Below are positions 1 through 64,000 of a stretch of 64,000 nt of DNA, one piece after another. The translations under genes were made by a program, and so were the position numbers. Position 1 is the first letter of the stretch; every line of letters begins with the position of its first letter. Source of the stretch: Alphaproteobacteria bacterium (GTDB lineage: Bacteria; Pseudomonadota; Alphaproteobacteria; MPNO01). Location of the stretch: positions 560,622 to 624,621 of the forward strand of contig OY730228.1 of the NCBI GenBank assembly GCA_963422565.1, read 5' to 3'. The notes under the pieces were generated by a model that was given only the letters and a program-made list of their open reading frames with translations, had not been told where the DNA came from and searched no databases.

Positions 1-759
1 CGTCCGCGCATGCAGCGTGCAGCGATTGTCCCACATCAGCAGATCGCCAGGTCGCCAGACATGCTCGTAGACGAATTCGGGCTTCTCGACATGGGCGAAC
101 AACGTCTCCAGAAGCGCGTCGCTGTCCGCTCGGTCCATGTCCTCGACATGATCGGTCATCAGCCGGTTGACGTAGATCGCCTTTCGCCCGGTCTCGGGAT
201 GGGTGCGGAAGACGGGATGCGCCCATCTCGGCGCGTCGGCGCGGGACTCCCGGCTCTTGACCACCGCGTTGTAGCCGATGTCGTAGACGTTGAGCGCTCG
301 CCGGCCGGCGAGCGCCCGCCTGATACCGGCATCCAGCGTGTCGTAGGCGGCGCGGCAGTCGGCGAAGAGCGTGTTCCCGCCGGCGGGCGGCACTTCGATC
401 GCGTACAGCGTCGTCGCCATCGCCGGCGTCTCGTAATAGCACTGGTCGGAATGGAACCACATCTCGCCGTCTTCCAGCGTGGTGCGGAACCCCTCGCCGC
501 GCACGTTGGAGACGAACATGATATGGGGTTGGGCGTCGTTCTTGGACTTGGACGACCTGACCAGTTCGAGCTCTCCGAAGCGGAGGCAGAACGCCTCCTG
601 ATCGGCCTCGGAAAGATGTTGGTCGCGGAAGAGGATCACGCCGCGATCCAGGAACGTCCGACGGATTTCGGAATGGCGCGCCGCGTCGATCGGCTGCGAC
701 AGGTCGACGCCGATCTCCGCGCCGAGAGACGGGCTGAGCGGTCGGACGGGAATCGGCAT
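1..759 (-). CDS. TauD/TfdA family Fe(II)/2-oxoglutarate dioxygenase (3' end runs off the window)
   Basis: Not in the ORF track; translated by hand from ATG at 759 (GGAGGAG RBS upstream): MPIPVRPLSPSLGAEIGVDLSQ...WFHSDQCY...HPVFRTHPETGRKAIYVN...WRPGDLLMWDNRCTLHAR. Has the HxD facial triad and the WDNR..H motif. Confidence 0.92.
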   Translation of the reverse strand, partial: MPIPVRPLSPSLGAEIGVDLSQPIDAARHSEIRRTFLDRGVILFRDQHLSEADQEAFCLRFGELELVRSSKSKNDAQPHIMFVSNVRGEGFRTTLEDGEMWFHSDQCYYETPAMATTLYAIEVPPAGGNTLFADCRAAYDTLDAGIRRALAGRRALNVYDIGYNAVVKSRESRADAPRWAHPVFRTHPETGRKAIYVNRLMTDHVEDMDRADSDALLETLFAHVEKPEFVYEHVWRPGDLLMWDNRCTLHART

Positions 760-798
760 CGGTCTCCTCCGCTGGGCCGGCGGATTATAGTCCCGCCG

Positions 799-1998
799 AT
801 GGCGATGTCGAAACAGCGCGCGGCCGTTTTCGCGAGCGGGTTCTTCGGCCTCGGGCTGGTCTCGATGATGACGGTCGCGGTGCCGCTCTGGGCGATCGAG
901 CTCGGGATCGGCCCGTTGACGATCGGACTCGTCCTCGGCGCCCGGGCGGCGCCTTCGGTCCTGTTCTCGATCCCCGGCGGCGCGCTGATGGACCGGTTGA
1001 GCACCAACCGCATCATGGCGGCGGCCGCCACGGCCTCGGCCGTCGGCTTCCCGCTCTACCCCGTGCTGCCCCGGGTCGAGGCGCTGATCCTCCTCCAGAT
1101 GCTGACGGGTTTCGCCCAGGGGCTGTTGTGGATGGGCGCCCAGGCGCATGTCTCCCGCCTGCGCGGCAGCGCCGATGCCGGCCTGATGGGCCGGTTCACC
1201 CTGGTCTCCACATCGGGCAATCTCGTCGGGCCGCTCCTCTGCGGGGCCGCTTCGGACATCTGGGGCCTGCAGGCGGGATTTCTGGTCATCGGGCTCTGGT
1301 CGGCGGCGGCGCTGGCGACGACGGCCGCGCTCCCGCGCCCGGATGCCGCACCGGGCCCCGCCACGCCGACGCCGGGGCGGCGCCCGGCCGCCGGCGCCTA
1401 TGCGGCGGCGCTGCGGATGCTCGCCGCCCCGGCCGTCGGTTTCGTCATCGCCTGCTCCTTCCTGATGACCTGCACGCACGCGCTGCGCCATTCCTTCTAT
1501 CCGGTCTATCTGGAGTCGCTCGGCCTGACCGGCACGCTGATCGCGCTGCTGGTCGCGGCGGGCTCGGTCGTCTCGGGGCTGGCCGGGCTGACGACCGGTA
1601 TCGCCGCCCGGCGTTTCGATCCCAACCTGCTGCTTCTCGCCGCAGTCGCGCTGACCACGCTCTGCATTTCCCAGGTGGTGTTGTTCGAGGCCTTCTGGAG
1701 CCTGTTCGGAATGGCGGTGCTGTGGGGAGCGGTCGCCGGCATCGCGTTTCCGCTCATGCTCTACGCGCTCGCCCGCGCGGTCGATTCGGACCGGCAGGGC
1801 ATGAGCGTCGGGATCCGCACCACGGTCAACCGCGCGGCGGGTCTCGTGGTGCCCGTCGCCGTCGGCGCGGTGGTCGATCTGGCGGGCATCGAGGCCGGGT
1901 TCTACATCTTCGCCGTCTGCATTCTCGGCGGGCTCGGGACGATCGCCTGGCGGTTGCTGCCCGGCACCCGTGCGCGGAACGGACCCGGACGCGAATAG
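799..1998 (+). CDS. MFS transporter
   Basis: C-terminal 399 aa of ORF 10..1998 (MAMSKQRAAVF...); about 12 hydrophobic segments; MFS motif A-like GGALMDRLSTNR. Confidence 0.88.
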   Translation: MAMSKQRAAVFASGFFGLGLVSMMTVAVPLWAIELGIGPLTIGLVLGARAAPSVLFSIPGGALMDRLSTNRIMAAAATASAVGFPLYPVLPRVEALILLQMLTGFAQGLLWMGAQAHVSRLRGSADAGLMGRFTLVSTSGNLVGPLLCGAASDIWGLQAGFLVIGLWSAAALATTAALPRPDAAPGPATPTPGRRPAAGAYAAALRMLAAPAVGFVIACSFLMTCTHALRHSFYPVYLESLGLTGTLIALLVAAGSVVSGLAGLTTGIAARRFDPNLLLLAAVALTTLCISQVVLFEAFWSLFGMAVLWGAVAGIAFPLMLYALARAVDSDRQGMSVGIRTTVNRAAGLVVPVAVGAVVDLAGIEAGFYIFAVCILGGLGTIAWRLLPGTRARNGPGRE

Positions 1999-2009
1999 GG
2001 ACGGAACGA

Positions 2010-2909
2010 ATGGATATCCGGATCGGAACGTCGGAGATCGGCGGCACCTTCCACAGCCAGGCGGAGGCGATCGGAACGCTCGCCCGGCGCGAAGGGCCGT
2101 TCGCAAGCGTCGCGCTTGCGGCCACCGAGACGGCGAGCATCGGCAACGCCCTGCTGCTCGACGAAGGTCGGGTGGATTTCGGCTTCCTCGCCGCCAACTG
2201 GATCGGCCTCGCCGCGCGCGGCGAAGCGCCGTTCGACCGGCCCATCGATCTTCGCATCGCCGCGCCGGCCAATAGCGGCCCGCTGTTCTTCGTGGTCCGG
2301 GCGGAGTCGGGGCTGCGGAACGTCGACGAGATCGGGGGCCGGAGAGTCTCGGTGGGCCCCGCCGTCAGCGGCATGGCCCGGCACGCCGCCGGCATCTTCG
2401 CCGTCCTGGGAATTGGTCCCGCCGACTGCGAGCGCGTCCACCTCGATTTCGCCGACGGCGCCGACGCGCTCGTTCGCGGCGAGATCGACGTCCAGCTCCA
2501 ATGCCCGGTTCCCAACGCGGTCATGACCCGCCTCGCCGAGAGGGCGGACATCCGGGTGCTCGACTATACGCCGGGCCGGCTCGAGCAGTTGATCGCGGCG
2601 GTGCCCTTCTACCGCCCGGCGATCGTTCGCGCCGGCGCGTTTCGCGGCCACGACCGGGACAGCGCGCAGCCGGGGGTCCTCAACCTCGTCGCCGCCCACC
2701 GGCGGGCGCCCGACGGGACCGTCGCCGCGCTCGCCGGCCTGATGGCGCGAAGGCACCGGGAGCTGGCCGCGCTCAACCCGCTCTTCGACGGCCTCGGCGC
2801 GCTGTTCGCGCCGCTGCGGCGTCGCGGCCCCGAGGGGCTGGAGATCGACGGCGTGCCGCTTCATCCCGGCGCCATAGACGCCTTCCGCCGCTGCGGGCTG
2901 CTCCCCTGA
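2010..2909 (+). CDS. TAXI-family TRAP solute-binding protein, no visible signal peptide
   Basis: MDIRIGTSEIGGTF..., SIGNALLLDEGRVDFGF, GRRVSVGPAVSG and a C-terminal PLHPGA are TAXI (NMT1_3-like) motifs. Confidence 0.85.
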   Translation: MDIRIGTSEIGGTFHSQAEAIGTLARREGPFASVALAATETASIGNALLLDEGRVDFGFLAANWIGLAARGEAPFDRPIDLRIAAPANSGPLFFVVRAESGLRNVDEIGGRRVSVGPAVSGMARHAAGIFAVLGIGPADCERVHLDFADGADALVRGEIDVQLQCPVPNAVMTRLAERADIRVLDYTPGRLEQLIAAVPFYRPAIVRAGAFRGHDRDSAQPGVLNLVAAHRRAPDGTVAALAGLMARRHRELAALNPLFDGLGALFAPLRRRGPEGLEIDGVPLHPGAIDAFRRCGLLP

Positions 2910-2947
2910 CCGGCGCGGCGGCAACCACGCCCCGGGGTAGAACGATC

Positions 2948-3157
2948 CTACGCGACCGCTCCGAGACCGTGCTTCGCCACCAGCATCAGCAGCTTCAGCG
3001 AGGCGCCGCGCGGGCGCTTCTCACCGCGCTCCCATCGGCTCGCCAGCCCGGTCGCCGCGTTGAGGTAGCGGCCGAACACGGCCTGGCTCGCATTCTCGCG
3101 CAGCCGGAGCGCGCGGATATCCTCCGGGGCCATCTCCTCGACCGGCGTCAGGCACAT
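2948..3157 (-). pseudogene. N-terminally truncated XRE/Cro-HTH regulator (HigA/YiaG-like antitoxin remnant)
   Basis: MCLTPVEEMAPEDIRALRLRENASQAVFGRYLNAATGLASRWERGEKRPRGASLKLLMLVAKHGL is an HTH_3 domain. The usual N-terminal ~30 aa and any toxin partner are missing. Confidence 0.7.
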
Positions 3158-3267
3158 CTCGAAGGCGCCGGTCTTTACGGCGACAACTCCCCACCCCGTC
3201 CGATGACGAGTTCCGGGCCGGGGCCGATAGAGAGGACGAACCGCGCGTCGGCGCCGCTCCACGGCGG

Positions 3268-3489
3268 TCAGGAGGGGACGAGCTTGAGGAGGCCGAAAGT
3301 GATGGCGGCGTTGGCGACCACGATGGCGAGCGCGACCTTGTGGAGGTCGGCTTTGGTGGCGACGCGTCCGAGATCCGCCCCCGCCGCATCGCGCATGGCG
3401 CTGGCGGCGGCTTCGGCTTGGCGGCGATCGAAACCGGCGACTTCGAGCTCGCAGGCAGCCTTGAGGACGTCGAAGGTGCCGGCGGTCAT
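3268..3489 (-). CDS. Short DUF1640/CCDC90-like coiled-coil protein with C-terminal TM helix
   Basis: AGGAG RBS 6 nt before ATG 3489; TFDVLKAACELEVAGFDRRQAEA...VATKADL followed by a hydrophobic tail. Confidence 0.78.
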   Translation of the reverse strand: MTAGTFDVLKAACELEVAGFDRRQAEAAASAMRDAAGADLGRVATKADLHKVALAIVVANAAITFGLLKLVPS

Positions 3490-3585
3490 GAGCATCTCCT
3501 ATCGACCATAACAAGAGTACCCATCGATCCGACGACCGATGCAACGGACGAAACCTATTTTATCATTTCCTGGCCCCCAACAGCG

Positions 3586-4899
3586 CTAAAACTGCTTGAC
3601 GAAGCCCAATTCGGCGCGGTTTCGTTTGTAGTCTTGTAGTTGGGCGTTGGTGGTCCTCATTTCGTCGACCAGCGTCAGTCTAGGGCTGAAGCCGGCGAAT
3701 GTCAGGCCCCGGTTCAGGACGGAGACCCGCAGCGTTCGGGTCATGTCGGTGCGGCGCGTCCCGTCGTCGGTATAGTGGGGCCAGCCGCCGTCGCCGCCCT
3801 CGTAGGCGGTTCGGCGCAACGCCCCGCTGGCTCCCAGCGTGAAACCCCGCGGCAGGACGAAGGACGCGCCGAGCCGGCCCCAGAGGGCTGCGCTCCGCCA
3901 TTGCTTGGTCTTCGGACGGTCGCGGTCATGACCCAGCGTTGCCCAAAGCCGCAGCGTCGGGGTCGCCACCCAGGACGCTCCCAGAGAAACCTCCCTCGCC
4001 GGGCCGTCGAGATAGTCGTGCCGGCGATAGTCGCGCTTGCGCCAGGCTGCCGAGGCATCGAGCCGCCATCGCGGACCCAGGCGGCGCTCCGCCTCGATCC
4101 GCCCGCCGAACGTGTCGCTGTCGGGATTTCCGCTGTGCCATTGCCGCGAGACTTCGGCAAGCAGGCTCACCTCGCTGGCGGCGCCAATCAGCCAGCGCGG
4201 CCCGAGATGGAGGCCGACGAAGGTGCGGTCGAAGGTGCTGCCTTCATATTCGCGCCGAGACGCGTCTCCCCCGGCGCGAATGCCGAGGCGTTCGGTCAAG
4301 GGATACGCGTATTCGCCGCCGCCCCAGACCGAAAGGCCGAGCCCCGAGCGAGCGCCCGCATCGCGTCGAAACGGCAGCCTGCCGAAGGGGGTCTCCAGAT
4401 GGATGATCTCCTCGCTGGATGCGGCGTTGATGTTGCTGTCGGGCGCAATGGCAAAACCGAAATAGCCCGACCATCGCCGGCGGGCGCGCATCAGATCGAG
4501 AAAACGATTGACGTTGAGCACCACCCCCGCCGGCGGCTTGCCGGCCAGCACCCGCTCGAAATGGCGCCGGGCGAGGGCGTCCTCCCCCTTGAGAAAGAAG
4601 GCGCGGGCGAGTTCGAGCCGCACCCGCATAAGACCCGGACTGTCGATGAGAATGGCGTGGAATGAAGCGATCGCCTCGTCGAGACGATCGCTCCGGATCT
4701 CTCGGCTATCCGCGCGCTCGGCGAAACGGAGTGCCGTCATGCCGGTGCGGAACAAGTCTTGATTGCGACGCGGGTCACCGACCGCATCGGAGATGCGCAT
4801 CCCGACGCTCGCAACGGGTAGCTCGCCAGAAAGCGAAGCAGCGGTCGCCGTCGAAAGCAGGCTAACCGACACCACGCCGGCGAGCAGATGCATAAACAT
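3586..4899 (-). CDS. Slam/DUF560 surface lipoprotein assembly modifier (type 11 secretion translocon: TPR plus outer-membrane beta-barrel)
   Basis: Signal peptide (MFMHLLAGVVSVSLLSTATAA), TPR-like RVRLELARAFFLKGEDALARRHFERVL, DSNINAAS motif, amphipathic beta-strands and terminal LGFVKQF. Start may be 4893. Confidence 0.88.
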   Translation of the reverse strand: MFMHLLAGVVSVSLLSTATAASLSGELPVASVGMRISDAVGDPRRNQDLFRTGMTALRFAERADSREIRSDRLDEAIASFHAILIDSPGLMRVRLELARAFFLKGEDALARRHFERVLAGKPPAGVVLNVNRFLDLMRARRRWSGYFGFAIAPDSNINAASSEEIIHLETPFGRLPFRRDAGARSGLGLSVWGGGEYAYPLTERLGIRAGGDASRREYEGSTFDRTFVGLHLGPRWLIGAASEVSLLAEVSRQWHSGNPDSDTFGGRIEAERRLGPRWRLDASAAWRKRDYRRHDYLDGPAREVSLGASWVATPTLRLWATLGHDRDRPKTKQWRSAALWGRLGASFVLPRGFTLGASGALRRTAYEGGDGGWPHYTDDGTRRTDMTRTLRVSVLNRGLTFAGFSPRLTLVDEMRTTNAQLQDYKRNRAELGFVKQF

Positions 4900-5015
4900 G
4901 CAACGTACCCTTGGAAAAAAAGTGGCAGTGCCCGGCACCCTGAAGAAAAGGGGCCGAGCACTGCCCGAAGATGCCATTGCGGAAAATCTTCTCAATGGCA
5001 GTCGATTATGTGGGT

Positions 5016-6734
5016 CTATCTCTCTGCGCCGAACGCGCCGACAACGCCCCTGTATTTCTTTTCATTATTGGCATACGCGCTATGGGTGGCGGCCATAAAC
5101 TTCCCAGCAACTCCCGTCGGCTGTTCCTTCAGATCGTCTACGCCGTAGAACTGCGACGCCCATTCGCCGTCCGCAAACTTCACGCCATCCGCCGCGCCTC
5201 CAATCTCACCTTCACTAGTGCCATCCTTATTAAGATCGCTTTCTTCCAGTCGGACGATCCAATCGCTATCGCCGCCGTCGAAAGGATCGTTGGGATTGTC
5301 GGAACTGTCGCGACCGATGTACCGGCCGTGGCTATCCTTGAAGTTGTCGATACGCCCTGTCAACTTGCCCATACCGCCATTAAAATTTGCCGTCAGCTTC
5401 GCGCGAGCGACGAACATTCCGTTACTAACATCCCGGTCCACATAGAGCCCCGTCGCAGAGCCTTCGTAGGTGGCCTTGCCGCCCAAACTATTCTCGACGC
5501 CCACCTCGTTCTGGCCATAGAAAAACACGTCGCCAAAATGTTCGCCATGTTCCTGGTCGTTGGGCACGGTGGCCCAGACGCCGAAAGCCAACCAATCCTG
5601 GTCCGGCAACATGATCGTCGCGCCCTTATCGGGCTTGAACGTCCATACGAGGCCTGTCTTGGAATTAATCTGAAACCGGGCTCCGGTCCTGACGCCGCCA
5701 ACATCTACAATTCTGCAATCATCGTCAGCCGTGCCGTCTGCGCAATTCAGCGTACCCTTCACACCGAGATATTCTGCCGGGATCCCGTTCTTCCGCTCGT
5801 CGGCGTCAAAAGTAAACGCACGCCGAGCTCCAGTTGGCACAACAGCCTTTACAAACTGGGCATCAGATACTGCCATTTGGATCATGCCGTCGGTCACTTG
5901 AAAATACTTTTTCAGTTTATCATCGGCAATATGGTTCACCAGTTCTTTGTCGAATTTATACTCTTTGGGGTTCTCGACATTCGAGTATATCAGGGCACCC
6001 GTCTCAAAGCCTGCGTCCTCATCTCCTTCGGTGTCTCCCCAATCCCTGAACATGACCCGTTGGTCCCATTTCGGAAGGTCAAGTTCGCTAGCTTTGCCGC
6101 CATCTTTACCCTTGCCACCGATCTTCTTTTTAGCCCCGCTCGCGGAAGTGAATCTATCTTCCAAAGTTACACCAGACAAGTCCTCAGGGCCAATCCCCTC
6201 CAGAACGGTGCTATCAAGTTTGGCGTCCTTCCAACCAATGATCTTATCCTTGCTATCGAACGTACTACTGAAGGCAGAGACAATTATCGAGGGGTTTGCG
6301 GGATTTAGCCGGTTGACGATTTCTTCGGGGTCGGGCCCGGGGGGAAGCTTCGCCACAACCAGCATGTTATCACCGGATTTATCCTCCGCATCGGTCCGGG
6401 TCTTCCAATTCGCCTCGACCTTGCCGAGATTCCGCGTCAGCTCGATGGTGCAGGGATACTTGCTCTTGCATTCGAAGACCACGCCCTCGCGAGTATCGCT
6501 CTGGCCGGCCCCGATCTCAAGCGTAGCAGAGTTATCCTGACTCTCTAGCCCATCCAACAGTTCATTAGTGACTGGCACATCAAAGTCCATCGAAACCGTT
6601 CTGGCCGTCGGCCCACTCGATGTCGACGGCTGTTGGGTATTGGTGTCATTATCGCTGGAGCAGGCGGCCACGCCTAGCGCCAGAGCCACGGCGGCGGCCG
6701 CAGCAGTCATCGGTTTGAAGTATCTCGGATCCAT
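5016..6734 (-). CDS. TbpB-like (transferrin-binding-protein-like) surface lipoprotein, predicted Slam cargo
   Basis: RBS GAGAGGGGG before ATG 6734; lipobox LGVAA-C; S/T/D-rich linker; C-terminal TbpB-type barrel (ATYEGSATG...LTANF...LTGRIDNF...WASQFYG...VAGKF...VVGAFGAER). Confidence 0.88.
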   Translation of the reverse strand: MDPRYFKPMTAAAAAVALALGVAACSSDNDTNTQQPSTSSGPTARTVSMDFDVPVTNELLDGLESQDNSATLEIGAGQSDTREGVVFECKSKYPCTIELTRNLGKVEANWKTRTDAEDKSGDNMLVVAKLPPGPDPEEIVNRLNPANPSIIVSAFSSTFDSKDKIIGWKDAKLDSTVLEGIGPEDLSGVTLEDRFTSASGAKKKIGGKGKDGGKASELDLPKWDQRVMFRDWGDTEGDEDAGFETGALIYSNVENPKEYKFDKELVNHIADDKLKKYFQVTDGMIQMAVSDAQFVKAVVPTGARRAFTFDADERKNGIPAEYLGVKGTLNCADGTADDDCRIVDVGGVRTGARFQINSKTGLVWTFKPDKGATIMLPDQDWLAFGVWATVPNDQEHGEHFGDVFFYGQNEVGVENSLGGKATYEGSATGLYVDRDVSNGMFVARAKLTANFNGGMGKLTGRIDNFKDSHGRYIGRDSSDNPNDPFDGGDSDWIVRLEESDLNKDGTSEGEIGGAADGVKFADGEWASQFYGVDDLKEQPTGVAGKFMAATHSAYANNEKKYRGVVGAFGAER

Positions 6735-6756
6735 CGCGGAACCCCCTCTCGATTTT

Positions 6757-7138
6757 ATGTAGAGGCCCCATGTAGAGGCCCCATGTAGAGGCCCCATGTA
6801 GAGGCCCCATGTAGAGGCCCCATGTAGAGGCCCCATGTAGAGGCCCCATGTAGAGGCCCCATGTAGAGGCCCCATGTAGAGGCCCCATGTAGAGGCCCCA
6901 TGTAGAGGCCCCATGTAGAGGCCCCATGTAGAGGCCCCATGTAGAGGCCCCATGTAGAGGCCCCATGTAGAGGCCCCATGTAGAGGCCCCATGTAGAGGC
7001 CCCATGTAGAGGCCCCATGTAGAGGCCCCATGTAGAGGCCCCATGTAGAGGCCCCATGTAGAGGCCCCATGTAGAGGCCCCATGTAGAGGCCCCATGTAG
7101 AGGCCCCATGTAGAGGCCCCATGTAGAGGCCCCATGTA
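6757..7138. repeat. Perfect tandem array: 29 x 13-bp ATGTAGAGGCCCC plus a 5-bp partial unit
   Basis: Read directly: the first unit starts at 6757 and the 29th at 7121 (364 = 28 x 13), followed by ATGTA. No spacers and no mismatches seen. Confidence 0.98.
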
Positions 7139-7152
7139 AAAGAGCGGACTAT

Positions 7153-7181
7153 ACGCTATCCCACTCCCGACCGACCGTCAA
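7153..7181 (-). promoter_or_regulatory. Sigma70-like promoter for the lipoprotein-Slam operon
   Basis: Minus strand TTGACG (7181-7176), N17, TAGCGT (7158-7153). Predicted TSS near 7146, upstream of the array. Confidence 0.55.
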
Positions 7182-7319
7182 CGGGATTCTTCGACCGCAC
7201 CGAATCGCAGCCCCGCCCTTCATCGGCCGCACGGGCGGAATTCCGTTGGCATGAACCCGTCGATCTCCTACCTTCCCGAACGTGCCGGGAAGGCGCGCAG
7301 CACGTTCGGGAAGGTACAG

Positions 7320-7634
7320 ATGCTCTATATCATATACCAGCGCGACCGGCCGGGGGGCGCGGAGGTCCGGGCCGCCAACCGGGATGCCCATTTCGCCTAT
7401 CTGGACGCGCACAGGGACAAGCTGGTCCTCGGCGGCGCGCTGCTCGCCGAGGACGGGCAGACCCGGCTCGGCAGCGTGCTGATCGTGAACGTCCCTTCGC
7501 GCGCCGAGGCGGAAGCCTTTTCCGAGAACGAGCCCTTCCGCGCCGCCGGCCTGTTCGAACGAGTCGAAATCGCCCATATGCGCAAGGGACAGTGGAACCC
7601 CGACGCCGCCCCGAAGACGGCGGAAGGCGATTGA
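7320..7634 (+). CDS. YciI family protein
   Basis: MLYIIYQRDRPGGAEVRAANRDAHFAYL...GGALLAEDG...GSVLIV...AEAFSENEPFRAAGLF. Confidence 0.88.
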   Translation: MLYIIYQRDRPGGAEVRAANRDAHFAYLDAHRDKLVLGGALLAEDGQTRLGSVLIVNVPSRAEAEAFSENEPFRAAGLFERVEIAHMRKGQWNPDAAPKTAEGD

Positions 7635-7664
7635 CGGCGCCGGGCGGGGAGGTCGCGTCGGACC

Positions 7665-8135
7665 ATGACGGAACCGCTGCGGATCGGCGCCCAGGCGCCC
7701 GATTTCACCTTGCCCTGCGACGGTGGCGGCGCGGCGACGCTGTCGGCGCTGCGGGGCCGGCGGGTCGTCCTCTACTTCTATCCCAAGGACGACACACCGG
7801 GCTGCACCGGGGAGGCCTGCGCGTTCCGCGACGCGCTGGCGGAATTCGCGGAGACCGGCGCCGAAATCGTCGGCGTATCGCGCGACAGCGTGGCCAGGCA
7901 CGACCGCTTCAAGGCGAAGCACGATCTGGGGTTCCGCCTCCTCTCCGATGTCGAGGGAACGGTCTGCGCGGCCTACGGAACCTGGGTCGAGAAGTCGATG
8001 TACGGCCGTAGATATATGGGTATCGAGCGGTCGACCTTCCTGATCGACGAGACGGGGATCCTGCGCGCCGAATGGCGCAGGGTCAGGGTTCCGGGCCATG
8101 CGGCGCGGGTCCTGGAAGCGGCGCGGGCACTGTAG
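7665..8135 (+). CDS. bcp: Peroxiredoxin BCP/PrxQ
   Basis: VVLYFYPKDDTPGCTGEAC (peroxidatic CxxxxC); GIERSTFLID. Confidence 0.95.
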   Translation: MTEPLRIGAQAPDFTLPCDGGGAATLSALRGRRVVLYFYPKDDTPGCTGEACAFRDALAEFAETGAEIVGVSRDSVARHDRFKAKHDLGFRLLSDVEGTVCAAYGTWVEKSMYGRRYMGIERSTFLIDETGILRAEWRRVRVPGHAARVLEAARAL

Positions 8136-8229
8136 CGGGAGACAAAAGCGCCGCTCGGAGCCCGATCCGAAAATCGCGAGCGGTCCCGCCGGCGCCGGTC
8201 GCGGTCCCCGAAACGAGGCCTGCCGGGTC

Positions 8230-8246
8230 GGGAGGGCCTTCCTCCC
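8230..8246. terminator. Possible hairpin between convergent bcp and ribA
   Basis: GGGAGG-gcctt-CCTCCC stem; no U-tract. Confidence 0.3.
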
Positions 8247-8273
8247 AGGCGGGATCTCGGATGGGGCGTGATC

Positions 8274-9389
8274 TCAGATCAGATGGCCGCTCTTCCGCGC
8301 CTTGGTCGACAGGTAGAACGCATTGTGATCGTTGGCCGGGAAGGCGTGCGGGACCCGTTCGACGACGTCGATCCCGAAACCGGTCAGGGCCTCGACCTTG
8401 TCCGGGTTGTTGGTCATCAACCGCACCCTGGCGAAGCCGAGCTGGCGGAGCATTTCGGCCGCCGGAAGAAACAGGCGCTCATCGGCTTCGAAGCCCAGCC
8501 TCTCGTTGGCCTCGACCGTATCGAATCCCTGGTCCTGCAAGGCGTAGGCGCGAAGCTTGTTGATCAGGCCGATCCCCCGCCCCTCCTGCGCGAGATAGAG
8601 CAGCACGCCGCCACCCGCCTGCGAAATCCGCGCGATCGCGCCCTGCAGCTGCTGGCCGCAATCGCATTTGAGCGAGCCGAGGAGATCGCCGGTAAAGCAT
8701 TCCGAATGCAGCCGCGCCAGAACCGGCCCCGGCGGGGCGGGATCGCCGATGACGATCGCCAGATGCTCGATGCCGCCGTCGGCCGGGCGAAAGGCGGCGA
8801 TTCGCGCCGACTCCGCGCCCGCCAGCGGCACCCGCGCCTCGGCGACCCGGCGCAGCGCGCGGGCGGCGGCGACATCGTAGGCCAGGATATCGCCCGCCAC
8901 GACGCTCAGCATGCCGGCGTCGCCGAGGGACGCCGCGCCCGCGCCGCCGCCCAGCTCGACGGCGAGCATGGCGGGCAGCAGCCGGGCGATCTTGGCGAGG
9001 CGAACGCCCGCGACCACGCTGGCGGGAACCGGATCACGCCGCGCATCGAACGGACCGCGCAACGGCCGGAGAAGATCGGCCGTCGGATCGGCGATGGCGG
9101 CGAGCGCCTCGACCGACAGCCATCCGGGTATCGGGAGACGCACGACATCGGGCGTATAGAGCCGGATCTTGAGAGTCGCCGCCCGGTTGTGGGTGATCGC
9201 CAGATCGGGCTCCGCCCCCGACCAGCGGCGCAGCGCCGCGATCCGGGGCTCGGACGCGAACTCGGCGGCGAACATCGCCGCGGCGGTGCCGGCCGGGTCG
9301 TCGTCGGTCACGATCACCGGCAAAGCGCGGCGGAGGTCGCCGGCGGCCCGGTCGACCCCGGCCAGGCGGGAGATGCGATAGCCGGTCAT
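8274..9389 (-). CDS. ribA: GTP cyclohydrolase II with the N-terminal extension typical of alphaproteobacteria
   Basis: RLHSECFTGDLLGSLKCDCG, QEGRGIGLINKLRAYALQDQGFDTVEAN, TNNPDKV. Start taken as MTGYRIS. Confidence 0.95.
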   Translation of the reverse strand: MTGYRISRLAGVDRAAGDLRRALPVIVTDDDPAGTAAAMFAAEFASEPRIAALRRWSGAEPDLAITHNRAATLKIRLYTPDVVRLPIPGWLSVEALAAIADPTADLLRPLRGPFDARRDPVPASVVAGVRLAKIARLLPAMLAVELGGGAGAASLGDAGMLSVVAGDILAYDVAAARALRRVAEARVPLAGAESARIAAFRPADGGIEHLAIVIGDPAPPGPVLARLHSECFTGDLLGSLKCDCGQQLQGAIARISQAGGGVLLYLAQEGRGIGLINKLRAYALQDQGFDTVEANERLGFEADERLFLPAAEMLRQLGFARVRLMTNNPDKVEALTGFGIDVVERVPHAFPANDHNAFYLSTKARKSGHLI

Positions 9390-9539
9390 GCCCCCTTGAT
9401 AGCCGCGCCCGAACCGCCGGGCAAACGCGGATAGCGATGCCGGTTTCGGCGTCCCGGCGGCGGTGCCTTGCCGGCGCCCCCGGGCTATGACAGTCTGGCG
9501 CCCTCTTCGACGGGTTCCGGGAAGGACGATCCGCCGGCG

Positions 9540-10556
9540 ATGGATGCGGAACGGGTCAAGGACATGGCCAGGGGCTTGGGCGCGGACCTCGTCGGCATCG
9601 CCGATGCGGCGGTCCTGAACGCCTTCCCGCCCGATCCGCTCCATCCCCAGACGCCGGACAGGATTTCGCCGCGCGTCAAGTCGGCGATCGCGATCGTCCA
9701 GCGCATCCCCGCCGGCGCGTTTCGCTGCAAGAGCAACGTCCCGGTCCAGTACATGGACATGCTGGTGCTGCGCCGCATGGACCGAATCGCCTGGCGTCTG
9801 GTCGAGGCGATGGAGCGCGCCGGCCATCCGAGCTTCGTCACCGCCGCGCAGGAGACCGACTGGTCCTACAAGCGCGCCTCCTACGGGCGGCTCAGCACCC
9901 GCCATCTCGGGATCGAGGCGGGGCTCGGCACGTTCGGCCTCGAGGTCAACATCCTCACCCCGGAATTCGGGCCGCGGGTCTATCTGACGGGGGTGCTCAC
10001 CGAATGCGCGCTCGAGGCGGACCGGCCGATGACCGAGCAGGTCTGCATCGGGGAGAGCTGCAGCCGCTGCCTCCATTCCTGCCCCACCGATGCCGTCCGC
10101 CATTTCGGGATCGACAAGCGCGCCTGCGCCACCGAGGCGCAGGAGTTCGGCTTCTCGACGATCCTCAAATTCTGGGAGCATTTCATCCGGTCGGACGGAA
10201 CGGTCAGGCGACGGCTGATCGTCGACCGCGAGATGTTCGGCTTCTGGCAGGGCCTGCTGCGGGTCGTGGGCTCGTTCGGGGACTGCCCCCGCTGTCTCGC
10301 GGTCTGCCCGGTGGGCAACGACTATCACGCCCATCTCGCGGACATCCAGAAGATCGTCCCGGAGAAGACGCCCGAGAAGGTCGCCAAGGCGCGCGGCTTC
10401 AAGGAGGCGCGCAAGTCCGGCGCGCGGATCGACGGGCTCGACGACTGGAACATCCGCTGGGTCGGGCCGGACGGCTACAAGGGGATCGTCGCGCGGCAGC
10501 TCCGGGCGTTCAAGGCCGCGCAGCGCGCGCGCCGGGAACGGGAGACGGCGGGCTGA
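9540..10556 (+). CDS. QueG/reductive-dehalogenase-like 2x[4Fe-4S] protein, paralog A (putatively cobalamin-binding)
   Basis: LGADLVGIAD, AGLGTFGLEVNILTPEFGPRVYLTGVLT, CIGESCSRCLHSCP...C...CPRCLAVCP. No Tat signal. Confidence 0.8.
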   Translation: MDAERVKDMARGLGADLVGIADAAVLNAFPPDPLHPQTPDRISPRVKSAIAIVQRIPAGAFRCKSNVPVQYMDMLVLRRMDRIAWRLVEAMERAGHPSFVTAAQETDWSYKRASYGRLSTRHLGIEAGLGTFGLEVNILTPEFGPRVYLTGVLTECALEADRPMTEQVCIGESCSRCLHSCPTDAVRHFGIDKRACATEAQEFGFSTILKFWEHFIRSDGTVRRRLIVDREMFGFWQGLLRVVGSFGDCPRCLAVCPVGNDYHAHLADIQKIVPEKTPEKVAKARGFKEARKSGARIDGLDDWNIRWVGPDGYKGIVARQLRAFKAAQRARRERETAG

Positions 10557-10559
10557 CGC

Positions 10560-11570
10560 ATGACGTCCGCGTTCAAGACCCCGATCGCCGCCGAGACGAT
10601 CAAGGAAAAGGCGCTGGAGCTCGGCGCCGACCTCGCGGGCATTGCCGACGGCGCGGTGATGGACGCGTTTCCGCCCGACCCGCGCGATCCGCGCCGCCCG
10701 GCCGACATAACCGACCATGACGGCGACCGGGTGATCGTGCTCGCCAAGCGCTATTCGGCGGGAACGACCCGCATCGCCCGCTGGGACGAACGCCACAAAT
10801 ACTATAATGACGAGCTCACCCTGACGCGGCTCGAGGAGACCGCGCTCGATCTGGTCTTCTGGCTCGAGGAGCAGGGCCATCCGGCGCTCACCATCCCACC
10901 GACCCATGTCGATCCGTGGCGCTATGTCGGGGAGCCCGGCCGGCATATGACGACGATGCTGTCCCTCGCCCATGCGGCCGTCGAGGCCGGGCTCGGGACG
11001 CTCGGGCTCAACCTCCAGCTGATCACGCCGGCCTTCGGCCCGCGGGTCATCCTGGCCGCGGTCCTCTGCTCGGTCGACTGCGCGCCCGACCGCCGGATGA
11101 CCGAGGCGCTGTGCCTGGGGCCGGAATGCGGGCGCTGTCTCGCCGCCTGCCCGGGCGATGTCGTCGCGCATTGGGACCGCGACTGGGTGGCCTGCGACCG
11201 CTATCGGTCGCCGCACGGTTTCGCCCAGCTGGGCGCGCATCTGACCGAGATCATGGACGCCCCCGACGAAGCCGCGAAGCTCGCTCTGATCCGTTCGGAG
11301 ACCAGCTTCAATCTGTGGCAGAGCATTCTGCGCGGCGCGGGAGTCGTCACCGGCTGCCGGCGCTGTCAGGATGTCTGCCCGGTCGGCGAGGATTACGGCG
11401 CCATGATCGAGGACGCGCTGCGGGATATCCCCGAAGACACCCCCGACAAGGCGGCGCGTCTGGCCCGCATGGTGGCGGACGAGGCGGCGGGCCGGCTGCC
11501 GGAGAGCCACGAGGCCCAGTCGCGCTGGATCGGCGCGCGCGGCCGTCCCGACCCTCCCGATTCGTCATGA
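10560..11570 (+). CDS. QueG/reductive-dehalogenase-like 2x[4Fe-4S] protein, paralog B
   Basis: LGADLAGIAD, HAAVEAGLGTLGLNLQLITPAFGPRV, CLGPECGRCLAACP...C...CRRCQDVCP. Starts 3 nt after the stop of paralog A. Confidence 0.8.
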   Translation: MTSAFKTPIAAETIKEKALELGADLAGIADGAVMDAFPPDPRDPRRPADITDHDGDRVIVLAKRYSAGTTRIARWDERHKYYNDELTLTRLEETALDLVFWLEEQGHPALTIPPTHVDPWRYVGEPGRHMTTMLSLAHAAVEAGLGTLGLNLQLITPAFGPRVILAAVLCSVDCAPDRRMTEALCLGPECGRCLAACPGDVVAHWDRDWVACDRYRSPHGFAQLGAHLTEIMDAPDEAAKLALIRSETSFNLWQSILRGAGVVTGCRRCQDVCPVGEDYGAMIEDALRDIPEDTPDKAARLARMVADEAAGRLPESHEAQSRWIGARGRPDPPDSS

Positions 11571-12922
11571 CCGCGCTGGAGCGCCTCGCCGACACCCATC
11601 GCAACGCACATTACGCGGACCTGCCGATCTGCCTGCCCGAGAGCGCCGAGGAGATCGCGGAGATCCAGCGCAGACGCAAGAAGGAAGCCGTCGCGCGCGC
11701 CCGCCGATCGCATTTCTGGCGCCGCCGACTCGGCCATATCGACCTCGACAGGCTCGACGAGCCCGAGGAGTGGGCGCGCATCCCGATCCTGACCAAGGAC
11801 GCGCTGCGGGCGATGACGCCGGATGTCTTCTATGCCGATTTCTGCACCGCATCGGGCGGCCGGGTCTGCGAGTTCTGGCGCTCGGGCGGCAGCACCGGGC
11901 GCCCCCTCTTCTATCCGAAGACCCGGGAGGACATGCTCTACAACATGATCGGGTTCACCCGGACCTTCGCCTGCGCGCGGATCGGCGCCGCGCCGGGATC
12001 GGAGGAGCGCGTTCATCTGTCGATGCCGCTCGGCATCCATCCGGCGGGCCATGCCTGGGCGCGGGCGGCCGAGATCGTGGGGCTCGGGGTGGTCTGGGCC
12101 GGTTCCGGCGCGGCGCTGCCGTCGGTTCAGCAGCTCGACCTGATCGACATGCTGTCGCCCACCGTCTGGCTCGGCATGTCGAGCTATGGGCTGCATCTCG
12201 CCAATGTCGCCAGCGGCGCGGGGCGCGACCTCGCGGCGAGCTCGGTCCGGACCGTGATGTGCACCGCCGAGCCCTGCTCCGCCGCCAAGCGGGAGAAGCT
12301 GGAGCGCGACTGGGGCGCCAGGGTCTATGACTGCTTCGGCATGACCGAGGCCACCATGCTAGGCGCCGAGGGCCCGTCGCGGACGGGGTTCCGCGTCTGG
12401 TCCGATCTCGCATATTTCGAAGTGCTCGATCCCGAGACGCGGGCGCCGGTGGCGCCCGGCCGGCCGGGCCGCCTCGTGGTCACGCCGCTGTTCGGGAACG
12501 AGGGCGCCCCGTTCCTGCGCTGGGATTCGGGCGACATCGTGGCGATGAACGCCGATGCCGGCGACGACGGCGCGTTCTCGGTCTTCCCGACGCTCCGCCA
12601 TGCGCATCGCACGGCCGGCTTCTTCAAGATTCGCGGGGTGAACGTCAACCATCAGGAATTCGAGGACATGATGTTCGCCCGCGCCGACGTCAACGACTTC
12701 AAGGCGGAGGCGGTCAGCGGACCGACGGGGCTCGACTCGTTGCGGGTCTCGGTCGAATTCCGCCGGGGAGTGCCTGCCGAAACCGCGCGCCGGGAGATCC
12801 TGCGCCGGACGAAATCGGTCTTCGAGATCACGCCCGAGCTGGCGGTTCTCGAACCGGGCACGCTCGGCCGCGAGTTCGAGAACAGCGTGAAGGCGCCCCG
12901 TTTCGTCGACCGTCGGGACTGA
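11567..12922 (+). CDS. Phenylacetate-CoA ligase (PaaK)-like adenylate-forming enzyme
   Basis: ATGA overlap with paralog B; IPILTKDALR, RSGGSTGRP, YDCFGMTE, PFLRWDSGD, KIRGVNV. Confidence 0.88.
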   Translation: MTALERLADTHRNAHYADLPICLPESAEEIAEIQRRRKKEAVARARRSHFWRRRLGHIDLDRLDEPEEWARIPILTKDALRAMTPDVFYADFCTASGGRVCEFWRSGGSTGRPLFYPKTREDMLYNMIGFTRTFACARIGAAPGSEERVHLSMPLGIHPAGHAWARAAEIVGLGVVWAGSGAALPSVQQLDLIDMLSPTVWLGMSSYGLHLANVASGAGRDLAASSVRTVMCTAEPCSAAKREKLERDWGARVYDCFGMTEATMLGAEGPSRTGFRVWSDLAYFEVLDPETRAPVAPGRPGRLVVTPLFGNEGAPFLRWDSGDIVAMNADAGDDGAFSVFPTLRHAHRTAGFFKIRGVNVNHQEFEDMMFARADVNDFKAEAVSGPTGLDSLRVSVEFRRGVPAETARREILRRTKSVFEITPELAVLEPGTLGREFENSVKAPRFVDRRD

Positions 12923-12954
12923 GCGCGCGAACGGCCCCGACGGTGCCGGAAGTT

Positions 12955-12990
12955 CCCTCCCCTCTCGAGGGGCGGGCCAGGGTGGGGGTG
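12955..12990. repeat. Alphaproteobacterial REP/CIR-like intergenic hairpin element
   Basis: CCCTCCCCTCTCGAGGGGCGGGCCAGGGTGGGGGTG between convergent genes; resembles the CCCTCCCC..GGGGAGGG..GGGTGGGGG repeat family. Confidence 0.5.
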
Positions 12991-13013
12991 GCGGTCTCCG
13001 CCGACGCCTCGGG

Positions 13014-13442
13014 TCAGGTCTCGGCGCCGAGCCCCGCCGCCTCGATCCCGGCGAGGGCAGCCGTCTCGTCGTTCTCCGAACTGTCGCCGCTGACCCCGAC
13101 CGCGCCGACGATCTCGTCTCCGTCCTTGATGAGCACGCCGCCCGGCACCGGGATCAGCCGCCCCGCAGACGCGCCGATCAGGGCGTCGATGAAATGCGGC
13201 CGCTCGGCGGCCATCGCGTTCAGCACGCGGGACGACCGGCCCATGCCCACCGCCCCGAAGGCCTTGCCGGTCGCGATCTGCGGTCTGAGCGCGGCGCCGG
13301 GACCGTCCTCCCGCTTGAAGGCCTTGAGGTTGCCGCCGTCGTCGACGACGGAGACGGTCAGCGGCTTGAGACCCATCCTGCGACCGGTCTCGAGGGTCGT
13401 ATCGACGATCGTCGAAGCCTGTGCCAGCGTCAGTTTCGCCAC
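13014..13442 (-). CDS. GlcG/HbpS heme-binding family protein
   Basis: GTG start with AGGGGAAG RBS; VSVVDDGGNLKAFKREDG, IATGKAFGA, VPGGVLI...VGAVGVSGDSSENDE. Confidence 0.9.
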   Translation of the reverse strand: MAKLTLAQASTIVDTTLETGRRMGLKPLTVSVVDDGGNLKAFKREDGPGAALRPQIATGKAFGAVGMGRSSRVLNAMAAERPHFIDALIGASAGRLIPVPGGVLIKDGDEIVGAVGVSGDSSENDETAALAGIEAAGLGAET

Positions 13443-13536
13443 GGTCGCTTCCCCTGTATATGGTCGGTGCGTCGACAACGGTAATCGGGCGCGGCCCGCC
13501 GGAAAAGCCCGGCCCGCCCGAAGGGGCAAGTGCCGC

Positions 13537-14418
13537 ATGGTCATGTCGAAGCGTCGCTGCGGGCTGATCGAGATCCAGGCCGTCGAGGAATGGACCGGGC
13601 TCTATCGCGATCCGCTCGAGATGTATCCGGACGCCACCCCCGAGATCGTCGCCCGCCATCGCGACTGGCTGGTACCGGAGACGATGGACGCCGAGACCGG
13701 GCGGATGATCTTCGCGTTCCAGAGCTATCTCCTGCGGACTCCCCGCTGCACCATCCTGGTCGACGGCTGCGTGGGCAACGACAAGGACCGCCCGGACAGG
13801 CCCGACTGGCACCGCAGGAGCTGGCCCTGGCTGGAGAATCTGCGCGCGGCCGGCGTCGCCCCGGAAGAGATCGATTTCGTGATGTGCACCCATCTGCATG
13901 TCGATCACGTGGGCTGGAACACCCGGCTGGAGAACGGGCGCTGGGTGCCGACCTTCCCGAACGCCTCCTATCTGTTCGGCGAGACCGAATACCGCTTCTG
14001 GGAGCGCGAGCACGTGAAAGTCCCGTTCATCCGCAACAGCTTCGAAGACAGCGTCCTGCCGGTCGTGGAGGCCGGGAAAGCGGTGCTGGTCGGCGACGGG
14101 CACGAGGTGGACGACGGCGTGACGATCGCGCCTTCGCCCGGGCACACGCCGGGACATATGTGCCTGAACGTCGCCTCGCAGCGAGAGAGGGCGGTCTTTT
14201 CGGGAGACCTGATGCATCACCCGATCCAGGTGCCGGAGCCGCAGCTCTCCTCGATCTTCTGCGCCGACGCCGAAGCGTCGCGGCGAACCCGAACCGCCTT
14301 CGTCGAACGCCATTGCGACGCCGACACGGTCATCCTGCCGGCGCATTTTCCGGGCCGTTCGGCGGGCCGGATCAGGGACCATGGTGGGACCGCCCGGTTC
14401 GAGTTCTGCGATGCGTAG
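13537..14418 (+). CDS. MBL-fold metallo-hydrolase
   Basis: CTHLHVDHVGWNT (HxHxDH), SPGHTPGH, FSGDLMHH, LPAHF. Confidence 0.92.
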   Translation: MVMSKRRCGLIEIQAVEEWTGLYRDPLEMYPDATPEIVARHRDWLVPETMDAETGRMIFAFQSYLLRTPRCTILVDGCVGNDKDRPDRPDWHRRSWPWLENLRAAGVAPEEIDFVMCTHLHVDHVGWNTRLENGRWVPTFPNASYLFGETEYRFWEREHVKVPFIRNSFEDSVLPVVEAGKAVLVGDGHEVDDGVTIAPSPGHTPGHMCLNVASQRERAVFSGDLMHHPIQVPEPQLSSIFCADAEASRRTRTAFVERHCDADTVILPAHFPGRSAGRIRDHGGTARFEFCDA

Positions 14419-14427
14419 GCGCGGGCC

Positions 14428-15231
14428 GTGATCCGGGTCGGCATCGCCGGGCTGGGCGCGGTCGGCCGGCCCGTCGCCGCGGCGCTCGCCCGCGGCGTGG
14501 ACGGGTTGGTCCTGACGGCGGTGGCGAGCCGCGACCCCGCCCGCGCCGGCGCCCGCATGTCGGGAATCGCCGCGGAAGCGCGCGCGGTTCCGGCCGAGGA
14601 ATTGCCGCGCCACGCCGACGTCGTCGTCGAATGCGTGCCCAAGGCCGCCTTCGCGGCGGTCGCCCGGCCCGTCGTCGAGGCCGGAAAGACGCTGGTCACG
14701 GTCAGCGGGGCGGCGCTTCTGGAGCATCCCGAGATCGTCGCGCGCGCGCGCGGGACGGGCGCCCGGATCCTGCTCGCGACCGGCGCCCTCCTCGGCCTCG
14801 ACGCGGTTCGCGCGGCGGCCGAAGGCGAGATTCGCGCGGTTCGGATGATCACGCGGAAACCGCCTCGCGCCCTCGCCGGGGCGCCTCATCTCGCAGAGAA
14901 CGGCATCTCGGTCGACGATCTGACGGAACCGCTCAGGGTTTTCGAGGGCTCGGCGCGCGCGGGCGCGGCGGGGTTTCCCGCCAACGTCAATGTCGCCGCG
15001 GCGTTGGGGCTCGCAGGGATTGGCCCCGACCGGACCAGGCTCGAAATCTGGGCGGATCCGTCGCTCCGGCGCAACACGCACGAGATCCACGTCGAGGCCG
15101 ACAGCGCGCGCTTCACGATGAAGATCGAGAACGTGCCGTCGGCGGAGACTCCGGGGACCGGCCGGATCACCGCGCTCAGCGTCGTCGCCGCGCTCCGGAG
15201 CCTCGCCGCGCCGCTCAGGGTGGGCTCCTGA
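14428..15231 (+). CDS. L-aspartate dehydrogenase (NadX)-like oxidoreductase
   Basis: RVGIAGLGAVG Rossmann motif; ATGALLGLDAVRAA, TRKPP, FPANVNVAAAL, RNTHEI, TGRITALS. Confidence 0.88.
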   Translation: MIRVGIAGLGAVGRPVAAALARGVDGLVLTAVASRDPARAGARMSGIAAEARAVPAEELPRHADVVVECVPKAAFAAVARPVVEAGKTLVTVSGAALLEHPEIVARARGTGARILLATGALLGLDAVRAAAEGEIRAVRMITRKPPRALAGAPHLAENGISVDDLTEPLRVFEGSARAGAAGFPANVNVAAALGLAGIGPDRTRLEIWADPSLRRNTHEIHVEADSARFTMKIENVPSAETPGTGRITALSVVAALRSLAAPLRVGS

Positions 15232-15279
15232 TCCGCCGGTCGCAACGCCCTACCGACCAGACGCAGACGGGAGGAGCCG

Positions 15280-16188
15280 ATGGAATACCGGGCGCTCAAA
15301 TGGGAGGTCCGCGACAACCCGAACCGGGCCGGGGAGAACTGTATCGGCCTGCTCACCTTCAACCGGCCGGAGGCGCTGAACGCGGTCGACGTGCGGATGC
15401 GGGTCGAGCTCGACGCGCTATGCGACCAGATCCGCCACAACAACCACCTCAAGGTGGTGATCCTGACCGGCGAGGGGCGCGGCTTCTCCGCCGGCGGCGA
15501 TCTCAAGACCGAGGCCGACCCGCTGGGCGCCGGGGACGATCCCGATTTCGACATGGGCAATTTCGGCCCCTATCGGGAGCTCGCCCATCTGTTCTTCAAC
15601 GATCTCAGGCACCAGGTCCTCCAGCGGGCCTTCCGCAAGCTCGAGGACCTGCCCCAGATCACGGTCGCCGCGATCAACGGGCCGGCGGTGGGCATCGGGC
15701 TCGAGATCGCGACGCTGTGCGATCTCAGGATCGCCTCGGATCGCGCCAGACTGGGCGAGGTCGCGGTGCCGGCGGGGTTCCTGCCCGAATCGGGCGGCGC
15801 GCGGAACCTGCCCAAGCTCGTCGGGGTCGGGAAGGCGCTCGAGCTCATCCTGACCGGCCGCATCGTCGACGCCCAGGAAGCCGAGCGCATCGGCCTCGTC
15901 GAGCGCGTCGTCCCCCATGACGCCCTCCTCGACGAGGTGACGGCGCTCGCGGGTCGGATCGCCAGCAACCCGTTCCTCTCGGTGCGTTACGCCAAGGAGC
16001 TGGTGAAGATGTACTGGAACGCCAACCGCAGCCAGGAAGGCTGGGACCGCGAGTTCGCGGCGATCCAGGAGATCACCCGAACCGGCGACTGCCGCGAGGG
16101 GATGCGCGCCTTCCTGGGCAAGCGGCCGGCCGACTATCGCGGCCCCTATTACGAGCACTGGCCGTTCGAAGGGAAGCCGGGTGGCTGA
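15280..16188 (+). CDS. Crotonase-superfamily enoyl-CoA hydratase/isomerase
   Basis: FNRPEALNA, FSAGGDL, AAINGPAVGIGLE, GFLPESGG. Confidence 0.92.
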   Translation: MEYRALKWEVRDNPNRAGENCIGLLTFNRPEALNAVDVRMRVELDALCDQIRHNNHLKVVILTGEGRGFSAGGDLKTEADPLGAGDDPDFDMGNFGPYRELAHLFFNDLRHQVLQRAFRKLEDLPQITVAAINGPAVGIGLEIATLCDLRIASDRARLGEVAVPAGFLPESGGARNLPKLVGVGKALELILTGRIVDAQEAERIGLVERVVPHDALLDEVTALAGRIASNPFLSVRYAKELVKMYWNANRSQEGWDREFAAIQEITRTGDCREGMRAFLGKRPADYRGPYYEHWPFEGKPGG

Positions 16189-17719
16189 CGGCGCTCGGGC
16201 CGTTCCGGCGCGGCTCAACCTCTGCCAGCTGGTCCTCGACGACGCGGTCGGGCGCGGGTTCGGCGAGAGGACGGCGCTTCTCTGGGACGGCGGTTCGATC
16301 ACCTATGCGGGTCTCCTCGATCATGTGCGCCGGCTCGCCGGCGCGCTCGCCGAGCGCGGGATCGGACGCGGAACGCCGGTTCTCGTCCGCCTTTCGAACG
16401 GCGTCGAGTTCGCGTCGAGCTTTCTCGCCCTCTGCCGGCTCGGCGCGCTGCCCGTCCTGCAGAACTCGGCTCTGAGCCGGTCGGAGGTCGCCGATGTGGC
16501 GGCGCATAGCGGTGCCGAGGCCGCGATCTCCTTCGCCGCCGTCGCCGATCCGCTGCTTGACGGCGTCGGCCGCCCGGACGTGCTCCTGTGGCGGGGCGGC
16601 AGGCCGGGAGCGACGGAGATCGCGCCGCTGATCGCGCGCGCATCGGCCTGGGGCGCGCCCGCCGATACGGCGGCGGACGAGCCCGCCTTCATCGTCTACA
16701 GCTCGGGCACGACCGGCCGGCCGAAAGGGATCGTGCATGCGCAGCGCTGGGTCGCCGCCCTGGCCGCCGCCAACCGCTACCGCGTTCCGCCGAGACCCGG
16801 CGACGTGGCCCTGGCGACGGGCGAATGGAGCTTCATCAGCGCGCTCGGCCACAATTTGCTGTTCCCTCTGACGAACGGCGTCGCCGGGGCGATCCTCGAA
16901 GGGCGCGCGCATCCCGAGCGCGTGCTGCGGGCGGTGGAGACGTTCGGAGTGACGCTGCTCTACTCGGTCGCGACGGTCTATCGGCGCATTCTCGCGCTTC
17001 CCGGTATCGAGCGGCGCTTCGACCTTTCGAGCCTGCGCGGCTGCAGCGCCACGGGCGAGTCGCTGGCCCGTGCGACCTGGGAGGAGTTCGAACGGCGCAT
17101 CGGCTGCGAGATCTGGGAGCATTACGGGGTCTCGGAAATGCAGATGGTCCTGGGCCAGGGGCCCCGGCATCCGGTCCGGCCCGGCTCGATCGGCCGCCCC
17201 GTGCCGGGCACCCGAGTCGCCGTGTGCGGCGACGACTATCGGGAGCTTCCGCCCGGCGAGATCGGACGCTTCCTCATCGCCGCCGACAATCCGGGGCTCT
17301 TCCTGGGCTATCACCGCGACGCGGAGGCGACCGCGCGGGCGGTCCATGACGGCTGGTACCATAGCGGCGACCTCGCCTGGCGCGACGCGGACGGCTATTA
17401 CTGGATCGCCGGTCGCGAGGACGACTGCTTCAAGAGCAGGGGCATCTTCATCTCGCCGGCCGAGATCGAGGACGCGCTGCGCCGTCATCCGGCCGTCGCC
17501 GAGGCCTGCGTCGTCCCGCTGCCGGATCCGGAGATCGGCAACCGAATCCGCGCCGTCGTCGTCGCCCGCTCTCCCGCCATGGCCGATGACGGGCTCCGCG
17601 CGCGTATCCGCGCCAGCCTTGCGGAACGACTCGCGCCCTACAAGATCCCGCACATGGTCGAGATCGTCGATTCGCTGCCGATGAGCCCCGTCGGCAAGGT
17701 CCTGCGCCGGCTGGTCTGA
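16181..17719 (+). CDS. Acyl/aryl-CoA ligase (benzoate-CoA ligase-like)
   Basis: YSSGTTGRPKG, WEHYGVSE, WYHSGDLAWRD, GREDDCFKSRG, PMSPVGKV. Overlaps the crotonase stop. Confidence 0.92.
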   Translation: MADGARAVPARLNLCQLVLDDAVGRGFGERTALLWDGGSITYAGLLDHVRRLAGALAERGIGRGTPVLVRLSNGVEFASSFLALCRLGALPVLQNSALSRSEVADVAAHSGAEAAISFAAVADPLLDGVGRPDVLLWRGGRPGATEIAPLIARASAWGAPADTAADEPAFIVYSSGTTGRPKGIVHAQRWVAALAAANRYRVPPRPGDVALATGEWSFISALGHNLLFPLTNGVAGAILEGRAHPERVLRAVETFGVTLLYSVATVYRRILALPGIERRFDLSSLRGCSATGESLARATWEEFERRIGCEIWEHYGVSEMQMVLGQGPRHPVRPGSIGRPVPGTRVAVCGDDYRELPPGEIGRFLIAADNPGLFLGYHRDAEATARAVHDGWYHSGDLAWRDADGYYWIAGREDDCFKSRGIFISPAEIEDALRRHPAVAEACVVPLPDPEIGNRIRAVVVARSPAMADDGLRARIRASLAERLAPYKIPHMVEIVDSLPMSPVGKVLRRLV

Positions 17720-17828
17720 TCCGCGAGAGAGCCGATCCGGACGGTGTCTTCTTCATTCGCGATCGTCGGAAACGCGCCCTCGCGGCGTTCGGCCGCGAGC
17801 GGCGCCGCGGCGCCGGCGGAAAGCGCGC

Positions 17829-18056
17829 TCATTGCCCGGCTCCCCCGAAGAGCCGCAGCAGGCCGACGATCAGGGCGGCGTTTCCGAGCGCGAGGCCGAA
17901 GCCGAACTTCACCATGCGGGTCTCAAACCCGGCGATACGGATATCGATCCGGGCTTCGAGCGCGGCGAGGTCGGCCTTGGTGGCGAGATCGCCCTGTCCG
18001 TCGCGGATGGCATCGGCGGTGGCTCCCGCCTGCTCTCGGGTGAAGGCGGCGGTCAT
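17829..18056 (-). CDS. Second DUF1640/CCDC90-like protein, N-terminally shortened (possible pseudogene)
   Basis: AFTREQAGATADAIRD...LATKADLAALEARI...FETRMVK followed by a TM tail. Lacks the FDTLxAxxxL start seen in the first copy. Confidence 0.7.
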   Translation of the reverse strand: MTAAFTREQAGATADAIRDGQGDLATKADLAALEARIDIRIAGFETRMVKFGFGLALGNAALIVGLLRLFGGAGQ

Positions 18057-18321
18057 CGGGCGTATCCCGTGCGGCGGACGAGCTCGCGGTTCTCGGCGAT
18101 GAGTTCGCGCAGCGCCGTCATGGATTCATCCTGGCGTTGGTCCCGTTCGCGGGCGCGCTGCTGTCCTTGGCGCTACATCGCGCGGATACCGTACATAGGA
18201 TGGCGATCCGGCCGATGCCCGTCGCCCTCGACGGACGGCAGGGCGGCGGAAGCCGCGAGACCGAAGGCGGACGGTCGCCGCCCTTCCATCGGGTCGAGAA
18301 AGACCGAGACCCGGAACGCAC

Positions 18322-18771
18322 TCATCGCGGCCGCCGGCGGACGAAATGGAGGCCGGTCAGCCGCATGACCGCCTCGCCGCGCTGGTTGCGCGTCTCGTAG
18401 GAAATGCGCACCGCATCGCGTCCGCCGTTCTCGGGCGCCGGCGACAGCGCGACCACTTCGGCCGAGACCTTCAACCGGTCGCCGGCGCGGACCGGCTTGA
18501 GCCAGCGCAGCCCGTCGATCCCCGGAGAGCCCATCCCGCAGGCGCGGAAGACGCCGGTGCGGACGAACAGGCCGAAGGTCAGAGCGGCGGTGAGATATCC
18601 GGGCGCGACGATCCCGCCGAACATCGACCCTGCGGCGGCCTCGGGATCGGTGTGATAGGGAAGCGGCGCATAGCGCTCGCCGAAGGCGACGATCTCCGCC
18701 TCCGTGACGGTCGCCTCGGCGCTGTCGAAGACCTGGCCGAGATGGAAGTCCTCGAAATAGAGATCTCCCAT
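18322..18771 (-). CDS. MaoC-family dehydratase (hot-dog fold)
   Basis: LYFEDFHLGQ, YAPLPYHTDPEAA, FGGIVAPG, LRWLKPVRAGD. Confidence 0.92.
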   Translation of the reverse strand: MGDLYFEDFHLGQVFDSAEATVTEAEIVAFGERYAPLPYHTDPEAAAGSMFGGIVAPGYLTAALTFGLFVRTGVFRACGMGSPGIDGLRWLKPVRAGDRLKVSAEVVALSPAPENGGRDAVRISYETRNQRGEAVMRLTGLHFVRRRPR

Positions 18772-18780
18772 TCGCTCGGC

Positions 18781-21700
18781 TCACGCGGCGAGGGCCGAGA
18801 ACCGATCGACCAGCCGTCTGACCCCGGCGATCCGCTCGGCACCCTTCGACCAGCCCCGCCGAAACACCAGGCGTTGATCGGGGCGGAGCGAAGCTCTTCC
18901 GGCTTCGTCGCGAATGAACCCCACCAGCGCCGCCGGATCGGCGACCCCGTCGGCGCGAAAGGTCAGAAGGGCCCCGTTCGGCCCGGCTTCGACCTTCTCG
19001 ATGCCGGCGCGGCGGCAAGAGAGCTTGATGGCGACCACCTGCAACAGGGTCTCGACCTCCGCGGGCAGCGCGCCGAACCGGTCGACCAGCTCCGCGCCGA
19101 AGGCAGCGATCTCGCGGTCGTCCTCGAGCCGCGCGATCCGGCGATAGAGGCCGAGCCGGACATCGAGATCCGCAACATAGCCGTCGGGGATCAGGACCGG
19201 CAAACCGAGCGATATCTGCGGCGTCCAGCCGGCGTCCCGGACGTCCGGGTCTCCCCGCGCTTCCGAGACGGCTTCCTCGAGCATCCGCTGATAGAGCTCC
19301 ACCCCGACCTCGCGGATATGGCCGGACTGCGCCTCGCCGAGGAGATTGCCGGCGCCCCTTATGTCGAGATCGTGGCTCGCCAGCGCGAACCCCGCGCCCA
19401 GCGTGTCGAGGGTCTGCATCACTTCGAGCCGCTTCCGCGCCGCCTCGCTCAACGGACGGTCGGCCGGCAGAGTCAGATAGCAATAGGCGCGCAGCCGGGA
19501 TCGGCCGACCCGGCCGCGGAGCTGATAGAGCTGCGCGAGCCCGAACATGTCCGCGCGGTGGACGATGAGCGTGTTCGCGCGCGGGATGTCGAGCCCGGAC
19601 TCGATGATCTGGGTCGAAACCAGCAGGTCGGTCCCGCCTTCGTAGAAGGCGGCCATCGTATCCTCGAGCACCCGCTTTCCCATGCGTCCGTGGGCGGCGG
19701 CGATCCGCACCCCGGGAAGAAGCTCGGCGAGCCGTTCGACCATCCCTCCGAGATGCTCGATGCGGGGGCAGACATAGAAGACCTGTCCGCCGCGATAGAC
19801 TTCCCGCATCACCGCCTCGCGAACGATCACCGGATCGGTCGGGAGCACGAAGGTGCGAACGGCGAGGCGGTCGACCGGCGGCGTCGCGATCACGCTCATC
19901 TCGCGGACCCCGCTGAGCGCGAGTTGGAGCGTGCGCGGGATCGGGGTCGCGGTCAGCGACAGGACATGGACATCGGCCTTGAGCCGCTTCAGCCGCTCCT
20001 TGTGGGCGACCCCGAAATGCTGCTCCTCGTCGACGACCAGGAGAGCGAGGTTGCGGAAGACCACCCCCTTTCCGAGCAGGGCGTGGGTACCGATGACGAT
20101 GTCGACCGTCCCGTCGGCGAGGCCGGCCCTGGTCGCCGCCGCCTCTTTCGTGCCGACGAGGCGGGAGAGTCGCCCGATCCGCACCGCGGTCTCCGCGAAG
20201 CGCGCCTGGAAGGTCTCGTAATGCTGGCGGGACAACAGCGTGGTCGGCACCACCACCGCGACCTGGCCCCCGGCATGGACGGTGTTGAACGCCGCCCGCA
20301 ACGCGATCTCGGTCTTCCCGAAACCGACATCGCCGCAGACGAGCCGGTCCATCGGCCGACCGCTCGACAGGTCCGCCAGAGTCTCCTCGATCGCGCTCTC
20401 CTGATCCTCCGTCTCGACGAACGGGAAACGCGCGCAGAACTCCTCGTAGAGGCCCGGCACCCTGTCGATCCGCAGCGCCGCATCGACCTTGCGCCTGGCC
20501 GCGACCTCGATCAGCCCGCCCGCCATGTCCAACAGGCGCTTCTTGAGCCTGGCCTTGCGCTGCTGCCATCCCCCCTCCCCCAGCCGGTCCAACGCGACCG
20601 CGCCATCGGCGGACCCGTATCGGGAGAGCATGTCCAGACTCTCGACCGGAACGTAGAGGCGGCCGCCGCCGCCATAGGTAAGCCGCAGACAGTCATGCGG
20701 CGCGCCGAGGGCGACCACCGTCTCGAGCCCGTCATAGCGGCCGATACCGTGCTCGGCGTGGACGACGAGATCGCCGGCCGCCAGCTCCCCGATGTCGGCG
20801 ATGAGGTCGGATGCGCGGCGCCGGCGCCGGCGCGGCCGGACCAGCCGCTCGCCCAGGATATCCTGCTCGCCGATGACGACGAGATCGGCGGTCTGGAATC
20901 CCTGCTCGATCCCGAGCACCACGAGAGCGGTGGCGCCGCGCGGCAACGCCTCGACCTCCGGCCAGCTTTCGGCGGCGGCGAGCCCGGTCAGCCCATGCTC
21001 GGCGAGGAGCTGCCCCAGGCGGTCCCGCGACCCGGCGCTGTAGCCGGCAATGGCGACCCGGCGGCCCTGGCCGCGATGCGCCCGCACAGCCTCGCGCACC
21101 CGGTCGAAGACATTGGCGTCGGCCAGACCATCATCGCTGCGCGGCGCGTTCCGGCGGGCGGCGGAAAAGCCGGGGATAAGGATACCTCCGAAATCGGCGA
21201 CCGAATCGTAGCCGCCGACGGCGACGTCGTCCGGTGCGCGAAACGGCTGGAACCAGCCGACCGACCTCCGGTCGAGCGCCGCCTTCCAATTCGCCGCGTC
21301 CAGATAGAGGCTATCCGGCGGCAACGGCCGATAGGGCGCCGCGCCGGCGTCCAGACCGGCCGCACCGCTTCCGGCGAAGTCGCGGCGCGCCTGATAGAAC
21401 TCGTCGATCGACGCCAGCCGCGCCTCCCGCGCCGCCTCCGTGCCATGGTCCAGGGTGATCGCGGCGTCGGGCAGATAGTCGAAGACCGTGCTCATCGCGT
21501 CGTGGAACAAGGGCAGCCAATGCTCCATGCCGGGATGGCTGCGGCCCTCGCTGACGGACCGATAGAGCGGGTCGTCGCCGACGACCCCGAAGGCCTTGCG
21601 GTAGCCGCTGCGGAAGCGCGCGATGGCATCCGCATCCAGGGGCACTTCGCTCATCGGCGCCAGCGCCACCCGCCCGCATGCGCCGCCGCTTCGCTGGGTG

Positions 21701-22299
21701 GCGGCGTCGAAGCCGCGAATCCCTTCGATCCTGTCGCCGAACATGTCCAGCCGGACCGGTCGATCTCCACCCGCCGGGAAGATGTCGACAATGCCGCCGC
21801 GGATCGCGAACTCGCCGGGACCGCGAACCGTGCCGGTACGAACATAGCCGTCGCCCGCCAGCCGCGCCCGAAACCGGTCGAGGTCGATCTCGTCCCCCGG
21901 CGCGACCGCGATGCCGCGCGCGGCCATCGCCCGGGGCGGCGGCACGCGCTGCAACGCGGCGTTGACCGTGGTCAGCACCACCAGCGGCGCGCGTTCGGTC
22001 CGCCGCGCCAGCCGGCACAGCGTCCGGGCGCGCTCGCCGGCGACCTCCCCGGCCGGAGAGACCCGGTCATAGGGCAGGCAGTCCCAGGCAGGGAGGCGGA
22101 GCGGGTCGATCCCCGGGGCGAAGAAACCCAGCGCCTCGGCGAGCCGGGCGAGCCGCATATCGTCGCGCGCGACATGGATGACGGCCGAGCCGCGCTCGCG
22201 GGCCGCCAGCTCGGCGATGACGCGGGCATCGGATCCCTCGGGGACGCCGGAGAACAGCGTGCGGCGGCCGCGGGCTGCGGAATCGCCCGGCTCAGGCAT
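18781..22299 (-). CDS. mfd: Transcription-repair coupling factor
   Basis: UvrB-like N-terminus, RID domain, CGDVGFGKTE, DEEQHFGV, TATPIPRT, QLRGRVGRS, TRCF C-terminus. Confidence 0.98.
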   Translation of the reverse strand: MPEPGDSAARGRRTLFSGVPEGSDARVIAELAARERGSAVIHVARDDMRLARLAEALGFFAPGIDPLRLPAWDCLPYDRVSPAGEVAGERARTLCRLARRTERAPLVVLTTVNAALQRVPPPRAMAARGIAVAPGDEIDLDRFRARLAGDGYVRTGTVRGPGEFAIRGGIVDIFPAGGDRPVRLDMFGDRIEGIRGFDAATQRSGGACGRVALAPMSEVPLDADAIARFRSGYRKAFGVVGDDPLYRSVSEGRSHPGMEHWLPLFHDAMSTVFDYLPDAAITLDHGTEAAREARLASIDEFYQARRDFAGSGAAGLDAGAAPYRPLPPDSLYLDAANWKAALDRRSVGWFQPFRAPDDVAVGGYDSVADFGGILIPGFSAARRNAPRSDDGLADANVFDRVREAVRAHRGQGRRVAIAGYSAGSRDRLGQLLAEHGLTGLAAAESWPEVEALPRGATALVVLGIEQGFQTADLVVIGEQDILGERLVRPRRRRRRASDLIADIGELAAGDLVVHAEHGIGRYDGLETVVALGAPHDCLRLTYGGGGRLYVPVESLDMLSRYGSADGAVALDRLGEGGWQQRKARLKKRLLDMAGGLIEVAARRKVDAALRIDRVPGLYEEFCARFPFVETEDQESAIEETLADLSSGRPMDRLVCGDVGFGKTEIALRAAFNTVHAGGQVAVVVPTTLLSRQHYETFQARFAETAVRIGRLSRLVGTKEAAATRAGLADGTVDIVIGTHALLGKGVVFRNLALLVVDEEQHFGVAHKERLKRLKADVHVLSLTATPIPRTLQLALSGVREMSVIATPPVDRLAVRTFVLPTDPVIVREAVMREVYRGGQVFYVCPRIEHLGGMVERLAELLPGVRIAAAHGRMGKRVLEDTMAAFYEGGTDLLVSTQIIESGLDIPRANTLIVHRADMFGLAQLYQLRGRVGRSRLRAYCYLTLPADRPLSEAARKRLEVMQTLDTLGAGFALASHDLDIRGAGNLLGEAQSGHIREVGVELYQRMLEEAVSEARGDPDVRDAGWTPQISLGLPVLIPDGYVADLDVRLGLYRRIARLEDDREIAAFGAELVDRFGALPAEVETLLQVVAIKLSCRRAGIEKVEAGPNGALLTFRADGVADPAALVGFIRDEAGRASLRPDQRLVFRRGWSKGAERIAGVRRLVDRFSALAA

Positions 22300-22564
22300 C
22301 GCCGTCCCCCGGCCGGAGGGACTTCCTATAGGCTCTCAACATCGCCATGACGTCGTTGTCGTGGGCGGTCGGGACCGGTTCCAGACCGATCGCCCAGGAC
22401 AGGAGATCGGGATCCGGCTGTTCGAGCAGAGTCTCGAACCGTCCGAGCTGGGTCTCGTCCATGGCCTCCAGATGGCGCAGGGCGAAGCCGCCGATGACCA
22501 GATCGCTCTCCTTGGACCCCCTGCGCAAGCTGCGAAACAGGAGGCGTTTGCGGCGAGTTTCCAC
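22292..22564 (-). CDS. sdhE: Succinate dehydrogenase FAD assembly factor
   Basis: RRKRLLFRSLRRGSKESDLVIGGFA...LLEQPDPDLLSW; conserved position between mfd and recG. GTG start inferred. Confidence 0.9.
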   Translation of the reverse strand: METRRKRLLFRSLRRGSKESDLVIGGFALRHLEAMDETQLGRFETLLEQPDPDLLSWAIGLEPVPTAHDNDVMAMLRAYRKSLRPGDGDA

Positions 22565-22675
22565 GGTTCCGCGCGGCAGGCCGATGTCCCGAATCGTCGA
22601 GGGTATAGACTGTCGGCGCCCGCCTGTCAGCCTCGCCGGGGCGGCGACAATGTTCGGCGAGGCCTCCACAGCGTC

Positions 22676-24757
22676 ATGCGCCCTCGGATCCTATTCCCTC
22701 TCTTCGCCCCCGTCGGTTCGCTTCGGGGTATCGGACCCAGGTCGGAAAAGGCGATCGCGCGCCTCTGCGGGCCGCGAACGGCGGACCTCCTGTGGCATCT
22801 CCCCTCGGGCATGGTCGATCGCCGTCTCTCGCCGAGGCTCGCCGACGCGGTCGAGAAGAGCATCGTGACGGTGGCCGTCGAGATCGATCGCCATATTCCT
22901 CCGGCGGCGCCCCGGTCGCCCCACCGCGTCGTCTGTCATGACGAGTCGGCGGCGCTGGATCTGGTCTTCTTCAACGCCAGGAAGGAGCATCTCGCCGACC
23001 GGCTCCCGGTGGGCGCACGGCGGATCGTCAGCGGCCGGCTCGAGCGCTATCGCGAACGTCTCCAGATGACCCATCCGGACCATATCGGACTCCCGGAAGA
23101 GATGGCGGCGCTCAAGCGCGTCGAACCCGTCTACCCGCTCGGTTCCGGACTCACTGCCAGGCAGGTCTCTCGAGCGGTCGATGCGGCGCTGAACCGGCTT
23201 CCCGCCCTCCCGGAATGGGACGATCCGGGCTGGGTGGCGGCGCGCGGCTGGCCCCGCTGGCATGACGCGCTGCGCCGCGTGCACGCCCCCGAAGGGGCGG
23301 AAGACCTCGAACCCGCGGCGCCGGCGCGGCAACGCCTCGCATATGACGAGCTGCTCGCCAACCAGCTGGCGTTGGGGCTCCTTCGACAGCGCCGCCGCAG
23401 CCGTCCCGGCCGGAGGCTCCCGCCCAGCGTCGAGCTGGTTCCCGCCGCACGGCGGAGCCTCGGCTTCACGCTCACGGACGGCCAAGAACGCGCGATCGCC
23501 GAGCTCGCCGCCGATCTCGCTGCGCCGGCGCCCATGGTCCGCCTCCTCCAGGGGGATGTCGGGAGCGGAAAGACCGTCGTCGCGCTGCTCGCCATGCTCC
23601 AGGCGGTCGAGGCCGGCGCCCAGGCCGCGTTGATGGCGCCCACCGAAATCCTCGCCCGCCAACATTTCGCGACGATCGCGCCGGTGGTCGCGCATATCGG
23701 GATCGCTGCCGTACAGGTCACCGGGCGCGAACGCGGCGGCGTCCGGGAGCGAAATCTGACGGCGCTCCGTTCGGGAGAGGCCGCGATCGCCGTCGGCACC
23801 CATGCCCTCCAGGAAGACGCCGTCGCCTTCGCCGACCTGGCGGTCGCTGTGATCGACGAACAGCACCGGTTCGGCGTCGACCATCGGGTCAGGCTCGTCG
23901 ACAAGGGACACGCGGTCGACATGCTGGTCATGACCGCCACGCCGATCCCACGCACCCTCACCATGGCGGCCTATGGCGACATGGACGTTTCGCGTCTCGT
24001 CGAGAAGCCTGCCGGGCGCCGGCCGGTCGACACCAGGGTCCTCCCCCTCGAACGGCTCGACGAGATCGTGGCGGGGCTGCGGGGCGCGGTAGCGCGCGGC
24101 GCGCGCGTCTACTGGGTCTGTCCCCTGGTGGAGGCCTCAGAGCATGTCGATCTCTCGGCGGCCACCGAACGCTGCGCCGCGCTGACCGACTCTTTCGACG
24201 GCCGGGTCGCGCTCCTGCACGGGCGCATGAAAGGGCCGGAGAAGGATCGGGTCATGGCCCGGTTCGCTGGCGGCGAGATCGATATCCTCGTCGCCACGAC
24301 GGTGATCGAGGTAGGCCTCGACATCGCGGACGCCACCGTGATGGTGGTCGAGCATGCCGAGCGCTTCGGGTTGGCGCAGCTGCATCAGCTGCGCGGCCGG
24401 GTCGGCCGCGGCGGCGCCGCGTCGTTCTGCCTGCTGCTCTACGGCAAGCCCCTCGGCTCGGCGGCCCGGGAAAGGCTGAACGTGCTCAGAGACACCGACG
24501 ACGGATTCCGGATCGCCGAAGAAGACCTGCGGCTGCGCGGCGCGGGCGAGATTCTCGGGACGCGGCAGTCCGGCCTCCCCGACTTCCGTCTGGCGAATCT
24601 CGCCGTTCATCGCGAGCTGCTCGAGGCGGCGGCCGACGACGCCCGCCTGATCGTCGCGCGCGATCCCGCGCTCGCGACACCGCGCGGCCAGGCCCTCCGA
24701 ACGCTGCTCTATCTCTTCGAACGCGACGCCGCGGTCAGAACGCTGAGATCCGGCTGA
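22676..24757 (+). CDS. recG: ATP-dependent DNA helicase RecG
   Basis: LQGDVGSGKT, DEQHRFGV, TATPIPRT, QLHQLRGRVGRG, TDDGFRIAEEDLRLRG. Confidence 0.98.
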   Translation: MRPRILFPLFAPVGSLRGIGPRSEKAIARLCGPRTADLLWHLPSGMVDRRLSPRLADAVEKSIVTVAVEIDRHIPPAAPRSPHRVVCHDESAALDLVFFNARKEHLADRLPVGARRIVSGRLERYRERLQMTHPDHIGLPEEMAALKRVEPVYPLGSGLTARQVSRAVDAALNRLPALPEWDDPGWVAARGWPRWHDALRRVHAPEGAEDLEPAAPARQRLAYDELLANQLALGLLRQRRRSRPGRRLPPSVELVPAARRSLGFTLTDGQERAIAELAADLAAPAPMVRLLQGDVGSGKTVVALLAMLQAVEAGAQAALMAPTEILARQHFATIAPVVAHIGIAAVQVTGRERGGVRERNLTALRSGEAAIAVGTHALQEDAVAFADLAVAVIDEQHRFGVDHRVRLVDKGHAVDMLVMTATPIPRTLTMAAYGDMDVSRLVEKPAGRRPVDTRVLPLERLDEIVAGLRGAVARGARVYWVCPLVEASEHVDLSAATERCAALTDSFDGRVALLHGRMKGPEKDRVMARFAGGEIDILVATTVIEVGLDIADATVMVVEHAERFGLAQLHQLRGRVGRGGAASFCLLLYGKPLGSAARERLNVLRDTDDGFRIAEEDLRLRGAGEILGTRQSGLPDFRLANLAVHRELLEAAADDARLIVARDPALATPRGQALRTLLYLFERDAAVRTLRSG

Positions 24758-25576
24758 TCACGCAGGGCGCCCGGGCGCGGCATCCCCATCGTCGACATCC
24801 GGGGGTCCGGCCGGAGCAGCGGCATCCCGGAAATGGGGAACCGTCGGTCGGTCGAGATCGGCCGATCCGACGCGTTTGACCACCCTCTCCCCCGGCGGGC
24901 GCCGGTCTTCCGGGGTAACGATGCCACCCGAGACGACCATCTTGATTCCCTCTTCGACGGTCATCGAGAGGATGACGAGCTCGCGCTTCGGAATGAAGAG
25001 CAGATATCCGGAAGTCGGGTTGGGGGTCGTCGGCAGGAAAACGTTGACCACCTCGTCCTCGGTCAGCTCCTGCACTTCTCCCATGGTCTGGCCGGTGATG
25101 AAGCCGAGCGCCCAGCTCCCCCGGCGCGGATACTCGAAGAGGACGACCTGGCGGAAGGCGTTGGACTTCTGGCGAAGCACGGTTTCGAAAATCTGCTTGG
25201 TCGCGCCGTAGACGCTGCGTATTACCGGCATGCGGGCCAGCAACCGCTCGGTCGTCGACACCCAGAGCCTGCCGACCGCGCCGGCCGCCATCGCGCCGAT
25301 CAGGGTCAACAGCACGAAGACGATCACGAGTCCGAGGCCGGGAAGGCTGAACGGCAGATAGTTTTCGGGGTTGTAGGCGGGCGGAATCAGCGGCGTGACC
25401 TTGCCGTCGATCCAGTCGATGATCAGCCAGGCGATATAGAAGGTGATGACGATGGGCGCGGTCACGAGAACGCCGGCGAAGAAATAGGCGCGGACGCGGC
25501 GCCCGACGAAGCCGCGGCGCGGACGCCGGGGACCGCCGGAGCCGGCCGCCGCGGTTCCTTCTCCGGTCTCGTCCAT
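24758..25576 (-). CDS. DUF502 membrane protein
   Basis: YFFAGVLVTAPIVIT, VVLFEYPRRG, VFLPTTPNPTSGYL, MTVEEGIKMVVSGG. Confidence 0.93.
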   Translation of the reverse strand: MDETGEGTAAAGSGGPRRPRRGFVGRRVRAYFFAGVLVTAPIVITFYIAWLIIDWIDGKVTPLIPPAYNPENYLPFSLPGLGLVIVFVLLTLIGAMAAGAVGRLWVSTTERLLARMPVIRSVYGATKQIFETVLRQKSNAFRQVVLFEYPRRGSWALGFITGQTMGEVQELTEDEVVNVFLPTTPNPTSGYLLFIPKRELVILSMTVEEGIKMVVSGGIVTPEDRRPPGERVVKRVGSADLDRPTVPHFRDAAAPAGPPDVDDGDAAPGRPA

Positions 25577-25786
25577 CCTCGCCTCTCCCAACAGTCCCGC
25601 TCCCGGAGGAGCGCCGCGCATTCGCCCGTCCGGCCGATAGCGGATCACCGAGCCGCGATCGGACTCCCCACCGGACGCCGAAAATCTAACCCGTCACGCC
25701 CCCGCGCTCCACAGGAAGACGGCGGGCCAGCGGCGGCGTTGCGCACTCGCCGGCTTTGCTATGTTGGCGGGCCGAACATGGAGGGA

Positions 25787-26284
25787 ATGATGAGAGGATT
25801 CGCGACGCTGGCAGCGGCGCTGCTGCTGATCCCGTTCACGACGATGGATCCGGCGCGGGCGATCGCCCCACCGTCGAGCCCCGGTCAGAAATCCGCGCCC
25901 TATGCGACGGCCCTGAAGGCGGTGGAAGCGGAAGACTATCGCGAGGCCGTCCGCCTGTTGAACGAGGTCGTCGCGGCGGAGCCGCGCAACGCGGACGCAT
26001 TGAACCATCTGGGTTTCAGCTATCGACGGCTCGGCCGTCTCAACGAAGCGGTCGCGGCGTATGCGCGCGCCCTGAAGGCGGATCCGGACCACCTGGGCGC
26101 GAACGAGTATCTGGGCCGCGCCCACCTCGCGCTTGGCCGCATCTCCGAGGCCGCGGCGCGCCTCGCGCATCTCTGGAATCTGTGCGGGCCGAGCTGCGAG
26201 GCCTATCGGTCTCTGAACCGTGCGATCGAGGCATACAAGGAAGGTGCCACACCCGGCGAGAAGCGGCGGCCCGGACGCTGGTAG
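25787..26284 (+). CDS. Secreted tetratricopeptide-repeat protein
   Basis: GGAGGG RBS; signal peptide; TPRs (NADALNHLGFSYRRLG, HLGANEYLGRAHL); C-terminal CxxxC. Confidence 0.85.
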   Translation: MMRGFATLAAALLLIPFTTMDPARAIAPPSSPGQKSAPYATALKAVEAEDYREAVRLLNEVVAAEPRNADALNHLGFSYRRLGRLNEAVAAYARALKADPDHLGANEYLGRAHLALGRISEAAARLAHLWNLCGPSCEAYRSLNRAIEAYKEGATPGEKRRPGRW

Positions 26285-26339
26285 GCTTCGAACGCCGGGC
26301 GGCGGCGGTGTCTCGTCGTGTGACGGCGGCGACGGCCGG

Positions 26340-27296
26340 TCAGACGACCCGGAGCAGATGGATGCTGAACAGCGCCCGCCGGTCGGTCCAGGCCGCGAGC
26401 GCTTCGTAGCCCGCCTCGGCCGCCATGCCGCGAAACTCGGCCACGGTGAACTTGTAGGAATTCTCCGTGTGGATCGTCTCGCCCTCCTCGAAGTCGAAGG
26501 CGCGGCCGTCGAGGCGAACCGTCTGGGCGCGCGCGCTGACCAGATGCATCTCGACCCGCCCAAGATCGCGGTTGTAGACGGCATCATGGTTGAAGGAAGA
26601 GAGATCGAAATCGCCGTCGAGCTCGCGGTTGATGCGCGCGAGCAGGTTCATGTTGAAGGCCGCGGTAACCCCATCGCCGTCATTATAGGCGGGAAGGAGG
26701 ACGCTCTCGTCCTTCTTCAGGTCGACTCCGACGAGCATCATCGCCCCGGCACCGAGGGTACGGGCCGCGACCCGCAGGAAGCCGCGCGCTTCGGAGGGCG
26801 TGAGGTTCCCGATCGTCGAACCCGGAAAGAACCCTAGCCGCACGCCCTTTCCGCAACGGTCGCCGGTCTCCACGAGAGGCTCGCGGGTGTAGTCGGCACA
26901 GATCGCATCGACGGCGACATGCGGAAACGCCGCCGCCACCTCGCCCGCCGCTTCGAGCAGATGCTGACGCGATATGTCGATCGCCGTATAGGCGAGCGGG
27001 CGGCGGAGCGACGAGAGGAGAATCCGAATCTTGGTGCTGGCGCCGGTTCCAAACTCGATGACGTGACAATTCTCTCCGGCGGCAGCGGCGATTTCGGGGC
27101 CGTGCCGCTCAAGAAGACCGACCTCCGTTCGGGTGGGATAATATTCGTCCAACTCGCAGATCCGGTCGAACAGCTCGGACCCGGCTCTGTCATAGAAGAA
27201 CTTGCAGGGAAGGGTCTTGGGCGCCCGTTGGAGCCCGGCGACAACGGCTGTCCTGAAATCCTCGACTTCCGGCCCGTCGTCGCGGAAACTGAGCAT
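26340..27296 (-). CDS. egtD: L-histidine N-alpha-methyltransferase (ergothioneine biosynthesis)
   Basis: PKTLPCKFFYD..GSELFDRICELDEYYPTRTE, FFPGSTIGN, GVDLKKD, AYND..GVTAAFN, IHTENSYKF. Confidence 0.95.
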   Translation of the reverse strand: MLSFRDDGPEVEDFRTAVVAGLQRAPKTLPCKFFYDRAGSELFDRICELDEYYPTRTEVGLLERHGPEIAAAAGENCHVIEFGTGASTKIRILLSSLRRPLAYTAIDISRQHLLEAAGEVAAAFPHVAVDAICADYTREPLVETGDRCGKGVRLGFFPGSTIGNLTPSEARGFLRVAARTLGAGAMMLVGVDLKKDESVLLPAYNDGDGVTAAFNMNLLARINRELDGDFDLSSFNHDAVYNRDLGRVEMHLVSARAQTVRLDGRAFDFEEGETIHTENSYKFTVAEFRGMAAEAGYEALAAWTDRRALFSIHLLRVV

Positions 27297-27635
27297 CGGC
27301 TCCGATCGGCCTTGCAAGGAAACGCTCCGAACGCCGCGCGAACGCCCCTCGGGGCGGGGCGGGTTGGACGCGCAAGCTAACCGGCACCGCTCCATCGCGC
27401 AACCGGCCGTCCCGGGACGCAACAATTCTCATTTCGGCGTCCCGCCGGTCGTGGCCCCCAAGAGCCGCCCATGTCGAGAACCCGGCGAGAGCTCGACATG
27501 CGCGTCGAGGCGTTCGGCCATGAGCCCGTCGAAACGGTTGTCGCCGGTGGACGCCAGCATCCCGATCGCTAAGGTGGTCCCGGAAAAGTTGTCCGGCGAG
27601 GCAGGGCTGCCTCAGAGAGACGAGGAACGCGGCGG

Positions 27636-28433
27636 ATGATCGAGCTCTATCACAACGCGATGTCCACATGCGCGCAGAAGATTCGCCTGGCGCTCGCCGA
27701 GAAGGCGCTGGACTGGGTCGGACATCATCTCGATCTGCGCGCCGGCGACCAGCAGGCGCCCGCCTATCTCGCGCTCAATCCCCGCGGCGTGGTCCCGACC
27801 CTGATCGACGACGGGCGGGTCGTCCGCGAATCGAATGTCATCCTCGAATATCTCGACGACGTCTGGCCGGATCCGCCGCTGCGGCCCGCCGACGCCTATC
27901 GCCGGGCTCGGGTTCGGCTCTGGAACAAACGGCTCGACGAAGGCCATCACGACCTCGCGACGGCGACGCTCAGCATGGGCGTCGCCTTCCGCTACCAGTA
28001 TCTGGAGAAGGGGCGGGACGTCTGGGAGGCGCTTGTCGAGAAAATTCCCGATCCGATCAAGCGCGCCCGGCGACGCGCCTTGATCGACGAAGGCCTCGAC
28101 GCCGAGATATTCCGAGTGGCGATCGGCATGTGGGCGCGGCTGCTCGACGATATGGAGGCGGCGTTGGGCGCGGACGCGTGGTTGGCCGGGCCGGAATACG
28201 GCATCGCCGACATCGCCTATACCCCATATCTGACCCGCCTCGAACATTTGAACCTGACGGCTCTTCTCGACCGCCGCCCCAATATCGCGGCATGGTACGG
28301 TCGGGTGAAAGACCGCGCGAGCTACGGAACCGCGATCGGCGAATGGAACGACCCCGAATATCTCTCTCTGATGGCGGCCAAAGGCGAGGAGGCCTGGCCG
28401 AAGATCGCGGCGATGATCGACGGCTCGCGGTAG
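27636..28433 (+). CDS. Glutathione S-transferase family protein
   Basis: LYHNAMSTCAQKIRLAL, LNPRGVVPTL, ESNVILEYLDD, ADIAYTPYL. Confidence 0.92.
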   Translation: MIELYHNAMSTCAQKIRLALAEKALDWVGHHLDLRAGDQQAPAYLALNPRGVVPTLIDDGRVVRESNVILEYLDDVWPDPPLRPADAYRRARVRLWNKRLDEGHHDLATATLSMGVAFRYQYLEKGRDVWEALVEKIPDPIKRARRRALIDEGLDAEIFRVAIGMWARLLDDMEAALGADAWLAGPEYGIADIAYTPYLTRLEHLNLTALLDRRPNIAAWYGRVKDRASYGTAIGEWNDPEYLSLMAAKGEEAWPKIAAMIDGSR

Positions 28434-28472
28434 GCCGGAACGATCCGGCGCCGGCCGGTCGGGAGTCCGTCG

Positions 28473-28549
28473 TGGCGCGCCCGGCAGGATTCGAACCTGC
28501 GACCCGCGGATTAGAAGTCCGCCGCTCTATCCAGCTGAGCTACGGGCGC
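28473..28549 (-). tRNA. tRNA-Arg(TCT)
   Basis: GCGCCCGTAGCTCAGCTGGATAGAGCGGCGGACTTCTAATCCGC...GGTTCGAATCC...GCGCCA; cloverleaf with encoded CCA. Confidence 0.95.
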
Positions 28550-28667
28550 TACGCCGCGTCCATGCGAACGACTTCTACACCAACCCATCCGACGCCGCAT
28601 CGGCCGGGCTCGTCCGGAACGGCCGACGAACGCGCCACCGGGGGGGTCCGGACACCGGGCGACCGCC

Positions 28668-28976
28668 TCAATGGGTCCAGCTCATGGTCCGAGTGTAGCT
28701 GAAATTGTCGGCATAGGCCTTCGGGAGGATTTTCCTTTCGCGCCCGGAATGGATCTCGAACGACAATCCGTGGTGCTCGGCGAAGGCGACCGCGTCCTCG
28801 CCGGTCGGGAATTCGAGCCTGATCTGACCCCTAGTGTCGCCGCGCCCGGCCCATCCCATCAGAGAGTCCCGCCGCTGCGCGAGGGTAGCAGAAAATTCCA
28901 GGACCCAGAGGTTGCACCGCGCCCGACCCGACTGCATCGCGGTCTTGGCCGGCCGATAGATGCTGACATCGCTCAC
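28668..28976 (-). CDS. ETC complex I subunit conserved-region protein (NDUFS4-like)
   Basis: IYRPAKTAMQSG, LMGWAGRGDT..Q..LEF, KAYADNF. Confidence 0.92.
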   Translation of the reverse strand: MSDVSIYRPAKTAMQSGRARCNLWVLEFSATLAQRRDSLMGWAGRGDTRGQIRLEFPTGEDAVAFAEHHGLSFEIHSGRERKILPKAYADNFSYTRTMSWTH

Positions 28977-29069
28977 TGGCGTCTCTCCGGTCGTCGGGCC
29001 GCGCCACCAAGCATCGACGACCGACGGCGTCCCCGGCCGGAAACCGGCACGGGCTGCCGGAGGCAAAGG

Positions 29070-29147
29070 TGGCGGGAGTGACGGGACTCGAACCCGCGGC
29101 CTCTGGCGTGACAGGCCAGCGCTCTAAACCGACTGAGCTACACCCCC
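29070..29147 (-). tRNA. tRNA-Asp(GTC)
   Basis: GGGGGTGTAGCTCAGTCGGTTTAGAGCGCTGGCCTGTCACGCCAG...GGTTCGAGTCC...CGCCA. Confidence 0.95.
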
Positions 29148-29165
29148 TCGCGACGGAAGCCCATC

Positions 29166-29195
29166 ATGTAGAACGGTCCGGCTCGGGGAGTCAAC
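29166..29195 (-). promoter_or_regulatory. Possible sigma70 promoter for tRNA-Asp
   Basis: GTTGAC-N18-CTACAT, close to the alphaproteobacterial CTTGAC-N17-CTATAT consensus. Confidence 0.4.
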
Positions 29196-29217
29196 GCTCC
29201 GCGCTGCCGCCGAGCCG

Positions 29218-29293
29218 TGGTGGGCGGTGACGGGATCGAACCGCCGGCCTCCACGGTGTAAACGTGGCGCTCTACCTGCTGAGCTAACCGCCC
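29218..29293 (-). tRNA. tRNA-Val(TAC)
   Basis: GGGCGGTTAGCTCAGCAGGTAGAGCGCCACGTTTACACCGTGG...GGTTCGATCC...CACCA. Confidence 0.95.
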
Positions 29294-29325
29294 CGGTGAA
29301 AAGTCGTCCGGCGGAAGCCTCCGGT

Positions 29326-29610
29326 TCAGGCGGAACCCCCGTTCACGGCGTCTCTCAACCCTTTGCCGACTTTGAACCTGGGTTGCACGCTGGCTCCGAT
29401 CTCGATCGACTCGCCGGTCTTGGGGTTCCGCCCGGTCCGCGCCGGCCGCGTCGAGACGCTGAAGGTCCCGAACCCGAGCAACCTGACGTCTTCGCCCTTT
29501 TTGAGCGTTTCGGTGATGCTGGCGAAGACCGCATCGACCGCCTTCGCCGAATCGGTCCTGGAGATACCGGTGCTCGCCGCCACGCTGGCAACCAGATCGT
29601 TCTTTTTCAT
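29326..29610 (-). CDS. hupB: DNA-binding protein HU
   Basis: MKKNDLVASVA...VRLLGFGTF...ARTGRNPKTGE...PRFKVGKGLRDAVN; follows lon. Confidence 0.96.
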   Translation of the reverse strand: MKKNDLVASVAASTGISRTDSAKAVDAVFASITETLKKGEDVRLLGFGTFSVSTRPARTGRNPKTGESIEIGASVQPRFKVGKGLRDAVNGGSA

Positions 29611-29749
29611 ACAACGCCCTCCCTGCAATCACGGATCATAGCCCCGCCCACGCGCGACGCGCATGGCCGCCCATGCTGCTAAACGGAATCCACGAATCGG
29701 TCAGGTCCGCAGAATCGAACGCGTGGCGGCGCGAGCCCCCCCCAAGAGC

Positions 29750-32146
29750 TCAATGCGTCACCACCTCGCCGATCGCACCCTCTCCCTGCGCCACCGGAAC
29801 GCTCCCGACATCTTCCGGTTCCCATTCGATGGGCACGGGACGACCGGTCAGCGCCTGCTCCAGTACCTCGTCCACCGACGAGACCGCGATGATCCGGACG
29901 TTCCGCTTGACGCTGTCGGGGATCTCGGCGAGATCCTTTTCGTTGTCCTTCGGGATGAGCACTTCGGTCAGGCCGCCGCGAAGCGCCGCCATGAGCTTCT
30001 CCTTGAGGCCGCCGATCTGCAGCACGCGACCGCGCAGCGTCACCTCGCCGGTCATCGCGACCTGGCGGCGAACGGGGATCCCGGTCAGCGCCGAGACGAT
30101 CGAGGTGCACATCGCCACGCCGGCCGACGGGCCGTCCTTCGGCGTCGAACCTTCCGGAACGTGAACATGGATGTCCCGCTTCTCGAACACGGTCGGGTTG
30201 ATGCCGAACATCGGGCTGCGCGAACGGACATAGCTCCGTGCGGCCTGGACCGATTCCCGCATGACGTCGCCAAGCTTGCCGGTATGAGCGATGGTCCCCT
30301 TGCCGGGCAGGGTCACCGCCTCGATCGACAACAGCTCGCCGCCGACCTCCGTCCAGGCGAGGCCGGTGGTGACGCCCACGAGGTCCTCTTCCTCGACCTC
30401 GCCGAAACGGTAGCGCGGTACCCCGGAATAGGTCTTGAGGTTGCGGCGGGTCACGCGGACCCTCTTGGGCTTGCTCGTCAGCACCTCCTTCACCGCCTTG
30501 CGCGCGAGATTCGCCAGCTCCCGCTCCAGGTTACGCACCCCAGCCTCACGGGTGTAAAGGCGGACGAGCTCGCGAAGCGCTTCGTCGGAGATCGACCATT
30601 CGTCCGGTTTCAGCCCATGTGCCTTGAGCTGCTTGGAGATCAGGTGCCGTTTGGCGATCTCGACCTTCTCGTCCTCGGTGTAGCCGGCGAGCCGGATGAT
30701 TTCCATCCGGTCCATCAACGGTTGGGGCATCCTCAGCGTGTTCGCTGTGGTGATGAAGAGCACATCCGACAGATCGTAATCGACCTCCAGATAGTGATCG
30801 TTGAACGAATTGTTCTGCTCGGGGTCGAGCGCTTCGAGCAGGGCGGAGGACGGGTCGCCGCGCCAGTCGGCGCCGAGCTTGTCCACCTCGTCCAGCAGGA
30901 ACAGCGGGTTCGAGCTCTTGGCCTTCTTCATTCCCTGGACGATCTTGCCCGGCATCGAACCGATATAGGTGCGGCGGTGACCGCGGATTTCCGCCTCGTC
31001 GCGCACCCCGCCCAGAGACATCCGCACGAAGTTCCGGCCCGTCGCCCGCGCGATCGACTTGCCGAGCGAGGTCTTGCCGACTCCCGGCGGACCGACCAGG
31101 CACAGGATCGGGCCGCGCAGCTTGCGCACGCGCTGCTGCACCGCCAGATATTCGACGATCCGTTCCTTGACCTTGTCCAGCCCGTAATGGTCCTGATCGA
31201 GGACCTTCTGCGCGTAATCGAGGTCGCGCCGTACCTTCGAGCGCTTCTTCCACGGGATGGCGAGCAGCCAGTCCAGATAGTTGCGCACGACCGTCGCCTC
31301 GGCCGACATCGGGCTCATCGAGCGCAGCTTCTTGAGCTCCTGTCGCGCCTTCTCCCGCGCCTCCTTGCTGAGCTTGGTCTTGTTGATGCGCTCCTCGATC
31401 TCGCCGGCCTCGTCGCGTCCTTCCTCGGACTCGCCGAGCTCCTTCTGAATCGCCTTGAGCTGCTCGTTCAGATAGTACTCGCGCTGGGTCTTCTCCATCT
31501 GCCGCTTGACGCGGCCGCGGATGCGCTTCTCGACCTGAAGGACGCCGATCTCGGCCTCCATGAAGGAGTAGGCGCGCTCCAGACGCTCACCGACCGAGAT
31601 CGTTTCGAGCAGCTCCTGCTTCTCGGACATTTTCAGCGCAAGATGCGAGGCGACGGTGTCCGCCAGCTTGCTCTCGTCATCGATTTGATTGAGAGAAACA
31701 AGGACTTCCGGAGGAATTTTCTTGTTTAGCTTGATATATTGCTCGAATTGGGAGATCACCGAGCGCGCCAGCGCCTCGATATCCTTCTCGCCGGCGGCTT
31801 CGTCCTCGACCGGGCTCGCCTCGGCCTGGAAATAGGTCTCCGTGCGGGTGAAACGGGCGATACGCGCCCGGCGCATCCCCTCGACGAGGACCTTGACCGT
31901 GCCGTCGGGAAGCTTCAGGAGCTGCAGCACGGTTCCCACGGTTCCCATCGCATGGATGTCGTCCGGCCCCGGATCGTCCTGGCTGGCGTTCCGCTGCGCG
32001 ACAAGGAGGATCTGCTTGTCGTCGTTCATCACGTCCTCGAGCGCACGCACCGACTTCTCGCGCCCGACGAACAGCGGAACGATCATGTGCGGGAAGACGA
32101 CGATGTCCCGCAGCGGGAGAACTGGAAGCAGGGAATCCGACGACAT
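29750..32146 (-). CDS. lon: Lon protease
   Basis: [30 protein letters not shown] (catalytic Ser), IGGLKEK. Confidence 0.99.
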
Positions 32147-32260
32147 GTCAAGCAACGCCTCCGAACATGCGGTGTCCGGTATCGGACCGGCCGTTGTCTA
32201 CGGCCTCGCCGCGCCATCCTAACATGGACTCGCCGTGCGAAACTTCAAGCCCGAGCCCCT

Positions 32261-33526
32261 CTAAGCGGTCGAGCCGCTCTCCTCCCGGCGATCGGCATAG
32301 ATGAACAGCGGCTTCGCCCGGCCATCCACGACCTCGCGGTTGACCGCGATCTCCTCGACATCCTCGAGCCCCGGCAGATCGAACATGGTCTCGAGGAGAA
32401 TCCCCTCGAGGATCGAGCGCAGACCGCGCGCGCCGGTTTTGCGGCTGATCGCCCTGACCGCCACCGCGCGCAGCGCGTCGTCGGTCAGGTTGAGCTTCAC
32501 GTCCTCCATCTCGAACAGACGGCCGTACTGCTTGACGAGCGCGTTCTTGGGAAGGGTCAGGATCTGGACCAGCGCGTCCTCGTCGAGGTCTTCGAGGGTG
32601 GCGACGACCGGGAGCCGGCCGACGAATTCGGGAATCAGGCCGAAGCGGAGAAGGTCCTCCGGCTCCACGCCGCGCAGCACCTCGCCGGTCGCCCGGTCGT
32701 CGGGGCTGCGCACGTCCGCACCGAACCCGATCGAGGTGCCCTGCCCCCGATCGGAGATGATCTTCTCCAGCCCGGAGAAGGCGCCGCCGCAGACGAAGAG
32801 GATATTGGTGGTATCGACCTGGAGGAACTCCTGCTGCGGATGCTTGCGGCCGCCCTGAGGCGGCACCGAAGCGACGGTACCCTCCATGATCTTGAGCAGC
32901 GCTTGCTGGACGCCCTCGCCCGAGACGTCGCGGGTGATCGACGGGTTGTCGGACTTGCGGGAGATCTTATCCACCTCGTCGATATAGACGATCCCGCGCT
33001 GCGCGCGTTCGACATTGTAATCGGCGGCCTGAAGCAGCTTCAGAATGATGTTCTCGACATCCTCGCCGACATATCCCGCTTCGGTCAGCGTCGTCGCATC
33101 CGCCATGGTGAACGGTACGTCGAGGATACGGGCGAGCGTCTGGGCGAGCAACGTCTTGCCGCAGCCGGTCGGGCCGACCAGCAGAATGTTGGATTTCGCG
33201 ATCTCGATATCGGCGCCTTTGGCGCCTTGCGCCAAGCGCTTATAGTGGTTGTGAACAGCCACCGACAGAACGCGCTTGGCATGGTCCTGACCGATCACGT
33301 AATCGTCGAGAACGGAGCAGATCTCACGCGGGGTGGCCACGCCGTCACGCGACTTGACGAGCGTCGTCTTCGACTCTTCACGGATAATGTCCATGCAGAG
33401 CTCGACGCATTCATCGCAGATAAACACCGTGGGACCTGCGATCAACTTGCGCACTTCCTGCTGGCTCTTTCCGCAGAAAGAACAATAGAGCACATTCTTT
33501 GAATTGCCGCCGCCCGACCTCTTCAT
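32261..33526 (-). CDS. clpX: ClpX ATPase
   Basis: CSFCGK zinc finger, [27 protein letters not shown]. Confidence 0.99.
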
Positions 33527-33610
33527 AAGAACCTCGCGGGTCGCACCCTGTAGCCTGCAATGCTAGCCGACGCGCCGGGGGGCGTCCATCGGCAATCCCC
33601 GGGCCCGAGT

Positions 33611-34249
33611 TCAGCCGCCGGCCGCCGGCGTCTCGGGCGCCGGCCGGCTGGAGACCACCTCGTCGATCAGCCCGAACTCCCTCGCCTCCTCGGGCGACAG
33701 AAACTTGTCGCGATCCATCGCCCCCTCGATCACGTCTATGCCCTGCCCGGTATGCCGGACATAGATATCGTTGAGCCGCGACCGCAGCGCCAGAATCTCC
33801 CGCGCATGGATCTCTATGTCGGCGGCCTGGCCCTGGAAGCCGCCCGAGGGCTGGTGGATCATCAACCGCGAGTGCGGCAGCGAATAGCGCTTCCCGGCGG
33901 CGCCCGCCGCCAACAGCAGGGAACCCATCGAAGCGGCCTGGCCGATGCAGACCGTGGACAGTTCCGGGCGGATATACTGCATAGTATCGTAGATCGCGAG
34001 CCCGGCCGTTACCAGCCCGCCCGGCGAATTGATGTAGAAGGCGATGTCCTTGGTCGGGTTCTCCGATTCGAGATAGAGAAGCTGGGCGCAGACCAGCGAG
34101 GCGACGATGTCGTCGACGGGGCCGATCAGGAATATGATTCGCTCCTTGAGCAGCCGGGAATAGATGTCGTAGGCGCGCTCGCCCCGATTCGTCTGCTCGA
34201 CCACCATCGGAACGAGATTGTTCATGCGTATGTCGTGGCGGGTCTGCAT
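33611..34249 (-). CDS. clpP: ClpP protease subunit
   Basis: [40 protein letters not shown]. Confidence 0.98.
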
Positions 34250-34293
34250 CGGCCTCGCTTCCTCGTCTCGATCGGCCCGACGGCGGACCACGC

Positions 34294-35625
34294 TCAGCCG
34301 CTGCCAGCGGTCTCGGGGAGGATCAGATCCTTCGGCCCGGCCTGACGCTCCGTCACCCGCGCCAGCTCGACGATGAAGTCGACGACCTTGTCCTCCAGGA
34401 TCGGCGCCTGAAGCTCCATGACCGCAGCGGGGTTGTTTCTATAATATTCGGCGACCTTCTGCTCCTGGCCGGGGAATCGGAACGCTTGGGCGGTGACGGC
34501 GCGCTGCAGCTCGTCCTCGCCGACCCGGATTTCGTTGAGCCTGCCGATTTCCGACAACAACAGTCCGAGCCGGACACGCCGCTCGGCGATCCCGCGATAT
34601 CGGGCCTTGAGCTCGTCTTCGGTGAGACCCTTGTCCTCGTCGCCGAGCCGATCCCCCGCGATCAGCTCCTCGACCCGCTTCCAGAGCCCGTCGAACTCGC
34701 TCTCGACCATCGTCGGCGGCAGCTCGAAGTCGTAGATCCCGGCCAGCTTGTCGAGCAGGTTCCGCTTCAGCAGCGTCTTGGACATCTCGGCATATTCGCG
34801 GGCGATCCGCTCCTTGATCGAAGCCTGGAGGGCCGCGAGGTCCGGAGAGCCCAGCCCAGCCGCGAACTCATCGTCGATCTCGGGCGCGGCGGCGGCCTCT
34901 ATCGCCTTGACCAAAACTTCGAATGATGCGGTCCTGCCCTTCAGATGTTCCGCCGGATAGTCGTCGGGAAACGTGACCTCCACCGTCTTTTCGCCGCCCG
35001 AGGCAACGCCGATCAACTGTTCGTCGAAGCCCGCGACCAAAACCCCCGCGCCGAGATCGAGCACGAAGTCCTCGGCGGTTCCCCCTGGAAACTCCTCGCC
35101 GTCGATCCTGCCCTTGAAATCGACTCGGAGCCGATCGCCCTCGACCGCGCCGCGGCCGTCGGCGACCGCCGTGTAGACCGTGCGCTGCCGGGCGAGGCGG
35201 GCGACCGCCTCGGAGACCGCCTCTTCGGAAGGCTCGACGACCAGACGCTCGAGCTCGAGATCGGAGAAATCGATCGGCTCGATGTCCGGCATCAGCTCGA
35301 CCGCGAGGGTGTATTCCAGATCCTCCCCATCGGCGAAGTTCACGTCGTCGATCCTCGGCTGGAGCGCCGGGCGCACCCCTTCCCCGTCGATCGCCTCCCG
35401 GGTCGAATCCTGGAGGGCGGCCTCGAGGACCTCGCCCCGCACGGCGTCCCCGAAACGCTTCTTCAGCAGAAGGAACGGCGCCCGGCCGGGGCGGAAACCG
35501 GGGATCGAGACCGTGCGGCGGAGTTCGTCCAGCCGACCGGTCACCTTCCCTTCGATGTCCGGTCCGGGAACGCTGATCCGATACTCGCGCTTCAGCCCCT
35601 CGGCATGTGTCTGGGTGACTTGCAT
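34294..35625 (-). CDS. tig: Trigger factor
   Basis: [10 protein letters not shown] ribosome-binding motif, FKBP domain, RRVRLGLLL. Confidence 0.97.
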
Positions 35626-35658
35626 GCGGTTCTCGTCGTTGCGGTGAACCCGGCCCGG

Positions 35659-35743
35659 TGGTGCGGGCGGAGGGATTCGAACCCCCACGGCTTGCGCCAC
35701 CAGATCCTAAGTCTGGCGTGTCTACCATTTCCACCACGCCCGC
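35659..35743 (-). tRNA. tRNA-Leu(TAG)
   Basis: GCGGGCGTGGTGGAAATGGTAGACACGCCAGACTTAGGATCTGG, long variable arm, GGTTCGAATCC...CACCA. Confidence 0.96.
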
Positions 35744-35834
35744 CGATCACGGGCCTGCGACGGTCGTCGTCGCCCTTCCCGAACGGCGCGCGGCCGAAAC
35801 GGTCGGGCATGTTCCCCCGCGGCAGCGGCGCACA

Positions 35835-35863
35835 CATATAGTTGCCGTAGACGCGGCGGGCAA
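35835..35863 (-). promoter_or_regulatory. Sigma70-like promoter for tRNA-Leu/tig
   Basis: TTGCCC-N17-TATATG on the minus strand. Confidence 0.45.
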
Positions 35864-35887
35864 GGCCGGAAGGGAAAGGGGAAGGAT

Positions 35888-38284
35888 TCAATGCCGCGGC
35901 GGACGGGAGCGGCGCATGCAGGCCCTGGCGGCCGCGTCGAGAATGGCACCGCTGTCGATGCCGAAACGGGCGTAGAGATCGGGTATGTCTCCAGACTCGC
36001 CGAAGCTGTCGACGCCCAGCGGATAGATGCGGTGTCCGGCGACCGAACCGAGCCAGGACAGCGCCGCCGGATGACCGTCGAGCACCGTCACGATCGCTGC
36101 ATCGCGCGATAGCGAGGCCAGCAGCCGCTCCACATGGGCGACGGCGCGGAGGTCTCCGCCGACCCGTGCGCGTCGGGCGTCCATCCAGGCCCGGTGAAGC
36201 CGGTCCGACGAGGTGACCGCGAGCAGCCCGGCGTCGGGGATGTCCTCGCGAATGGCCGCGACCGCCGCCGCCGCCTCGGGCGCGACCGCGCCCATATAGG
36301 CGACCGCGATCTCCGTTCGGGCCGGTGGCGGGCCGCCGCGCCAGTATCCGCCGGCGATGACGCCGTCCCGCCAGGCCTCGCCGTCCGCCCTGTCCGGCTG
36401 ATCGATCGGCCGGGTCGACAGGCGAAGGCAGACAGATCCGCCGTCCTCCGCCTGCATATGGCGGAAGCCCCAGCCCATGAGTTCGGCGAGCTCGTCGACG
36501 AAGGCAGGCTCGAACGCCGCGAGACCGGCCTGCCCGAGTGTGATCAGAGGCGTTTCCTGGGACTGGTGAGCGCCGCCCTCGGGCGCGAGCGTGATCCCCG
36601 AAGGGGTGGCGACGAGCATGAACCGCGCCCCCTGATAGCAGGCATAGTGCAGCGCATCGAGCCCGCGGCGGATGAACGGATCGTAGAGCGTCCCGATGGG
36701 CAGGAGGCGCGCGCCGAAAATTGCGCCGGCGAGCCCGAAGGCGGAAAGGGTCAGGAACAGATTGTTCTCGGCGATTCCCAGCTCGACATGCTGCCCCCCG
36801 GGCCGCATCGACCAGCGCTGGGCGGAAACCACATCCTCGTCGGCAAAGACGTCCGCCGCCGCCTCGCGGGCGAACAGGCCGCGGCGGTTCACCCAGGCGC
36901 CGAGACCGGTCGAGACCGTCACGTCCGGCGACGCCGTCACGACACGCGCGGCCAACGGGGCGTCGCCGCGCGCGAGCTCGTTGAGCACCCGGCCGAACCC
37001 GTCCTGGGTCGACATCGTCGGACGCCGCGGCGCCTCGAGCCGGTCCGGTACCGGGATTTTCGCCGGCTCCTTGCGGCGCGGATAGACCGCGGCGAACGGC
37101 GTCCCTCGGAGGAACGCGCCCAGCAACGAGCGGTCGATGTCGAGCCCGGCGAAGCGCGACCACTCTTCGTTCTCGCCGATCCCCATGCGGCGCCGGAACG
37201 CTTCCATCTGCGCTTCCGTCATCAGCCCGGCATGGTTGTCCTTGTGGCCGGCGAAGGGCAGGCCGAACCCCTTGGTGGTGTAGCAGATGAAACAAGTGGG
37301 CCGATCGTCGGTCGCCGCGCGGAACGCCGTGCTCAGCGATTCGATGTCGTTGCCGGCAAGATTGGTCATCAGGTCGTGCAGGCGCGGATCGTCCATGCCG
37401 TCGAGCAGGTGGCGCAGGTCGGAATCCCCCACGGAGTCGGCGGAGAGGCGCGCCCTCCAACCCGCGCCGCCCTTGTAGGTCAAAGCCGAGTAGAGCGAGT
37501 TCGGACAGCGGTCGATCCACTCCCGGAGGCGCCGCCCGCCCGGTTTCGCAAACGCCTCCTCCTGCCGGGTCCCGTATTTGAGCGTCCTCACCCGCCAACC
37601 CGCCGACCGGAACCGCTCCTCGATGCTTCCGAACAGCCGGTCCGTCACGACGGAGTCCAAGCTCTGGCGGTTGTAGTCGACGATCCACCAGACGTTCCGC
37701 ACATCGTGTTTCCAGGCCTCGTGGAGCGCTTCGGAGACGTTTCCCTCGTCGAGCTCCGCATCGCCGACCAGCGCGATCATCCGCCCGCGGCGGCCGCCGT
37801 CGAGCAACCCCTTCGACGCCAGATATTCCTGGGCGAGCGCGGCGAAAACAGTCTGCGCCGCCCCGAGGCCGACCGACCCGGTCGAGAAATCGACATCGTC
37901 GTCGTCCTTGATCCGCGACGGATAGGACTGCGCTCCGCCGAGGCCCCGGAACCGCTCGAGCCGTTCGCGGCTCTCGCGGCCCAGCAGATACTGGATCGCA
38001 TGGAACAAGGGGGCGGCATGGGGTTTGACGGCAACCCGGTCTTCCGGCCGCAGGACATCGAAATAGAGCACGGTCATGATGGTCGCCATCGAGGCGCAAG
38101 ACGCCTGGTGGCCGCCCACCTTCAGACCGTCGCGCCGGGCGCGCAGATGGTTGGCGTTATGGATCATCCAGGTGGCGAGCCACAGAATCTTGCGCTCCAG
38201 CGCCGTGAGACAGACCCGCCGCAGCGCCTCGTCTTCATGCGGGTCGGCGGCGGGCGCCGCCCGTTCCTTCGTTCGGGTCACCAT
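35888..38284 (-). CDS. ThDP-dependent 2-oxoacid dehydrogenase E1 (AceE/MdeB-like, transketolase fold)
   Basis: VGGHQASCAS, STGSVGLG, GDAELDEG..N ThDP motif, ELGIAENN, PEGGAHQS. Confidence 0.9.
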   Translation of the reverse strand: MVTRTKERAAPAADPHEDEALRRVCLTALERKILWLATWMIHNANHLRARRDGLKVGGHQASCASMATIMTVLYFDVLRPEDRVAVKPHAAPLFHAIQYLLGRESRERLERFRGLGGAQSYPSRIKDDDDVDFSTGSVGLGAAQTVFAALAQEYLASKGLLDGGRRGRMIALVGDAELDEGNVSEALHEAWKHDVRNVWWIVDYNRQSLDSVVTDRLFGSIEERFRSAGWRVRTLKYGTRQEEAFAKPGGRRLREWIDRCPNSLYSALTYKGGAGWRARLSADSVGDSDLRHLLDGMDDPRLHDLMTNLAGNDIESLSTAFRAATDDRPTCFICYTTKGFGLPFAGHKDNHAGLMTEAQMEAFRRRMGIGENEEWSRFAGLDIDRSLLGAFLRGTPFAAVYPRRKEPAKIPVPDRLEAPRRPTMSTQDGFGRVLNELARGDAPLAARVVTASPDVTVSTGLGAWVNRRGLFAREAAADVFADEDVVSAQRWSMRPGGQHVELGIAENNLFLTLSAFGLAGAIFGARLLPIGTLYDPFIRRGLDALHYACYQGARFMLVATPSGITLAPEGGAHQSQETPLITLGQAGLAAFEPAFVDELAELMGWGFRHMQAEDGGSVCLRLSTRPIDQPDRADGEAWRDGVIAGGYWRGGPPPARTEIAVAYMGAVAPEAAAAVAAIREDIPDAGLLAVTSSDRLHRAWMDARRARVGGDLRAVAHVERLLASLSRDAAIVTVLDGHPAALSWLGSVAGHRIYPLGVDSFGESGDIPDLYARFGIDSGAILDAAARACMRRSRPPRH

Positions 38285-38415
38285 GCTTCCCCCGGATACC
38301 GGCCGGAATCGGGTAGATCATAATGCGGTCCGAAATCGATTTTTGTGCAAATATCGCTCGGATATCCCTTATTTCAGCAATTGATATCGTATGGAAATCG
38401 GTTTGGAGACAGATC

Positions 38416-38886
38416 ATGCCGTCTCAGGCGCTCGACGAAATCGACCGGCGCATCCTCGCCGCCCTCCAGGCGGACGCCCGGATATCCAATGCCCGGCTTG
38501 CGGAAACCGCTGGTCTCTCCCCCTCTCCCTGCCTGCGGCGGGTGCGGAGGCTGGAGCGCGCCGGGGTGATCGCGGGATATGCGGCACTGCTCGATCCGGG
38601 CGCCCTGGGCCTGCCGGTATCGGTGTTCGTCCAGGTCTCGCTCGAGCGCCAGATCGATCGATCTCTGGAGGTCTTCGAACGCGCCGTCCGCGAACGGCCG
38701 GAGGTCATGGAGTGCTATCTGATGACCGGTGACGCCGATTATATGCTGCGCGTCGTGGTCGCCGACATCGCCGCCTACGAGCGCTTTCTGATGGATCATC
38801 TGACACGGGTACCGGGCGTTTCCTCGATCAAATCGAGTTTCGCGCTCAATCGGGTCAAATACGCTACGGCGCTGCCGCTGGCATAG
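38416..38886 (+). CDS. Lrp/AsnC family regulator
   Basis: [42 protein letters not shown]; MTGDADY; divergent from the E1 gene. Confidence 0.95.
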
Positions 38887-38988
38887 CCGCCCGGCGGAGC
38901 GGCGGCCCGGTCCCCGCCGACGGGAATCGCCACCTCCGCCCGTGCCGCCTACTGTGTCCGGACCGCGGACGATGGAGGTGGACAACCG

Positions 38989-40560
38989 ATGAGCAGGCGG
39001 CCCGAGGGGTCGAAACGGCGGCGGCGCCTGCGCTGGTGGGCGCTGACGTTTCTCGCGGCGGCCGTCGCTGCCGGGGCGGTCTTCGCCCTCGGCACCGAAG
39101 ACGGCGAGCGGCCCAGCTACCGGCTCTCGACGGTCGAGCGGGGGCCGCTCGCCAAGATCGTCTCGGCGAGCGGCACCCTCCGGGCGGTCGTCACCGTCGA
39201 TGTCGGCTCCCAGGTCTCGGGGCAGATCGAGGAGCTACGCGCCGATTACAACACCGGGGTCGAGAAGGGGCAGGTCATCGCACGGCTGGATCCGGCCTCC
39301 TTCGAGACGCTGGTCCGGCAGGCGGAGGCCGAGCTCGCCGTGGCGACGGCGAATCTCTCGATGCAGCGCGCGGGACTCGGCGAGCTCGACGCCATGATCG
39401 ACAGCGCGCGCGCGGCTCTCAAGGAAGCCGATCGGGAGCTTGCGCGCAAGCGCGCGCTCCACGACCGCCGGGTCGTCCCGCGCAGCCAGGCCGAGAAGGC
39501 CGAAGCGGCGCGCGACCGCGCGCGGGCCGCCCTCAAGGCGGCGGTCGCCAAGCTCGCGCGCCAGCGGGCGCAGGTCTCCCATGCCGAGGCGCAGATCTTG
39601 CAGCGCGAGGCCGCGCTGCGGCACCGCCAACTCGATCTGGAGAATACGATCATCCGCTCGCCGGTCGATGGCGTGGTCATCAGCCGGAACGTCGATATCG
39701 GGCAAACGGTGGCGGCGAGCTTCCAAGCCCCGGTGCTGTTCACGATCGCCCGGGATCTCCGCCACATGCAGGTCGAGGTGAGCGTCGACGAGGCCGATAT
39801 CGGACAGATCGTCCGGGGTCAGAACGTGACGTTCACCGTCGACACCTTTCCCGGCAGGTCCTTCGCCGGGCGTGTCGAGCAGGTTCGCAAGGCCCCGCGA
39901 GAAGTGTCCAACGTGGTGACCTACACGGTGGTCGTAACGGCGGACAACCCGGATCTCGGCCTGCTTCCCGGAATGACCGCCAACGTGAACGTGATCGTCG
40001 CGAAGCGCGAGAACGTCCTCAAGGTCGCCAACGCGGCGCTGCGTTTCCGCTCCGCAGGAGACGAGGGCGCGGGCGCCGGTTCCGAGGCACCGACGCCCGG
40101 CGGCGGCACCGGCCGCGCCGCCCAGGCCATCGCCCGGTTGACCGAAGAGCTCGAGTTGAGCGAAGAACAACGACTCCGGCTGCGGGCGATCTTCAGGGAA
40201 ACGGGACAGAAGATCCGGGCGCTTCGGGCCGGCGGTGCTTCCGGGTCGGAGATCCGTGACTTTGCCCGCGAAGCCAGGCAGAGAAACCGCCCCAGGATGG
40301 AAGCGCTTCTGAACGAGGAGCAGCGGGCGAAATTCAAGGCGATGCGTGCCCCGGGGAGGCGGTCCCCGGCGCGGCCCGGAAGGGTCTGGCTGCTTGGCGA
40401 CGACGGCGCGGCGCGGCCGGTTCCGGTCGTTTACGGAATCAGCGACGCCACGATGAGCGAGATCCTCCGCGGCGAGATCGGCCCCGGCGACCGCGTCATC
40501 GTCGGCGTCGCGCTCCGGGCGTCGGTGCGCCCGCCCGGCCGGCCCCGGTTCGGTCTCTGA
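38989..40560 (+). CDS. MacA-like periplasmic adaptor subunit
   Basis: N-terminal anchor, VDVGSQVSGQI, IRSPVDGVV, GQTVAASFQAPVLF, VDEADIG, LLPGMTANV. Confidence 0.93.
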   Translation: MSRRPEGSKRRRRLRWWALTFLAAAVAAGAVFALGTEDGERPSYRLSTVERGPLAKIVSASGTLRAVVTVDVGSQVSGQIEELRADYNTGVEKGQVIARLDPASFETLVRQAEAELAVATANLSMQRAGLGELDAMIDSARAALKEADRELARKRALHDRRVVPRSQAEKAEAARDRARAALKAAVAKLARQRAQVSHAEAQILQREAALRHRQLDLENTIIRSPVDGVVISRNVDIGQTVAASFQAPVLFTIARDLRHMQVEVSVDEADIGQIVRGQNVTFTVDTFPGRSFAGRVEQVRKAPREVSNVVTYTVVVTADNPDLGLLPGMTANVNVIVAKRENVLKVANAALRFRSAGDEGAGAGSEAPTPGGGTGRAAQAIARLTEELELSEEQRLRLRAIFRETGQKIRALRAGGASGSEIRDFAREARQRNRPRMEALLNEEQRAKFKAMRAPGRRSPARPGRVWLLGDDGAARPVPVVYGISDATMSEILRGEIGPGDRVIVGVALRASVRPPGRPRFGL

Positions 40561-41274
40561 GTGTCCGGCTCCGAAATGGCGGGCCGGACGATCGAGACCC
40601 AAGGTCTGTCGAAGGATTATGCCGTCGGTCCGCAGACCGTCCACGCGCTCGCCGACGTCACGCTGACGATCGGGCGCGGCGAGTTCGTCGCCGTCATGGG
40701 CCCCTCCGGGTCCGGCAAGTCCACCCTGATGTATCTGCTCGGCTGCCTCGACCGGCCGACCGCGGGGCGGTACCTCCTGGACGGCGAGGACGTGTCCGGC
40801 CTGGACCGGGACGGCCTCGCGACGACCCGCAACCGCAAGATCGGCTTCGTCTTCCAGGCCTTCAATCTGATGCCGCGGACGAGCGCCCAGCGCAATGTCG
40901 AGCTGCCGCTGGCCTACGCGCGGGAGACGACATCGGAGCGCCGGGTGCGCGCCGAGGCGGCGCTCGATGCCGTCGGACTCGCCGAGCGCCGCCATCATCG
41001 GCCGACGCAGCTGTCGGGCGGCCAGCTTCAGCGGGTCGCGATCGCCCGCGCACTTGTCAACGATCCGGTCCTGCTGCTCGCCGACGAACCGACCGGCGCG
41101 CTGGACAGCAGGACCGGCGTCGAGATCATGACGCTGTTCCAACGGCTCAACGAACGGGGCGCGACCATCGTGGTGGTCACGCACGACGCCGGCGTCGCGC
41201 GTTTCGCCGGGCGGGTGCTGGCCTTTCGCGACGGGCGGATGATCTCCGACGAGGCGGTGGGGGCGCCGCCATGA
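40561..41274 (+). CDS. MacB/LolD-type ABC ATP-binding protein
   Basis: [34 protein letters not shown]. Confidence 0.95.
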
Positions 41275-42503
41275 ACGCCGTCGACTCGGTCCGTTCGGCG
41301 CTGGAGGCGCTTCGCGCCAACATCCTGCGCAGCGTGCTGACCGCGCTCGGCATCATCATCGGCGTCGCCGTCGTCATCACCATGATCGGCGTCGGCGCGG
41401 GAGCGGAGCACCGCGTCCAGTCGGTCATCCGCAGCCTCGGATCCAACATCCTGATCGTTCTGAACGGGGCCCGGACATCGGGCGGCGTTCGTTCCGGCTC
41501 CGGTACGAGGATCTCCCTCACCGAGGAGGACGCGGCAGCGCTGCAAAACGAGATCGACATCGTCGCGGTCGCCGCCGGGACCGTGCGCGGCGGCGGACAG
41601 ATCGTATTCGGCAATGCCAACTGGTTCACCACGATATACGGCGTGACCCGGGAGTATTTCGAAGCGCGCAACTGGGTCGTGGCGCGCGGGCGCAACATCA
41701 CCGCCGGAGAAATCCGATCCGCTGCCAAGGTCGCCCTCGTCGGCGGCACCGTCGTCAGGGAACTGTTCACCGGCGGTGACCCGATCGGCGAGACGATCCG
41801 GGTCCGGCGCGTTCCCTTCACCGTCGTCGGAGTCCTCGGCGAGAAGGGGCAGACGCCGTTCGGCTCGGATCAGGACGACGTGATCTTCCTGCCGCTGTCG
41901 ACCGCCAAGAAACGCGTGCTCGGCGGGCGTCGGGTGCGCGGCAACCTGGTCAGCGCGATCACCGTCAAGACGGTCGGCGCCGAGTTCGTCGCCGAGGCCG
42001 AACGCGAGGTGAAGACGCTGCTGCGCCGGCGCCACGGATTGCGGCCGGGGCAGCCGGACGACTTCTACATCCGCAACATCTCGCAGATTCTCGAGGCCCG
42101 GCGCGAATCCTCGGTCATCATGTCGGTCCTGCTCGCCGCCGTCGCGAGCATCTCCCTGCTCGTCGGCGGGATCGGCATCATGAACATCATGCTGGTCTCG
42201 GTGACCGAGCGGACGCGCGAGATCGGCCTACGCATGGCGGTCGGCGCGCGCAGCCGCGACGTCATGGCCCAATTCGTGATCGAGTCGGTCACGCTGTCGG
42301 TGATCGGGGGGCTCGTCGGGATGGTGCTCGGATATGCCGGTTCGGTGGCGATCGCTCATTTCGCCGGCTGGCCCGTCCTCGTCGGTGTCGAAGCGATCGT
42401 CGCGGCGATCGGCTTCTCCGCCGCAGTCGGCGTCTTTTTCGGCTATTACCCCGCCCGCAGAGCAGCCCGTCTGGACCCGATCCTGGCGCTCCGCCACGAG
42501 TGA
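41271..42503 (+). CDS. MacB/FtsX-type ABC permease
   Basis: [56 protein letters not shown]. Confidence 0.95.
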
Positions 42504-42522
42504 CGGGCGGCCGGGCCGGGCC

Positions 42523-43989
42523 TCAACCGGTCAGAAGCCGCGCCAGGACCGGCGGGACCAGATCGGGCAGGTCGTCGGCGATCAGCCCGGGTCCGAAGGC
42601 CGCCGCGGCAGCGCCGTGAATCCAGGCCGCCGCGCAAGCCGCATCGAACGGCGCGAGGCCTTGCGCCAGAAGACCGACCACGAGCCCCGCAAGGACATCG
42701 CCGGCGCCGGCCGTCGCCAGCGTCGGGGGCGCGTCGGCGTTGATCGCAGCCCGCCCGTCGGGGGCGGCGATCACCGTATCGCCGCCCTTCAACAGGATCA
42801 CGGCGCCCGAGGCGCGGGCGGCGGCACGCGCCCGCGCGAGCTTGTCGCCCACCAGGTCGAACAGACGGGCGAACTCCCCTTCATGCGGCGTCATGACGAC
42901 CGGCGCGTTTCGCGCGGCCGCGAACAGGGCGGACGGCTCGCCGGCGAAGACGGACAAGGCGTCGGCATCCAGGACCAGCGGCTTGCCGAGTGCCGCGGCG
43001 GTCAGGACCGTCTCGCGCGTGCCCTCTCCCAGCCCCGCCCCGGGGCCGACGAGCGCCGCATCGCGCCGCCGGTCGGCGAGATACTCGGCGAGGCTCCGGG
43101 GCTCCGGGGCCGGGACGATCAGAAGGCTGGCCAAATCGGTGGCGTAGATCGGCGCCGCCTCGGCCGGACACAGGATGCTGACGAGGCCGGCGCCCACCCG
43201 TGCCGCCGCGCGCGCGGCGAGGCGGGCCGCCCCGGTCATCATCGCGCCGCCGGCGACGACCGCATGTCCGCGGTCGTATTTGTGGCCGCCCGGCCCCGGC
43301 CAGCGGAGAGCGCTGCCCCATAACGCCGGTCCGTTCTCCCAGATCTGCGGCGCGATATCCGGGAGCACCGCCGCCGGAATGCCGATATCGGCGACGTGGA
43401 GGACGCCCATCCGGGAACGGCCCGGCAACAGGAGATGACCCGGCTTCTTGCGGAAGAACGTCACGGTCATCGCCGCCGCCAGGCATGCGCCGAGGATCGC
43501 GCCCGTGTCCCCGTCGACGCCGGTCGGCACGTCCACCGCGACGCAGGGTATGCGGGCGGCGCCGATCGCCTCGATCGCCGCGCGGACCGGACCGTGGACG
43601 GGGCGGGAGAGCCCGGCGCCGAAGACCGCATCGACCGCGAGGGCGGCGCCACGCAGCGCATCCGGGGCAAGCGGTATGACCGGGCCGCTCCAGCGCTCCG
43701 CATGATGCGCCGCGTCGCCTTTCAACGCCGCGCCCTCGCCCAGCAGCGCCACCTTGACCGGCCAGCCCCGTTCGCGCAGCAGGCGGGCTATGACGAAGCC
43801 GTCGCCGCCGTTGTTTCCCGGCCCGCACAGCACCGCCGTCGGCCGCGGTTCCCAGCGCGCCCGTATCCGTTCGGCGACCGCGCGGCCGGCGGCCGCCATC
43901 AACCTGTCGCCCGAAACGCCGGCCGCGATCGCCGCACGGTCGGCACGGTACATCTCGGCGACGGTCAGCACGTCGCCGATGCGGGGCAC
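42523..43989 (-). CDS. nnr: Bifunctional NAD(P)H-hydrate epimerase/dehydratase
   Basis: LCGPGNNGGDG, VDAVFGAGL, AVDVPTG, GPGAG, VLDADAL, TPHEGEF, LATAGAGDVL. GTG start inferred. Confidence 0.94.
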   Translation of the reverse strand: MPRIGDVLTVAEMYRADRAAIAAGVSGDRLMAAAGRAVAERIRARWEPRPTAVLCGPGNNGGDGFVIARLLRERGWPVKVALLGEGAALKGDAAHHAERWSGPVIPLAPDALRGAALAVDAVFGAGLSRPVHGPVRAAIEAIGAARIPCVAVDVPTGVDGDTGAILGACLAAAMTVTFFRKKPGHLLLPGRSRMGVLHVADIGIPAAVLPDIAPQIWENGPALWGSALRWPGPGGHKYDRGHAVVAGGAMMTGAARLAARAAARVGAGLVSILCPAEAAPIYATDLASLLIVPAPEPRSLAEYLADRRRDAALVGPGAGLGEGTRETVLTAAALGKPLVLDADALSVFAGEPSALFAAARNAPVVMTPHEGEFARLFDLVGDKLARARAAARASGAVILLKGGDTVIAAPDGRAAINADAPPTLATAGAGDVLAGLVVGLLAQGLAPFDAACAAAWIHGAAAAAFGPGLIADDLPDLVPPVLARLLTG

Positions 43990-43994
43990 GGCAG

Positions 43995-44253
43995 TCAGGA
44001 GACGGCTCCGCACCGGCCGCGGGAGGAGAGCTCGGCGACGACCGCCGCCGCCCGGACGCAGCCCGGGACGCTCTCTCCGCAGACGCCGGGATAGGTCCGG
44101 ACCAGCTCGCGCACATCCCTGTCGCCGCCCCGATATACCAGCTTGTAGAGATCGATCGCGAGCAGCGACGGCGACCGTCCGATGCGGAGCTCGCGCCGAT
44201 GGGCCGTGTAGAGTTCGAGGGCTTCCGCCGGGATAACGTCCTTCCGGCAACGG
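43995..44253 (-). pseudogene. N-terminal fragment of an isochorismatase/N-carbamoylsarcosine amidase-family hydrolase
   Basis: DVIPAEALELYTAHRRELRIGRSPSLLAIDLYKLVYRGG...TYPGVCGE resembles the family N-terminus (ALLxID). The rest of the protein is absent. Confidence 0.6.
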
Positions 44254-44634
44254 CCCTCGAAATCACGCGCTATCGTTGGGCCTGCCGATATTGCCGACGG
44301 CTTCGATGACGGTCCCGCCACGTCTTCCTCCGGCACTCCCGGAAGCCTCGCAGGCATCGAAGACTCCGATCTCGTGATTTCTGTTGTCGCCCTGGTCCTA
44401 GTAGCGCCTCCACCACCCATCGCCAACCGGTACCCGCGGTCATCGTCGGAGTGGGGGCTCCTTCCTTGAGAAACGGGCCGCGATGCCGGCGGAAGCCGCC
44501 TGCCGGGAGGCCGAAACGGGGATTGCTACGGCCGAAGCGGCGGGCTGTTGAAGCGGCGCGGGGTTGGTGTAGCATGGCGCCGCCTCGCCGAGCGGGGATT
44601 TTTTCGCATTCTCGGAAAGCCCGGCGAGGGTCGC

Positions 44635-45456
44635 ATGCATCAGCCCCGACCGTTCATGGATGGCAAGCGCGGCCTCGTCATGGGCGTCGCCAACGACCGG
44701 TCGATCGCTTGGGGCATCGCGCGGGCGGCGGCCGGACAGGGCGCGCAGCTCGCCTTCACCTATCAGAGCGATGCGCTGCTGAAGCGGGTGCGGCCGCTCG
44801 CCGAGTCGGTCGGCGCGCCGTTCCTGCTGCCCTGCGACGTGACCGATATCGGCAGCCTCGACCGCGTCTTCGACCGGATCGCCGAGGAGTGGGGCGCGCT
44901 CGATTTCGCCGTCCACGCGGTCGCCTATTCGGACAAGAACGAGCTCAAGGGCCGCTATGTCGACACGTCGGCCGAGAATTTCGCGATGTCCATGAACGTC
45001 TCCTGCTACTCGTTCACCGCGATGTGCAAGCGCGCCGCGATGCTGATGGCCCCGGGCGGCAGCCTGCTGACCCTGACCTATTACGGGGCCGAGCGCGTGA
45101 TGCCGCACTACAACGTCATGGGCGTCGCCAAGGCGGCTCTCGAGGCGAGCGTCCGCTATCTCGCGGCCGATCTCGGCGCCGACGGCATCCGGGTGAACGC
45201 GATCTCCGCCGGGCCGATCAGGACCCTGGCCTCCTCCGGGATCGGCGATTTCCGCTACATCCTGAAGTGGAACGCGCTCAACGCGCCGCTCCGGCGCAAC
45301 GTCTCGATCGACGAGGTGGGCGGCGCGGCGGTCTATCTGCTGTCGGATCTGTCGGCAGGGGTGACCGGCGAGGTGCATCACGTCGATTGCGGGTACCATG
45401 TCGTCGGCATGAAGGCGGTCGACGCGCCGGACATCGCGACCGTCATCGCCGAGTAG
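44635..45456 (+). CDS. fabI: Enoyl-ACP reductase
   Basis: [39 protein letters not shown]. Confidence 0.97.
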
Positions 45457-45475
45457 CCCCGCGCGGGGCCGCGCG

Positions 45476-46546
45476 ATGTCGTTCAACACGTTCGGGCGCG
45501 TCTTCCGCTTCACCAGCTGGGGCGAGAGCCACGGCCCGGCGATCGGATGCGTGGTCGACGGCACCCCTCCGGGTCTGCCGCTCGCCGAGGCCGATATCCA
45601 GCGGTGGCTCGACGAGCGCCGGCCGGGCGGCAGCAGATTCGTCACCCAGCGCCGCGAGCCCGACGAGGTCGAGATCCTCTCCGGCGTGTTCGAGGGCAAG
45701 ACCACCGGCACCCCGATCTCGCTGCTGATCCGCAACCGCGACGCGCGCGCGAAGGACTATTCGGAGATCCGGGACAAGTTCCGGCCGGGGCATGCCGACA
45801 TCGCCTATCACGCCAAGTACGGCCGCCGCGACCATCGCGGCGGCGGGCGGGCCTCGGCGCGGGAGACCGCGAGCCGGGTTGCCGCCGGGTCGGTGGCGCG
45901 CCGTATCCTCGGCCCGGGGATCGCCATCCGGGGCGCGATGGTCCAGCTCGGCGACCACGCGATCGACCGGTCGCGCTGGGACGATCAGGCGATCGCCTCC
46001 AACCCGTTTCGCTGCCCGGACCCTCGCGCGGCGGAGGCCTGGGCCGCCAGGCTCGACGGGGTGCGCCGGGCGGGCTCCTCGCTGGGCGCGGTCGTCGAGA
46101 TCGCCGCACGCGGCGTCATGCCCGGGCTCGGTGCGCCGATCTATGGCAGGCTCGACGCCGATCTGGCGGCGGCGATGATGGGCATCAACGCGGTCAAGGG
46201 CGTGGAGATCGGGGCCGGGTTCGCCGCCGCGGCGCTCGCGGGAGAGGAGAATTCCGACGAGATGCGGCGCAGCGACGACGGCCCCCGCTTCCTGTCCAAC
46301 AACGCGGGCGGAATCCTGGGCGGCATCTCGACCGGCCAGGACATCGTGCTGCGTTTCGCCGTCAAGCCCACGAGCTCGATCCTTATCCCGCGCCGGACCG
46401 TCACCGTCACGGGGGAAGAGACCGAGATCGCGACGCAAGGGCGCCACGACCCCTGCGTCGGCATCCGCGCCGTTCCGGTGGGCGAGGCGATGATGGCCTG
46501 CGTGCTCGCCGACCATCTGCTGCTGCACCGCGCCCAGTGCGGCTGA
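45476..46546 (+). CDS. aroC: Chorismate synthase
   Basis: [37 protein letters not shown]-like AVKPTSS, GRHDPC. Confidence 0.98.
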
Positions 46547-46558
46547 CGGAACTGGCGA

Positions 46559-47335
46559 TCAGCCCTTGCGGCCGGCAAGCAGATATTCCCGATTGCCGTT
46601 TGCGCCGGTTATCGGGCTCTCGGCGAGGCCCGCCACCCGCCAGCCCGGCAGCCCGTCGAGCCAGGCCGCGAGACGCCGGCACACCTCGTCGCGCGCGGCC
46701 GGGTCGCGAACGATCCCGCCCTTGCCTACCCGGTCCCGGCCCACCTCGAACTGCGGCTTGATCAGGGCGACCAGACGGGCGTCGGGCGCGGCCAGGGCGA
46801 GCGCCGGGGGAAGGGCGCGCTCGAGACCGATGAAGCTCACGTCGCAGGTCACGATGCCCGGCCGGTCGGGCACATGGGCGCGGGTGAGATGCCTGGCATT
46901 GACCCGTTCGCGCAGGACGACGCGGGGGTCCTGGCGCAGCCTCCAGGCGAGCTGGCCCCGACCGACATCCACGGCATAGACGCGCGCCGCGCCGCGTCGG
47001 AGCAGCACGTCGGTGAAGCCGCCGGTGGAGGCGCCGATGTCCAGCCCGACGGCGCCCGCGGGCGAGATGTCGAAGCGGTCGAGCGCATGGGCGAGCTTGA
47101 CTCCGCCGCGCGAGACCCAGGGATGGTCGGGACCGCGCAGCGCGAGCGGGGCGTCGGCCGGCAGCAGACGGCCGGGCTTGTCGACCCGGGTCGTCGCCGA
47201 GAACACCTTTCCCGCGCGGATCAGCGCCTGCGCCCGCGCCCGGCTGTCCGCAAGCCCGCGCGCGAGGACGAGCTCGTCGACCCGCCGCCTGGCGGCCGGG
47301 CGCTCAGGCCCGCCGGATCGCCCCTTCGGCGTCAT
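46559..47335 (-). CDS. tlyA: TlyA family rRNA methyltransferase
   Basis: S4 domain, [40 protein letters not shown]. Confidence 0.95.
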
Positions 47336-49226
47336 CAGCGCGCCCCAGCGCCTCGAGCGCGGCCGCCAGGATGTTCCGCGACTGCAGGCCGGCGATTTCG
47401 TATTGGCGTTGCGGCTTGTCCTGGTCGATGAAGATGTCGGGGAGCACCATCGGTCGGACCTTGAGGCCACGGTCGAGGACGCCGGTCTCGGCCAGGAAAT
47501 GCAGCACCTGGGTTCCGAACCCGCCGATCGTCCCCTCCTCGACGGTGATCAGCACCTCGTGTGCGCGCGCGAGATCGCGCACCAGCGCCCGGTCCAGCGG
47601 CTTCGCGAACCGGGCGTCGGCGACGGTCGTCGACAGCCCGCGCCACCCGAGATCGTCGGCCGCCGCCAGCGCTTCCCCGAGCCGCGCGCCGTAGGACAGG
47701 ATCGCGACCGTGCCGCCCTCGCGCAGGATGCGGCCCTTGCCGATCGGCAGGATCTCCCCGCGCTCCGGCATGGCGACCCCGAAGCCGACGCCGCGCGGGT
47801 AGCGGAACGCGGAGGGCGCATCGTCGATGCTCGCCGCCGTCCGCACCATATGGACGAGCTCGGCCTCGTCGGCCGCCGCCATCAGCACTATTCCCGGCAG
47901 ACAGCCGAGATAGGCGATGTCGAAGGCGCCGGCATGGGTCTGGCCGTCCGCCCCCACCAGACCGGCACGATCGATGGCGAATCTGACCGGCAGGGCCTGG
48001 ATCGCGACGTCGTGGACGATCTGGTCGTAGGCGCGCTGCAGAAAGGTGGAGTAGATCGCGGCGAACGGCCTCATGCCGTCCGCGGCGAGCCCGGCGGCAA
48101 AGGTCACGGCGTGCTGCTCCGCGAGCCCCACATCGAAGCAGCGCGCCGGGAAGGCCTCCTGAAACAGGTCGAGCCCGGTCCCCGACGGCATCGCCGCGGT
48201 GATCGCGCAGATGCGGTCGTCGTCCCGCGCCTCGGCGACCAGGCTCCGGGCGAAGACCCGGGTGAAGGACGGCGCGTTCGAGGCCGACGCGACCTGGACG
48301 CCGGTGCCGACATCGAAGCTGGACACGCCGTGATACTTGTCGGCGGACTGTTCCGCCGGCGGGTAGCCCTTCCCCTTCTGGGTCACGACATGGACCAGAA
48401 TCGGCCCCCGGGCCCGGTCGTCGCGCACGTTCCGCAGGATCGGCAGGAGATGGTCGAGATTGTGGCCGTCGATCGGACCGACATAGTAGAAGCCGAGCTC
48501 CTCGAACAGCGTGCCGCCGGTGACCATGCCGCGGGCATATTCCTCGGCCCGTTTGAGGCCGCGCTCCACCGCCCGCGGGAAGCTCTCGGCCATGTTCCGG
48601 GCAATGTCGCGGAGCGATCGGTAGCCCTTGGACGAGATCAGCCGCGACAGATAGGCGCTCATCGCCCCCACCGGCGGGGCGATCGACATGTCGTTGTCGT
48701 TGAGGATGACGATGAGCGGCGTGTCCCTGGAGCCCGCGTTGTTCAGCCCCTCATAGGCCATGCCGCCGGTCAGCGCGCCGTCGCCGATCACCGCCACGAC
48801 CCGGCTCTCGCGCCCCTTCAGCTCGCGGGAGACGGCGAAGCCGAGCGCTGCCGAGATGGAAGTCGAGGCATGTGCCGCACCGAAGGGGTCGTAGGCGCTC
48901 TCCGACCGCTTGGTGAAACCGGAGAGCCCTCCACCCTGGCGCAGAGTACGGATCCGCGCGCGCCGCCCGGTGAGGATCTTGTGCGGATAGCATTGATGGC
49001 CGACATCCCAGATCAGGATGTCTTCCGGGGTATCGAACAGATGGTGGACGGCCACCGTGAGCTCGACCACCCCGAGGCCGGCCCCGAGATGGCCGCCGGT
49101 GTTGGAGACCGCATCGATGGTCTCCGCCCGGAGCTCGCCGGCGAGCGTCTTCAGCTCCTCGATCGACATCGCGCGCAGCCCGTCGGGCCAGGCGGCGCGG
49201 TCGAGATGCGGGGTCTCGGGGGGCAT
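47304..49226 (-). CDS. dxs: 1-deoxy-D-xylulose-5-phosphate synthase
   Basis: [52 protein letters not shown]. Confidence 0.98.
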
Positions 49227-49231
49227 CGGCG

Positions 49232-50137
49232 TCAGCTCCGCCGCGTCAGAATGTAGGCGCCGAAGTCGCGCAGCGGCTGCGCCGCGCCGCCGAGCCCCGC
49301 GAGATGGGAGAGGGCGCGCTCCACCAGGGCGGCCGCCTCGTGCCGCGCCCCGTCCACGCCGAGCGCGGCGGGCAGGGTCGCCCTTCCGGCGGCAGCATCC
49401 TTGCCGATCGCCTTGCCGAGCACGGCCGCGTCGCCGGCCACATCCAGCACGTCGTCGATGGCCTGGAAAGCGCGGCCGATATCGCGGCCGAACGCGCCGA
49501 GGTCGCGGCGCAGCCGGGCGCCGGCATCGGCGAGGATGGCGCCCGCCTCGCAGCTGAAGGCGATGAGCGCGCCGGTCTTCAGCTCGTCGAGGGCGGCGAT
49601 CGTCCGGCGGTCGGCGGCGCCGTGCCGGACGGTCAGGTCCATCATCTGGCCGCCGACCATGCCCGTCCCGCCGGCGGCCCGCGCGAGCGCCCGCACCAGC
49701 TCGCAGCGGACCGACGGGTCGGGATGGACCCTGGGATCCGACGCGATCTCGAAGGCGGCGGTGAGCAGCGCGTCGCCGGCGAGGATAGCGGCCGCCTCGT
49801 CGAAGGCGACATGGCAGGAAGGCTTGCCGCGGCGCATGTCGTCGTCGTCCATCGACGGCAGATCGTCATGGACGAGCGAATAGGCGTGGACCATCTCGAC
49901 CGCCGCGGCGAGCAGCAGCGCGCCGCTCTCCTCGGCTCCGGCGAGTCGGGCGCAGGCTCTGACCAGGAAGGCGCGCAGCCGCTTGCCGCCGCCGAGGGCG
50001 CCGTAGCGCATCGCCTCGAACAGCCGAGACGCCGCACCCTCGGGGCGCGGCAGCTCGGCGTCGAGCACCGCCTCGACCGCCGAGGCGGTGTCGGCCAACA
50101 GATCCGCGAAACCGCTCTCGACCGCCGTCTCATTCAA
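49232..50137 (-). CDS. ispA: Polyprenyl (farnesyl) diphosphate synthase
   Basis: [31 protein letters not shown]; TTG start. Confidence 0.95.
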
Positions 50138-50396
50138 GATCGGCGGGCTCCGTGCCGACCGCCGCGCCGTCTTCGAAGACGATCCTGTCGACCCGCGTCT
50201 TCGCGTCGCTCAACTTCGCCTCACAATGCTTCTTGAGCGCAACCCCCCGCTCATAGGCGGCAATGGCCTCGTCCAGCTTGTCCGGGCCCTCCTCCAGCCG
50301 GCGTACGATCGCTTCCAGTTCGGCCAGGGCGTCCTCGAAGGAAAGGGCGGCGACTACGCCGGCCGAGCCCCGATCATTCGTGTCCGTCGCGGTCAT
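50130..50396 (-). CDS. xseB: Exodeoxyribonuclease VII small subunit
   Basis: LSFEDALAELEAIVRRLE...LDEAIAAYERG...C..KL. Confidence 0.94.
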   Translation of the reverse strand: MTATDTNDRGSAGVVAALSFEDALAELEAIVRRLEEGPDKLDEAIAAYERGVALKKHCEAKLSDAKTRVDRIVFEDGAAVGTEPADLE

Positions 50397-50547
50397 CCCG
50401 GCTCCTCCGGCGGCGCGCCAGCCTAGCGGGGACCGACCTTGTCGGCAAGCTGTCGATGGCGGCGGCAGTTCTCGTTCCGAGGACCACGACCGGCCGGACC
50501 GGGTTCCGCGGACGCATCGCCGGGCACGTATCGAGGACGATCGGCGC

Positions 50548-51978
50548 TCAGCTCGTTCCCGACGACATCTCCGGCTCGTCGAGGAAGTCGGCCAGATCGA
50601 CGCTCCCGTGGTTGTGCGGCAGGGCCGGGGCGAACCGTGCGCGGCCGGCCGCATCGGCCGCCGCCGGCATCGTCGCATCGATCATCGTCTTGGTGCCGAT
50701 CCGGTACATCGCGCTCATCCCCGGCACGATGTCGGAGACGTTGTCGAGCGACCAGATCCGCGTGTTGGGGATGCGGACGACATCGCGGGACGCTTCGACT
50801 CTGGTGGTCAGCGACCAGAAGATCTGGCGGAGATCGCCCGCATCGATATCCTCGTCGACGGCGATCGCGAGCTTGGGGTGCAGATAGGGGCTGGACAGGG
50901 CGGCCATCAGCGCCGTCCTGGCTTGGCCCTCGACGCGCGGGCGGAGCTTGAGGACGATCGCCATCAGCCCCGAGATGCCGAGCAGACGCACGTCGCGCAG
51001 GTCGAGCCCGCCCTCGACGTTGCGCAGATGCTCGGTGACGACGGTTTCGATGCAGGCGCCGGTGATCGACTGGGTGTCGGTCATCGGGATGCCGCACTGC
51101 ATCGAATAGAAGATCGGTTCGGATCGCATGGTGATCGCCTTGACCCGGAAGACCTGGGTCGCGCCTTCCATCGCGTAGGTCCCGGTGGCCTCACCGAACG
51201 GCCCCTCCGGCGTCATCGCGTCCGGCAGGACCTCGCCCTCGATCACGATCTCGGCTTCGGCGGGCACTTCGAGATCGACCGTCTCGCATTGGACCAGCCG
51301 GATCGGATCGTCGAGCAGGGCGCCCGCGATACCGAGCTCGTCAAGCCCGTAGCTGGAGGTGAAAGCCGCCGCGTAGTAGAGCGCCGGATGGGCGCCGATG
51401 ACCATCGCCACCGGCATCGGCTCTCCGCGCGCCTGGTACATCTGGAATATGCGGAGCGCGTGGCGGGGGCAGATCAGGAAACCCGTCCGGTCCGGTCCCA
51501 GAATCTGCTGGCGATGGATCGACATGTTGCGGATGCCGGTCTCGGGATCCTTGATGATCGCCATCCCCGAAGCGATGTAGGGGGCGGGGTCGTTCTCGGA
51601 ATGCCAGACCGCCGGGATGCGGGTGAGATCCGCCGCCTCGCCGGTGAGCACGACCCGCTTCACCGGCGCCGCGCCACGCCCGACCATGACCGGCGGCACC
51701 GGCTTCCGGATGCGCGCGCCGAGGGTCCCGATCAACGTGTCCGGGTCGGAGTCGAGCGCGATCGCCCATTTCCGGCGGTCGGCGACGATCTGGCTGCAGA
51801 TCCGCCAGCCGGGAAAGCCGGTGGGGTCGGAATAGAGCGTGGCCTTCCCGAGCGAGTCGTATGTCTTCCAGGAGAGCGCCGAGACGTTCTCGTGCGGGTC
51901 GACGGGCCTGGCGACGCGGACCAGCTCGCCCTGCTGTTCGAGATTGCCGAGATGGCCCCGGATGGACTGGTCGCGCAT
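50548..51978 (-). CDS. UbiD-family prFMN-dependent (de)carboxylase
   Basis: NMSIHRQQ, EAEIVIEG, EGPFGEATG, KLAIAVDEDID. Confidence 0.92.
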   Translation of the reverse strand: MRDQSIRGHLGNLEQQGELVRVARPVDPHENVSALSWKTYDSLGKATLYSDPTGFPGWRICSQIVADRRKWAIALDSDPDTLIGTLGARIRKPVPPVMVGRGAAPVKRVVLTGEAADLTRIPAVWHSENDPAPYIASGMAIIKDPETGIRNMSIHRQQILGPDRTGFLICPRHALRIFQMYQARGEPMPVAMVIGAHPALYYAAAFTSSYGLDELGIAGALLDDPIRLVQCETVDLEVPAEAEIVIEGEVLPDAMTPEGPFGEATGTYAMEGATQVFRVKAITMRSEPIFYSMQCGIPMTDTQSITGACIETVVTEHLRNVEGGLDLRDVRLLGISGLMAIVLKLRPRVEGQARTALMAALSSPYLHPKLAIAVDEDIDAGDLRQIFWSLTTRVEASRDVVRIPNTRIWSLDNVSDIVPGMSAMYRIGTKTMIDATMPAAADAAGRARFAPALPHNHGSVDLADFLDEPEMSSGTS

Positions 51979-52085
51979 TCCGCTCTCCCCGCCATGATGC
52001 GCTGCCGAGTATCGAGCACCGGGCGCAGCCCGCAAGGCCGGCGTTCGCTGCTATAGTCCGGGGCGCATCGGGGAGGAGGACGGCG

Positions 52086-53120
52086 ATGGGCGAGACCCTG
52101 CTGCCGACGACAGTCGTGGGAAGCTATGTCCAGCCGGACTGGCTGATCGACCGGCAAAACCTCAAGGGCCGGCTGCCGCCCCGGGTGCGCGCCGAGGAGA
52201 TGTGGAAGATCGCCCCGGCCGACCTCGAGGAAGCCCAGGACACGGCCACGCTCGCCGCCATCCACGACATGGAGCGGGCCGGCGTCGACATCGTCACCGA
52301 CGGCGAGATCCGCCGCGAGAGCTACTCCAACCGGTTCGCGACGGCGCTCGGCGGCATCGACATCGACAGGCCGGGGGTGGCGATGGACCGCACCGGCCAC
52401 CCCAACCCGGTGCCACGCATCGCCGGCGAGATCCGCCGCACCCGTCCGGTCGAGCTCCGCGACGCCGAGTTCCTCGTCGCCAACACCGGCCGGCGGACCA
52501 AGATCACCATCCCCGGTCCGTTCACCATGACCCAGCAGGCGCAGAACGACCATTACCCGGACGCCGCAGCGGCGGCGATGGACTATGCCGCGGCGGTCAA
52601 CGAGGAGATCAGGACTCTGTTCGCGGCCGGCGTCGATGTGGTCCAGCTCGACGAGCCCTACATGCAGGCCCGGCCGGAGACCGCCAGATCCTATGCGATC
52701 GCAGCCATCGACCGGGCGCTCGACGGGGTGACCGGAACAACGGCCCTGCATCTCTGCTTCGGCTACGCCCACATCGTCCACGACCGGCCGAGCGGCTACT
52801 CCTTCCTGCCCGAGCTCGAGCGGGCAGCGGTCGACCAGGTCTCGATCGAGGCGGCCCAGCCCGATCTCGACCTGGAGATCTTGAAGGCGCTCCCCTCCAA
52901 GACCGTCATCCTCGGCGTGCTGAATCTCGGCGATCCCGAGATCGAGACCCCCGAGACCGTCGCCCGACGCATCCGCCGCGCGCTCGACGTGCTGCCGCCC
53001 GAGCGCATCGTCGTCGCCCCCGATTGCGGGATGAAATATCTGAGCCGCGGGGTCGCCTTCGGCAAGCTCGCCGCCATGGTCGAAGGAACCCGTATCGTCC
53101 GCCGCGAGATCGCAGGGTGA
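52086..53120 (+). CDS. Single-barrel (core) cobalamin-independent methionine synthase-like Zn enzyme
   Basis: TTVVGSY, DIVTDGEIRRE, VQLDEP, LHLCFG and PDCG Zn ligands; no N-terminal MetE half. Confidence 0.88.
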   Translation: MGETLLPTTVVGSYVQPDWLIDRQNLKGRLPPRVRAEEMWKIAPADLEEAQDTATLAAIHDMERAGVDIVTDGEIRRESYSNRFATALGGIDIDRPGVAMDRTGHPNPVPRIAGEIRRTRPVELRDAEFLVANTGRRTKITIPGPFTMTQQAQNDHYPDAAAAAMDYAAAVNEEIRTLFAAGVDVVQLDEPYMQARPETARSYAIAAIDRALDGVTGTTALHLCFGYAHIVHDRPSGYSFLPELERAAVDQVSIEAAQPDLDLEILKALPSKTVILGVLNLGDPEIETPETVARRIRRALDVLPPERIVVAPDCGMKYLSRGVAFGKLAAMVEGTRIVRREIAG

Positions 53121-53195
53121 CCCGAACGCGCCGCCGGGCGGGATCGCATGGCTCCGGCTGCGGGACGAACATGATCGCAACGATGAGGTGTGGAG

Positions 53196-53933
53196 ATGAC
53201 GAATTTCGTTCTGATACACGGTGCTTGGCATTACGGGGCTCTATGGGAGGATGTCGCGAGACCGCTGCGCGCCGCAGGCCATACCGTCCACACGCCCACG
53301 CTCGCCGGCAACGGCCCGGGCGAGGATGTCGACCGGACCGTGGGCCATGCGGAGGCGGCGGCGTCCGCCATCGACTATGTGGCGAGCCGGGATCTGAAGG
53401 ATTTCGTCCTCCTCGGCCATTCCTACGGCGGCACTATCGTCTCCAGGATGGCGGAAGAGATGCCGGATCGGATCCGGAGGCTGATCTATTGGAACGCCTT
53501 CGTTCTCAATGACGGCGAGTCGGTCGAAGCCGTGAGCCCGCCGCTCTACGGGGAGCTCATGCGGAATATTCTGGAGTCGGGAGACTATGGCCCGGGCGCG
53601 GTCAAATTGCCGTTCCCGATCTGGCGCGAGGCGTTCATGAACGATGCGGACCTTGCTCTCGCCGAGAAGACATACGAGTTGACGACGCCGCACCCGCTCA
53701 AAACGCTGACCGATCCGGTCGCGCTCGAATCCTTCCACGACCTACATATCCCGCGGTCCTATCTCAACTGCACCGAGGACATCGCCATGCCGCCGGGGGA
53801 GTTCGCCTGGTGCCCCCGATTCCCGGCGCGTCTCGGGCTCTGCCGCCTGGTTCAGATGCCGGGCGGGCACGAGGCATGCTTCACCAACCCCGGCCTTCTC
53901 GCCGAAAAGATCGTCGAGGCCGGTCGGGACTGA
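53196..53933 (+). CDS. Alpha/beta hydrolase (salicylate/methyl-esterase-like)
   Basis: FVLIHGAWH, GHSYGG nucleophile elbow, TEDIAMP, GGHEAC. Confidence 0.9.
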   Translation: MTNFVLIHGAWHYGALWEDVARPLRAAGHTVHTPTLAGNGPGEDVDRTVGHAEAAASAIDYVASRDLKDFVLLGHSYGGTIVSRMAEEMPDRIRRLIYWNAFVLNDGESVEAVSPPLYGELMRNILESGDYGPGAVKLPFPIWREAFMNDADLALAEKTYELTTPHPLKTLTDPVALESFHDLHIPRSYLNCTEDIAMPPGEFAWCPRFPARLGLCRLVQMPGGHEACFTNPGLLAEKIVEAGRD

Positions 53934-53949
53934 GGCGGACGAAACCCTG

Positions 53950-53971
53950 CCGTCCGTCCGTCCGTCCGTCC
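53950..53971. repeat. (CCGT)5.5 tetranucleotide microsatellite
   Basis: c-cgtc-cgtc-cgtc-cgtc-cgtc-c, read directly. Confidence 0.85.
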
Positions 53972-54080
53972 CGATCCCGGACGCCGGGTTGCGGTGCAAG
54001 ACGGCTTCTTCCATGCTGTCGGGCTCGAACCCCGGCTTCGACGGCTCCGGCCGAAGAAGCACTCAAGGAGGAGCATACCC

Positions 54081-55085
54081 ATGTTGAGATTGTCGGTCGC
54101 GATGCTTGTGGCGAGTATCGCCTCGCTAGCCGCAGGCCCGGCGAGCGCACAACAGATCCTCAAAGCGGAAACGGGCAATCCCGGTTCCACCGGTCACGCG
54201 CTCATCGTCGTGGCCTCGAAGATCTACAAGCGGGAACTCGGAATCGATATCCAGATCAACGACAGCCAGACTCTGACGAAGTCAGCGTTGAAGCTCGGTC
54301 GGAACCAGATCGACATCATGGCGATGCCCACGTCCGTCTACAAGTTTCTGGCCGCGGGTTCGCGCATGTACAAAAAGAGGCTGCACGAACAGGCCATCGA
54401 GGCGGGCAAGAACATTCGCGCGCTGCTCGGATTCCAAGCGGTCGTGTTCCACCCCGTGACATTCGATGTCGACGGCATCAAGACTTGGAAGGACATCAAG
54501 GGCAAACGCGTGTTCGTCGGCCCGCCCGCGGGCGCGGCGTCGGTGACCGTGCAGACCATGATCAGGACGCTGACCGGCTACGAGCCGAACAAGGACTACA
54601 AGGCCGTCAAGCTGAACTGGGGTTCGGGCCTGCAAGCCATGATGGACGGCAAGCTCGACGTATTCGTTCGTCCGGTCAATCCGGGCGGGGCGATCATCGA
54701 GCAGCTCGGCCTGTCGAAGAAGTTCAGAATTCTCGACTCGGACACATCGACCGAGGCCTGGAAGAAATGGCTGAAGGGTCCCGGACGCTTCACCGGCGTT
54801 ATTCCGGCCAACACCTATAGCGGTCAGGTCGACAACGACAAGGCGATCAACGCCGGTGCGGCGACGTTCCATCTCGCCGTCCGCGGGGACATGTCGGACG
54901 ATATGGCCTACAAGATGGTCGACGCCCTATGGAGCAACCTGGACGAGGTGCACAAGACCTCCGTGATCCTCAAGCCGATCACGATGGAGACGCCGTTCGT
55001 CGGCGTGAATGCAAAGCTGCACCCGGGCGCCGTCAGATATTACGAGGAGAAGGGCGTCTCCGTTCCGGCCGCCCTGATGCCGTAG
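54081..55085 (+). CDS. TAXI-family TRAP solute-binding protein (with signal peptide)
   Basis: AGGAGG RBS; signal peptide ending ASA-Q; KRVFVGPPAG; LHPGAVRYYEE. Confidence 0.9.
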   Translation: MLRLSVAMLVASIASLAAGPASAQQILKAETGNPGSTGHALIVVASKIYKRELGIDIQINDSQTLTKSALKLGRNQIDIMAMPTSVYKFLAAGSRMYKKRLHEQAIEAGKNIRALLGFQAVVFHPVTFDVDGIKTWKDIKGKRVFVGPPAGAASVTVQTMIRTLTGYEPNKDYKAVKLNWGSGLQAMMDGKLDVFVRPVNPGGAIIEQLGLSKKFRILDSDTSTEAWKKWLKGPGRFTGVIPANTYSGQVDNDKAINAGAATFHLAVRGDMSDDMAYKMVDALWSNLDEVHKTSVILKPITMETPFVGVNAKLHPGAVRYYEEKGVSVPAALMP

Positions 55086-55166
55086 CGCCGCCGTTCCCGT
55101 GCTTCGATCGGGGTCGGCCGGTTTCCGCGATGACGGGGTCGGCCCCGATCGAAGAGCCGTCCTGAC

Positions 55167-57134
55167 ATGAGCGGTCCGGCAGATCGGTCCGAAGCCCCCC
55201 GCTCGCCGATGGCGAAGGCGGCGAAGGCGGCGGCGTTCCCGGTGGCCCTGTTCATGGCTCTGCTGGGCATCGCCAACTCTTCGCCGAAGTTCTGGATCGT
55301 GCCGACGGTGGGGCCGTTCGATTCGGAATGGATGCGCCCGGTCGTCCTCGCCTGTTCGGTCTTCATCGTCCTGTCGACCAGAGGCTTCGCGCAAGATTTC
55401 GCGGCGCGGAATTCTCCGCATGTCCGGCTGGGTGCCCTGATCGACCTGGTTCTCGCCGCTGCCGCTTTCTGGTGCTTCTGGCGTTACTATGTCGACGTCT
55501 CCGAGATCGAGGAGGGGCTGTTCGATTTCGAGCTGATCCACCCGATCATCGCCCTGGTCGGATCGGGTGTGTTCATCGTCATCTGCTGGAAGCTATGGGG
55601 CGCGCCGCTGGCGATCTGCGGCGTCGCCGCGCTGGTCTATTTCTTTTCGGGAGAGTATTGGCCCTGGATCTTCAAAACCGCGCCGATCATCTTCGTGGAT
55701 ACCGCCGAGGACCTCTGGTTCAATCTGAACGACGGGATTCTCGGCACCCTGATGGGAATATTGATATTCACGGTGTTTCCGTTCGTTCTCCTCGGCACCA
55801 TGCTCGAGCAGATGGGCGGAGGACGCTCGCTGATCAAGTTGGCGTTCCACGTCACGCGAAATTTCCGCGGCGGGCCGGCCCATGCCGCGATCCTCGCCTC
55901 CGGTCTCTTCGGGACGATGTCGGGCGGCGCGGTCACCAACGTGGTGGCGACCGGCGTGATCACCATCCCGATGATCAAGAGACGAGGATTCAGCCCAGCA
56001 TTCGCGGGCGGAGTCGAAGCGACGGCCTCGAGCGCCGGGCAGATCATGCCGCCGATCATGGGCGCGGCAGCGCTGGTCATGGCCGATTTTACGGGTCTCT
56101 CCTACCTGACGATCATCGCCGCCGCCCTGGTCCCGGCGCTCGCCTACTACACGAGCCTCTTCGCAAGCGTCGTCTTCGAGGCACGCCGCCTGGGCGTCGA
56201 GGCGGTTCCCGACATGGACAGCGATTTCACCGTTACCACCCAGGATTTCATCAACCTGGCCATGATCCTGATCCCGGTGGCCGTCGTCATCTTCACCCTT
56301 CTCCGCGGCTTCTCGCCGGCCGGGGCGGGCATGCTGGCGATGTACAGCGTGATCGTTCTCAGCTTTCTCAATCCGGAAATCCGCCGCAACCCGCTCAAGA
56401 TCGTGACCGCACTGGCGCGGGGGGCCGAGACGCAGGCCTCCCTGCTGATGGCGATCGGCGTCGTCGGAATCGTGGTCGCGGTGCTCGGCGCGACCGGCCT
56501 GCCGAACGACTTCGCGCAGGTGGTCGGGCAGGCGACCGGCACCCAGCTGTTCCTGACTCTCGCGGTCGCGGCCTTCGCGGCGCTGATGCTGGGCATGGGC
56601 ATGCCGACGCTTCCGGCCTATCTGACGATCATCCTGATCCTCGGACCCTCGATGCAGACCCTGGGCATCTCGGTCCTGACGGCGCATCTCTTCGTGTTCT
56701 ATTTCGGCGTCGCGTCGTCGATCACGCCGCCGGTCGCGGTCGCCGCCTACGCAGCAGCGTCGATTTCGGGCGGCTCGCCGCTGATCACCTCGGTCTACGC
56801 GATGCGCATCGGCCTTGTAAAATTCGTGGTACCGTTCATTTTCGCCTTCTATCCGGTCATGCTGATCGTGCCCGAAAGCGGCGTCGCGTTCGACGCTCCG
56901 TCCTTCGCGTCGATCGTCTTTCGGATGCTGGTCGTGATCTACCTGGTATCGGGCTCCGTCATCGCGTTCGATCGAAGACGCCTTCCGCTTTGGGAGATCG
57001 CGCTACGTCTGGTTCTGGCGCTCGCCGTCCTGGCGATGGATCCGATGGTCCATTGGCCGGCGACGGGATCGGCGTTCCTCTATCTGGGCTGGCATTATCT
57101 GAAATTTTCCACGCCCCCGAGCGCCGCTCGCTGA
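55167..57134 (+). CDS. TRAP transporter fused (4TM/12TM) permease, TAXI type
   Basis: GGPAHAA, VVATG..TIPM, EATASSAGQIMPPIMGA, GMGMPT, ITPPVAVAAYAAA. Confidence 0.95.
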   Translation: MSGPADRSEAPRSPMAKAAKAAAFPVALFMALLGIANSSPKFWIVPTVGPFDSEWMRPVVLACSVFIVLSTRGFAQDFAARNSPHVRLGALIDLVLAAAAFWCFWRYYVDVSEIEEGLFDFELIHPIIALVGSGVFIVICWKLWGAPLAICGVAALVYFFSGEYWPWIFKTAPIIFVDTAEDLWFNLNDGILGTLMGILIFTVFPFVLLGTMLEQMGGGRSLIKLAFHVTRNFRGGPAHAAILASGLFGTMSGGAVTNVVATGVITIPMIKRRGFSPAFAGGVEATASSAGQIMPPIMGAAALVMADFTGLSYLTIIAAALVPALAYYTSLFASVVFEARRLGVEAVPDMDSDFTVTTQDFINLAMILIPVAVVIFTLLRGFSPAGAGMLAMYSVIVLSFLNPEIRRNPLKIVTALARGAETQASLLMAIGVVGIVVAVLGATGLPNDFAQVVGQATGTQLFLTLAVAAFAALMLGMGMPTLPAYLTIILILGPSMQTLGISVLTAHLFVFYFGVASSITPPVAVAAYAAASISGGSPLITSVYAMRIGLVKFVVPFIFAFYPVMLIVPESGVAFDAPSFASIVFRMLVVIYLVSGSVIAFDRRRLPLWEIALRLVLALAVLAMDPMVHWPATGSAFLYLGWHYLKFSTPPSAAR

Positions 57135-57180
57135 CCCTGCGGTCGTCAGGCCCGAGCCTCCATCGGACGGGTCCGGGCAG

Positions 57181-57825
57181 CTATGCCGCGTTGGCGAACT
57201 CCTCCAGGACCGTCTTTTCGTAGGCCAGGAGCTTTCGCACGCTCGCGCGGCCCTGCATGCGCGCGAAATGGGCCGCCGTGCCGGGGAAGGCGGAGAGGTC
57301 GAAATCGAACTGGGTCGCCCGCCGGCAGCACCAGAAGAAATGCGCGTCGGGCGAGGTGAAGCGATCGAAGAAATAGTCGCGGCCCTGCAGCATCTCCTCG
57401 GCGATCCCGAACGCTTCGGACAGATATTCCCGCGCGTGGCGGACCACGTTCTCGCCGGCCCCCGGCAGGTCGCAGACGCGCGGCGGAGCGTTGATGCGGC
57501 TGAGATAGGGGTGAATCCCCGACGAGCACCAGGAATGCAGAGAGATCGCCTTGAGCTCCTGCCACGGGTCGGCGGGCAGCAGGCCGGCATCCGGAAAGTT
57601 GCGCGCGATCCAGATCTGAATCGCCGTACTCTCCGTCATCGCCGCGCCGTCCACGACCAGGAGCGGCACCTTATGCTTCGGGTTGATCGTCATATAGTCC
57701 GCCGACATATGCTGCCTGCGGCCGAAATCGAGCGGCCGCACCTCGAACGCGGCTCCCGCTTCGGTGAGCGTGATATAGGGCGCGAGGGCGCAGGTTACCG
57801 GGGCGTAGTAGAGGGTGATCTTCAT
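57181..57825 (-). CDS. Beta-class-like glutathione S-transferase
   Basis: LYYAPVTCALAPYITL, INPKHKVPLL, TESTAI. Confidence 0.9.
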   Translation of the reverse strand: MKITLYYAPVTCALAPYITLTEAGAAFEVRPLDFGRRQHMSADYMTINPKHKVPLLVVDGAAMTESTAIQIWIARNFPDAGLLPADPWQELKAISLHSWCSSGIHPYLSRINAPPRVCDLPGAGENVVRHAREYLSEAFGIAEEMLQGRDYFFDRFTSPDAHFFWCCRRATQFDFDLSAFPGTAAHFARMQGRASVRKLLAYEKTVLEEFANAA

Positions 57826-57853
57826 GGGGTTCTCCTTTCGGGCCTGGTGGTCG

Positions 57854-59776
57854 TTACGAGTCGCCGGATGCGGATGCGCGGACGGTCGGTCCGACGGATG
57901 ATGCGGCCGGCATCATGAAGCCCGCGAAGAACGCGGCCAACGACCGCCGGTCCGAGAGCGGCAGAACGCCCGCGACGAACTGATCCGGGCGGACGACGAC
58001 GACCGCGCCGCGCGCACGGTCGATCTCGCGGAGATCGAAAATATCGCAGCCGTCTTTCGGGTCGGCGCAGAAGATCTTCTCGTAGTCGGTCAGGCCGTAG
58101 CGTCCCTTGGACGGCAACAGCAAGGACGGCATCGCCTCGAGCGCAAGCGCACGATGCCCCGTCTGGAAGACAACGCGGACATCGATGACGGAATCGATAT
58201 CCGCCCCGTCGGGAGTATGCCGCCGAAGCGGGCCTGCCGGATCGCCCAAGAGATGATCGCAGAGCCCGGCCACGCCGCCGTCCGGCTGTCCCTCGTCCCG
58301 GGCTGCGGCGAAGACGATCAGCCGCCAGCGCCCGTCGGCCTCGAGAACATGTCCCAGATGCATCGGCTTCGCGTCGGCAACCCGGATGACGGGGGCGGAG
58401 TGGAAGCGCATGCCGACCGTCAGGCCGCGCGCGAGCGCCTGATGCCGATCCGAGCCGGTCACGATCGACGGGTCGTAGCGGGTCTCCACTCCGGCGGTAT
58501 AGCGGGCATGCTTCGTGAAATAGCGCTGGAACTCCGCCGCCGCCGCATTCTCCGGCCTGGTGCTGAACAGGCGCGCCATGTCGCGGTCGAAATCGATCAA
58601 CTCCTTGGCCTTGGCGCGGCGTTCGTCGGAATAGCTGTGCAGCAAGGCCGGGGCGGCCTGCCCGCGCAGCACGGCGGCCAGCTTCCAACCCAGATTGAAG
58701 GCGTCCGCCATGGAGACGTTCATGCCCTGACCGGCTTTCGGGCTGTGGGTATGGCAGGCATCGCCCGCGATGAAGACTTGCGGGTTGCGTCCGGCCCGGT
58801 CGCCCTCGGGCACGTCGTCGAACGCGTCGCAGACGCGCTGCCCGATCTCGTAGGCCGACCACCAGGGCATCTCCTTCACGTCCAGGCGGTAGGGATCGAG
58901 GATCGCCCGCGCTTTTTCGATCAAGGATGCGGGCGTCACCCTCCGGTCGGCCGCGCGTTCGTCCGCCCGGAGCTCGTCCAGCTCGATATACATCCGCACC
59001 AGGTAACCACCTTCGCGGGGAATGACGAGAACGCTCCCCAGCTCGGCGGACTGAAGCGCGCATTTGAGGCGGATATCGGGGAAATCGGTGACCGCCAGCA
59101 CATCCATCACGCCCCAGAGCTGGCGGGCCGCCTCGCCTTTCAGCTTGTGGCCGAGCGATTCGCGGACCGTGCTGCGCGCCCCGTCGCAGCCGACCGCGTA
59201 GCGGGCGCAGACCGTCTCCCGCGCGCCCCCCCGATCGAGGCGGCGGAAGACGGCGACGACGGGGTATCGGGCGTTTCGCTCGATGCGAAGGTCGATCAGT
59301 TCGCGGTTGTAGTCCGGCGCCAGCCTGCGCGGGGCCTTCGCCATGGCCTCCAGATAGAAGTCGTGGACCCGCGCCTGGTTCAGGACGGTATGGGGAAATT
59401 CCGAAAGCCCGTCCTCGACATCCTGAACGCGGTCCGCTCTGGCGAGGCCCCGCCCCTTCGGACCGGGCCGCCAGAAGGTCGTCTCGTTGACCCAATAGGC
59501 TTCTTTCGCCACCTTCTCCGCGAATCCGAACGCTTCGAACATCTCCATCGTACGACAGGCGATGCCGTCGGCTTGGCCGCGTTCGAGCGGCCCCGGTTTC
59601 CGCTCCGCGATCATGGTGGAGATATCCGGAAAGGCGGCGAGCTGCGCGGCGAGCGTCAGCCCGGCCGGGCCACAGCCGACGACAAGGACATCGACGGCCC
59701 CGGCCCCGGCGCCGCCCGCAACCGCTTCGGCGACGCTCGGATCGCCGCTTCGGTAGCCGTTCAGGTGGAATTGCAT
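57854..59776 (-). CDS. FAD-dependent phenol/3-hydroxybenzoate hydroxylase (MobA/PheA-like) with thioredoxin-like C-terminal domain
   Basis: MQFHLNGYRSGDP, VGCGPAG, GCDGARS, AGDACHTHSPKAGQGMN, VVRPDQ. Confidence 0.93.
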   Translation of the reverse strand: MQFHLNGYRSGDPSVAEAVAGGAGAGAVDVLVVGCGPAGLTLAAQLAAFPDISTMIAERKPGPLERGQADGIACRTMEMFEAFGFAEKVAKEAYWVNETTFWRPGPKGRGLARADRVQDVEDGLSEFPHTVLNQARVHDFYLEAMAKAPRRLAPDYNRELIDLRIERNARYPVVAVFRRLDRGGARETVCARYAVGCDGARSTVRESLGHKLKGEAARQLWGVMDVLAVTDFPDIRLKCALQSAELGSVLVIPREGGYLVRMYIELDELRADERAADRRVTPASLIEKARAILDPYRLDVKEMPWWSAYEIGQRVCDAFDDVPEGDRAGRNPQVFIAGDACHTHSPKAGQGMNVSMADAFNLGWKLAAVLRGQAAPALLHSYSDERRAKAKELIDFDRDMARLFSTRPENAAAAEFQRYFTKHARYTAGVETRYDPSIVTGSDRHQALARGLTVGMRFHSAPVIRVADAKPMHLGHVLEADGRWRLIVFAAARDEGQPDGGVAGLCDHLLGDPAGPLRRHTPDGADIDSVIDVRVVFQTGHRALALEAMPSLLLPSKGRYGLTDYEKIFCADPKDGCDIFDLREIDRARGAVVVVRPDQFVAGVLPLSDRRSLAAFFAGFMMPAASSVGPTVRASASGDS

Positions 59777-59837
59777 GATATCCGGGAACGCTCGGAGACT
59801 CGGTTGCAGGATCCCGTTCGACGCAACCTCCGGCCTC

Positions 59838-60908
59838 CTATCCGATGCGGCTGCCGTCTTCGCCGAAGAGGAAGAGATGCTCCGGAGTAAAACGGACGCC
59901 GAGCCGGGTCCCGGCGCGATAGGACGATGCGCCGTCGACGACGGCGATCAGATCGCTGTCGCCGCCATAGTCGAAATAGAGCAGCGTGTCCTTGCCGAGC
60001 GGCTCGACCAGGTGGATCCGCTCGTCGAGCTCGCCTTCGGTTCCCACGGCCAGATGCTCGGGCCGGATGCCCAGCGTCGCCGGGCCGGGCGCGGCGCGCG
60101 CGAGCATCGGCGGGAGCGCGACCGAGAAACGGTCGTTGCGGAAGGAAACGACGCCGTTCGCCCGCTCGATCGTGCCGGAAATCAGGTTCATCGACGGGCT
60201 GCCGAAGAAGTCGGCGACGAAGAGCGAGACCGGATCGCCGTAGATCTCGAGCGGCGTGCCGAGCTGCTCGACCTCGCCGGCACGCATCACGACGATGCGG
60301 TCGGCGAGCGTCATCGCCTCTTCCTGGTCATGGGTGACATAGATGAAGGTCTTGCGGAGCTCCTGATGGAGGCGGTCGACCTCGGCCCGCATCTCGCGTC
60401 GGAGCTTGGCGTCGAGGCTCGACAACGGCTCGTCGAGGAGAAACGTGTCGGGATCGGTGATCAGGGTCCGGGCGAGCGCCACCCGTTGCGACTCGCCGCC
60501 CGAGCACTGACCGGGCATCTTGTCGAGCAGATGGGAGATACGGACCATCTCGGCCACCTCGCGCACCCGCCGGCGTCGCGTCTCGGGATCGACCTTCTTC
60601 ATCCTCGGACCGAACTCGATGTTCTGGGCGACCGTCTTGTGCGGGAACAAAGCGTGGCTTTGAAAGACCATGCCGAGATTGCGATCGCCCGGCTCGATCT
60701 CGTTGACCACGACGCCGTCCATCCGGATCGCACCCGCGCTCGGATCCTCGAACCCGGCGATCATGCGCAGCGTGGTCGTCTTTCCGCAGCCGGACGGGCC
60801 GACCATGACCAGGAACTCGCCGTCCTCGATGGCGAGGCTCAGATCCTTCACCGCCACGACCGACCGGCCGAATTCCTTGCGCAGGTTCTGGATCTCGATG
60901 CGCGCCAT
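59838..60908 (-). CDS. CUT1 (MalK-like) ABC ATP-binding protein
   Basis: GPSGCGKTT, SGGESQRVAL, DEPLSSLDA, YVTHDQEEAMT, TOBE domain. Confidence 0.95.
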   Translation of the reverse strand: MARIEIQNLRKEFGRSVVAVKDLSLAIEDGEFLVMVGPSGCGKTTTLRMIAGFEDPSAGAIRMDGVVVNEIEPGDRNLGMVFQSHALFPHKTVAQNIEFGPRMKKVDPETRRRRVREVAEMVRISHLLDKMPGQCSGGESQRVALARTLITDPDTFLLDEPLSSLDAKLRREMRAEVDRLHQELRKTFIYVTHDQEEAMTLADRIVVMRAGEVEQLGTPLEIYGDPVSLFVADFFGSPSMNLISGTIERANGVVSFRNDRFSVALPPMLARAAPGPATLGIRPEHLAVGTEGELDERIHLVEPLGKDTLLYFDYGGDSDLIAVVDGASSYRAGTRLGVRFTPEHLFLFGEDGSRIG

Positions 60909-60912
60909 ATCG

Positions 60913-61794
60913 CTACCTTCTCACCATGCCGAAGCTGAACCCGCGCGCGAGATGTCTGCGGATGAAGACTCCGACTATCACGAGCGGGATCGTGACGCCG
61001 ACCGCAAGCGCCGCCTGGCGGCCATAGACCCGCCCCTCGGTCGATCCCTCATACTTGCTGAGCTCCACCGGCAGCGTCACGACCTCGGTCTTGGACAGGA
61101 TCAGCGCCAGGAGATACTCGCTCCAGGTCAGGATGAGGATGAACAGGAAGGTCGCCACCAGACCCGATCTGACCAGCGGCAGCACCACCTCCCAGATCGT
61201 CCGCCAGCGGCCCGCGCCGAGAATCATCGCGGCCTGCTCGACCTCGCGCGGGACCTCGTCGATGAAGCTCTTGGTCATCCACACCGCATAGGGAAGCGTC
61301 GTCAGGAAGTAGACGATCACCAGCCCCAGCACGGTATCGAGCAACCCGAGCGTCGAGTAGTAGAGCGAGAGCGGCGCGACGACGACGATCGGTGGCACCA
61401 TGCGCAGCATCAGGAGCTGGAACATCCGCGTTTCGGACAGGATCCGGTAGCGCGACACGCCGTAGGCGAGAACCGCCCCGAACCCGACCGCGAGGATCGT
61501 CGAGGTGAACGAGATGACCAGGCTGTTGCGGAGCGCGATCCACGGCTTCTGCAGCGACTTGATGTATTGGGTGTCCTCGTATTCGGAATAGTCGGTCCAG
61601 ACGTTGAGATAATTGTTGAGCGTCGGCTCCTGCGACCAGTAGACGGGCGGCCAGGCGAACCATTCATGGTCCGGCTTGAACGAGGTCGAGATCACCCAGA
61701 AGATCGGAAAGGCCACGATCGACAGCCAGATCAGGAGCAGGATGTAGCGCCCCGCCTCGAAGGCGGTCTTGCGTTGGCCGCGAGTCAGTGCCAT
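60913..61794 (-). CDS. CUT1 ABC permease (MalG-like)
   Basis: FPIFWVISTSFK; EAA-like EVEQAAMILGA; WSEYL. Confidence 0.94.
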   Translation of the reverse strand: MALTRGQRKTAFEAGRYILLLIWLSIVAFPIFWVISTSFKPDHEWFAWPPVYWSQEPTLNNYLNVWTDYSEYEDTQYIKSLQKPWIALRNSLVISFTSTILAVGFGAVLAYGVSRYRILSETRMFQLLMLRMVPPIVVVAPLSLYYSTLGLLDTVLGLVIVYFLTTLPYAVWMTKSFIDEVPREVEQAAMILGAGRWRTIWEVVLPLVRSGLVATFLFILILTWSEYLLALILSKTEVVTLPVELSKYEGSTEGRVYGRQAALAVGVTIPLVIVGVFIRRHLARGFSFGMVRR

Positions 61795-61797
61795 GGC

Positions 61798-62784
61798 TCA
61801 GCCCGTCCGTTCCGCGGGCGCGACACCGTACATGTCGTCGAGCGCCCGCTTCTCGCGCCGCAGCAGATAGATCGCCGCCAGCACGATCGCGATCATGATC
61901 ATCATCACCACATAGGACATCGCGGCCCCCTTGGAGACCTCGAAATACTGCCAGGTGGTGATGTAGAGATAGATTGGGATCGTCTCGGTCGCCGAGCCCG
62001 GCCCGCCCTGGAACAGCGACCAGGCCTTGGGAAACTCGGCCATCGCCTCCAGGAAGCGCAGCACGATCGCGAGCACGATCACCGGCCGCAGAAGCGGCAG
62101 CTGGATCTCGAGGAAGATCCGCCACTTGGAAGCGCCCAGAACCTCGGCCGCCTCCTGGGGCTCGCGCGGAAGCGAGGCGAGCCCGGCGATCATGATGATG
62201 AAGGAGAACGGCACCCAGTTCCAGATCTCGAGCAGCATGACGGTGACGAGCGCCATCCTCGCGTCGGCGAGCCAGATGACGTTGATGTCCCGCCCGGAGA
62301 GCCAGCTCAAGACGTCGTTGATCGGCCCCTTCTGATAGAGCAGCATCTCGCCGGTATAGGCGATCACGATCGGCACCGTGAGCATCGGCAGGATGAAGAG
62401 GATGTAGAAGAAGGCCTGGCCGCGGAACGGCCGGTACATCAGGAGCGCGAGCCCGAAACCGATCACGAAGCAGCCGATCGTGGAGCCGGCCGCGAACAGC
62501 AGGGAGCGTATGATCGCGACCCCCAACCTGGGGTCGGTGACCACCTCGCGGAATATCTCGAGGCCCGCGAACTCGGCCTCCCACCAGCTTCCGAGATAGA
62601 TCGAGAAGTCGTGGAACGAGAAGTAGAGCTGCAGGAACAGGACCGGCCCCAGCACCCCCAGCATCAACGCCAGGAACAGCCCGAGCACGGACCATTTGAA
62701 GCGCCGCACCGCGCGCGCCTGGGTCATCTCGCGCCGGTTGGCCCGCGCCTCGGGCAGCGTCACCGCCTCCATGCTCGCCGCCAT
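61798..62784 (-). CDS. CUT1 ABC permease (MalF-like)
   Basis: WNWVPF, AGLASLPREPQEAAEVLGA, PGSATET. Confidence 0.94.
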   Translation of the reverse strand: MAASMEAVTLPEARANRREMTQARAVRRFKWSVLGLFLALMLGVLGPVLFLQLYFSFHDFSIYLGSWWEAEFAGLEIFREVVTDPRLGVAIIRSLLFAAGSTIGCFVIGFGLALLMYRPFRGQAFFYILFILPMLTVPIVIAYTGEMLLYQKGPINDVLSWLSGRDINVIWLADARMALVTVMLLEIWNWVPFSFIIMIAGLASLPREPQEAAEVLGASKWRIFLEIQLPLLRPVIVLAIVLRFLEAMAEFPKAWSLFQGGPGSATETIPIYLYITTWQYFEVSKGAAMSYVVMMIMIAIVLAAIYLLRREKRALDDMYGVAPAERTG

Positions 62785-62845
62785 GGCCTCCGAGCCCGAA
62801 TCGGCCGGAGGCGCAACCCACCGCGCCTCCGGCATCTCGGATGGA

Positions 62846-64000
62846 TCAGGTCGGGACGTCGACCTTCGGGAAGACCGCCTTGTAGCTCGACAACTCGTTC
62901 TTGAGCCGGCGCTTGCCGATGCGGCGGACAATCTTGGCCCAGGCTTCCTCGGTGTCCTTCAGCACGCTCTCCGCCTTCCGCTGCCCGACATAGGCCTCGG
63001 ACAGATTCTTGGCGAGCTGGTCCTGGAACTCGAGATAGCCGGTCAGATAGATCGGCGGAGAGGCGACCTTCAGGCTGGTCTCGATGGCCGCCAGGCCGCC
63101 CGGTGTGTAGGCTGTCTTGACCAGATCGGAGGTCATATGGCCGGTGTGCCAGGGATCGTGGAACGTGTTGATCCGATCGGCCACGATCTCCTCGGAGTTC
63201 TTGAGCGTGCCCCACCACATCGCCATATAGGCCGCCTTCTCCTTGTTCGGGGAGTGGCGGTTCACCAGGATCGCGCCGAGCGGCGAGGAGATCGACCGGT
63301 GGACCAGCTTGCCGGAGAAGCTGGAGCCGGGCGCCAGGCCGTAATGCCATTTGCCGGCGGTCTTCGATTTCTCCGGGTTCTCGTTGAGCGCGATGATGCC
63401 GTCCCAGTACTGGCAGGCGAACGCCTTGCCCGAGGTGATGCGCGGGATCATCTGCGGGGTGCCCCAGCCCGGCGCCTCGGGATGCGAGACCTTCTTGACG
63501 TTGAGATAGGTCTCGACGGCGTAGTGCCCGGCCGGCGTGTCCAGCGTCGGGTTCATGTCGTCGTCGAACGGGAACCCGCCCGCCGAATAGAAATACATGT
63601 ACCACCAGGTGACGCCGTTGGCCCGGTTGCGCAGGTTGGCGGAGCCCCAGAGCTCCTGGTCCGGCCGATGGAAGAACTCCATCACCTGCTGGTCTTCCTC
63701 CCAGGTCACCGGGTAGTCGAGCTTCCGGCCGTGCTTGTCCTCGAAGCGCTTCTGCTCGTCCGGGTTCTCCATGAGGTCCTTGCGGGTGAACTGGACATGG
63801 ACGTTGCCGTCGGTCGGCACGCCGTAGGTGTTGCCCTTGTAGCGCATGAAGTTGCCGTAGGTACCGACCGCGTCGATCGAGAAATCGGCCTTCTTCATGT
63901 AGCCGTCGAGCGGCTCCAGCAGCCCGGCCGAGGCGAGCGATGGGATCATGTTGGAATCGACGTGAAAGAAGTCGAACTCGGGAGACCGCGACAGCGCCTC
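62846..64000 (-). CDS. CUT1 ABC extracellular solute-binding protein (5' end beyond the window)
   Basis: The frame stays open to base 64000 (EALSRSPEFDFFHVDSNMIP...); SBP_bac_1-like YGVPTDG and LLEPLDGY. Confidence 0.9.
   Translation of the reverse strand, partial: EALSRSPEFDFFHVDSNMIPSLASAGLLEPLDGYMKKADFSIDAVGTYGNFMRYKGNTYGVPTDGNVHVQFTRKDLMENPDEQKRFEDKHGRKLDYPVTWEEDQQVMEFFHRPDQELWGSANLRNRANGVTWWYMYFYSAGGFPFDDDMNPTLDTPAGHYAVETYLNVKKVSHPEAPGWGTPQMIPRITSGKAFACQYWDGIIALNENPEKSKTAGKWHYGLAPGSSFSGKLVHRSISSPLGAILVNRHSPNKEKAAYMAMWWGTLKNSEEIVADRINTFHDPWHTGHMTSDLVKTAYTPGGLAAIETSLKVASPPIYLTGYLEFQDQLAKNLSEAYVGQRKAESVLKDTEEAWAKIVRRIGKRRLKNELSSYKAVFPKVDVPT

Follow-up and report, generated by a model that had tools for sequence, protein, structure and literature searches.

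The 5' leader of a surface-lipoprotein mRNA in a poorly sampled alphaproteobacterium consists almost entirely of a perfect minisatellite of 29 exact 13-bp units, which is present in independent sequencing runs, is transcribed together with the gene and is predicted to pair extensively with itself. The array is located in a 64,000-nucleotide stretch of DNA (GCA_963422565.1 OY730228.1:560622-624621), here called the window, of which it is the one outstanding tandem repeat. Tandem Repeats Finder places it at 6757-7138 with a period of 13 and reports 29.4 copies of ATGTAGAGGCCCC with 100% matches, 0 indels and a score of 764. The array is made up of 29 full units (6757-7133, 377 bp) and a partial ATGTA at 7134-7138. 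A search of the window for exact and one-mismatch copies returned 29 copies of the unit, every one exact and inside the array (0.00 expected from 100 shuffles), so that the 29 perfect 13-bp repeats over 377 bp noticed in a first-pass annotation are confirmed by both methods. The array sits between a divergent gene of the yciI family (7320..7634, plus strand, identified by domain searches), which bounds the intergenic region, and the lipoprotein gene on the minus strand (6734-5016). On the minus strand, the sense strand of the adjoining lipoprotein gene, the array unit reads GGGGCCTCTACAT; as a leader feature (6757..7138, minus strand) the array comprises 29 exact copies of the sense-strand unit GGGGCCUCUACAU. 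The perfection of the units implies that unit turnover is recent or ongoing.

Array-only unitigs and both junctions of the array were recovered from the independent DNA-like runs X1-X5, and the array is therefore not an artefact of assembly, a concern that had been raised when it was first noticed. The same runs give an indication of its length. For an array of N units and k = 31, about N - 2.3 occurrences of each array k-mer are expected in a genome, and copy number was estimated from unitig depth, a measure that can be biased in a structured repeat. The depths of array and flank are 412 and 29 in X1 (ratio ~14, ~16 units), 92 and 4.1 in X2 (ratio ~22, ~25 units), 1100 and 39 in X3 (ratio ~28, ~30 units), 3200 and 136 in X4 (ratio ~23.5, ~26 units) and 128 and 8-12 in X5 (ratio 11-16, 13-19 units). 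The estimate for X3 agrees with the 29.4 copies counted in the window and thereby lends the method support. A search for runs labelled PacBio or RNA-Seq returned none. The depth ratios of the five DNA runs suggest that the length of the array differs among samples, between approximately 13 and 30 units. The X3 contig of the flank has an apparent 1-nt gap in its array-proximal part, which may be a graph artefact and was given no weight.

The array is co-transcribed with the lipoprotein gene as the 5' leader of its mRNA. Two runs, X19 and X20, were taken as RNA from their expression-like coverage, with depths of 834 and 391 over the lipoprotein gene and of 64 and 38 over the yciI region, respectively. 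In each of them one contig extends out of the gene body, across the start codon and ribosome-binding site (RBS), and enters the array as far as the graph permits (k-1, with k = 31), and the array unitigs stand at 14.4x (X19) and 9.7x (X20) the depth of the gene. Coverage is zero at 7164-7291 in X19 and at 7164-7434 in X20. A contig that joins the coding sequence to the array, together with bare DNA upstream, places the 5' end of the RNA inside the array or within about 25 nt of its distal edge. The proposal that the array is transcribed as a leader is borne out by these contigs, and the contrary idea that it lies upstream of the true transcription start is contradicted by them and by the zero coverage upstream. 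In X6, an RNA run from 2013, the array unitig has a depth of 221 and the flanking intergenic DNA is at zero, which rules out carry-over of DNA as its source. The ratio of array to gene depth is 0.7-14 in RNA, compared with 11-28 in DNA; possible reasons for the lower ratio in RNA are 5' fall-off, internal starts, processing or poor reverse transcription.

Because the RNA-like runs are bare at 7164-7291, the promoter is located at or near 7153-7181 or inside the array itself. A candidate promoter TTGACG-N17-TAGCGT is found at 7153..7181 on the minus strand, with hexamers read from the sequence at 7181-7176 (TTGACG) and 7158-7153 (TAGCGT) and a spacer of 17 nt, and an alternative -10 element, TATAGT, is located at 7153-7148. 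A unique stretch (7139..7152, minus strand) connects the candidate -10 to the array, and transcription would be expected to start at about 7141-7146 if this promoter is used. The bounds set by the RNA fit TTGACG-N17-TAGCGT, with a start near 7146, and TATAGT alike, so that both have to be regarded as candidates. Of the promoter as first proposed, the hexamers, the 17-nt spacer and the fit to the RNA bounds hold, and its weakness lies in the -10 element, which matches TATAAT at three of six positions, and in a scan for sigma-70 consensus promoters that did not call the TTGACG-N17-TAGCGT site. The weak -10 and the uncalled consensus would also suit an array that lies upstream of the true promoter and serves as a DNA spacer or binding platform; however, array and coding sequence are continuous at gene depth in the RNA-like contigs, and coverage upstream is zero. 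The recovery of array unitigs and of the two junctions from five or more independent DNA runs tells against the array being an artefact, and there is next to no likelihood that either a DNA platform or an assembly error accounts for it.

The lipoprotein gene (5016..6734, minus strand) encodes a protein of 572 amino acids with the N-terminus MDPRYFKPMTAAAAAVALALGVAAC, in which the lipobox LGVAAC occupies residues 20-25 (family consensus AGCGG), and with a C-terminal beta-barrel that resembles those of TbpB, fHbp and NHBA. The protein has no match in Pfam and no sequence-level match in the PDB, and its score with the NCBIfam model slam_lipo is 26 bits, below the cut-off of 80; the model is weakly matched by 8 of 28 relatives. 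An AlphaFold model (28 homologues) has a mean pLDDT of 66.7, with the C-terminal strands mostly above 80. When this model is compared with the PDB by Foldseek, the matches are the C-domain of NHBA (6.6e-5), fHbp (9.4e-4), the C-lobe of TbpB (2.6e-3) and LbpB (1.2e-2), four surface lipoproteins of Neisseria which we take to be Slam cargos. The fold search thus agrees with the earlier description of the product as TbpB-like. The label of type 11 secretion cargo is supported by the model and by the gene neighbourhood, with Slam dependence and surface exposure as predicted properties. The nearest relatives of the lipoprotein share just 35% identity with it and belong to uncultured alpha- and gammaproteobacteria, some of them in assemblies whose names suggest sponge-associated bins. 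The GC content of the gene (window 4800-6800) is 52-56% compared with 68-72% in the surrounding DNA, which suggests horizontal acquisition, or a swapping of cargo beside a resident Slam gene. Within the gene, contigs of X3 (DNA) and X6 (RNA) break at 5891-6030, where X6 has an alternative path of 40 nt with two differences; this hints at allelic micro-diversity or at a repeated segment within the lipoprotein gene.

The outer-membrane protein gene of the type 11 secretion system, Slam, is located downstream at 3586..4899 on the minus strand (PF04575 with 2.7e-23, a weak TPR_Slam match, likely start ATG 4899), and a Slam gene directly follows the lipoprotein homologue at four of nine related loci tested. 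Between the lipoprotein stop and the Slam start lies an intrinsic terminator (4915..4966, minus strand) which consists of a 17-bp GC-rich stem followed by ACUUUUUUU. The 121-nt terminator segment folds with -53.3 kcal/mol (z = -6.0), and the RNA contig of X6 stops at 4950, within the terminator. The PF04575 match supports the Slam gene named at the outset, but a terminator of this strength, with its 17-bp stem and U-tract, separates the two genes, so that they do not form a simple operon and the earlier term is only partly apt. The array-led transcript would therefore cover mainly the lipoprotein gene.

The sense strand of the array is devoid of stop codons in all three frames. As the array is in frame with the lipoprotein, this yields a mechanical open reading frame of 697 amino acids (5016-7109), an annotation trap in which gene callers can stretch the lipoprotein ORF across the array; the form in the protein collection is the one of 572 amino acids. 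A translated array would produce GASTWGLYMGPLH-repeat peptides, either as an N-terminal extension of the lipoprotein or from upstream ORFs ending at 6755 or 6649 that could modulate initiation at 6734. Every unit offers an AUG located 7 nt after GGGG, a spacing equal to that at the true start, and the absence of a stop from every sense frame of the array, with the two frames other than that of the gene ending at 6755 and 6649, would allow such translation to proceed. Against this, GGGG and AUG are predicted to be buried in 8-bp GC helices, a signal peptide 125 residues from the N-terminus would escape lipoprotein processing, and the homologues begin with a lipobox signal peptide. Translation of the array in either form is accordingly judged very improbable, and the N-terminal extension was rejected on structure and signal-peptide logic. 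Since AUG codons occur in all three frames whatever the number of units, the frame provides no switch.

At the RNA level the leader is predicted to be highly structured. Its 461 nt have a minimum free energy (MFE) of -240.7 kcal/mol (z = -8.3), and lengthening the array by two units adds about -15.9 kcal/mol in the folding. The GGGGCCUC block is able to pair with itself through 6 G-C and 2 G-U pairs, and the MFE structure is composed of 8-bp helices with 5-nt segments between them in an ensemble of highly degenerate registers, the helices being interrupted by 5x5 loops or arranged as local hairpins. The pairing of adjacent GGGGCCUC blocks, one of two structures envisaged at first, is thereby reproduced. 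The other, a G-quadruplex, fares poorly and was rejected as the main structure: the array has a G4Hunter score of 0.77 and loops of 9 nt, where the usual thresholds are at least 1.2 and at most 7 nt, and it would have to compete with stable 8-bp GC hairpins. The array-proximal part of the leader, AAAAUCGAGAGGGGGUUCCGCG (6735..6756, minus strand), contains a Shine-Dalgarno-like (SD) sequence GAGAGGGGG at 6750-6742, and the sense strand just 3' of the array reads AAAATCGAGAGGGGGTTCCGCG, followed by the lipoprotein ATG at 6734-6732. Partition-function folding with 0-40 units gave no length-graded change at the RBS, which weakens the copy-number rheostat proposed at first. It did give an effect of parity, the SD being unpaired with a probability of about 0.24 for an even and about 0.15 for an odd number of units, which is predicted to arise when a block left without a partner binds AGAGG of the SD. 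Should the array tune expression, a change in mRNA stability or processing, or a toggle by parity, is on the strength of this folding more likely than a progressive masking of the RBS.

The preferred explanation for these features, held with about even confidence, is that the array is a slippage-prone minisatellite at the 5' end of the lipoprotein mRNA and functions as a contingency locus of the 5'-UTR type. Transcription would start where the array ends on the yciI side, or slightly further in, so that the mRNA would open with up to ~380 nt of GGGGCCUC-UACAU units, which would fold as a degenerate ladder of GC-rich 8-bp helices. Slipped-strand mispairing would add or remove units and so alter the leader, the altered leader would change mRNA stability, processing or ribosome access, and subpopulations of cells would then differ in the amount of exposed lipoprotein. 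That copy number sets protein output, and the route by which it would do so, is what we infer. The alternative of a neutral minisatellite, which recent slippage enlarged in a permissive 5'-UTR and which plays no part in regulation, is less probable though it deserves to be taken seriously. It would account for the near-indifference of RBS access to array length in the folding and for the coexistence of a long array with high expression of the lipoprotein gene in X19 and X20. A leader of recent origin could also be expected of a gene that looks foreign by its GC content. A long upstream array is moreover absent from all 11 homologous lipoprotein loci examined, which means that the array is not a trait of the family and that selection on it has no comparative support. 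A two-unit exact pattern had no match in the genome contig collection or in viral contigs, and a variant-unit pattern had none in viral contigs. On the other hand, a perfect and strongly structured leader of 382 bp would probably affect the highly expressed surface-protein mRNA that carries it, the array persists across samples from 2013-2025 with at least two host labels, and comparable repeats change output in studied cases such as hmw1A (PMC12721329). The basic finding of the transcribed array is solid, and a function as a contingency locus is, by analogy, plausible.

A second locus in the DNA runs contains 31 nt that resemble the array with one mismatch and are bounded by direct repeats on either side. 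Contigs of X1, X3, X4 and X5 were mapped on window positions 6784-6814 and on L013:258-293, and mapping with the single repeat gave the spacers. The spacer TGTAGAGACCCCATGTAGAGGCCCCATGTA is located between 36-nt repeats GCTGCGGATTGCGGCCGCTTCTCGATTTGCTACACT in X1, X3 and X4 and at a loose end in X5, and the spacers between repeats are 29-30 nt long in these four runs. The metagenome contig L012, with five 36-nt repeats, 30-nt spacers and a 66-bp period, identifies the family as a genuine CRISPR. TGTAGAGACCCCATGTAGAGGCCCCATGTA equals the plus strand of the array at 29 of 30 positions in 28 overlapping registers, the lone mismatch being at spacer position 8. The depth of the spacer contig compared with that of the genome is 28.1 vs 23-35 in X1, 40.9 vs 39 in X3, 142.7 vs 118-154 in X4 and 7.8 vs 7.8-11.9 in X5, and as it tracks the genome over an 18-fold range the CRISPR locus probably belongs to this genome or is part of a single-copy replicon of it. 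A spacer that matches the array thus appears to reside in the same genome as the array. Next to the flank-adjacent TGTAGAGACCCCATGTAGAGGCCCCATGTA there are no further spacers in X3, and there are at least two in all in X1 and at least five in all in X4, differing between the samples. As TGTAGAGACCCCATGTAGAGGCCCCATGTA is the sole spacer in X3 and the extra ones in X1 and X4 lie on its other side, it is the oldest, trailer-end spacer.

The CRISPR repeat ends in TGCTACACT and presumably resembles the type II-C repeats of Neisseria and Parvibaculum. In the arrays of those bacteria each repeat carries a promoter and the crRNA consists of the spacer followed by the repeat. Judged by this likeness and by the -10-like motif TGCTACACT, the guide would be antisense to the lipoprotein leader RNA, and GAGGCCCC flanks the DNA protospacer on its 3' side in this putative orientation of the crRNA. 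Searches in viral contigs did not find protospacers of the other spacers, and the CRISPR array had no match among plasmids. The proximal flank of the repeat array itself (6733-6755, plus strand), whose sequence is antisense to the RBS and start codon, can be aligned to positions 8-28 of the CRISPR repeat with 18/23 aligned, including an exact TCTCGATTT (shuffle p = 0.003), and has the same side and orientation as the repeat that precedes TGTAGAGACCCCATGTAGAGGCCCCATGTA. This likeness may be due to chance, as comparable scores are found elsewhere in the GC-rich window. In X2 one contig carries an inverted, partial repeat of 22 nt at 4.6 kb from an array, at a depth that points to a replicon present alongside. 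Repeats of this CRISPR family also form a five-repeat mini-array beside a TrwC relaxase on a metagenome contig (L012:1-340 and 811-3270) and are found in the same samples on a second replicon or organism of very different relative depth, with the spacer TCCGCCGCCGCTTCCCAGGCTCCGATCGC at 405 in X1, 1022 in X4 and 10 in X3, which suggests that arrays of this family are borne by mobile elements.

Ongoing cleavage of DNA by a self-matching crRNA was rejected, given that four samples contain both the spacer and the perfect 29-unit array with its 28 targets. The simplest reading is that of a tolerated spacer, derived from the genome itself or from a donor and possibly gained against incoming DNA that carried the low-GC cassette. 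It has to be weighed against an active role, in which the array is a type II-C crRNA target and a Cas9-crRNA complex binds or cuts the leader RNA, or binds the DNA, and thereby lowers expression of the lipoprotein. Such a role would agree with the position of TGTAGAGACCCCATGTAGAGGCCCCATGTA between repeats of a genuine CRISPR family (66-bp periodicity in L012) at genome-like depth in X1, X3 and X4, with its match to 28 overlapping sites through a single PAM-distal mismatch, and with its retention as the sole spacer in X3 and the flank-adjacent one in X1 and X4 while other spacers differ. An orientation of the crRNA antisense to the mRNA, the similarity of the array-proximal flank to the CRISPR repeat, the smaller amount of array per gene in RNA than in DNA and a lack of the array-gene junction in X6 would all be in keeping with it. 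However, there are no cas genes within the 64-kb window, neither cas9 nor tracrRNA was recovered for the genome, and a crRNA carrying TGTAGAGACCCCATGTAGAGGCCCCATGTA was not seen among the RNA contigs. The putative orientation derives from the likeness to Neisseria and Parvibaculum repeats and a -10-like motif, the high expression of the gene in X19 and X20 indicates that repression is not strong there, and accidental self-derived spacers are common and usually tolerated relics. Targeting of the leader by Cas9 is therefore considered improbable, and a similarly small chance is given to leader and spacer acting as a working pair in which output would be jointly set by the number of repeats and the level of crRNA/Cas9.

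By analogy, the nearest studied system is the heptamer repeat of hmw1A and hmw2A in Haemophilus influenzae, whose logic the array would share. The heptamers are transcribed in the 5'-UTR and form a long hairpin that is processed by RNase III (PMC12721329), and expression of the adhesins depends on the repeat number (PMC12721329; PMC2424069). Both systems place a transcribed 5'-UTR tandem repeat in front of a surface-protein gene and have extensive RNA structure, which is predicted in the case of the array. The array differs in that its unit is 13 rather than 7 nt long and present in 29 perfect copies essentially at the 5' end, and in that its units pair with each other, whereas the partner of the hmw repeat is a distinct G-rich arm. 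The array also has a CRISPR match, and it belongs to an alphaproteobacterium, free-living or symbiotic, and not to a human pathogen. In hmw the repeat number varies and sets expression; for the array variation is suggested by depth, and a role of RNase III would follow by analogy.

In the uspA2 5'-UTR of Moraxella catarrhalis the number of AGAT repeats reportedly modulates the level of the surface protein and leaves the frame unchanged (Attia and Hansen 2006). The uspA2 locus is listed in PMC7302503. Like the array, its repeat is located in the transcribed leader of a surface-protein gene, but it is a tetranucleotide without strong self-pairing. To our knowledge no CRISPR spacer is linked to uspA2. 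Slam cargo genes of Neisseria, for example hpuA with its poly-G, carry homopolymer tracts in the coding region that act as frameshift on/off switches; hpuA thus shares a repeat tract at a Slam-type surface lipoprotein gene with the present locus, where the repeat is a 13-nt minisatellite in the leader instead. With respect to the spacer, the Cas9-tracrRNA-scaRNA system of Francisella novicida is said to repress a lipoprotein operon, and Cas9 of Campylobacter jejuni reportedly targets endogenous RNAs. The likeness to these two lies in a type II(-like) guide that would base-pair with the 5' leader of a (lipo)protein gene of the cell itself, but the putative guide at the present locus is an ordinary spacer of the CRISPR array with 29/30 identity, its target is repeated 28 times, and the relationship is known from sequence. 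Short direct repeats in the leader are also found in another environmental bacterium, as the intergenic TAACTGA repeats of marine Beggiatoaceae have a proposed post-transcriptional role (PMC4679880). Those repeats occur at many loci with few copies each, unlike the single locus with 29 copies in the window. Within the literature collection that was searched, no paper describes this repeat locus.

No match of the RecG encoded in the window exceeds 74% identity, with named matches in Defluviicoccus, Kiloniellaceae and Rhodospirillaceae MAGs, and the organism is on this basis a poorly sampled alphaproteobacterium. Look-ups of exact protein sequences from the window gave no match. The bacterium recurs in X1-X12, runs with at least two organism labels and very large contig sets from studies of 2013-2025; this recurrence would fit a bacterium stably associated with a eukaryotic host or culture rather than an isolate. 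Repeat-controlled surface antigens are textbook knowledge in a few human pathogens and almost unstudied in environmental or host-associated alphaproteobacteria, and the same is true of repeat control of type 11 secretion cargos except in Neisseria and related bacteria. A clean, transcribed and self-pairing minisatellite on a highly expressed cargo gene would make a tractable model of how leader repeats affect the fate of an mRNA, and the array could be put to practical use as a strain-typing marker. The matching spacer poses the question of type II-C regulation of, or tolerance to, an endogenous multi-copy target. If leader and spacer did act as a pair, they would amount to a naturally occurring circuit that regulates a type 11 secretion cargo by self-targeting at multiple sites.

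A search in Rfam returned only chance matches to miRNA models (E ~0.8), and a scan of the whole window gave, tRNA aside, no family at threshold. The window contains four tRNA genes (28476-29293 and 35662-35743, minus strand), of which three form a cluster. On the far side of the intergenic region, a perfect 17-nt inverted repeat, TACCTTCCCGAACGTGC / GCACGTTCGGGAAGGTA (7269-7285 / 7300-7316), is located immediately 5' of the yciI start codon, where it may serve as an operator or form a 5'-UTR hairpin. The yciI contig in the RNA of X19 starts at 7292, within this inverted repeat (7269-7316).

Follow-up and report, generated by a model that had tools for sequence, protein, structure and literature searches.

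A conserved pair of QueG/RdhA-like proteins coupled to an acid-CoA ligase: a putative heterodimeric class-III corrinoid reductase

To our knowledge, class-III B12 enzymes have just two established reactions, namely reductive dehalogenation and the reduction of epoxyqueuosine. A 64,000-nucleotide stretch of an alphaproteobacterial genome (contig OY730228.1; hereafter the window) carries two adjacent genes with homology to both enzyme groups and a ligase gene directly behind them. The first gene, subunit A (positions 9540 to 10556, forward strand), encodes 338 amino acids and has a ribosome-binding site, GGAAGGA, with the ATG start 13 nt on. Its matches to the QueG and RDH core fall below family cut-offs. 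A single codon separates the TGA stop of A (10554 to 10556) from the start of subunit B (10560 to 11570, forward strand; 336 amino acids). The third gene (11567 to 12922, forward strand; 451 amino acids) encodes a PaaK-like adenylate-forming acid-CoA ligase that is translationally coupled to B, with its start and the B stop overlapping as ATGA. The two adjacent paralogous genes of the preliminary description lie at the positions it gave: A and B align with 38% identity over 319 residues (E 4e-56), a similarity far above chance, and on this alignment are paralogs with the same domain layout. All three genes are covered by short contigs from a probable RNA run, which is weak evidence of expression. 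The window's own A protein had no record in the contig index, and a tblastn search with subunit A against 72,556 plasmids returned no match. The reading that we favor, at a probability of roughly 0.55, is that A–B is an obligate cytoplasmic heterodimer representing an undescribed branch of the class-III cobalamin/two-[4Fe-4S] reductases and acting on aryl-CoA, with both corrinoid binding and the CoA-ester substrate being inferences.

Subunit A is made up of an N-terminal nitroreductase-like (corrinoid-type) core, then a ferredoxin module for two [4Fe-4S] clusters that contains a helical insert, and lastly a C-terminal helix. The N-terminal domains of A and B are not matched by any Pfam family. 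The segments LGADLxGIAD, EAGLGTxGL and TPxFGPRV, singled out in the preliminary description, are common to both proteins, and the EAGLGxxG...GPR core that they share with QueG and RdhA is invariant in the aligned homologs. The eight-cysteine pattern CX4CX2CX3CP...C...CX2CX3CP, noted at the same time, held without exception across 66 aligned homologs, comprising 36 A-type and 30 B-type separate proteins; the halves of 17 natural fusions were counted apart. In A numbering, the invariant residues are C169, C174, C177, C181 (followed by Pro), C196, C249, C252 and C256 (followed by Pro). The first spacing is indeed CX4C, whereas QueG and PceA have CX2C, and HMMER places a two-residue gap at this point. 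The predicted helical insert is also present, with about 52 residues between C196 and C249 modelled as three helices. Its conserved tryptophan, W236, occurs in every one of the 66 separate A and B proteins, and 16 of 17 fusion A halves retain it. What follows the second cluster motif is merely a helical tail of about 80 residues, without a match to the C-domain of QueG.

At the sequence level, homology to solved B12 enzymes spans only about 70 to 100 residues. This core matches QueG (5d08, E 4e-10), the closest sequence match of A, and PceA (4uqu, E 9e-7). AlphaFold2 modelling of subunit A alone gave a mediocre result (pLDDT 65.5, pTM 0.67), and Foldseek TM-scores from that model are therefore weak; one natural A–B fusion was modelled with a pLDDT of 82.4 and a pTM of 0.86. 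With both models, Foldseek at E<=1e-3 returned only RdhA, QueG and NpRdhA, with the B12 chaperone CblC next, and TM-scores against solved B12 enzymes were low (0.26 to 0.44). The best match of the fusion model was NpRdhA (E 5e-14), aligned over about 670 columns and both halves with TM-scores of 0.26 to 0.29. The extra domain of NpRdhA is a vestigial duplicate that mimics the RdhA dimer (PMC10463259). By fold matches and the eight cysteines, membership of the class-III cobalamin-dependent superfamily (QueG, RdhA) is met. Corrinoid binding by A or B is inferred only; no sequence motif defines it and there are no experimental data.

Conservation of the module extends well beyond the window. Both genes stood side by side in all 83 related loci with room for a pair, and a ligase gene adjoined them on the same strand in 77 of 80 evaluable loci, lying directly downstream in 63; three loci lacked an adjoining ligase. 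The triad of A, B and an adenylate-forming ligase, whose recurrence in other genomes had been proposed as a check, is conserved elsewhere. In addition, we identified 17 diverse, full-length natural fusions in the order A then B, one of which (P0241) was read on 24 contigs and occurs in five sources. The earlier suggestion of a two-subunit enzyme gains support from these fusions and from the fused-chain model; its higher confidence relative to A alone argues for an obligate heterodimer, as do the conserved pairing and the fusions themselves. Each subunit matched more than 2,300 clusters (90% identity) at E<=1e-3. Orthologs with 55 to 87% identity occur in Alpha- and Betaproteobacteria and in one Rokubacteria metagenome-assembled genome (MAG). 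Proteobacterial MAGs (Defluviicoccus, Rhodospirillales, Burkholderiales) make up the carriers, nearly all of which are uncultured; a cultured one is Rhizobiales bacterium GAS191 (locus L092). Clustering of ORFs from 81 loci revealed no universally linked gene other than the three of the module; Liv-type ABC components, Rieske oxygenase, ECH and EamA ranked next, none of them in more than 18 loci.

The two subunits are conserved asymmetrically, with B always less conserved than A across loci. R121, Y148, the loop 104–121 and the eight cysteines are invariant in 36/36 A-type proteins, and all 17 fusion A halves keep the eight cysteines and R121. The eight cysteines are likewise invariant in 30/30 separate B-type proteins, in which residues of the active-site loop vary, and C197, C212 and C266 have been lost from the B half of 4 of the 17 fusions. 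Arg141 of QueG lies under the corrin ring (PMC5175355). As judged by sequence alignment only, it corresponds to Arg121 in A and to Asn, Thr or Ala in B. QueG Asp134 aligns to Ser114 in A (Ser in 36/36) and to Pro in B, and PceA Arg305 aligns to Tyr148 in A and to Ile, Met or Leu in B. From these patterns, A is probably the catalytic subunit and B probably an auxiliary subunit with a structural or electron-transfer role. B looks like a partly degenerating paralog, not a second equal B12 site, and the loss of cysteines in four fusion B halves is, by analogy, reminiscent of the vestigial duplicate domain of NpRdhA.

The ligase contains the Pfam domains AMP-binding and AMP-binding_C_2. Its best NCBIfam matches are the PaaK models TIGR02155 and NF041878, with 103.8 and 143.8 bits against cut-offs of 646 and 700, and on these scores it was rejected as a PaaK equivalog. 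It is PaaK-like by fold, with PaaK 4r1l (E 2e-27), 2y27 and the 2-hydroxyisobutyryl-CoA synthetase 6hdw as best PDB matches. The ligase type is swapped between lineages, being PaaK-like in the window and of the benzoate-CoA-ligase family (ANL) in others: that of locus L070 scores 487 bits to the benzoate-CoA ligase family model (cut-off 375), and the best PDB matches of that of L087 are anthranilate- and benzoate-CoA ligases. The L087 operon reads MarR-ACAD-OYE-ligase-A-B-ligase-Liv-type ABC, and behind it come a GGDEF gene and two ECH genes. The closest matches of the L087 binding protein are 4evq, 4ey3, 4evs and 4f06, Rhodopseudomonas palustris binders of benzoate derivatives. A 4HBT thioesterase gene lies directly upstream of A–B in L091 and near the module in L092, and Rieske and intradiol dioxygenase genes are found near it in L088 and L038. 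ECH genes adjoin the module or lie close to it in several loci. Because an acid-CoA ligase almost always adjoins A–B, it is probably a CoA-activated acid, not tRNA, that is reduced, and the genomic contexts, while heterogeneous, point to aromatic acids. In many genomes, and in the window itself, the module is surrounded by housekeeping genes and not by a pathway, leaving the substrate undefined. Two neighbors were considered as cofactor-handling partners and rejected, a RibA-like gene limited to one group of related genomes and an HbpS-like (DUF336) gene present in only five loci. Neither an electron donor nor a gene for corrinoid handling nor a B12 riboswitch was consistently linked to the module.

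Auto-naming by JGI would make many of these proteins "epoxyqueuosine reductase QueG" (other homologs are unannotated or labelled "ferredoxin"), and the best NCBIfam match is the QueG model, suggesting a duplicated QueG acting on tRNA. However, A and B score only 53.2 and 33.8 bits with TIGR00276 against a cut-off of 200, and the match is confined to model positions ~129–207 of 337, about 80 core positions. Domains and residues of QueG are as defined from its structures, namely Asp134, His106 of the D-Y-H motif and the C-terminal HEAT tRNA-binding domain (PMC5175355, PMC4646009). The HEAT domain is absent from both A and B, Asp134 is missing, and the obligate pairing, fusions and ligase coupling have no counterpart in QueG, a monomer (PMC5175355, PMC4646009). 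We rejected QueG identity on score, HEAT domain and Asp134 and see next to no chance that the pair are true epoxyqueuosine reductases, in keeping with the preliminary description, which had argued against a tRNA substrate. That A and B are respiratory reductive dehalogenases (RdhA) serving organohalide respiration is very improbable. While the core resembles PceA and the RDH complex 8q4h, the RDH model TIGR02486 gives 30.2 bits for A and 20.6 for B against a cut-off of 160, PF13486 (Pfam Dehalogenase) has no match in either protein at E<=0.01, and the N-termini of A and B, MDAERVKDMARGLGADL and MTSAFKTPIAAETIKEKAL, contain no twin-arginine (RR) motif. The pair is flanked by the RibA-like gene and the ligase, and therefore by no RdhB-like gene. 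These results, together with the lack of a reductase domain in A or B, bear out the reported absence of a Tat signal, an RdhB anchor and a fused reductase. Furthermore, the module is carried by proteobacterial MAGs, in several loci with oxygenase genes close by, and one carrier has a separate, genuine RDH-family gene (203 bits) 7 kb from A–B. RdhA identity was rejected on the RDH score and the missing PF13486 match, Tat signal and RdhB. By family models and residues, A and B belong to neither the QueG nor the RdhA family.

The same heterodimeric corrinoid enzyme could instead catalyze QueG-like oxygen removal, converting an epoxy- or vicinally oxygenated acyl-CoA (2,3-epoxyacyl-CoA or ring-epoxy aryl-CoA) to the alkene or arene for subsequent enoyl-CoA hydratases. 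Such chemistry would suit Tyr148 of A, which occupies the PceA Arg305 position as in QueG (GSYVYL versus GPRVYL), an E-value for A that is slightly better to QueG than to RdhA, and the ECH genes that adjoin or lie near the module in the window, in Defluviicoccus-like loci, in the P0241 fusion loci and in L086 and L087. Nonetheless, it is unlikely: Ser114 stands where QueG has its acid catalyst Asp134, no DYH motif is seen in A before the long helix (a reading of the sequence, not a structural alignment), ECH linkage is restricted to a minority of loci, and no epoxidase such as Paa or Box was seen near the module. It is also conceivable that the core binds flavin or nothing, making A–B an Fe-S oxidoreductase or electron-transfer module that serves the ligase product. 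The nitroreductase-type fold family mostly binds flavins, and cobalamin binding is here inferred from fold alone. Moreover, the RibA-like gene, encoding a GTP cyclohydrolase II, divergently adjoins the pair here as well as in many related loci, and the window contains no cob or btu genes and, by an Rfam scan that found four tRNAs only, no cobalamin riboswitch. The corrinoid of QueG sits in a nitroreductase-type module that is found in CblC too (PMC4646009). Yet all significant fold and sequence matches are B12 enzymes, followed by B12 chaperones, with 2i7h as the sole flavin-type nitroreductase-like Foldseek entry (E ~0.1). In QueG and RdhA the EAGLG...GPR core lies against the corrin and proximal cluster, and this core does not vary among the A and B homologs; nor does the residue of A that aligns to Arg141. 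Linkage to RibA is limited to the one group of genomes. We consequently give a corrinoid-free module little credence.

Under our preferred reading of A–B as a corrinoid-dependent aryl-CoA reductase, the chemistry of which is inferred, the co-translated ligase would form the CoA thioester of a carboxylic acid, with a substituted benzoate or an arylacetate as the likeliest candidate. Subunit A would bind a base-off corrinoid over an Arg121 "floor" and receive electrons through the Fe-S clusters, the donor itself being a matter of inference. The acyl-CoA would then undergo two-electron reductive elimination by cob(I)alamin in A. The type of bond reduced is also inferred; a ring halide seems the most likely group to be removed, and the alternatives are an amino group or the oxygen of an epoxide or hydroxyl. 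Subunit B would be a duplicated module freed from catalysis that provides the interface of the dimer and, probably, a path for electron entry, a role paralleling those of the second PceA monomer and the vestigial duplicate domain of NpRdhA. Weighing against this reading are the short stretch of sequence homology and the low TM-scores, the lack of the catalytic QueG Asp134 and of PceA Arg305, the absence of a consistently linked electron donor, corrinoid gene or riboswitch, the three loci without an adjoining ligase and the heterogeneity of the aromatic-acid contexts.

A literature search for a described QueG-like, RdhA-like or CoA-linked family of the A–B type yielded nothing relevant. The original proposal of an undescribed two-subunit enzyme acting on a small molecule or CoA thioester is supported on the three points open to computation: neither protein is a QueG, the pair and its ligase coupling are conserved, and the fusions and the fused-chain model back two subunits. 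It is refined in that B appears auxiliary and the contexts point to aromatic acids. More tentatively, A/B may constitute a third functional branch of the QueG/RdhA corrinoid-[4Fe-4S] enzymes, in which a catalytic module and its duplicated helper form an obligate heterodimer, and which is widespread among proteobacteria from sponges, marine and soil habitats and wastewater. It might be the first case of B12-dependent reductive (cob(I)-type) chemistry on CoA thioesters and might supply the missing enzyme of a reaction that still has no gene assigned to it, for instance the aerobic reductive dehalogenation of halobenzoyl-CoA or the reductive deamination of aminobenzoyl-CoA. Characterization of A–B could add a reaction type or a substrate class, CoA esters, to corrinoid enzymology, and could correct a widespread misannotation that inflates metagenome counts of QueG and the apparent B12 dependence of tRNA modification. 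In evolutionary terms, the pair could also mark an intermediate stage between RdhA homodimers and NpRdhA with its fused vestigial duplicate. The dedicated ligase offers a testable biochemical handle that should reveal the substrate.

Several known systems resemble the module in part. In the 4-chlorobenzoate pathway, the ligase FcbA, the dehalogenase FcbB and the 4HBT thioesterase FcbC act on the substrate, and NADPH-dependent reductive dehalogenation of 2,4-dichlorobenzoyl-CoA in coryneform bacteria is gene-orphan. The pathway logic of CoA activation, dehalogenation of the thioester and hydrolysis or passing on is similar to that of the A–B loci, with their ligase in 77 of 80 and 4HBT gene in L091 and L092; FcbB, however, belongs to the crotonase family and acts by hydrolysis, unlike the B12/Fe-S reductase proposed here. 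A literature search on dichlorobenzoyl-CoA dehalogenation gave reviews only, and a link between A–B and the orphan activity is purely a hypothesis. QueG (5d08, 5d6s; TIGR00276) has in common with A the corrinoid-core motif, two [4Fe-4S] clusters and an aromatic residue in the GxxVYL segment, and its Arg141 aligns to Arg121 by sequence, but it differs in being a monomer with a HEAT domain, CX2CX2CX3CP spacing, Asp134 and His106, none of which was found in A or B. PceA-type RdhA (4uqu, 8q4h; TIGR02486) shares the core motif, the Fe-S layout and a dimeric state, and its homodimer interface is what the A–B pair or the NpRdhA duplicate would imitate. In contrast to A and B, which are heteromeric with neither signal peptide nor anchor and lack the arginine at position 305, PceA is a Tat-exported, RdhB-anchored homodimer with active-site residues Tyr246 and Arg305. 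Like A and B, catabolic RdhAs of the NpRdhA/BhbA type (4ras, 6zxx) have no Tat signal or RdhB; they are cytoplasmic in aerobic proteobacteria and act on an aromatic acid, as proposed for A–B. Sequence similarity to NpRdhA is marginal (E ~3e-4, B only), and the substrates of catabolic RdhAs are free ortho-halophenolic acids, whereas A–B is coupled to a CoA ligase. A and B fall outside this group by their architecture: most catabolic RdhAs carry a C-terminal (PDOR-type) reductase domain that A and B lack, and the duplicate of NpRdhA is fused, vestigial and without cobalamin, while that of A–B is usually a separate gene with all eight cysteines. Nonetheless, NpRdhA, whose B12/two-[4Fe-4S] module packs on its own duplicate in mimicry of the RdhA dimer (PMC10463259), embodies a pseudo-dimer concept like that proposed for the A–B pair.

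Gene A (9540-10556, +) encodes 338 amino acids from an ATG lying 13 nt 3' of a GGAAGGA motif. Gene B (10560-11570, +; 336 amino acids) follows in the same frame, one codon beyond the TGA stop of A, and the gene encoding a PaaK-like ligase (11567-12922, +; 451 amino acids) starts within the stop codon of B through an ATGA overlap. GC3 is ~0.9 for all three genes. The window is chromosomal, with a G+C content of ~70% and genes encoding Mfd, RecG, Lon, ClpX, trigger factor, Dxs, chorismate synthase, FabI and a UbiD-family protein, and the A-B-ligase module sits amid unrelated genes. Neither a cobalamin riboswitch nor cob/btu genes were found in the window. Short contigs covering A, B and the ligase gene in one probable RNA run provide weak evidence of expression.

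A divergent gene upstream of A (8274-9500, -) encodes a RibA-like GTP cyclohydrolase II whose N-terminal half resembles a degenerate DHBP synthase. The same divergent arrangement was seen in related loci L001-L013, L063, L081, L086 and L088. Riboflavin is a precursor of the B12 lower ligand, and the adjacency may represent a cofactor link or mere synteny. Downstream, an HbpS-like/DUF336 (PF03928) gene (13014-13544, -) is convergent with the ligase gene; PduO-type corrinoid adenosyltransferases have a C-terminal domain belonging to this family. Such a gene is also found near the module in L001, L003, L063, L079 and L081, an occurrence too sparse to call linkage. Also downstream in the window are genes for an MBL-fold lactonase-like protein, aspartate dehydrogenase, enoyl-CoA hydratase (ECH) and a benzoate-CoA-ligase-like synthetase, the last two being 2.4-4.8 kb 3' of the module. 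The window also encodes an EgtD-type histidine methyltransferase of the ergothioneine pathway (26340-27428, -), a UbiD-family decarboxylase (50548-52050, -), a TAXI-TRAP transporter (53934-57134, +), a phenol-hydroxylase-type FAD monooxygenase (57854-59947, -) adjoining an ABC sugar-type transporter, and four tRNAs (28476-29293 and 35662-35743).

Separate from the module, a perfect 13-bp tandem repeat, ATGTAGAGGCCCC, occupies 6757-7138 (29.4 copies, 100% matches). The unit length is not divisible by 3, so the identical 13-residue peptide GPLHGASTWGLYM is read in all three minus-strand frames. A lipoprotein-like ORF (5016-7109, -) with no Pfam match has the repeat at its 5' end, and a gene encoding a Surface Lipoprotein Assembly Modifier (SLAM, PF04575; 3586-4995, -) lies directly downstream of this ORF. 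This stretch is lower in GC (0.60-0.62 versus 0.70), and one base is absent at 7104 in a contig of one DNA run. The repeat appears to be a tract for phase variation, by strand slippage, of a surface lipoprotein that depends on SLAM.

A preliminary description had recognized A and B as tandem paralogs with an unusual cluster signature, and alignment bears this out. The proteins are 38% identical (E 4e-56), and the eight-Cys pattern CX4CX2CX3CP...C...CX2CX3CP is invariant in 36 A-type and 30 B-type homologs, with a first spacing of CX4C where QueG and PceA have CX2C. Also invariant in this alignment are E126-A-G-x-G130, G144-P-R146, Y71, W108 (A numbering) and, as anticipated, the Trp (W236) of a helical insert. 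The insert comprises ~52 residues between the fifth and sixth Cys and forms three helices in predicted models. A and B indeed lack a twin-arginine motif, a fused reductase domain and an RdhB-like neighbor.

Pfam yielded only weak or borderline Fer4 matches to A and B, with no match over residues 1-165. Scores were 53 and 34 bits, respectively, on the NCBIfam QueG model (cut-off 200) and 30 and 21 bits on the RDH model (cut-off 160). Searches of PDB sequences with single sequences and profiles matched QueG (5d08, E ~1e-10) and PceA/RDH (4uqu and 8q4h, E 1e-9 to 1e-6), the alignment being limited to the GADLVGIA motif, the EAGLG...GPRV core, the first cluster motif and the second CP motif. Foldseek hits at E<=1e-3 with either model were confined to RdhA, QueG and the catabolic NpRdhA; the B12 chaperone CblC ranked next. 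Thus, A and B belong to the class-III corrinoid/[4Fe-4S] superfamily as distant members, outside both QueG and RdhA. An identity as QueG was also rejected on individual features: the position of the catalytic Asp134 of QueG (PMC5175355) is Ser114 in A, and the HEAT domain at the QueG C-terminus (PMC4646009) is absent from both proteins. Likewise, an RdhA hallmark fails in A, which has Tyr148 at the position of PceA Arg305. No description of this family was found in the literature searched, and no curated Pfam or NCBIfam model covers it.

Homologs form >2,300 clusters at 90% identity for each of A and B, unnamed or automatically named 'ferredoxin' or 'QueG'. Scanning a single genome for each species yielded 80 loci, all from MAGs of Defluviicoccus, Rhodospirillales, other Alphaproteobacteria, Burkholderiales, other Betaproteobacteria and one Rokubacteria; one alphaproteobacterial record names a Spongia sponge. 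At least one carrier, Rhizobiales bacterium GAS191, is cultured. Wherever the contig has room, in 83 loci, A and B lie next to each other, with B less conserved than A in every case (76 versus 86% in L001). Among more distant relatives, locus L094 (8001-10954) carries a tandem array of three paralogs (338, 334 and 317 amino acids), after which come a TetR gene and, at a greater distance, a small ferredoxin, and P0311, P0315 and P0362 are single chains of ~760-840 residues in which QueG-like stretches occur three or four times. Multi-module assembly thus seems a general habit of the wider uncharacterized group.

The idea of a two-subunit enzyme gains support from natural fusions in addition to strict adjacency. 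When 1.8 billion cluster representatives were searched with a profile, two-stretch matches were found in proteins of 678 and 670 residues. The former, P0241, is a true A-then-B fusion (N half 50% identical to A, C half 50% identical to B) seen on 24 contigs and present in five sources (NCBI, JGI, Logan, ENA and Tara). Further searching gave 17 full-length fusions with 37-53% identity to each other's representative. The AlphaFold2 model of P0241, built from an alignment in which the placement of fusions, A-types and B-types on the proper halves had been verified, had a mean pLDDT of 82.4 and a pTM of 0.86, confidently fixing the relative placement of the halves; values for A alone were 65.5 and 0.67. 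The top PDB match of the P0241 model was NpRdhA, over both halves (E 5e-14).

A and B are conserved asymmetrically. QueG Arg141 lies beneath the corrin (PMC5175355); all A-types (36/36) and fusion A halves (17/17) have Arg at the aligned position, where B has N/T/A. The loop equivalent to that of QueG Asp134 is invariant in A (QETDWxYKxASYGRLSTR) and longer and partly variable in B, while Tyr148 is invariant in A and replaced by I/M/L in B. All eight cluster Cys are retained in 17/17 fusion A halves; C197, C212 and C266 are gone from 4/17 B halves, consistent with loss of one cluster. From these residue, loop and Cys differences we infer that A is the putative catalytic corrinoid subunit, corrinoid binding and catalysis being themselves inferences, and that B may be a helper for the interface and/or electron entry.

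Coupling to a CoA ligase, also foreseen, holds widely: 77 of 80 evaluable loci have a same-strand adenylate-forming ligase within 700 nt. This is a PaaK-like ligase downstream in 54 loci, the same plus an upstream general acyl-CoA synthetase (ANL) type in nine, and ANL only, upstream in eight and downstream in six. Retention of adjacency despite swapping of ligase class argues that an acyl-adenylate/CoA step is functionally tied to A and B. The ANL ligases belong to the benzoate-CoA ligase family, with scores of 487 bits in L070 (cut-off 375) and 368 bits in L087; the nearest structures to the L087 enzyme are 4wv3, an anthranilate-CoA ligase, and the benzoate-CoA ligases 2v7b and 4eat. The L087 operon reads MarR-ACAD-OYE-ligase-A-B-PaaK-like-LivKHMGF, then a GGDEF gene and two ECH genes. 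Its solute-binding protein is nearest to 4evq, 4ey3, 4evs and 4f06, which we take to be R. palustris benzoate-derivative binders. Elsewhere, a 4HBT thioesterase gene immediately precedes A-B (L091); a MarR-like regulator adjoins the module of GAS191 (L092), which has a separate ligase/FAD-hydroxylase/4HBT/IclR cluster; Rieske, VanA-like and intradiol dioxygenases occur in L088 and betaproteobacterial loci; L090 encodes an OYE/FAD reductase, a xanthine-dehydrogenase-type Mo enzyme and 3-hydroxyanthranilate dioxygenase; and fusion loci carry either a divergent ECH or an ANL ligase. In L086, whose organism is closely related to that of the window, a genuine RDH-family gene (2305-3606; 433 amino acids, 203 bits on TIGR02486) lies 7 kb upstream of the module and adjoins an Amidohydro_2 gene, not an RdhB-like gene.

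In the proposed mechanism, the ligase would convert an acid to its acyl-CoA, which would bind at A. Electrons passing along the Fe-S chain, possibly entering by B, would generate cob(I)alamin for two-electron reductive elimination of a substituent. No electron donor was identified. Our leading guess is halide removal from a haloaryl-CoA, with both chemistry and corrinoid binding inferred, not shown. It rests on the NpRdhA-like architecture, ligase/4HBT logic as in 4-chlorobenzoate catabolism, and the origin of some carriers in sponge-associated and marine samples; sponges are rich in organobromines. Neither QueG-like deoxygenation nor reductive deamination can be excluded in place of dehalogenation.

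Collectively, the best-rated interpretation is that A and B constitute a heteromeric, ligase-coupled branch of class-III B12 enzymes. The family should interest B12 and dehalogenase enzymologists, and the ligase offers a direct route to testing. NpRdhA carries a second, vestigial copy of its cobalamin core, an additional domain that imitates the dimer interface of RdhA (PMC10463259), and we infer that B may lie on the evolutionary route leading to this domain.
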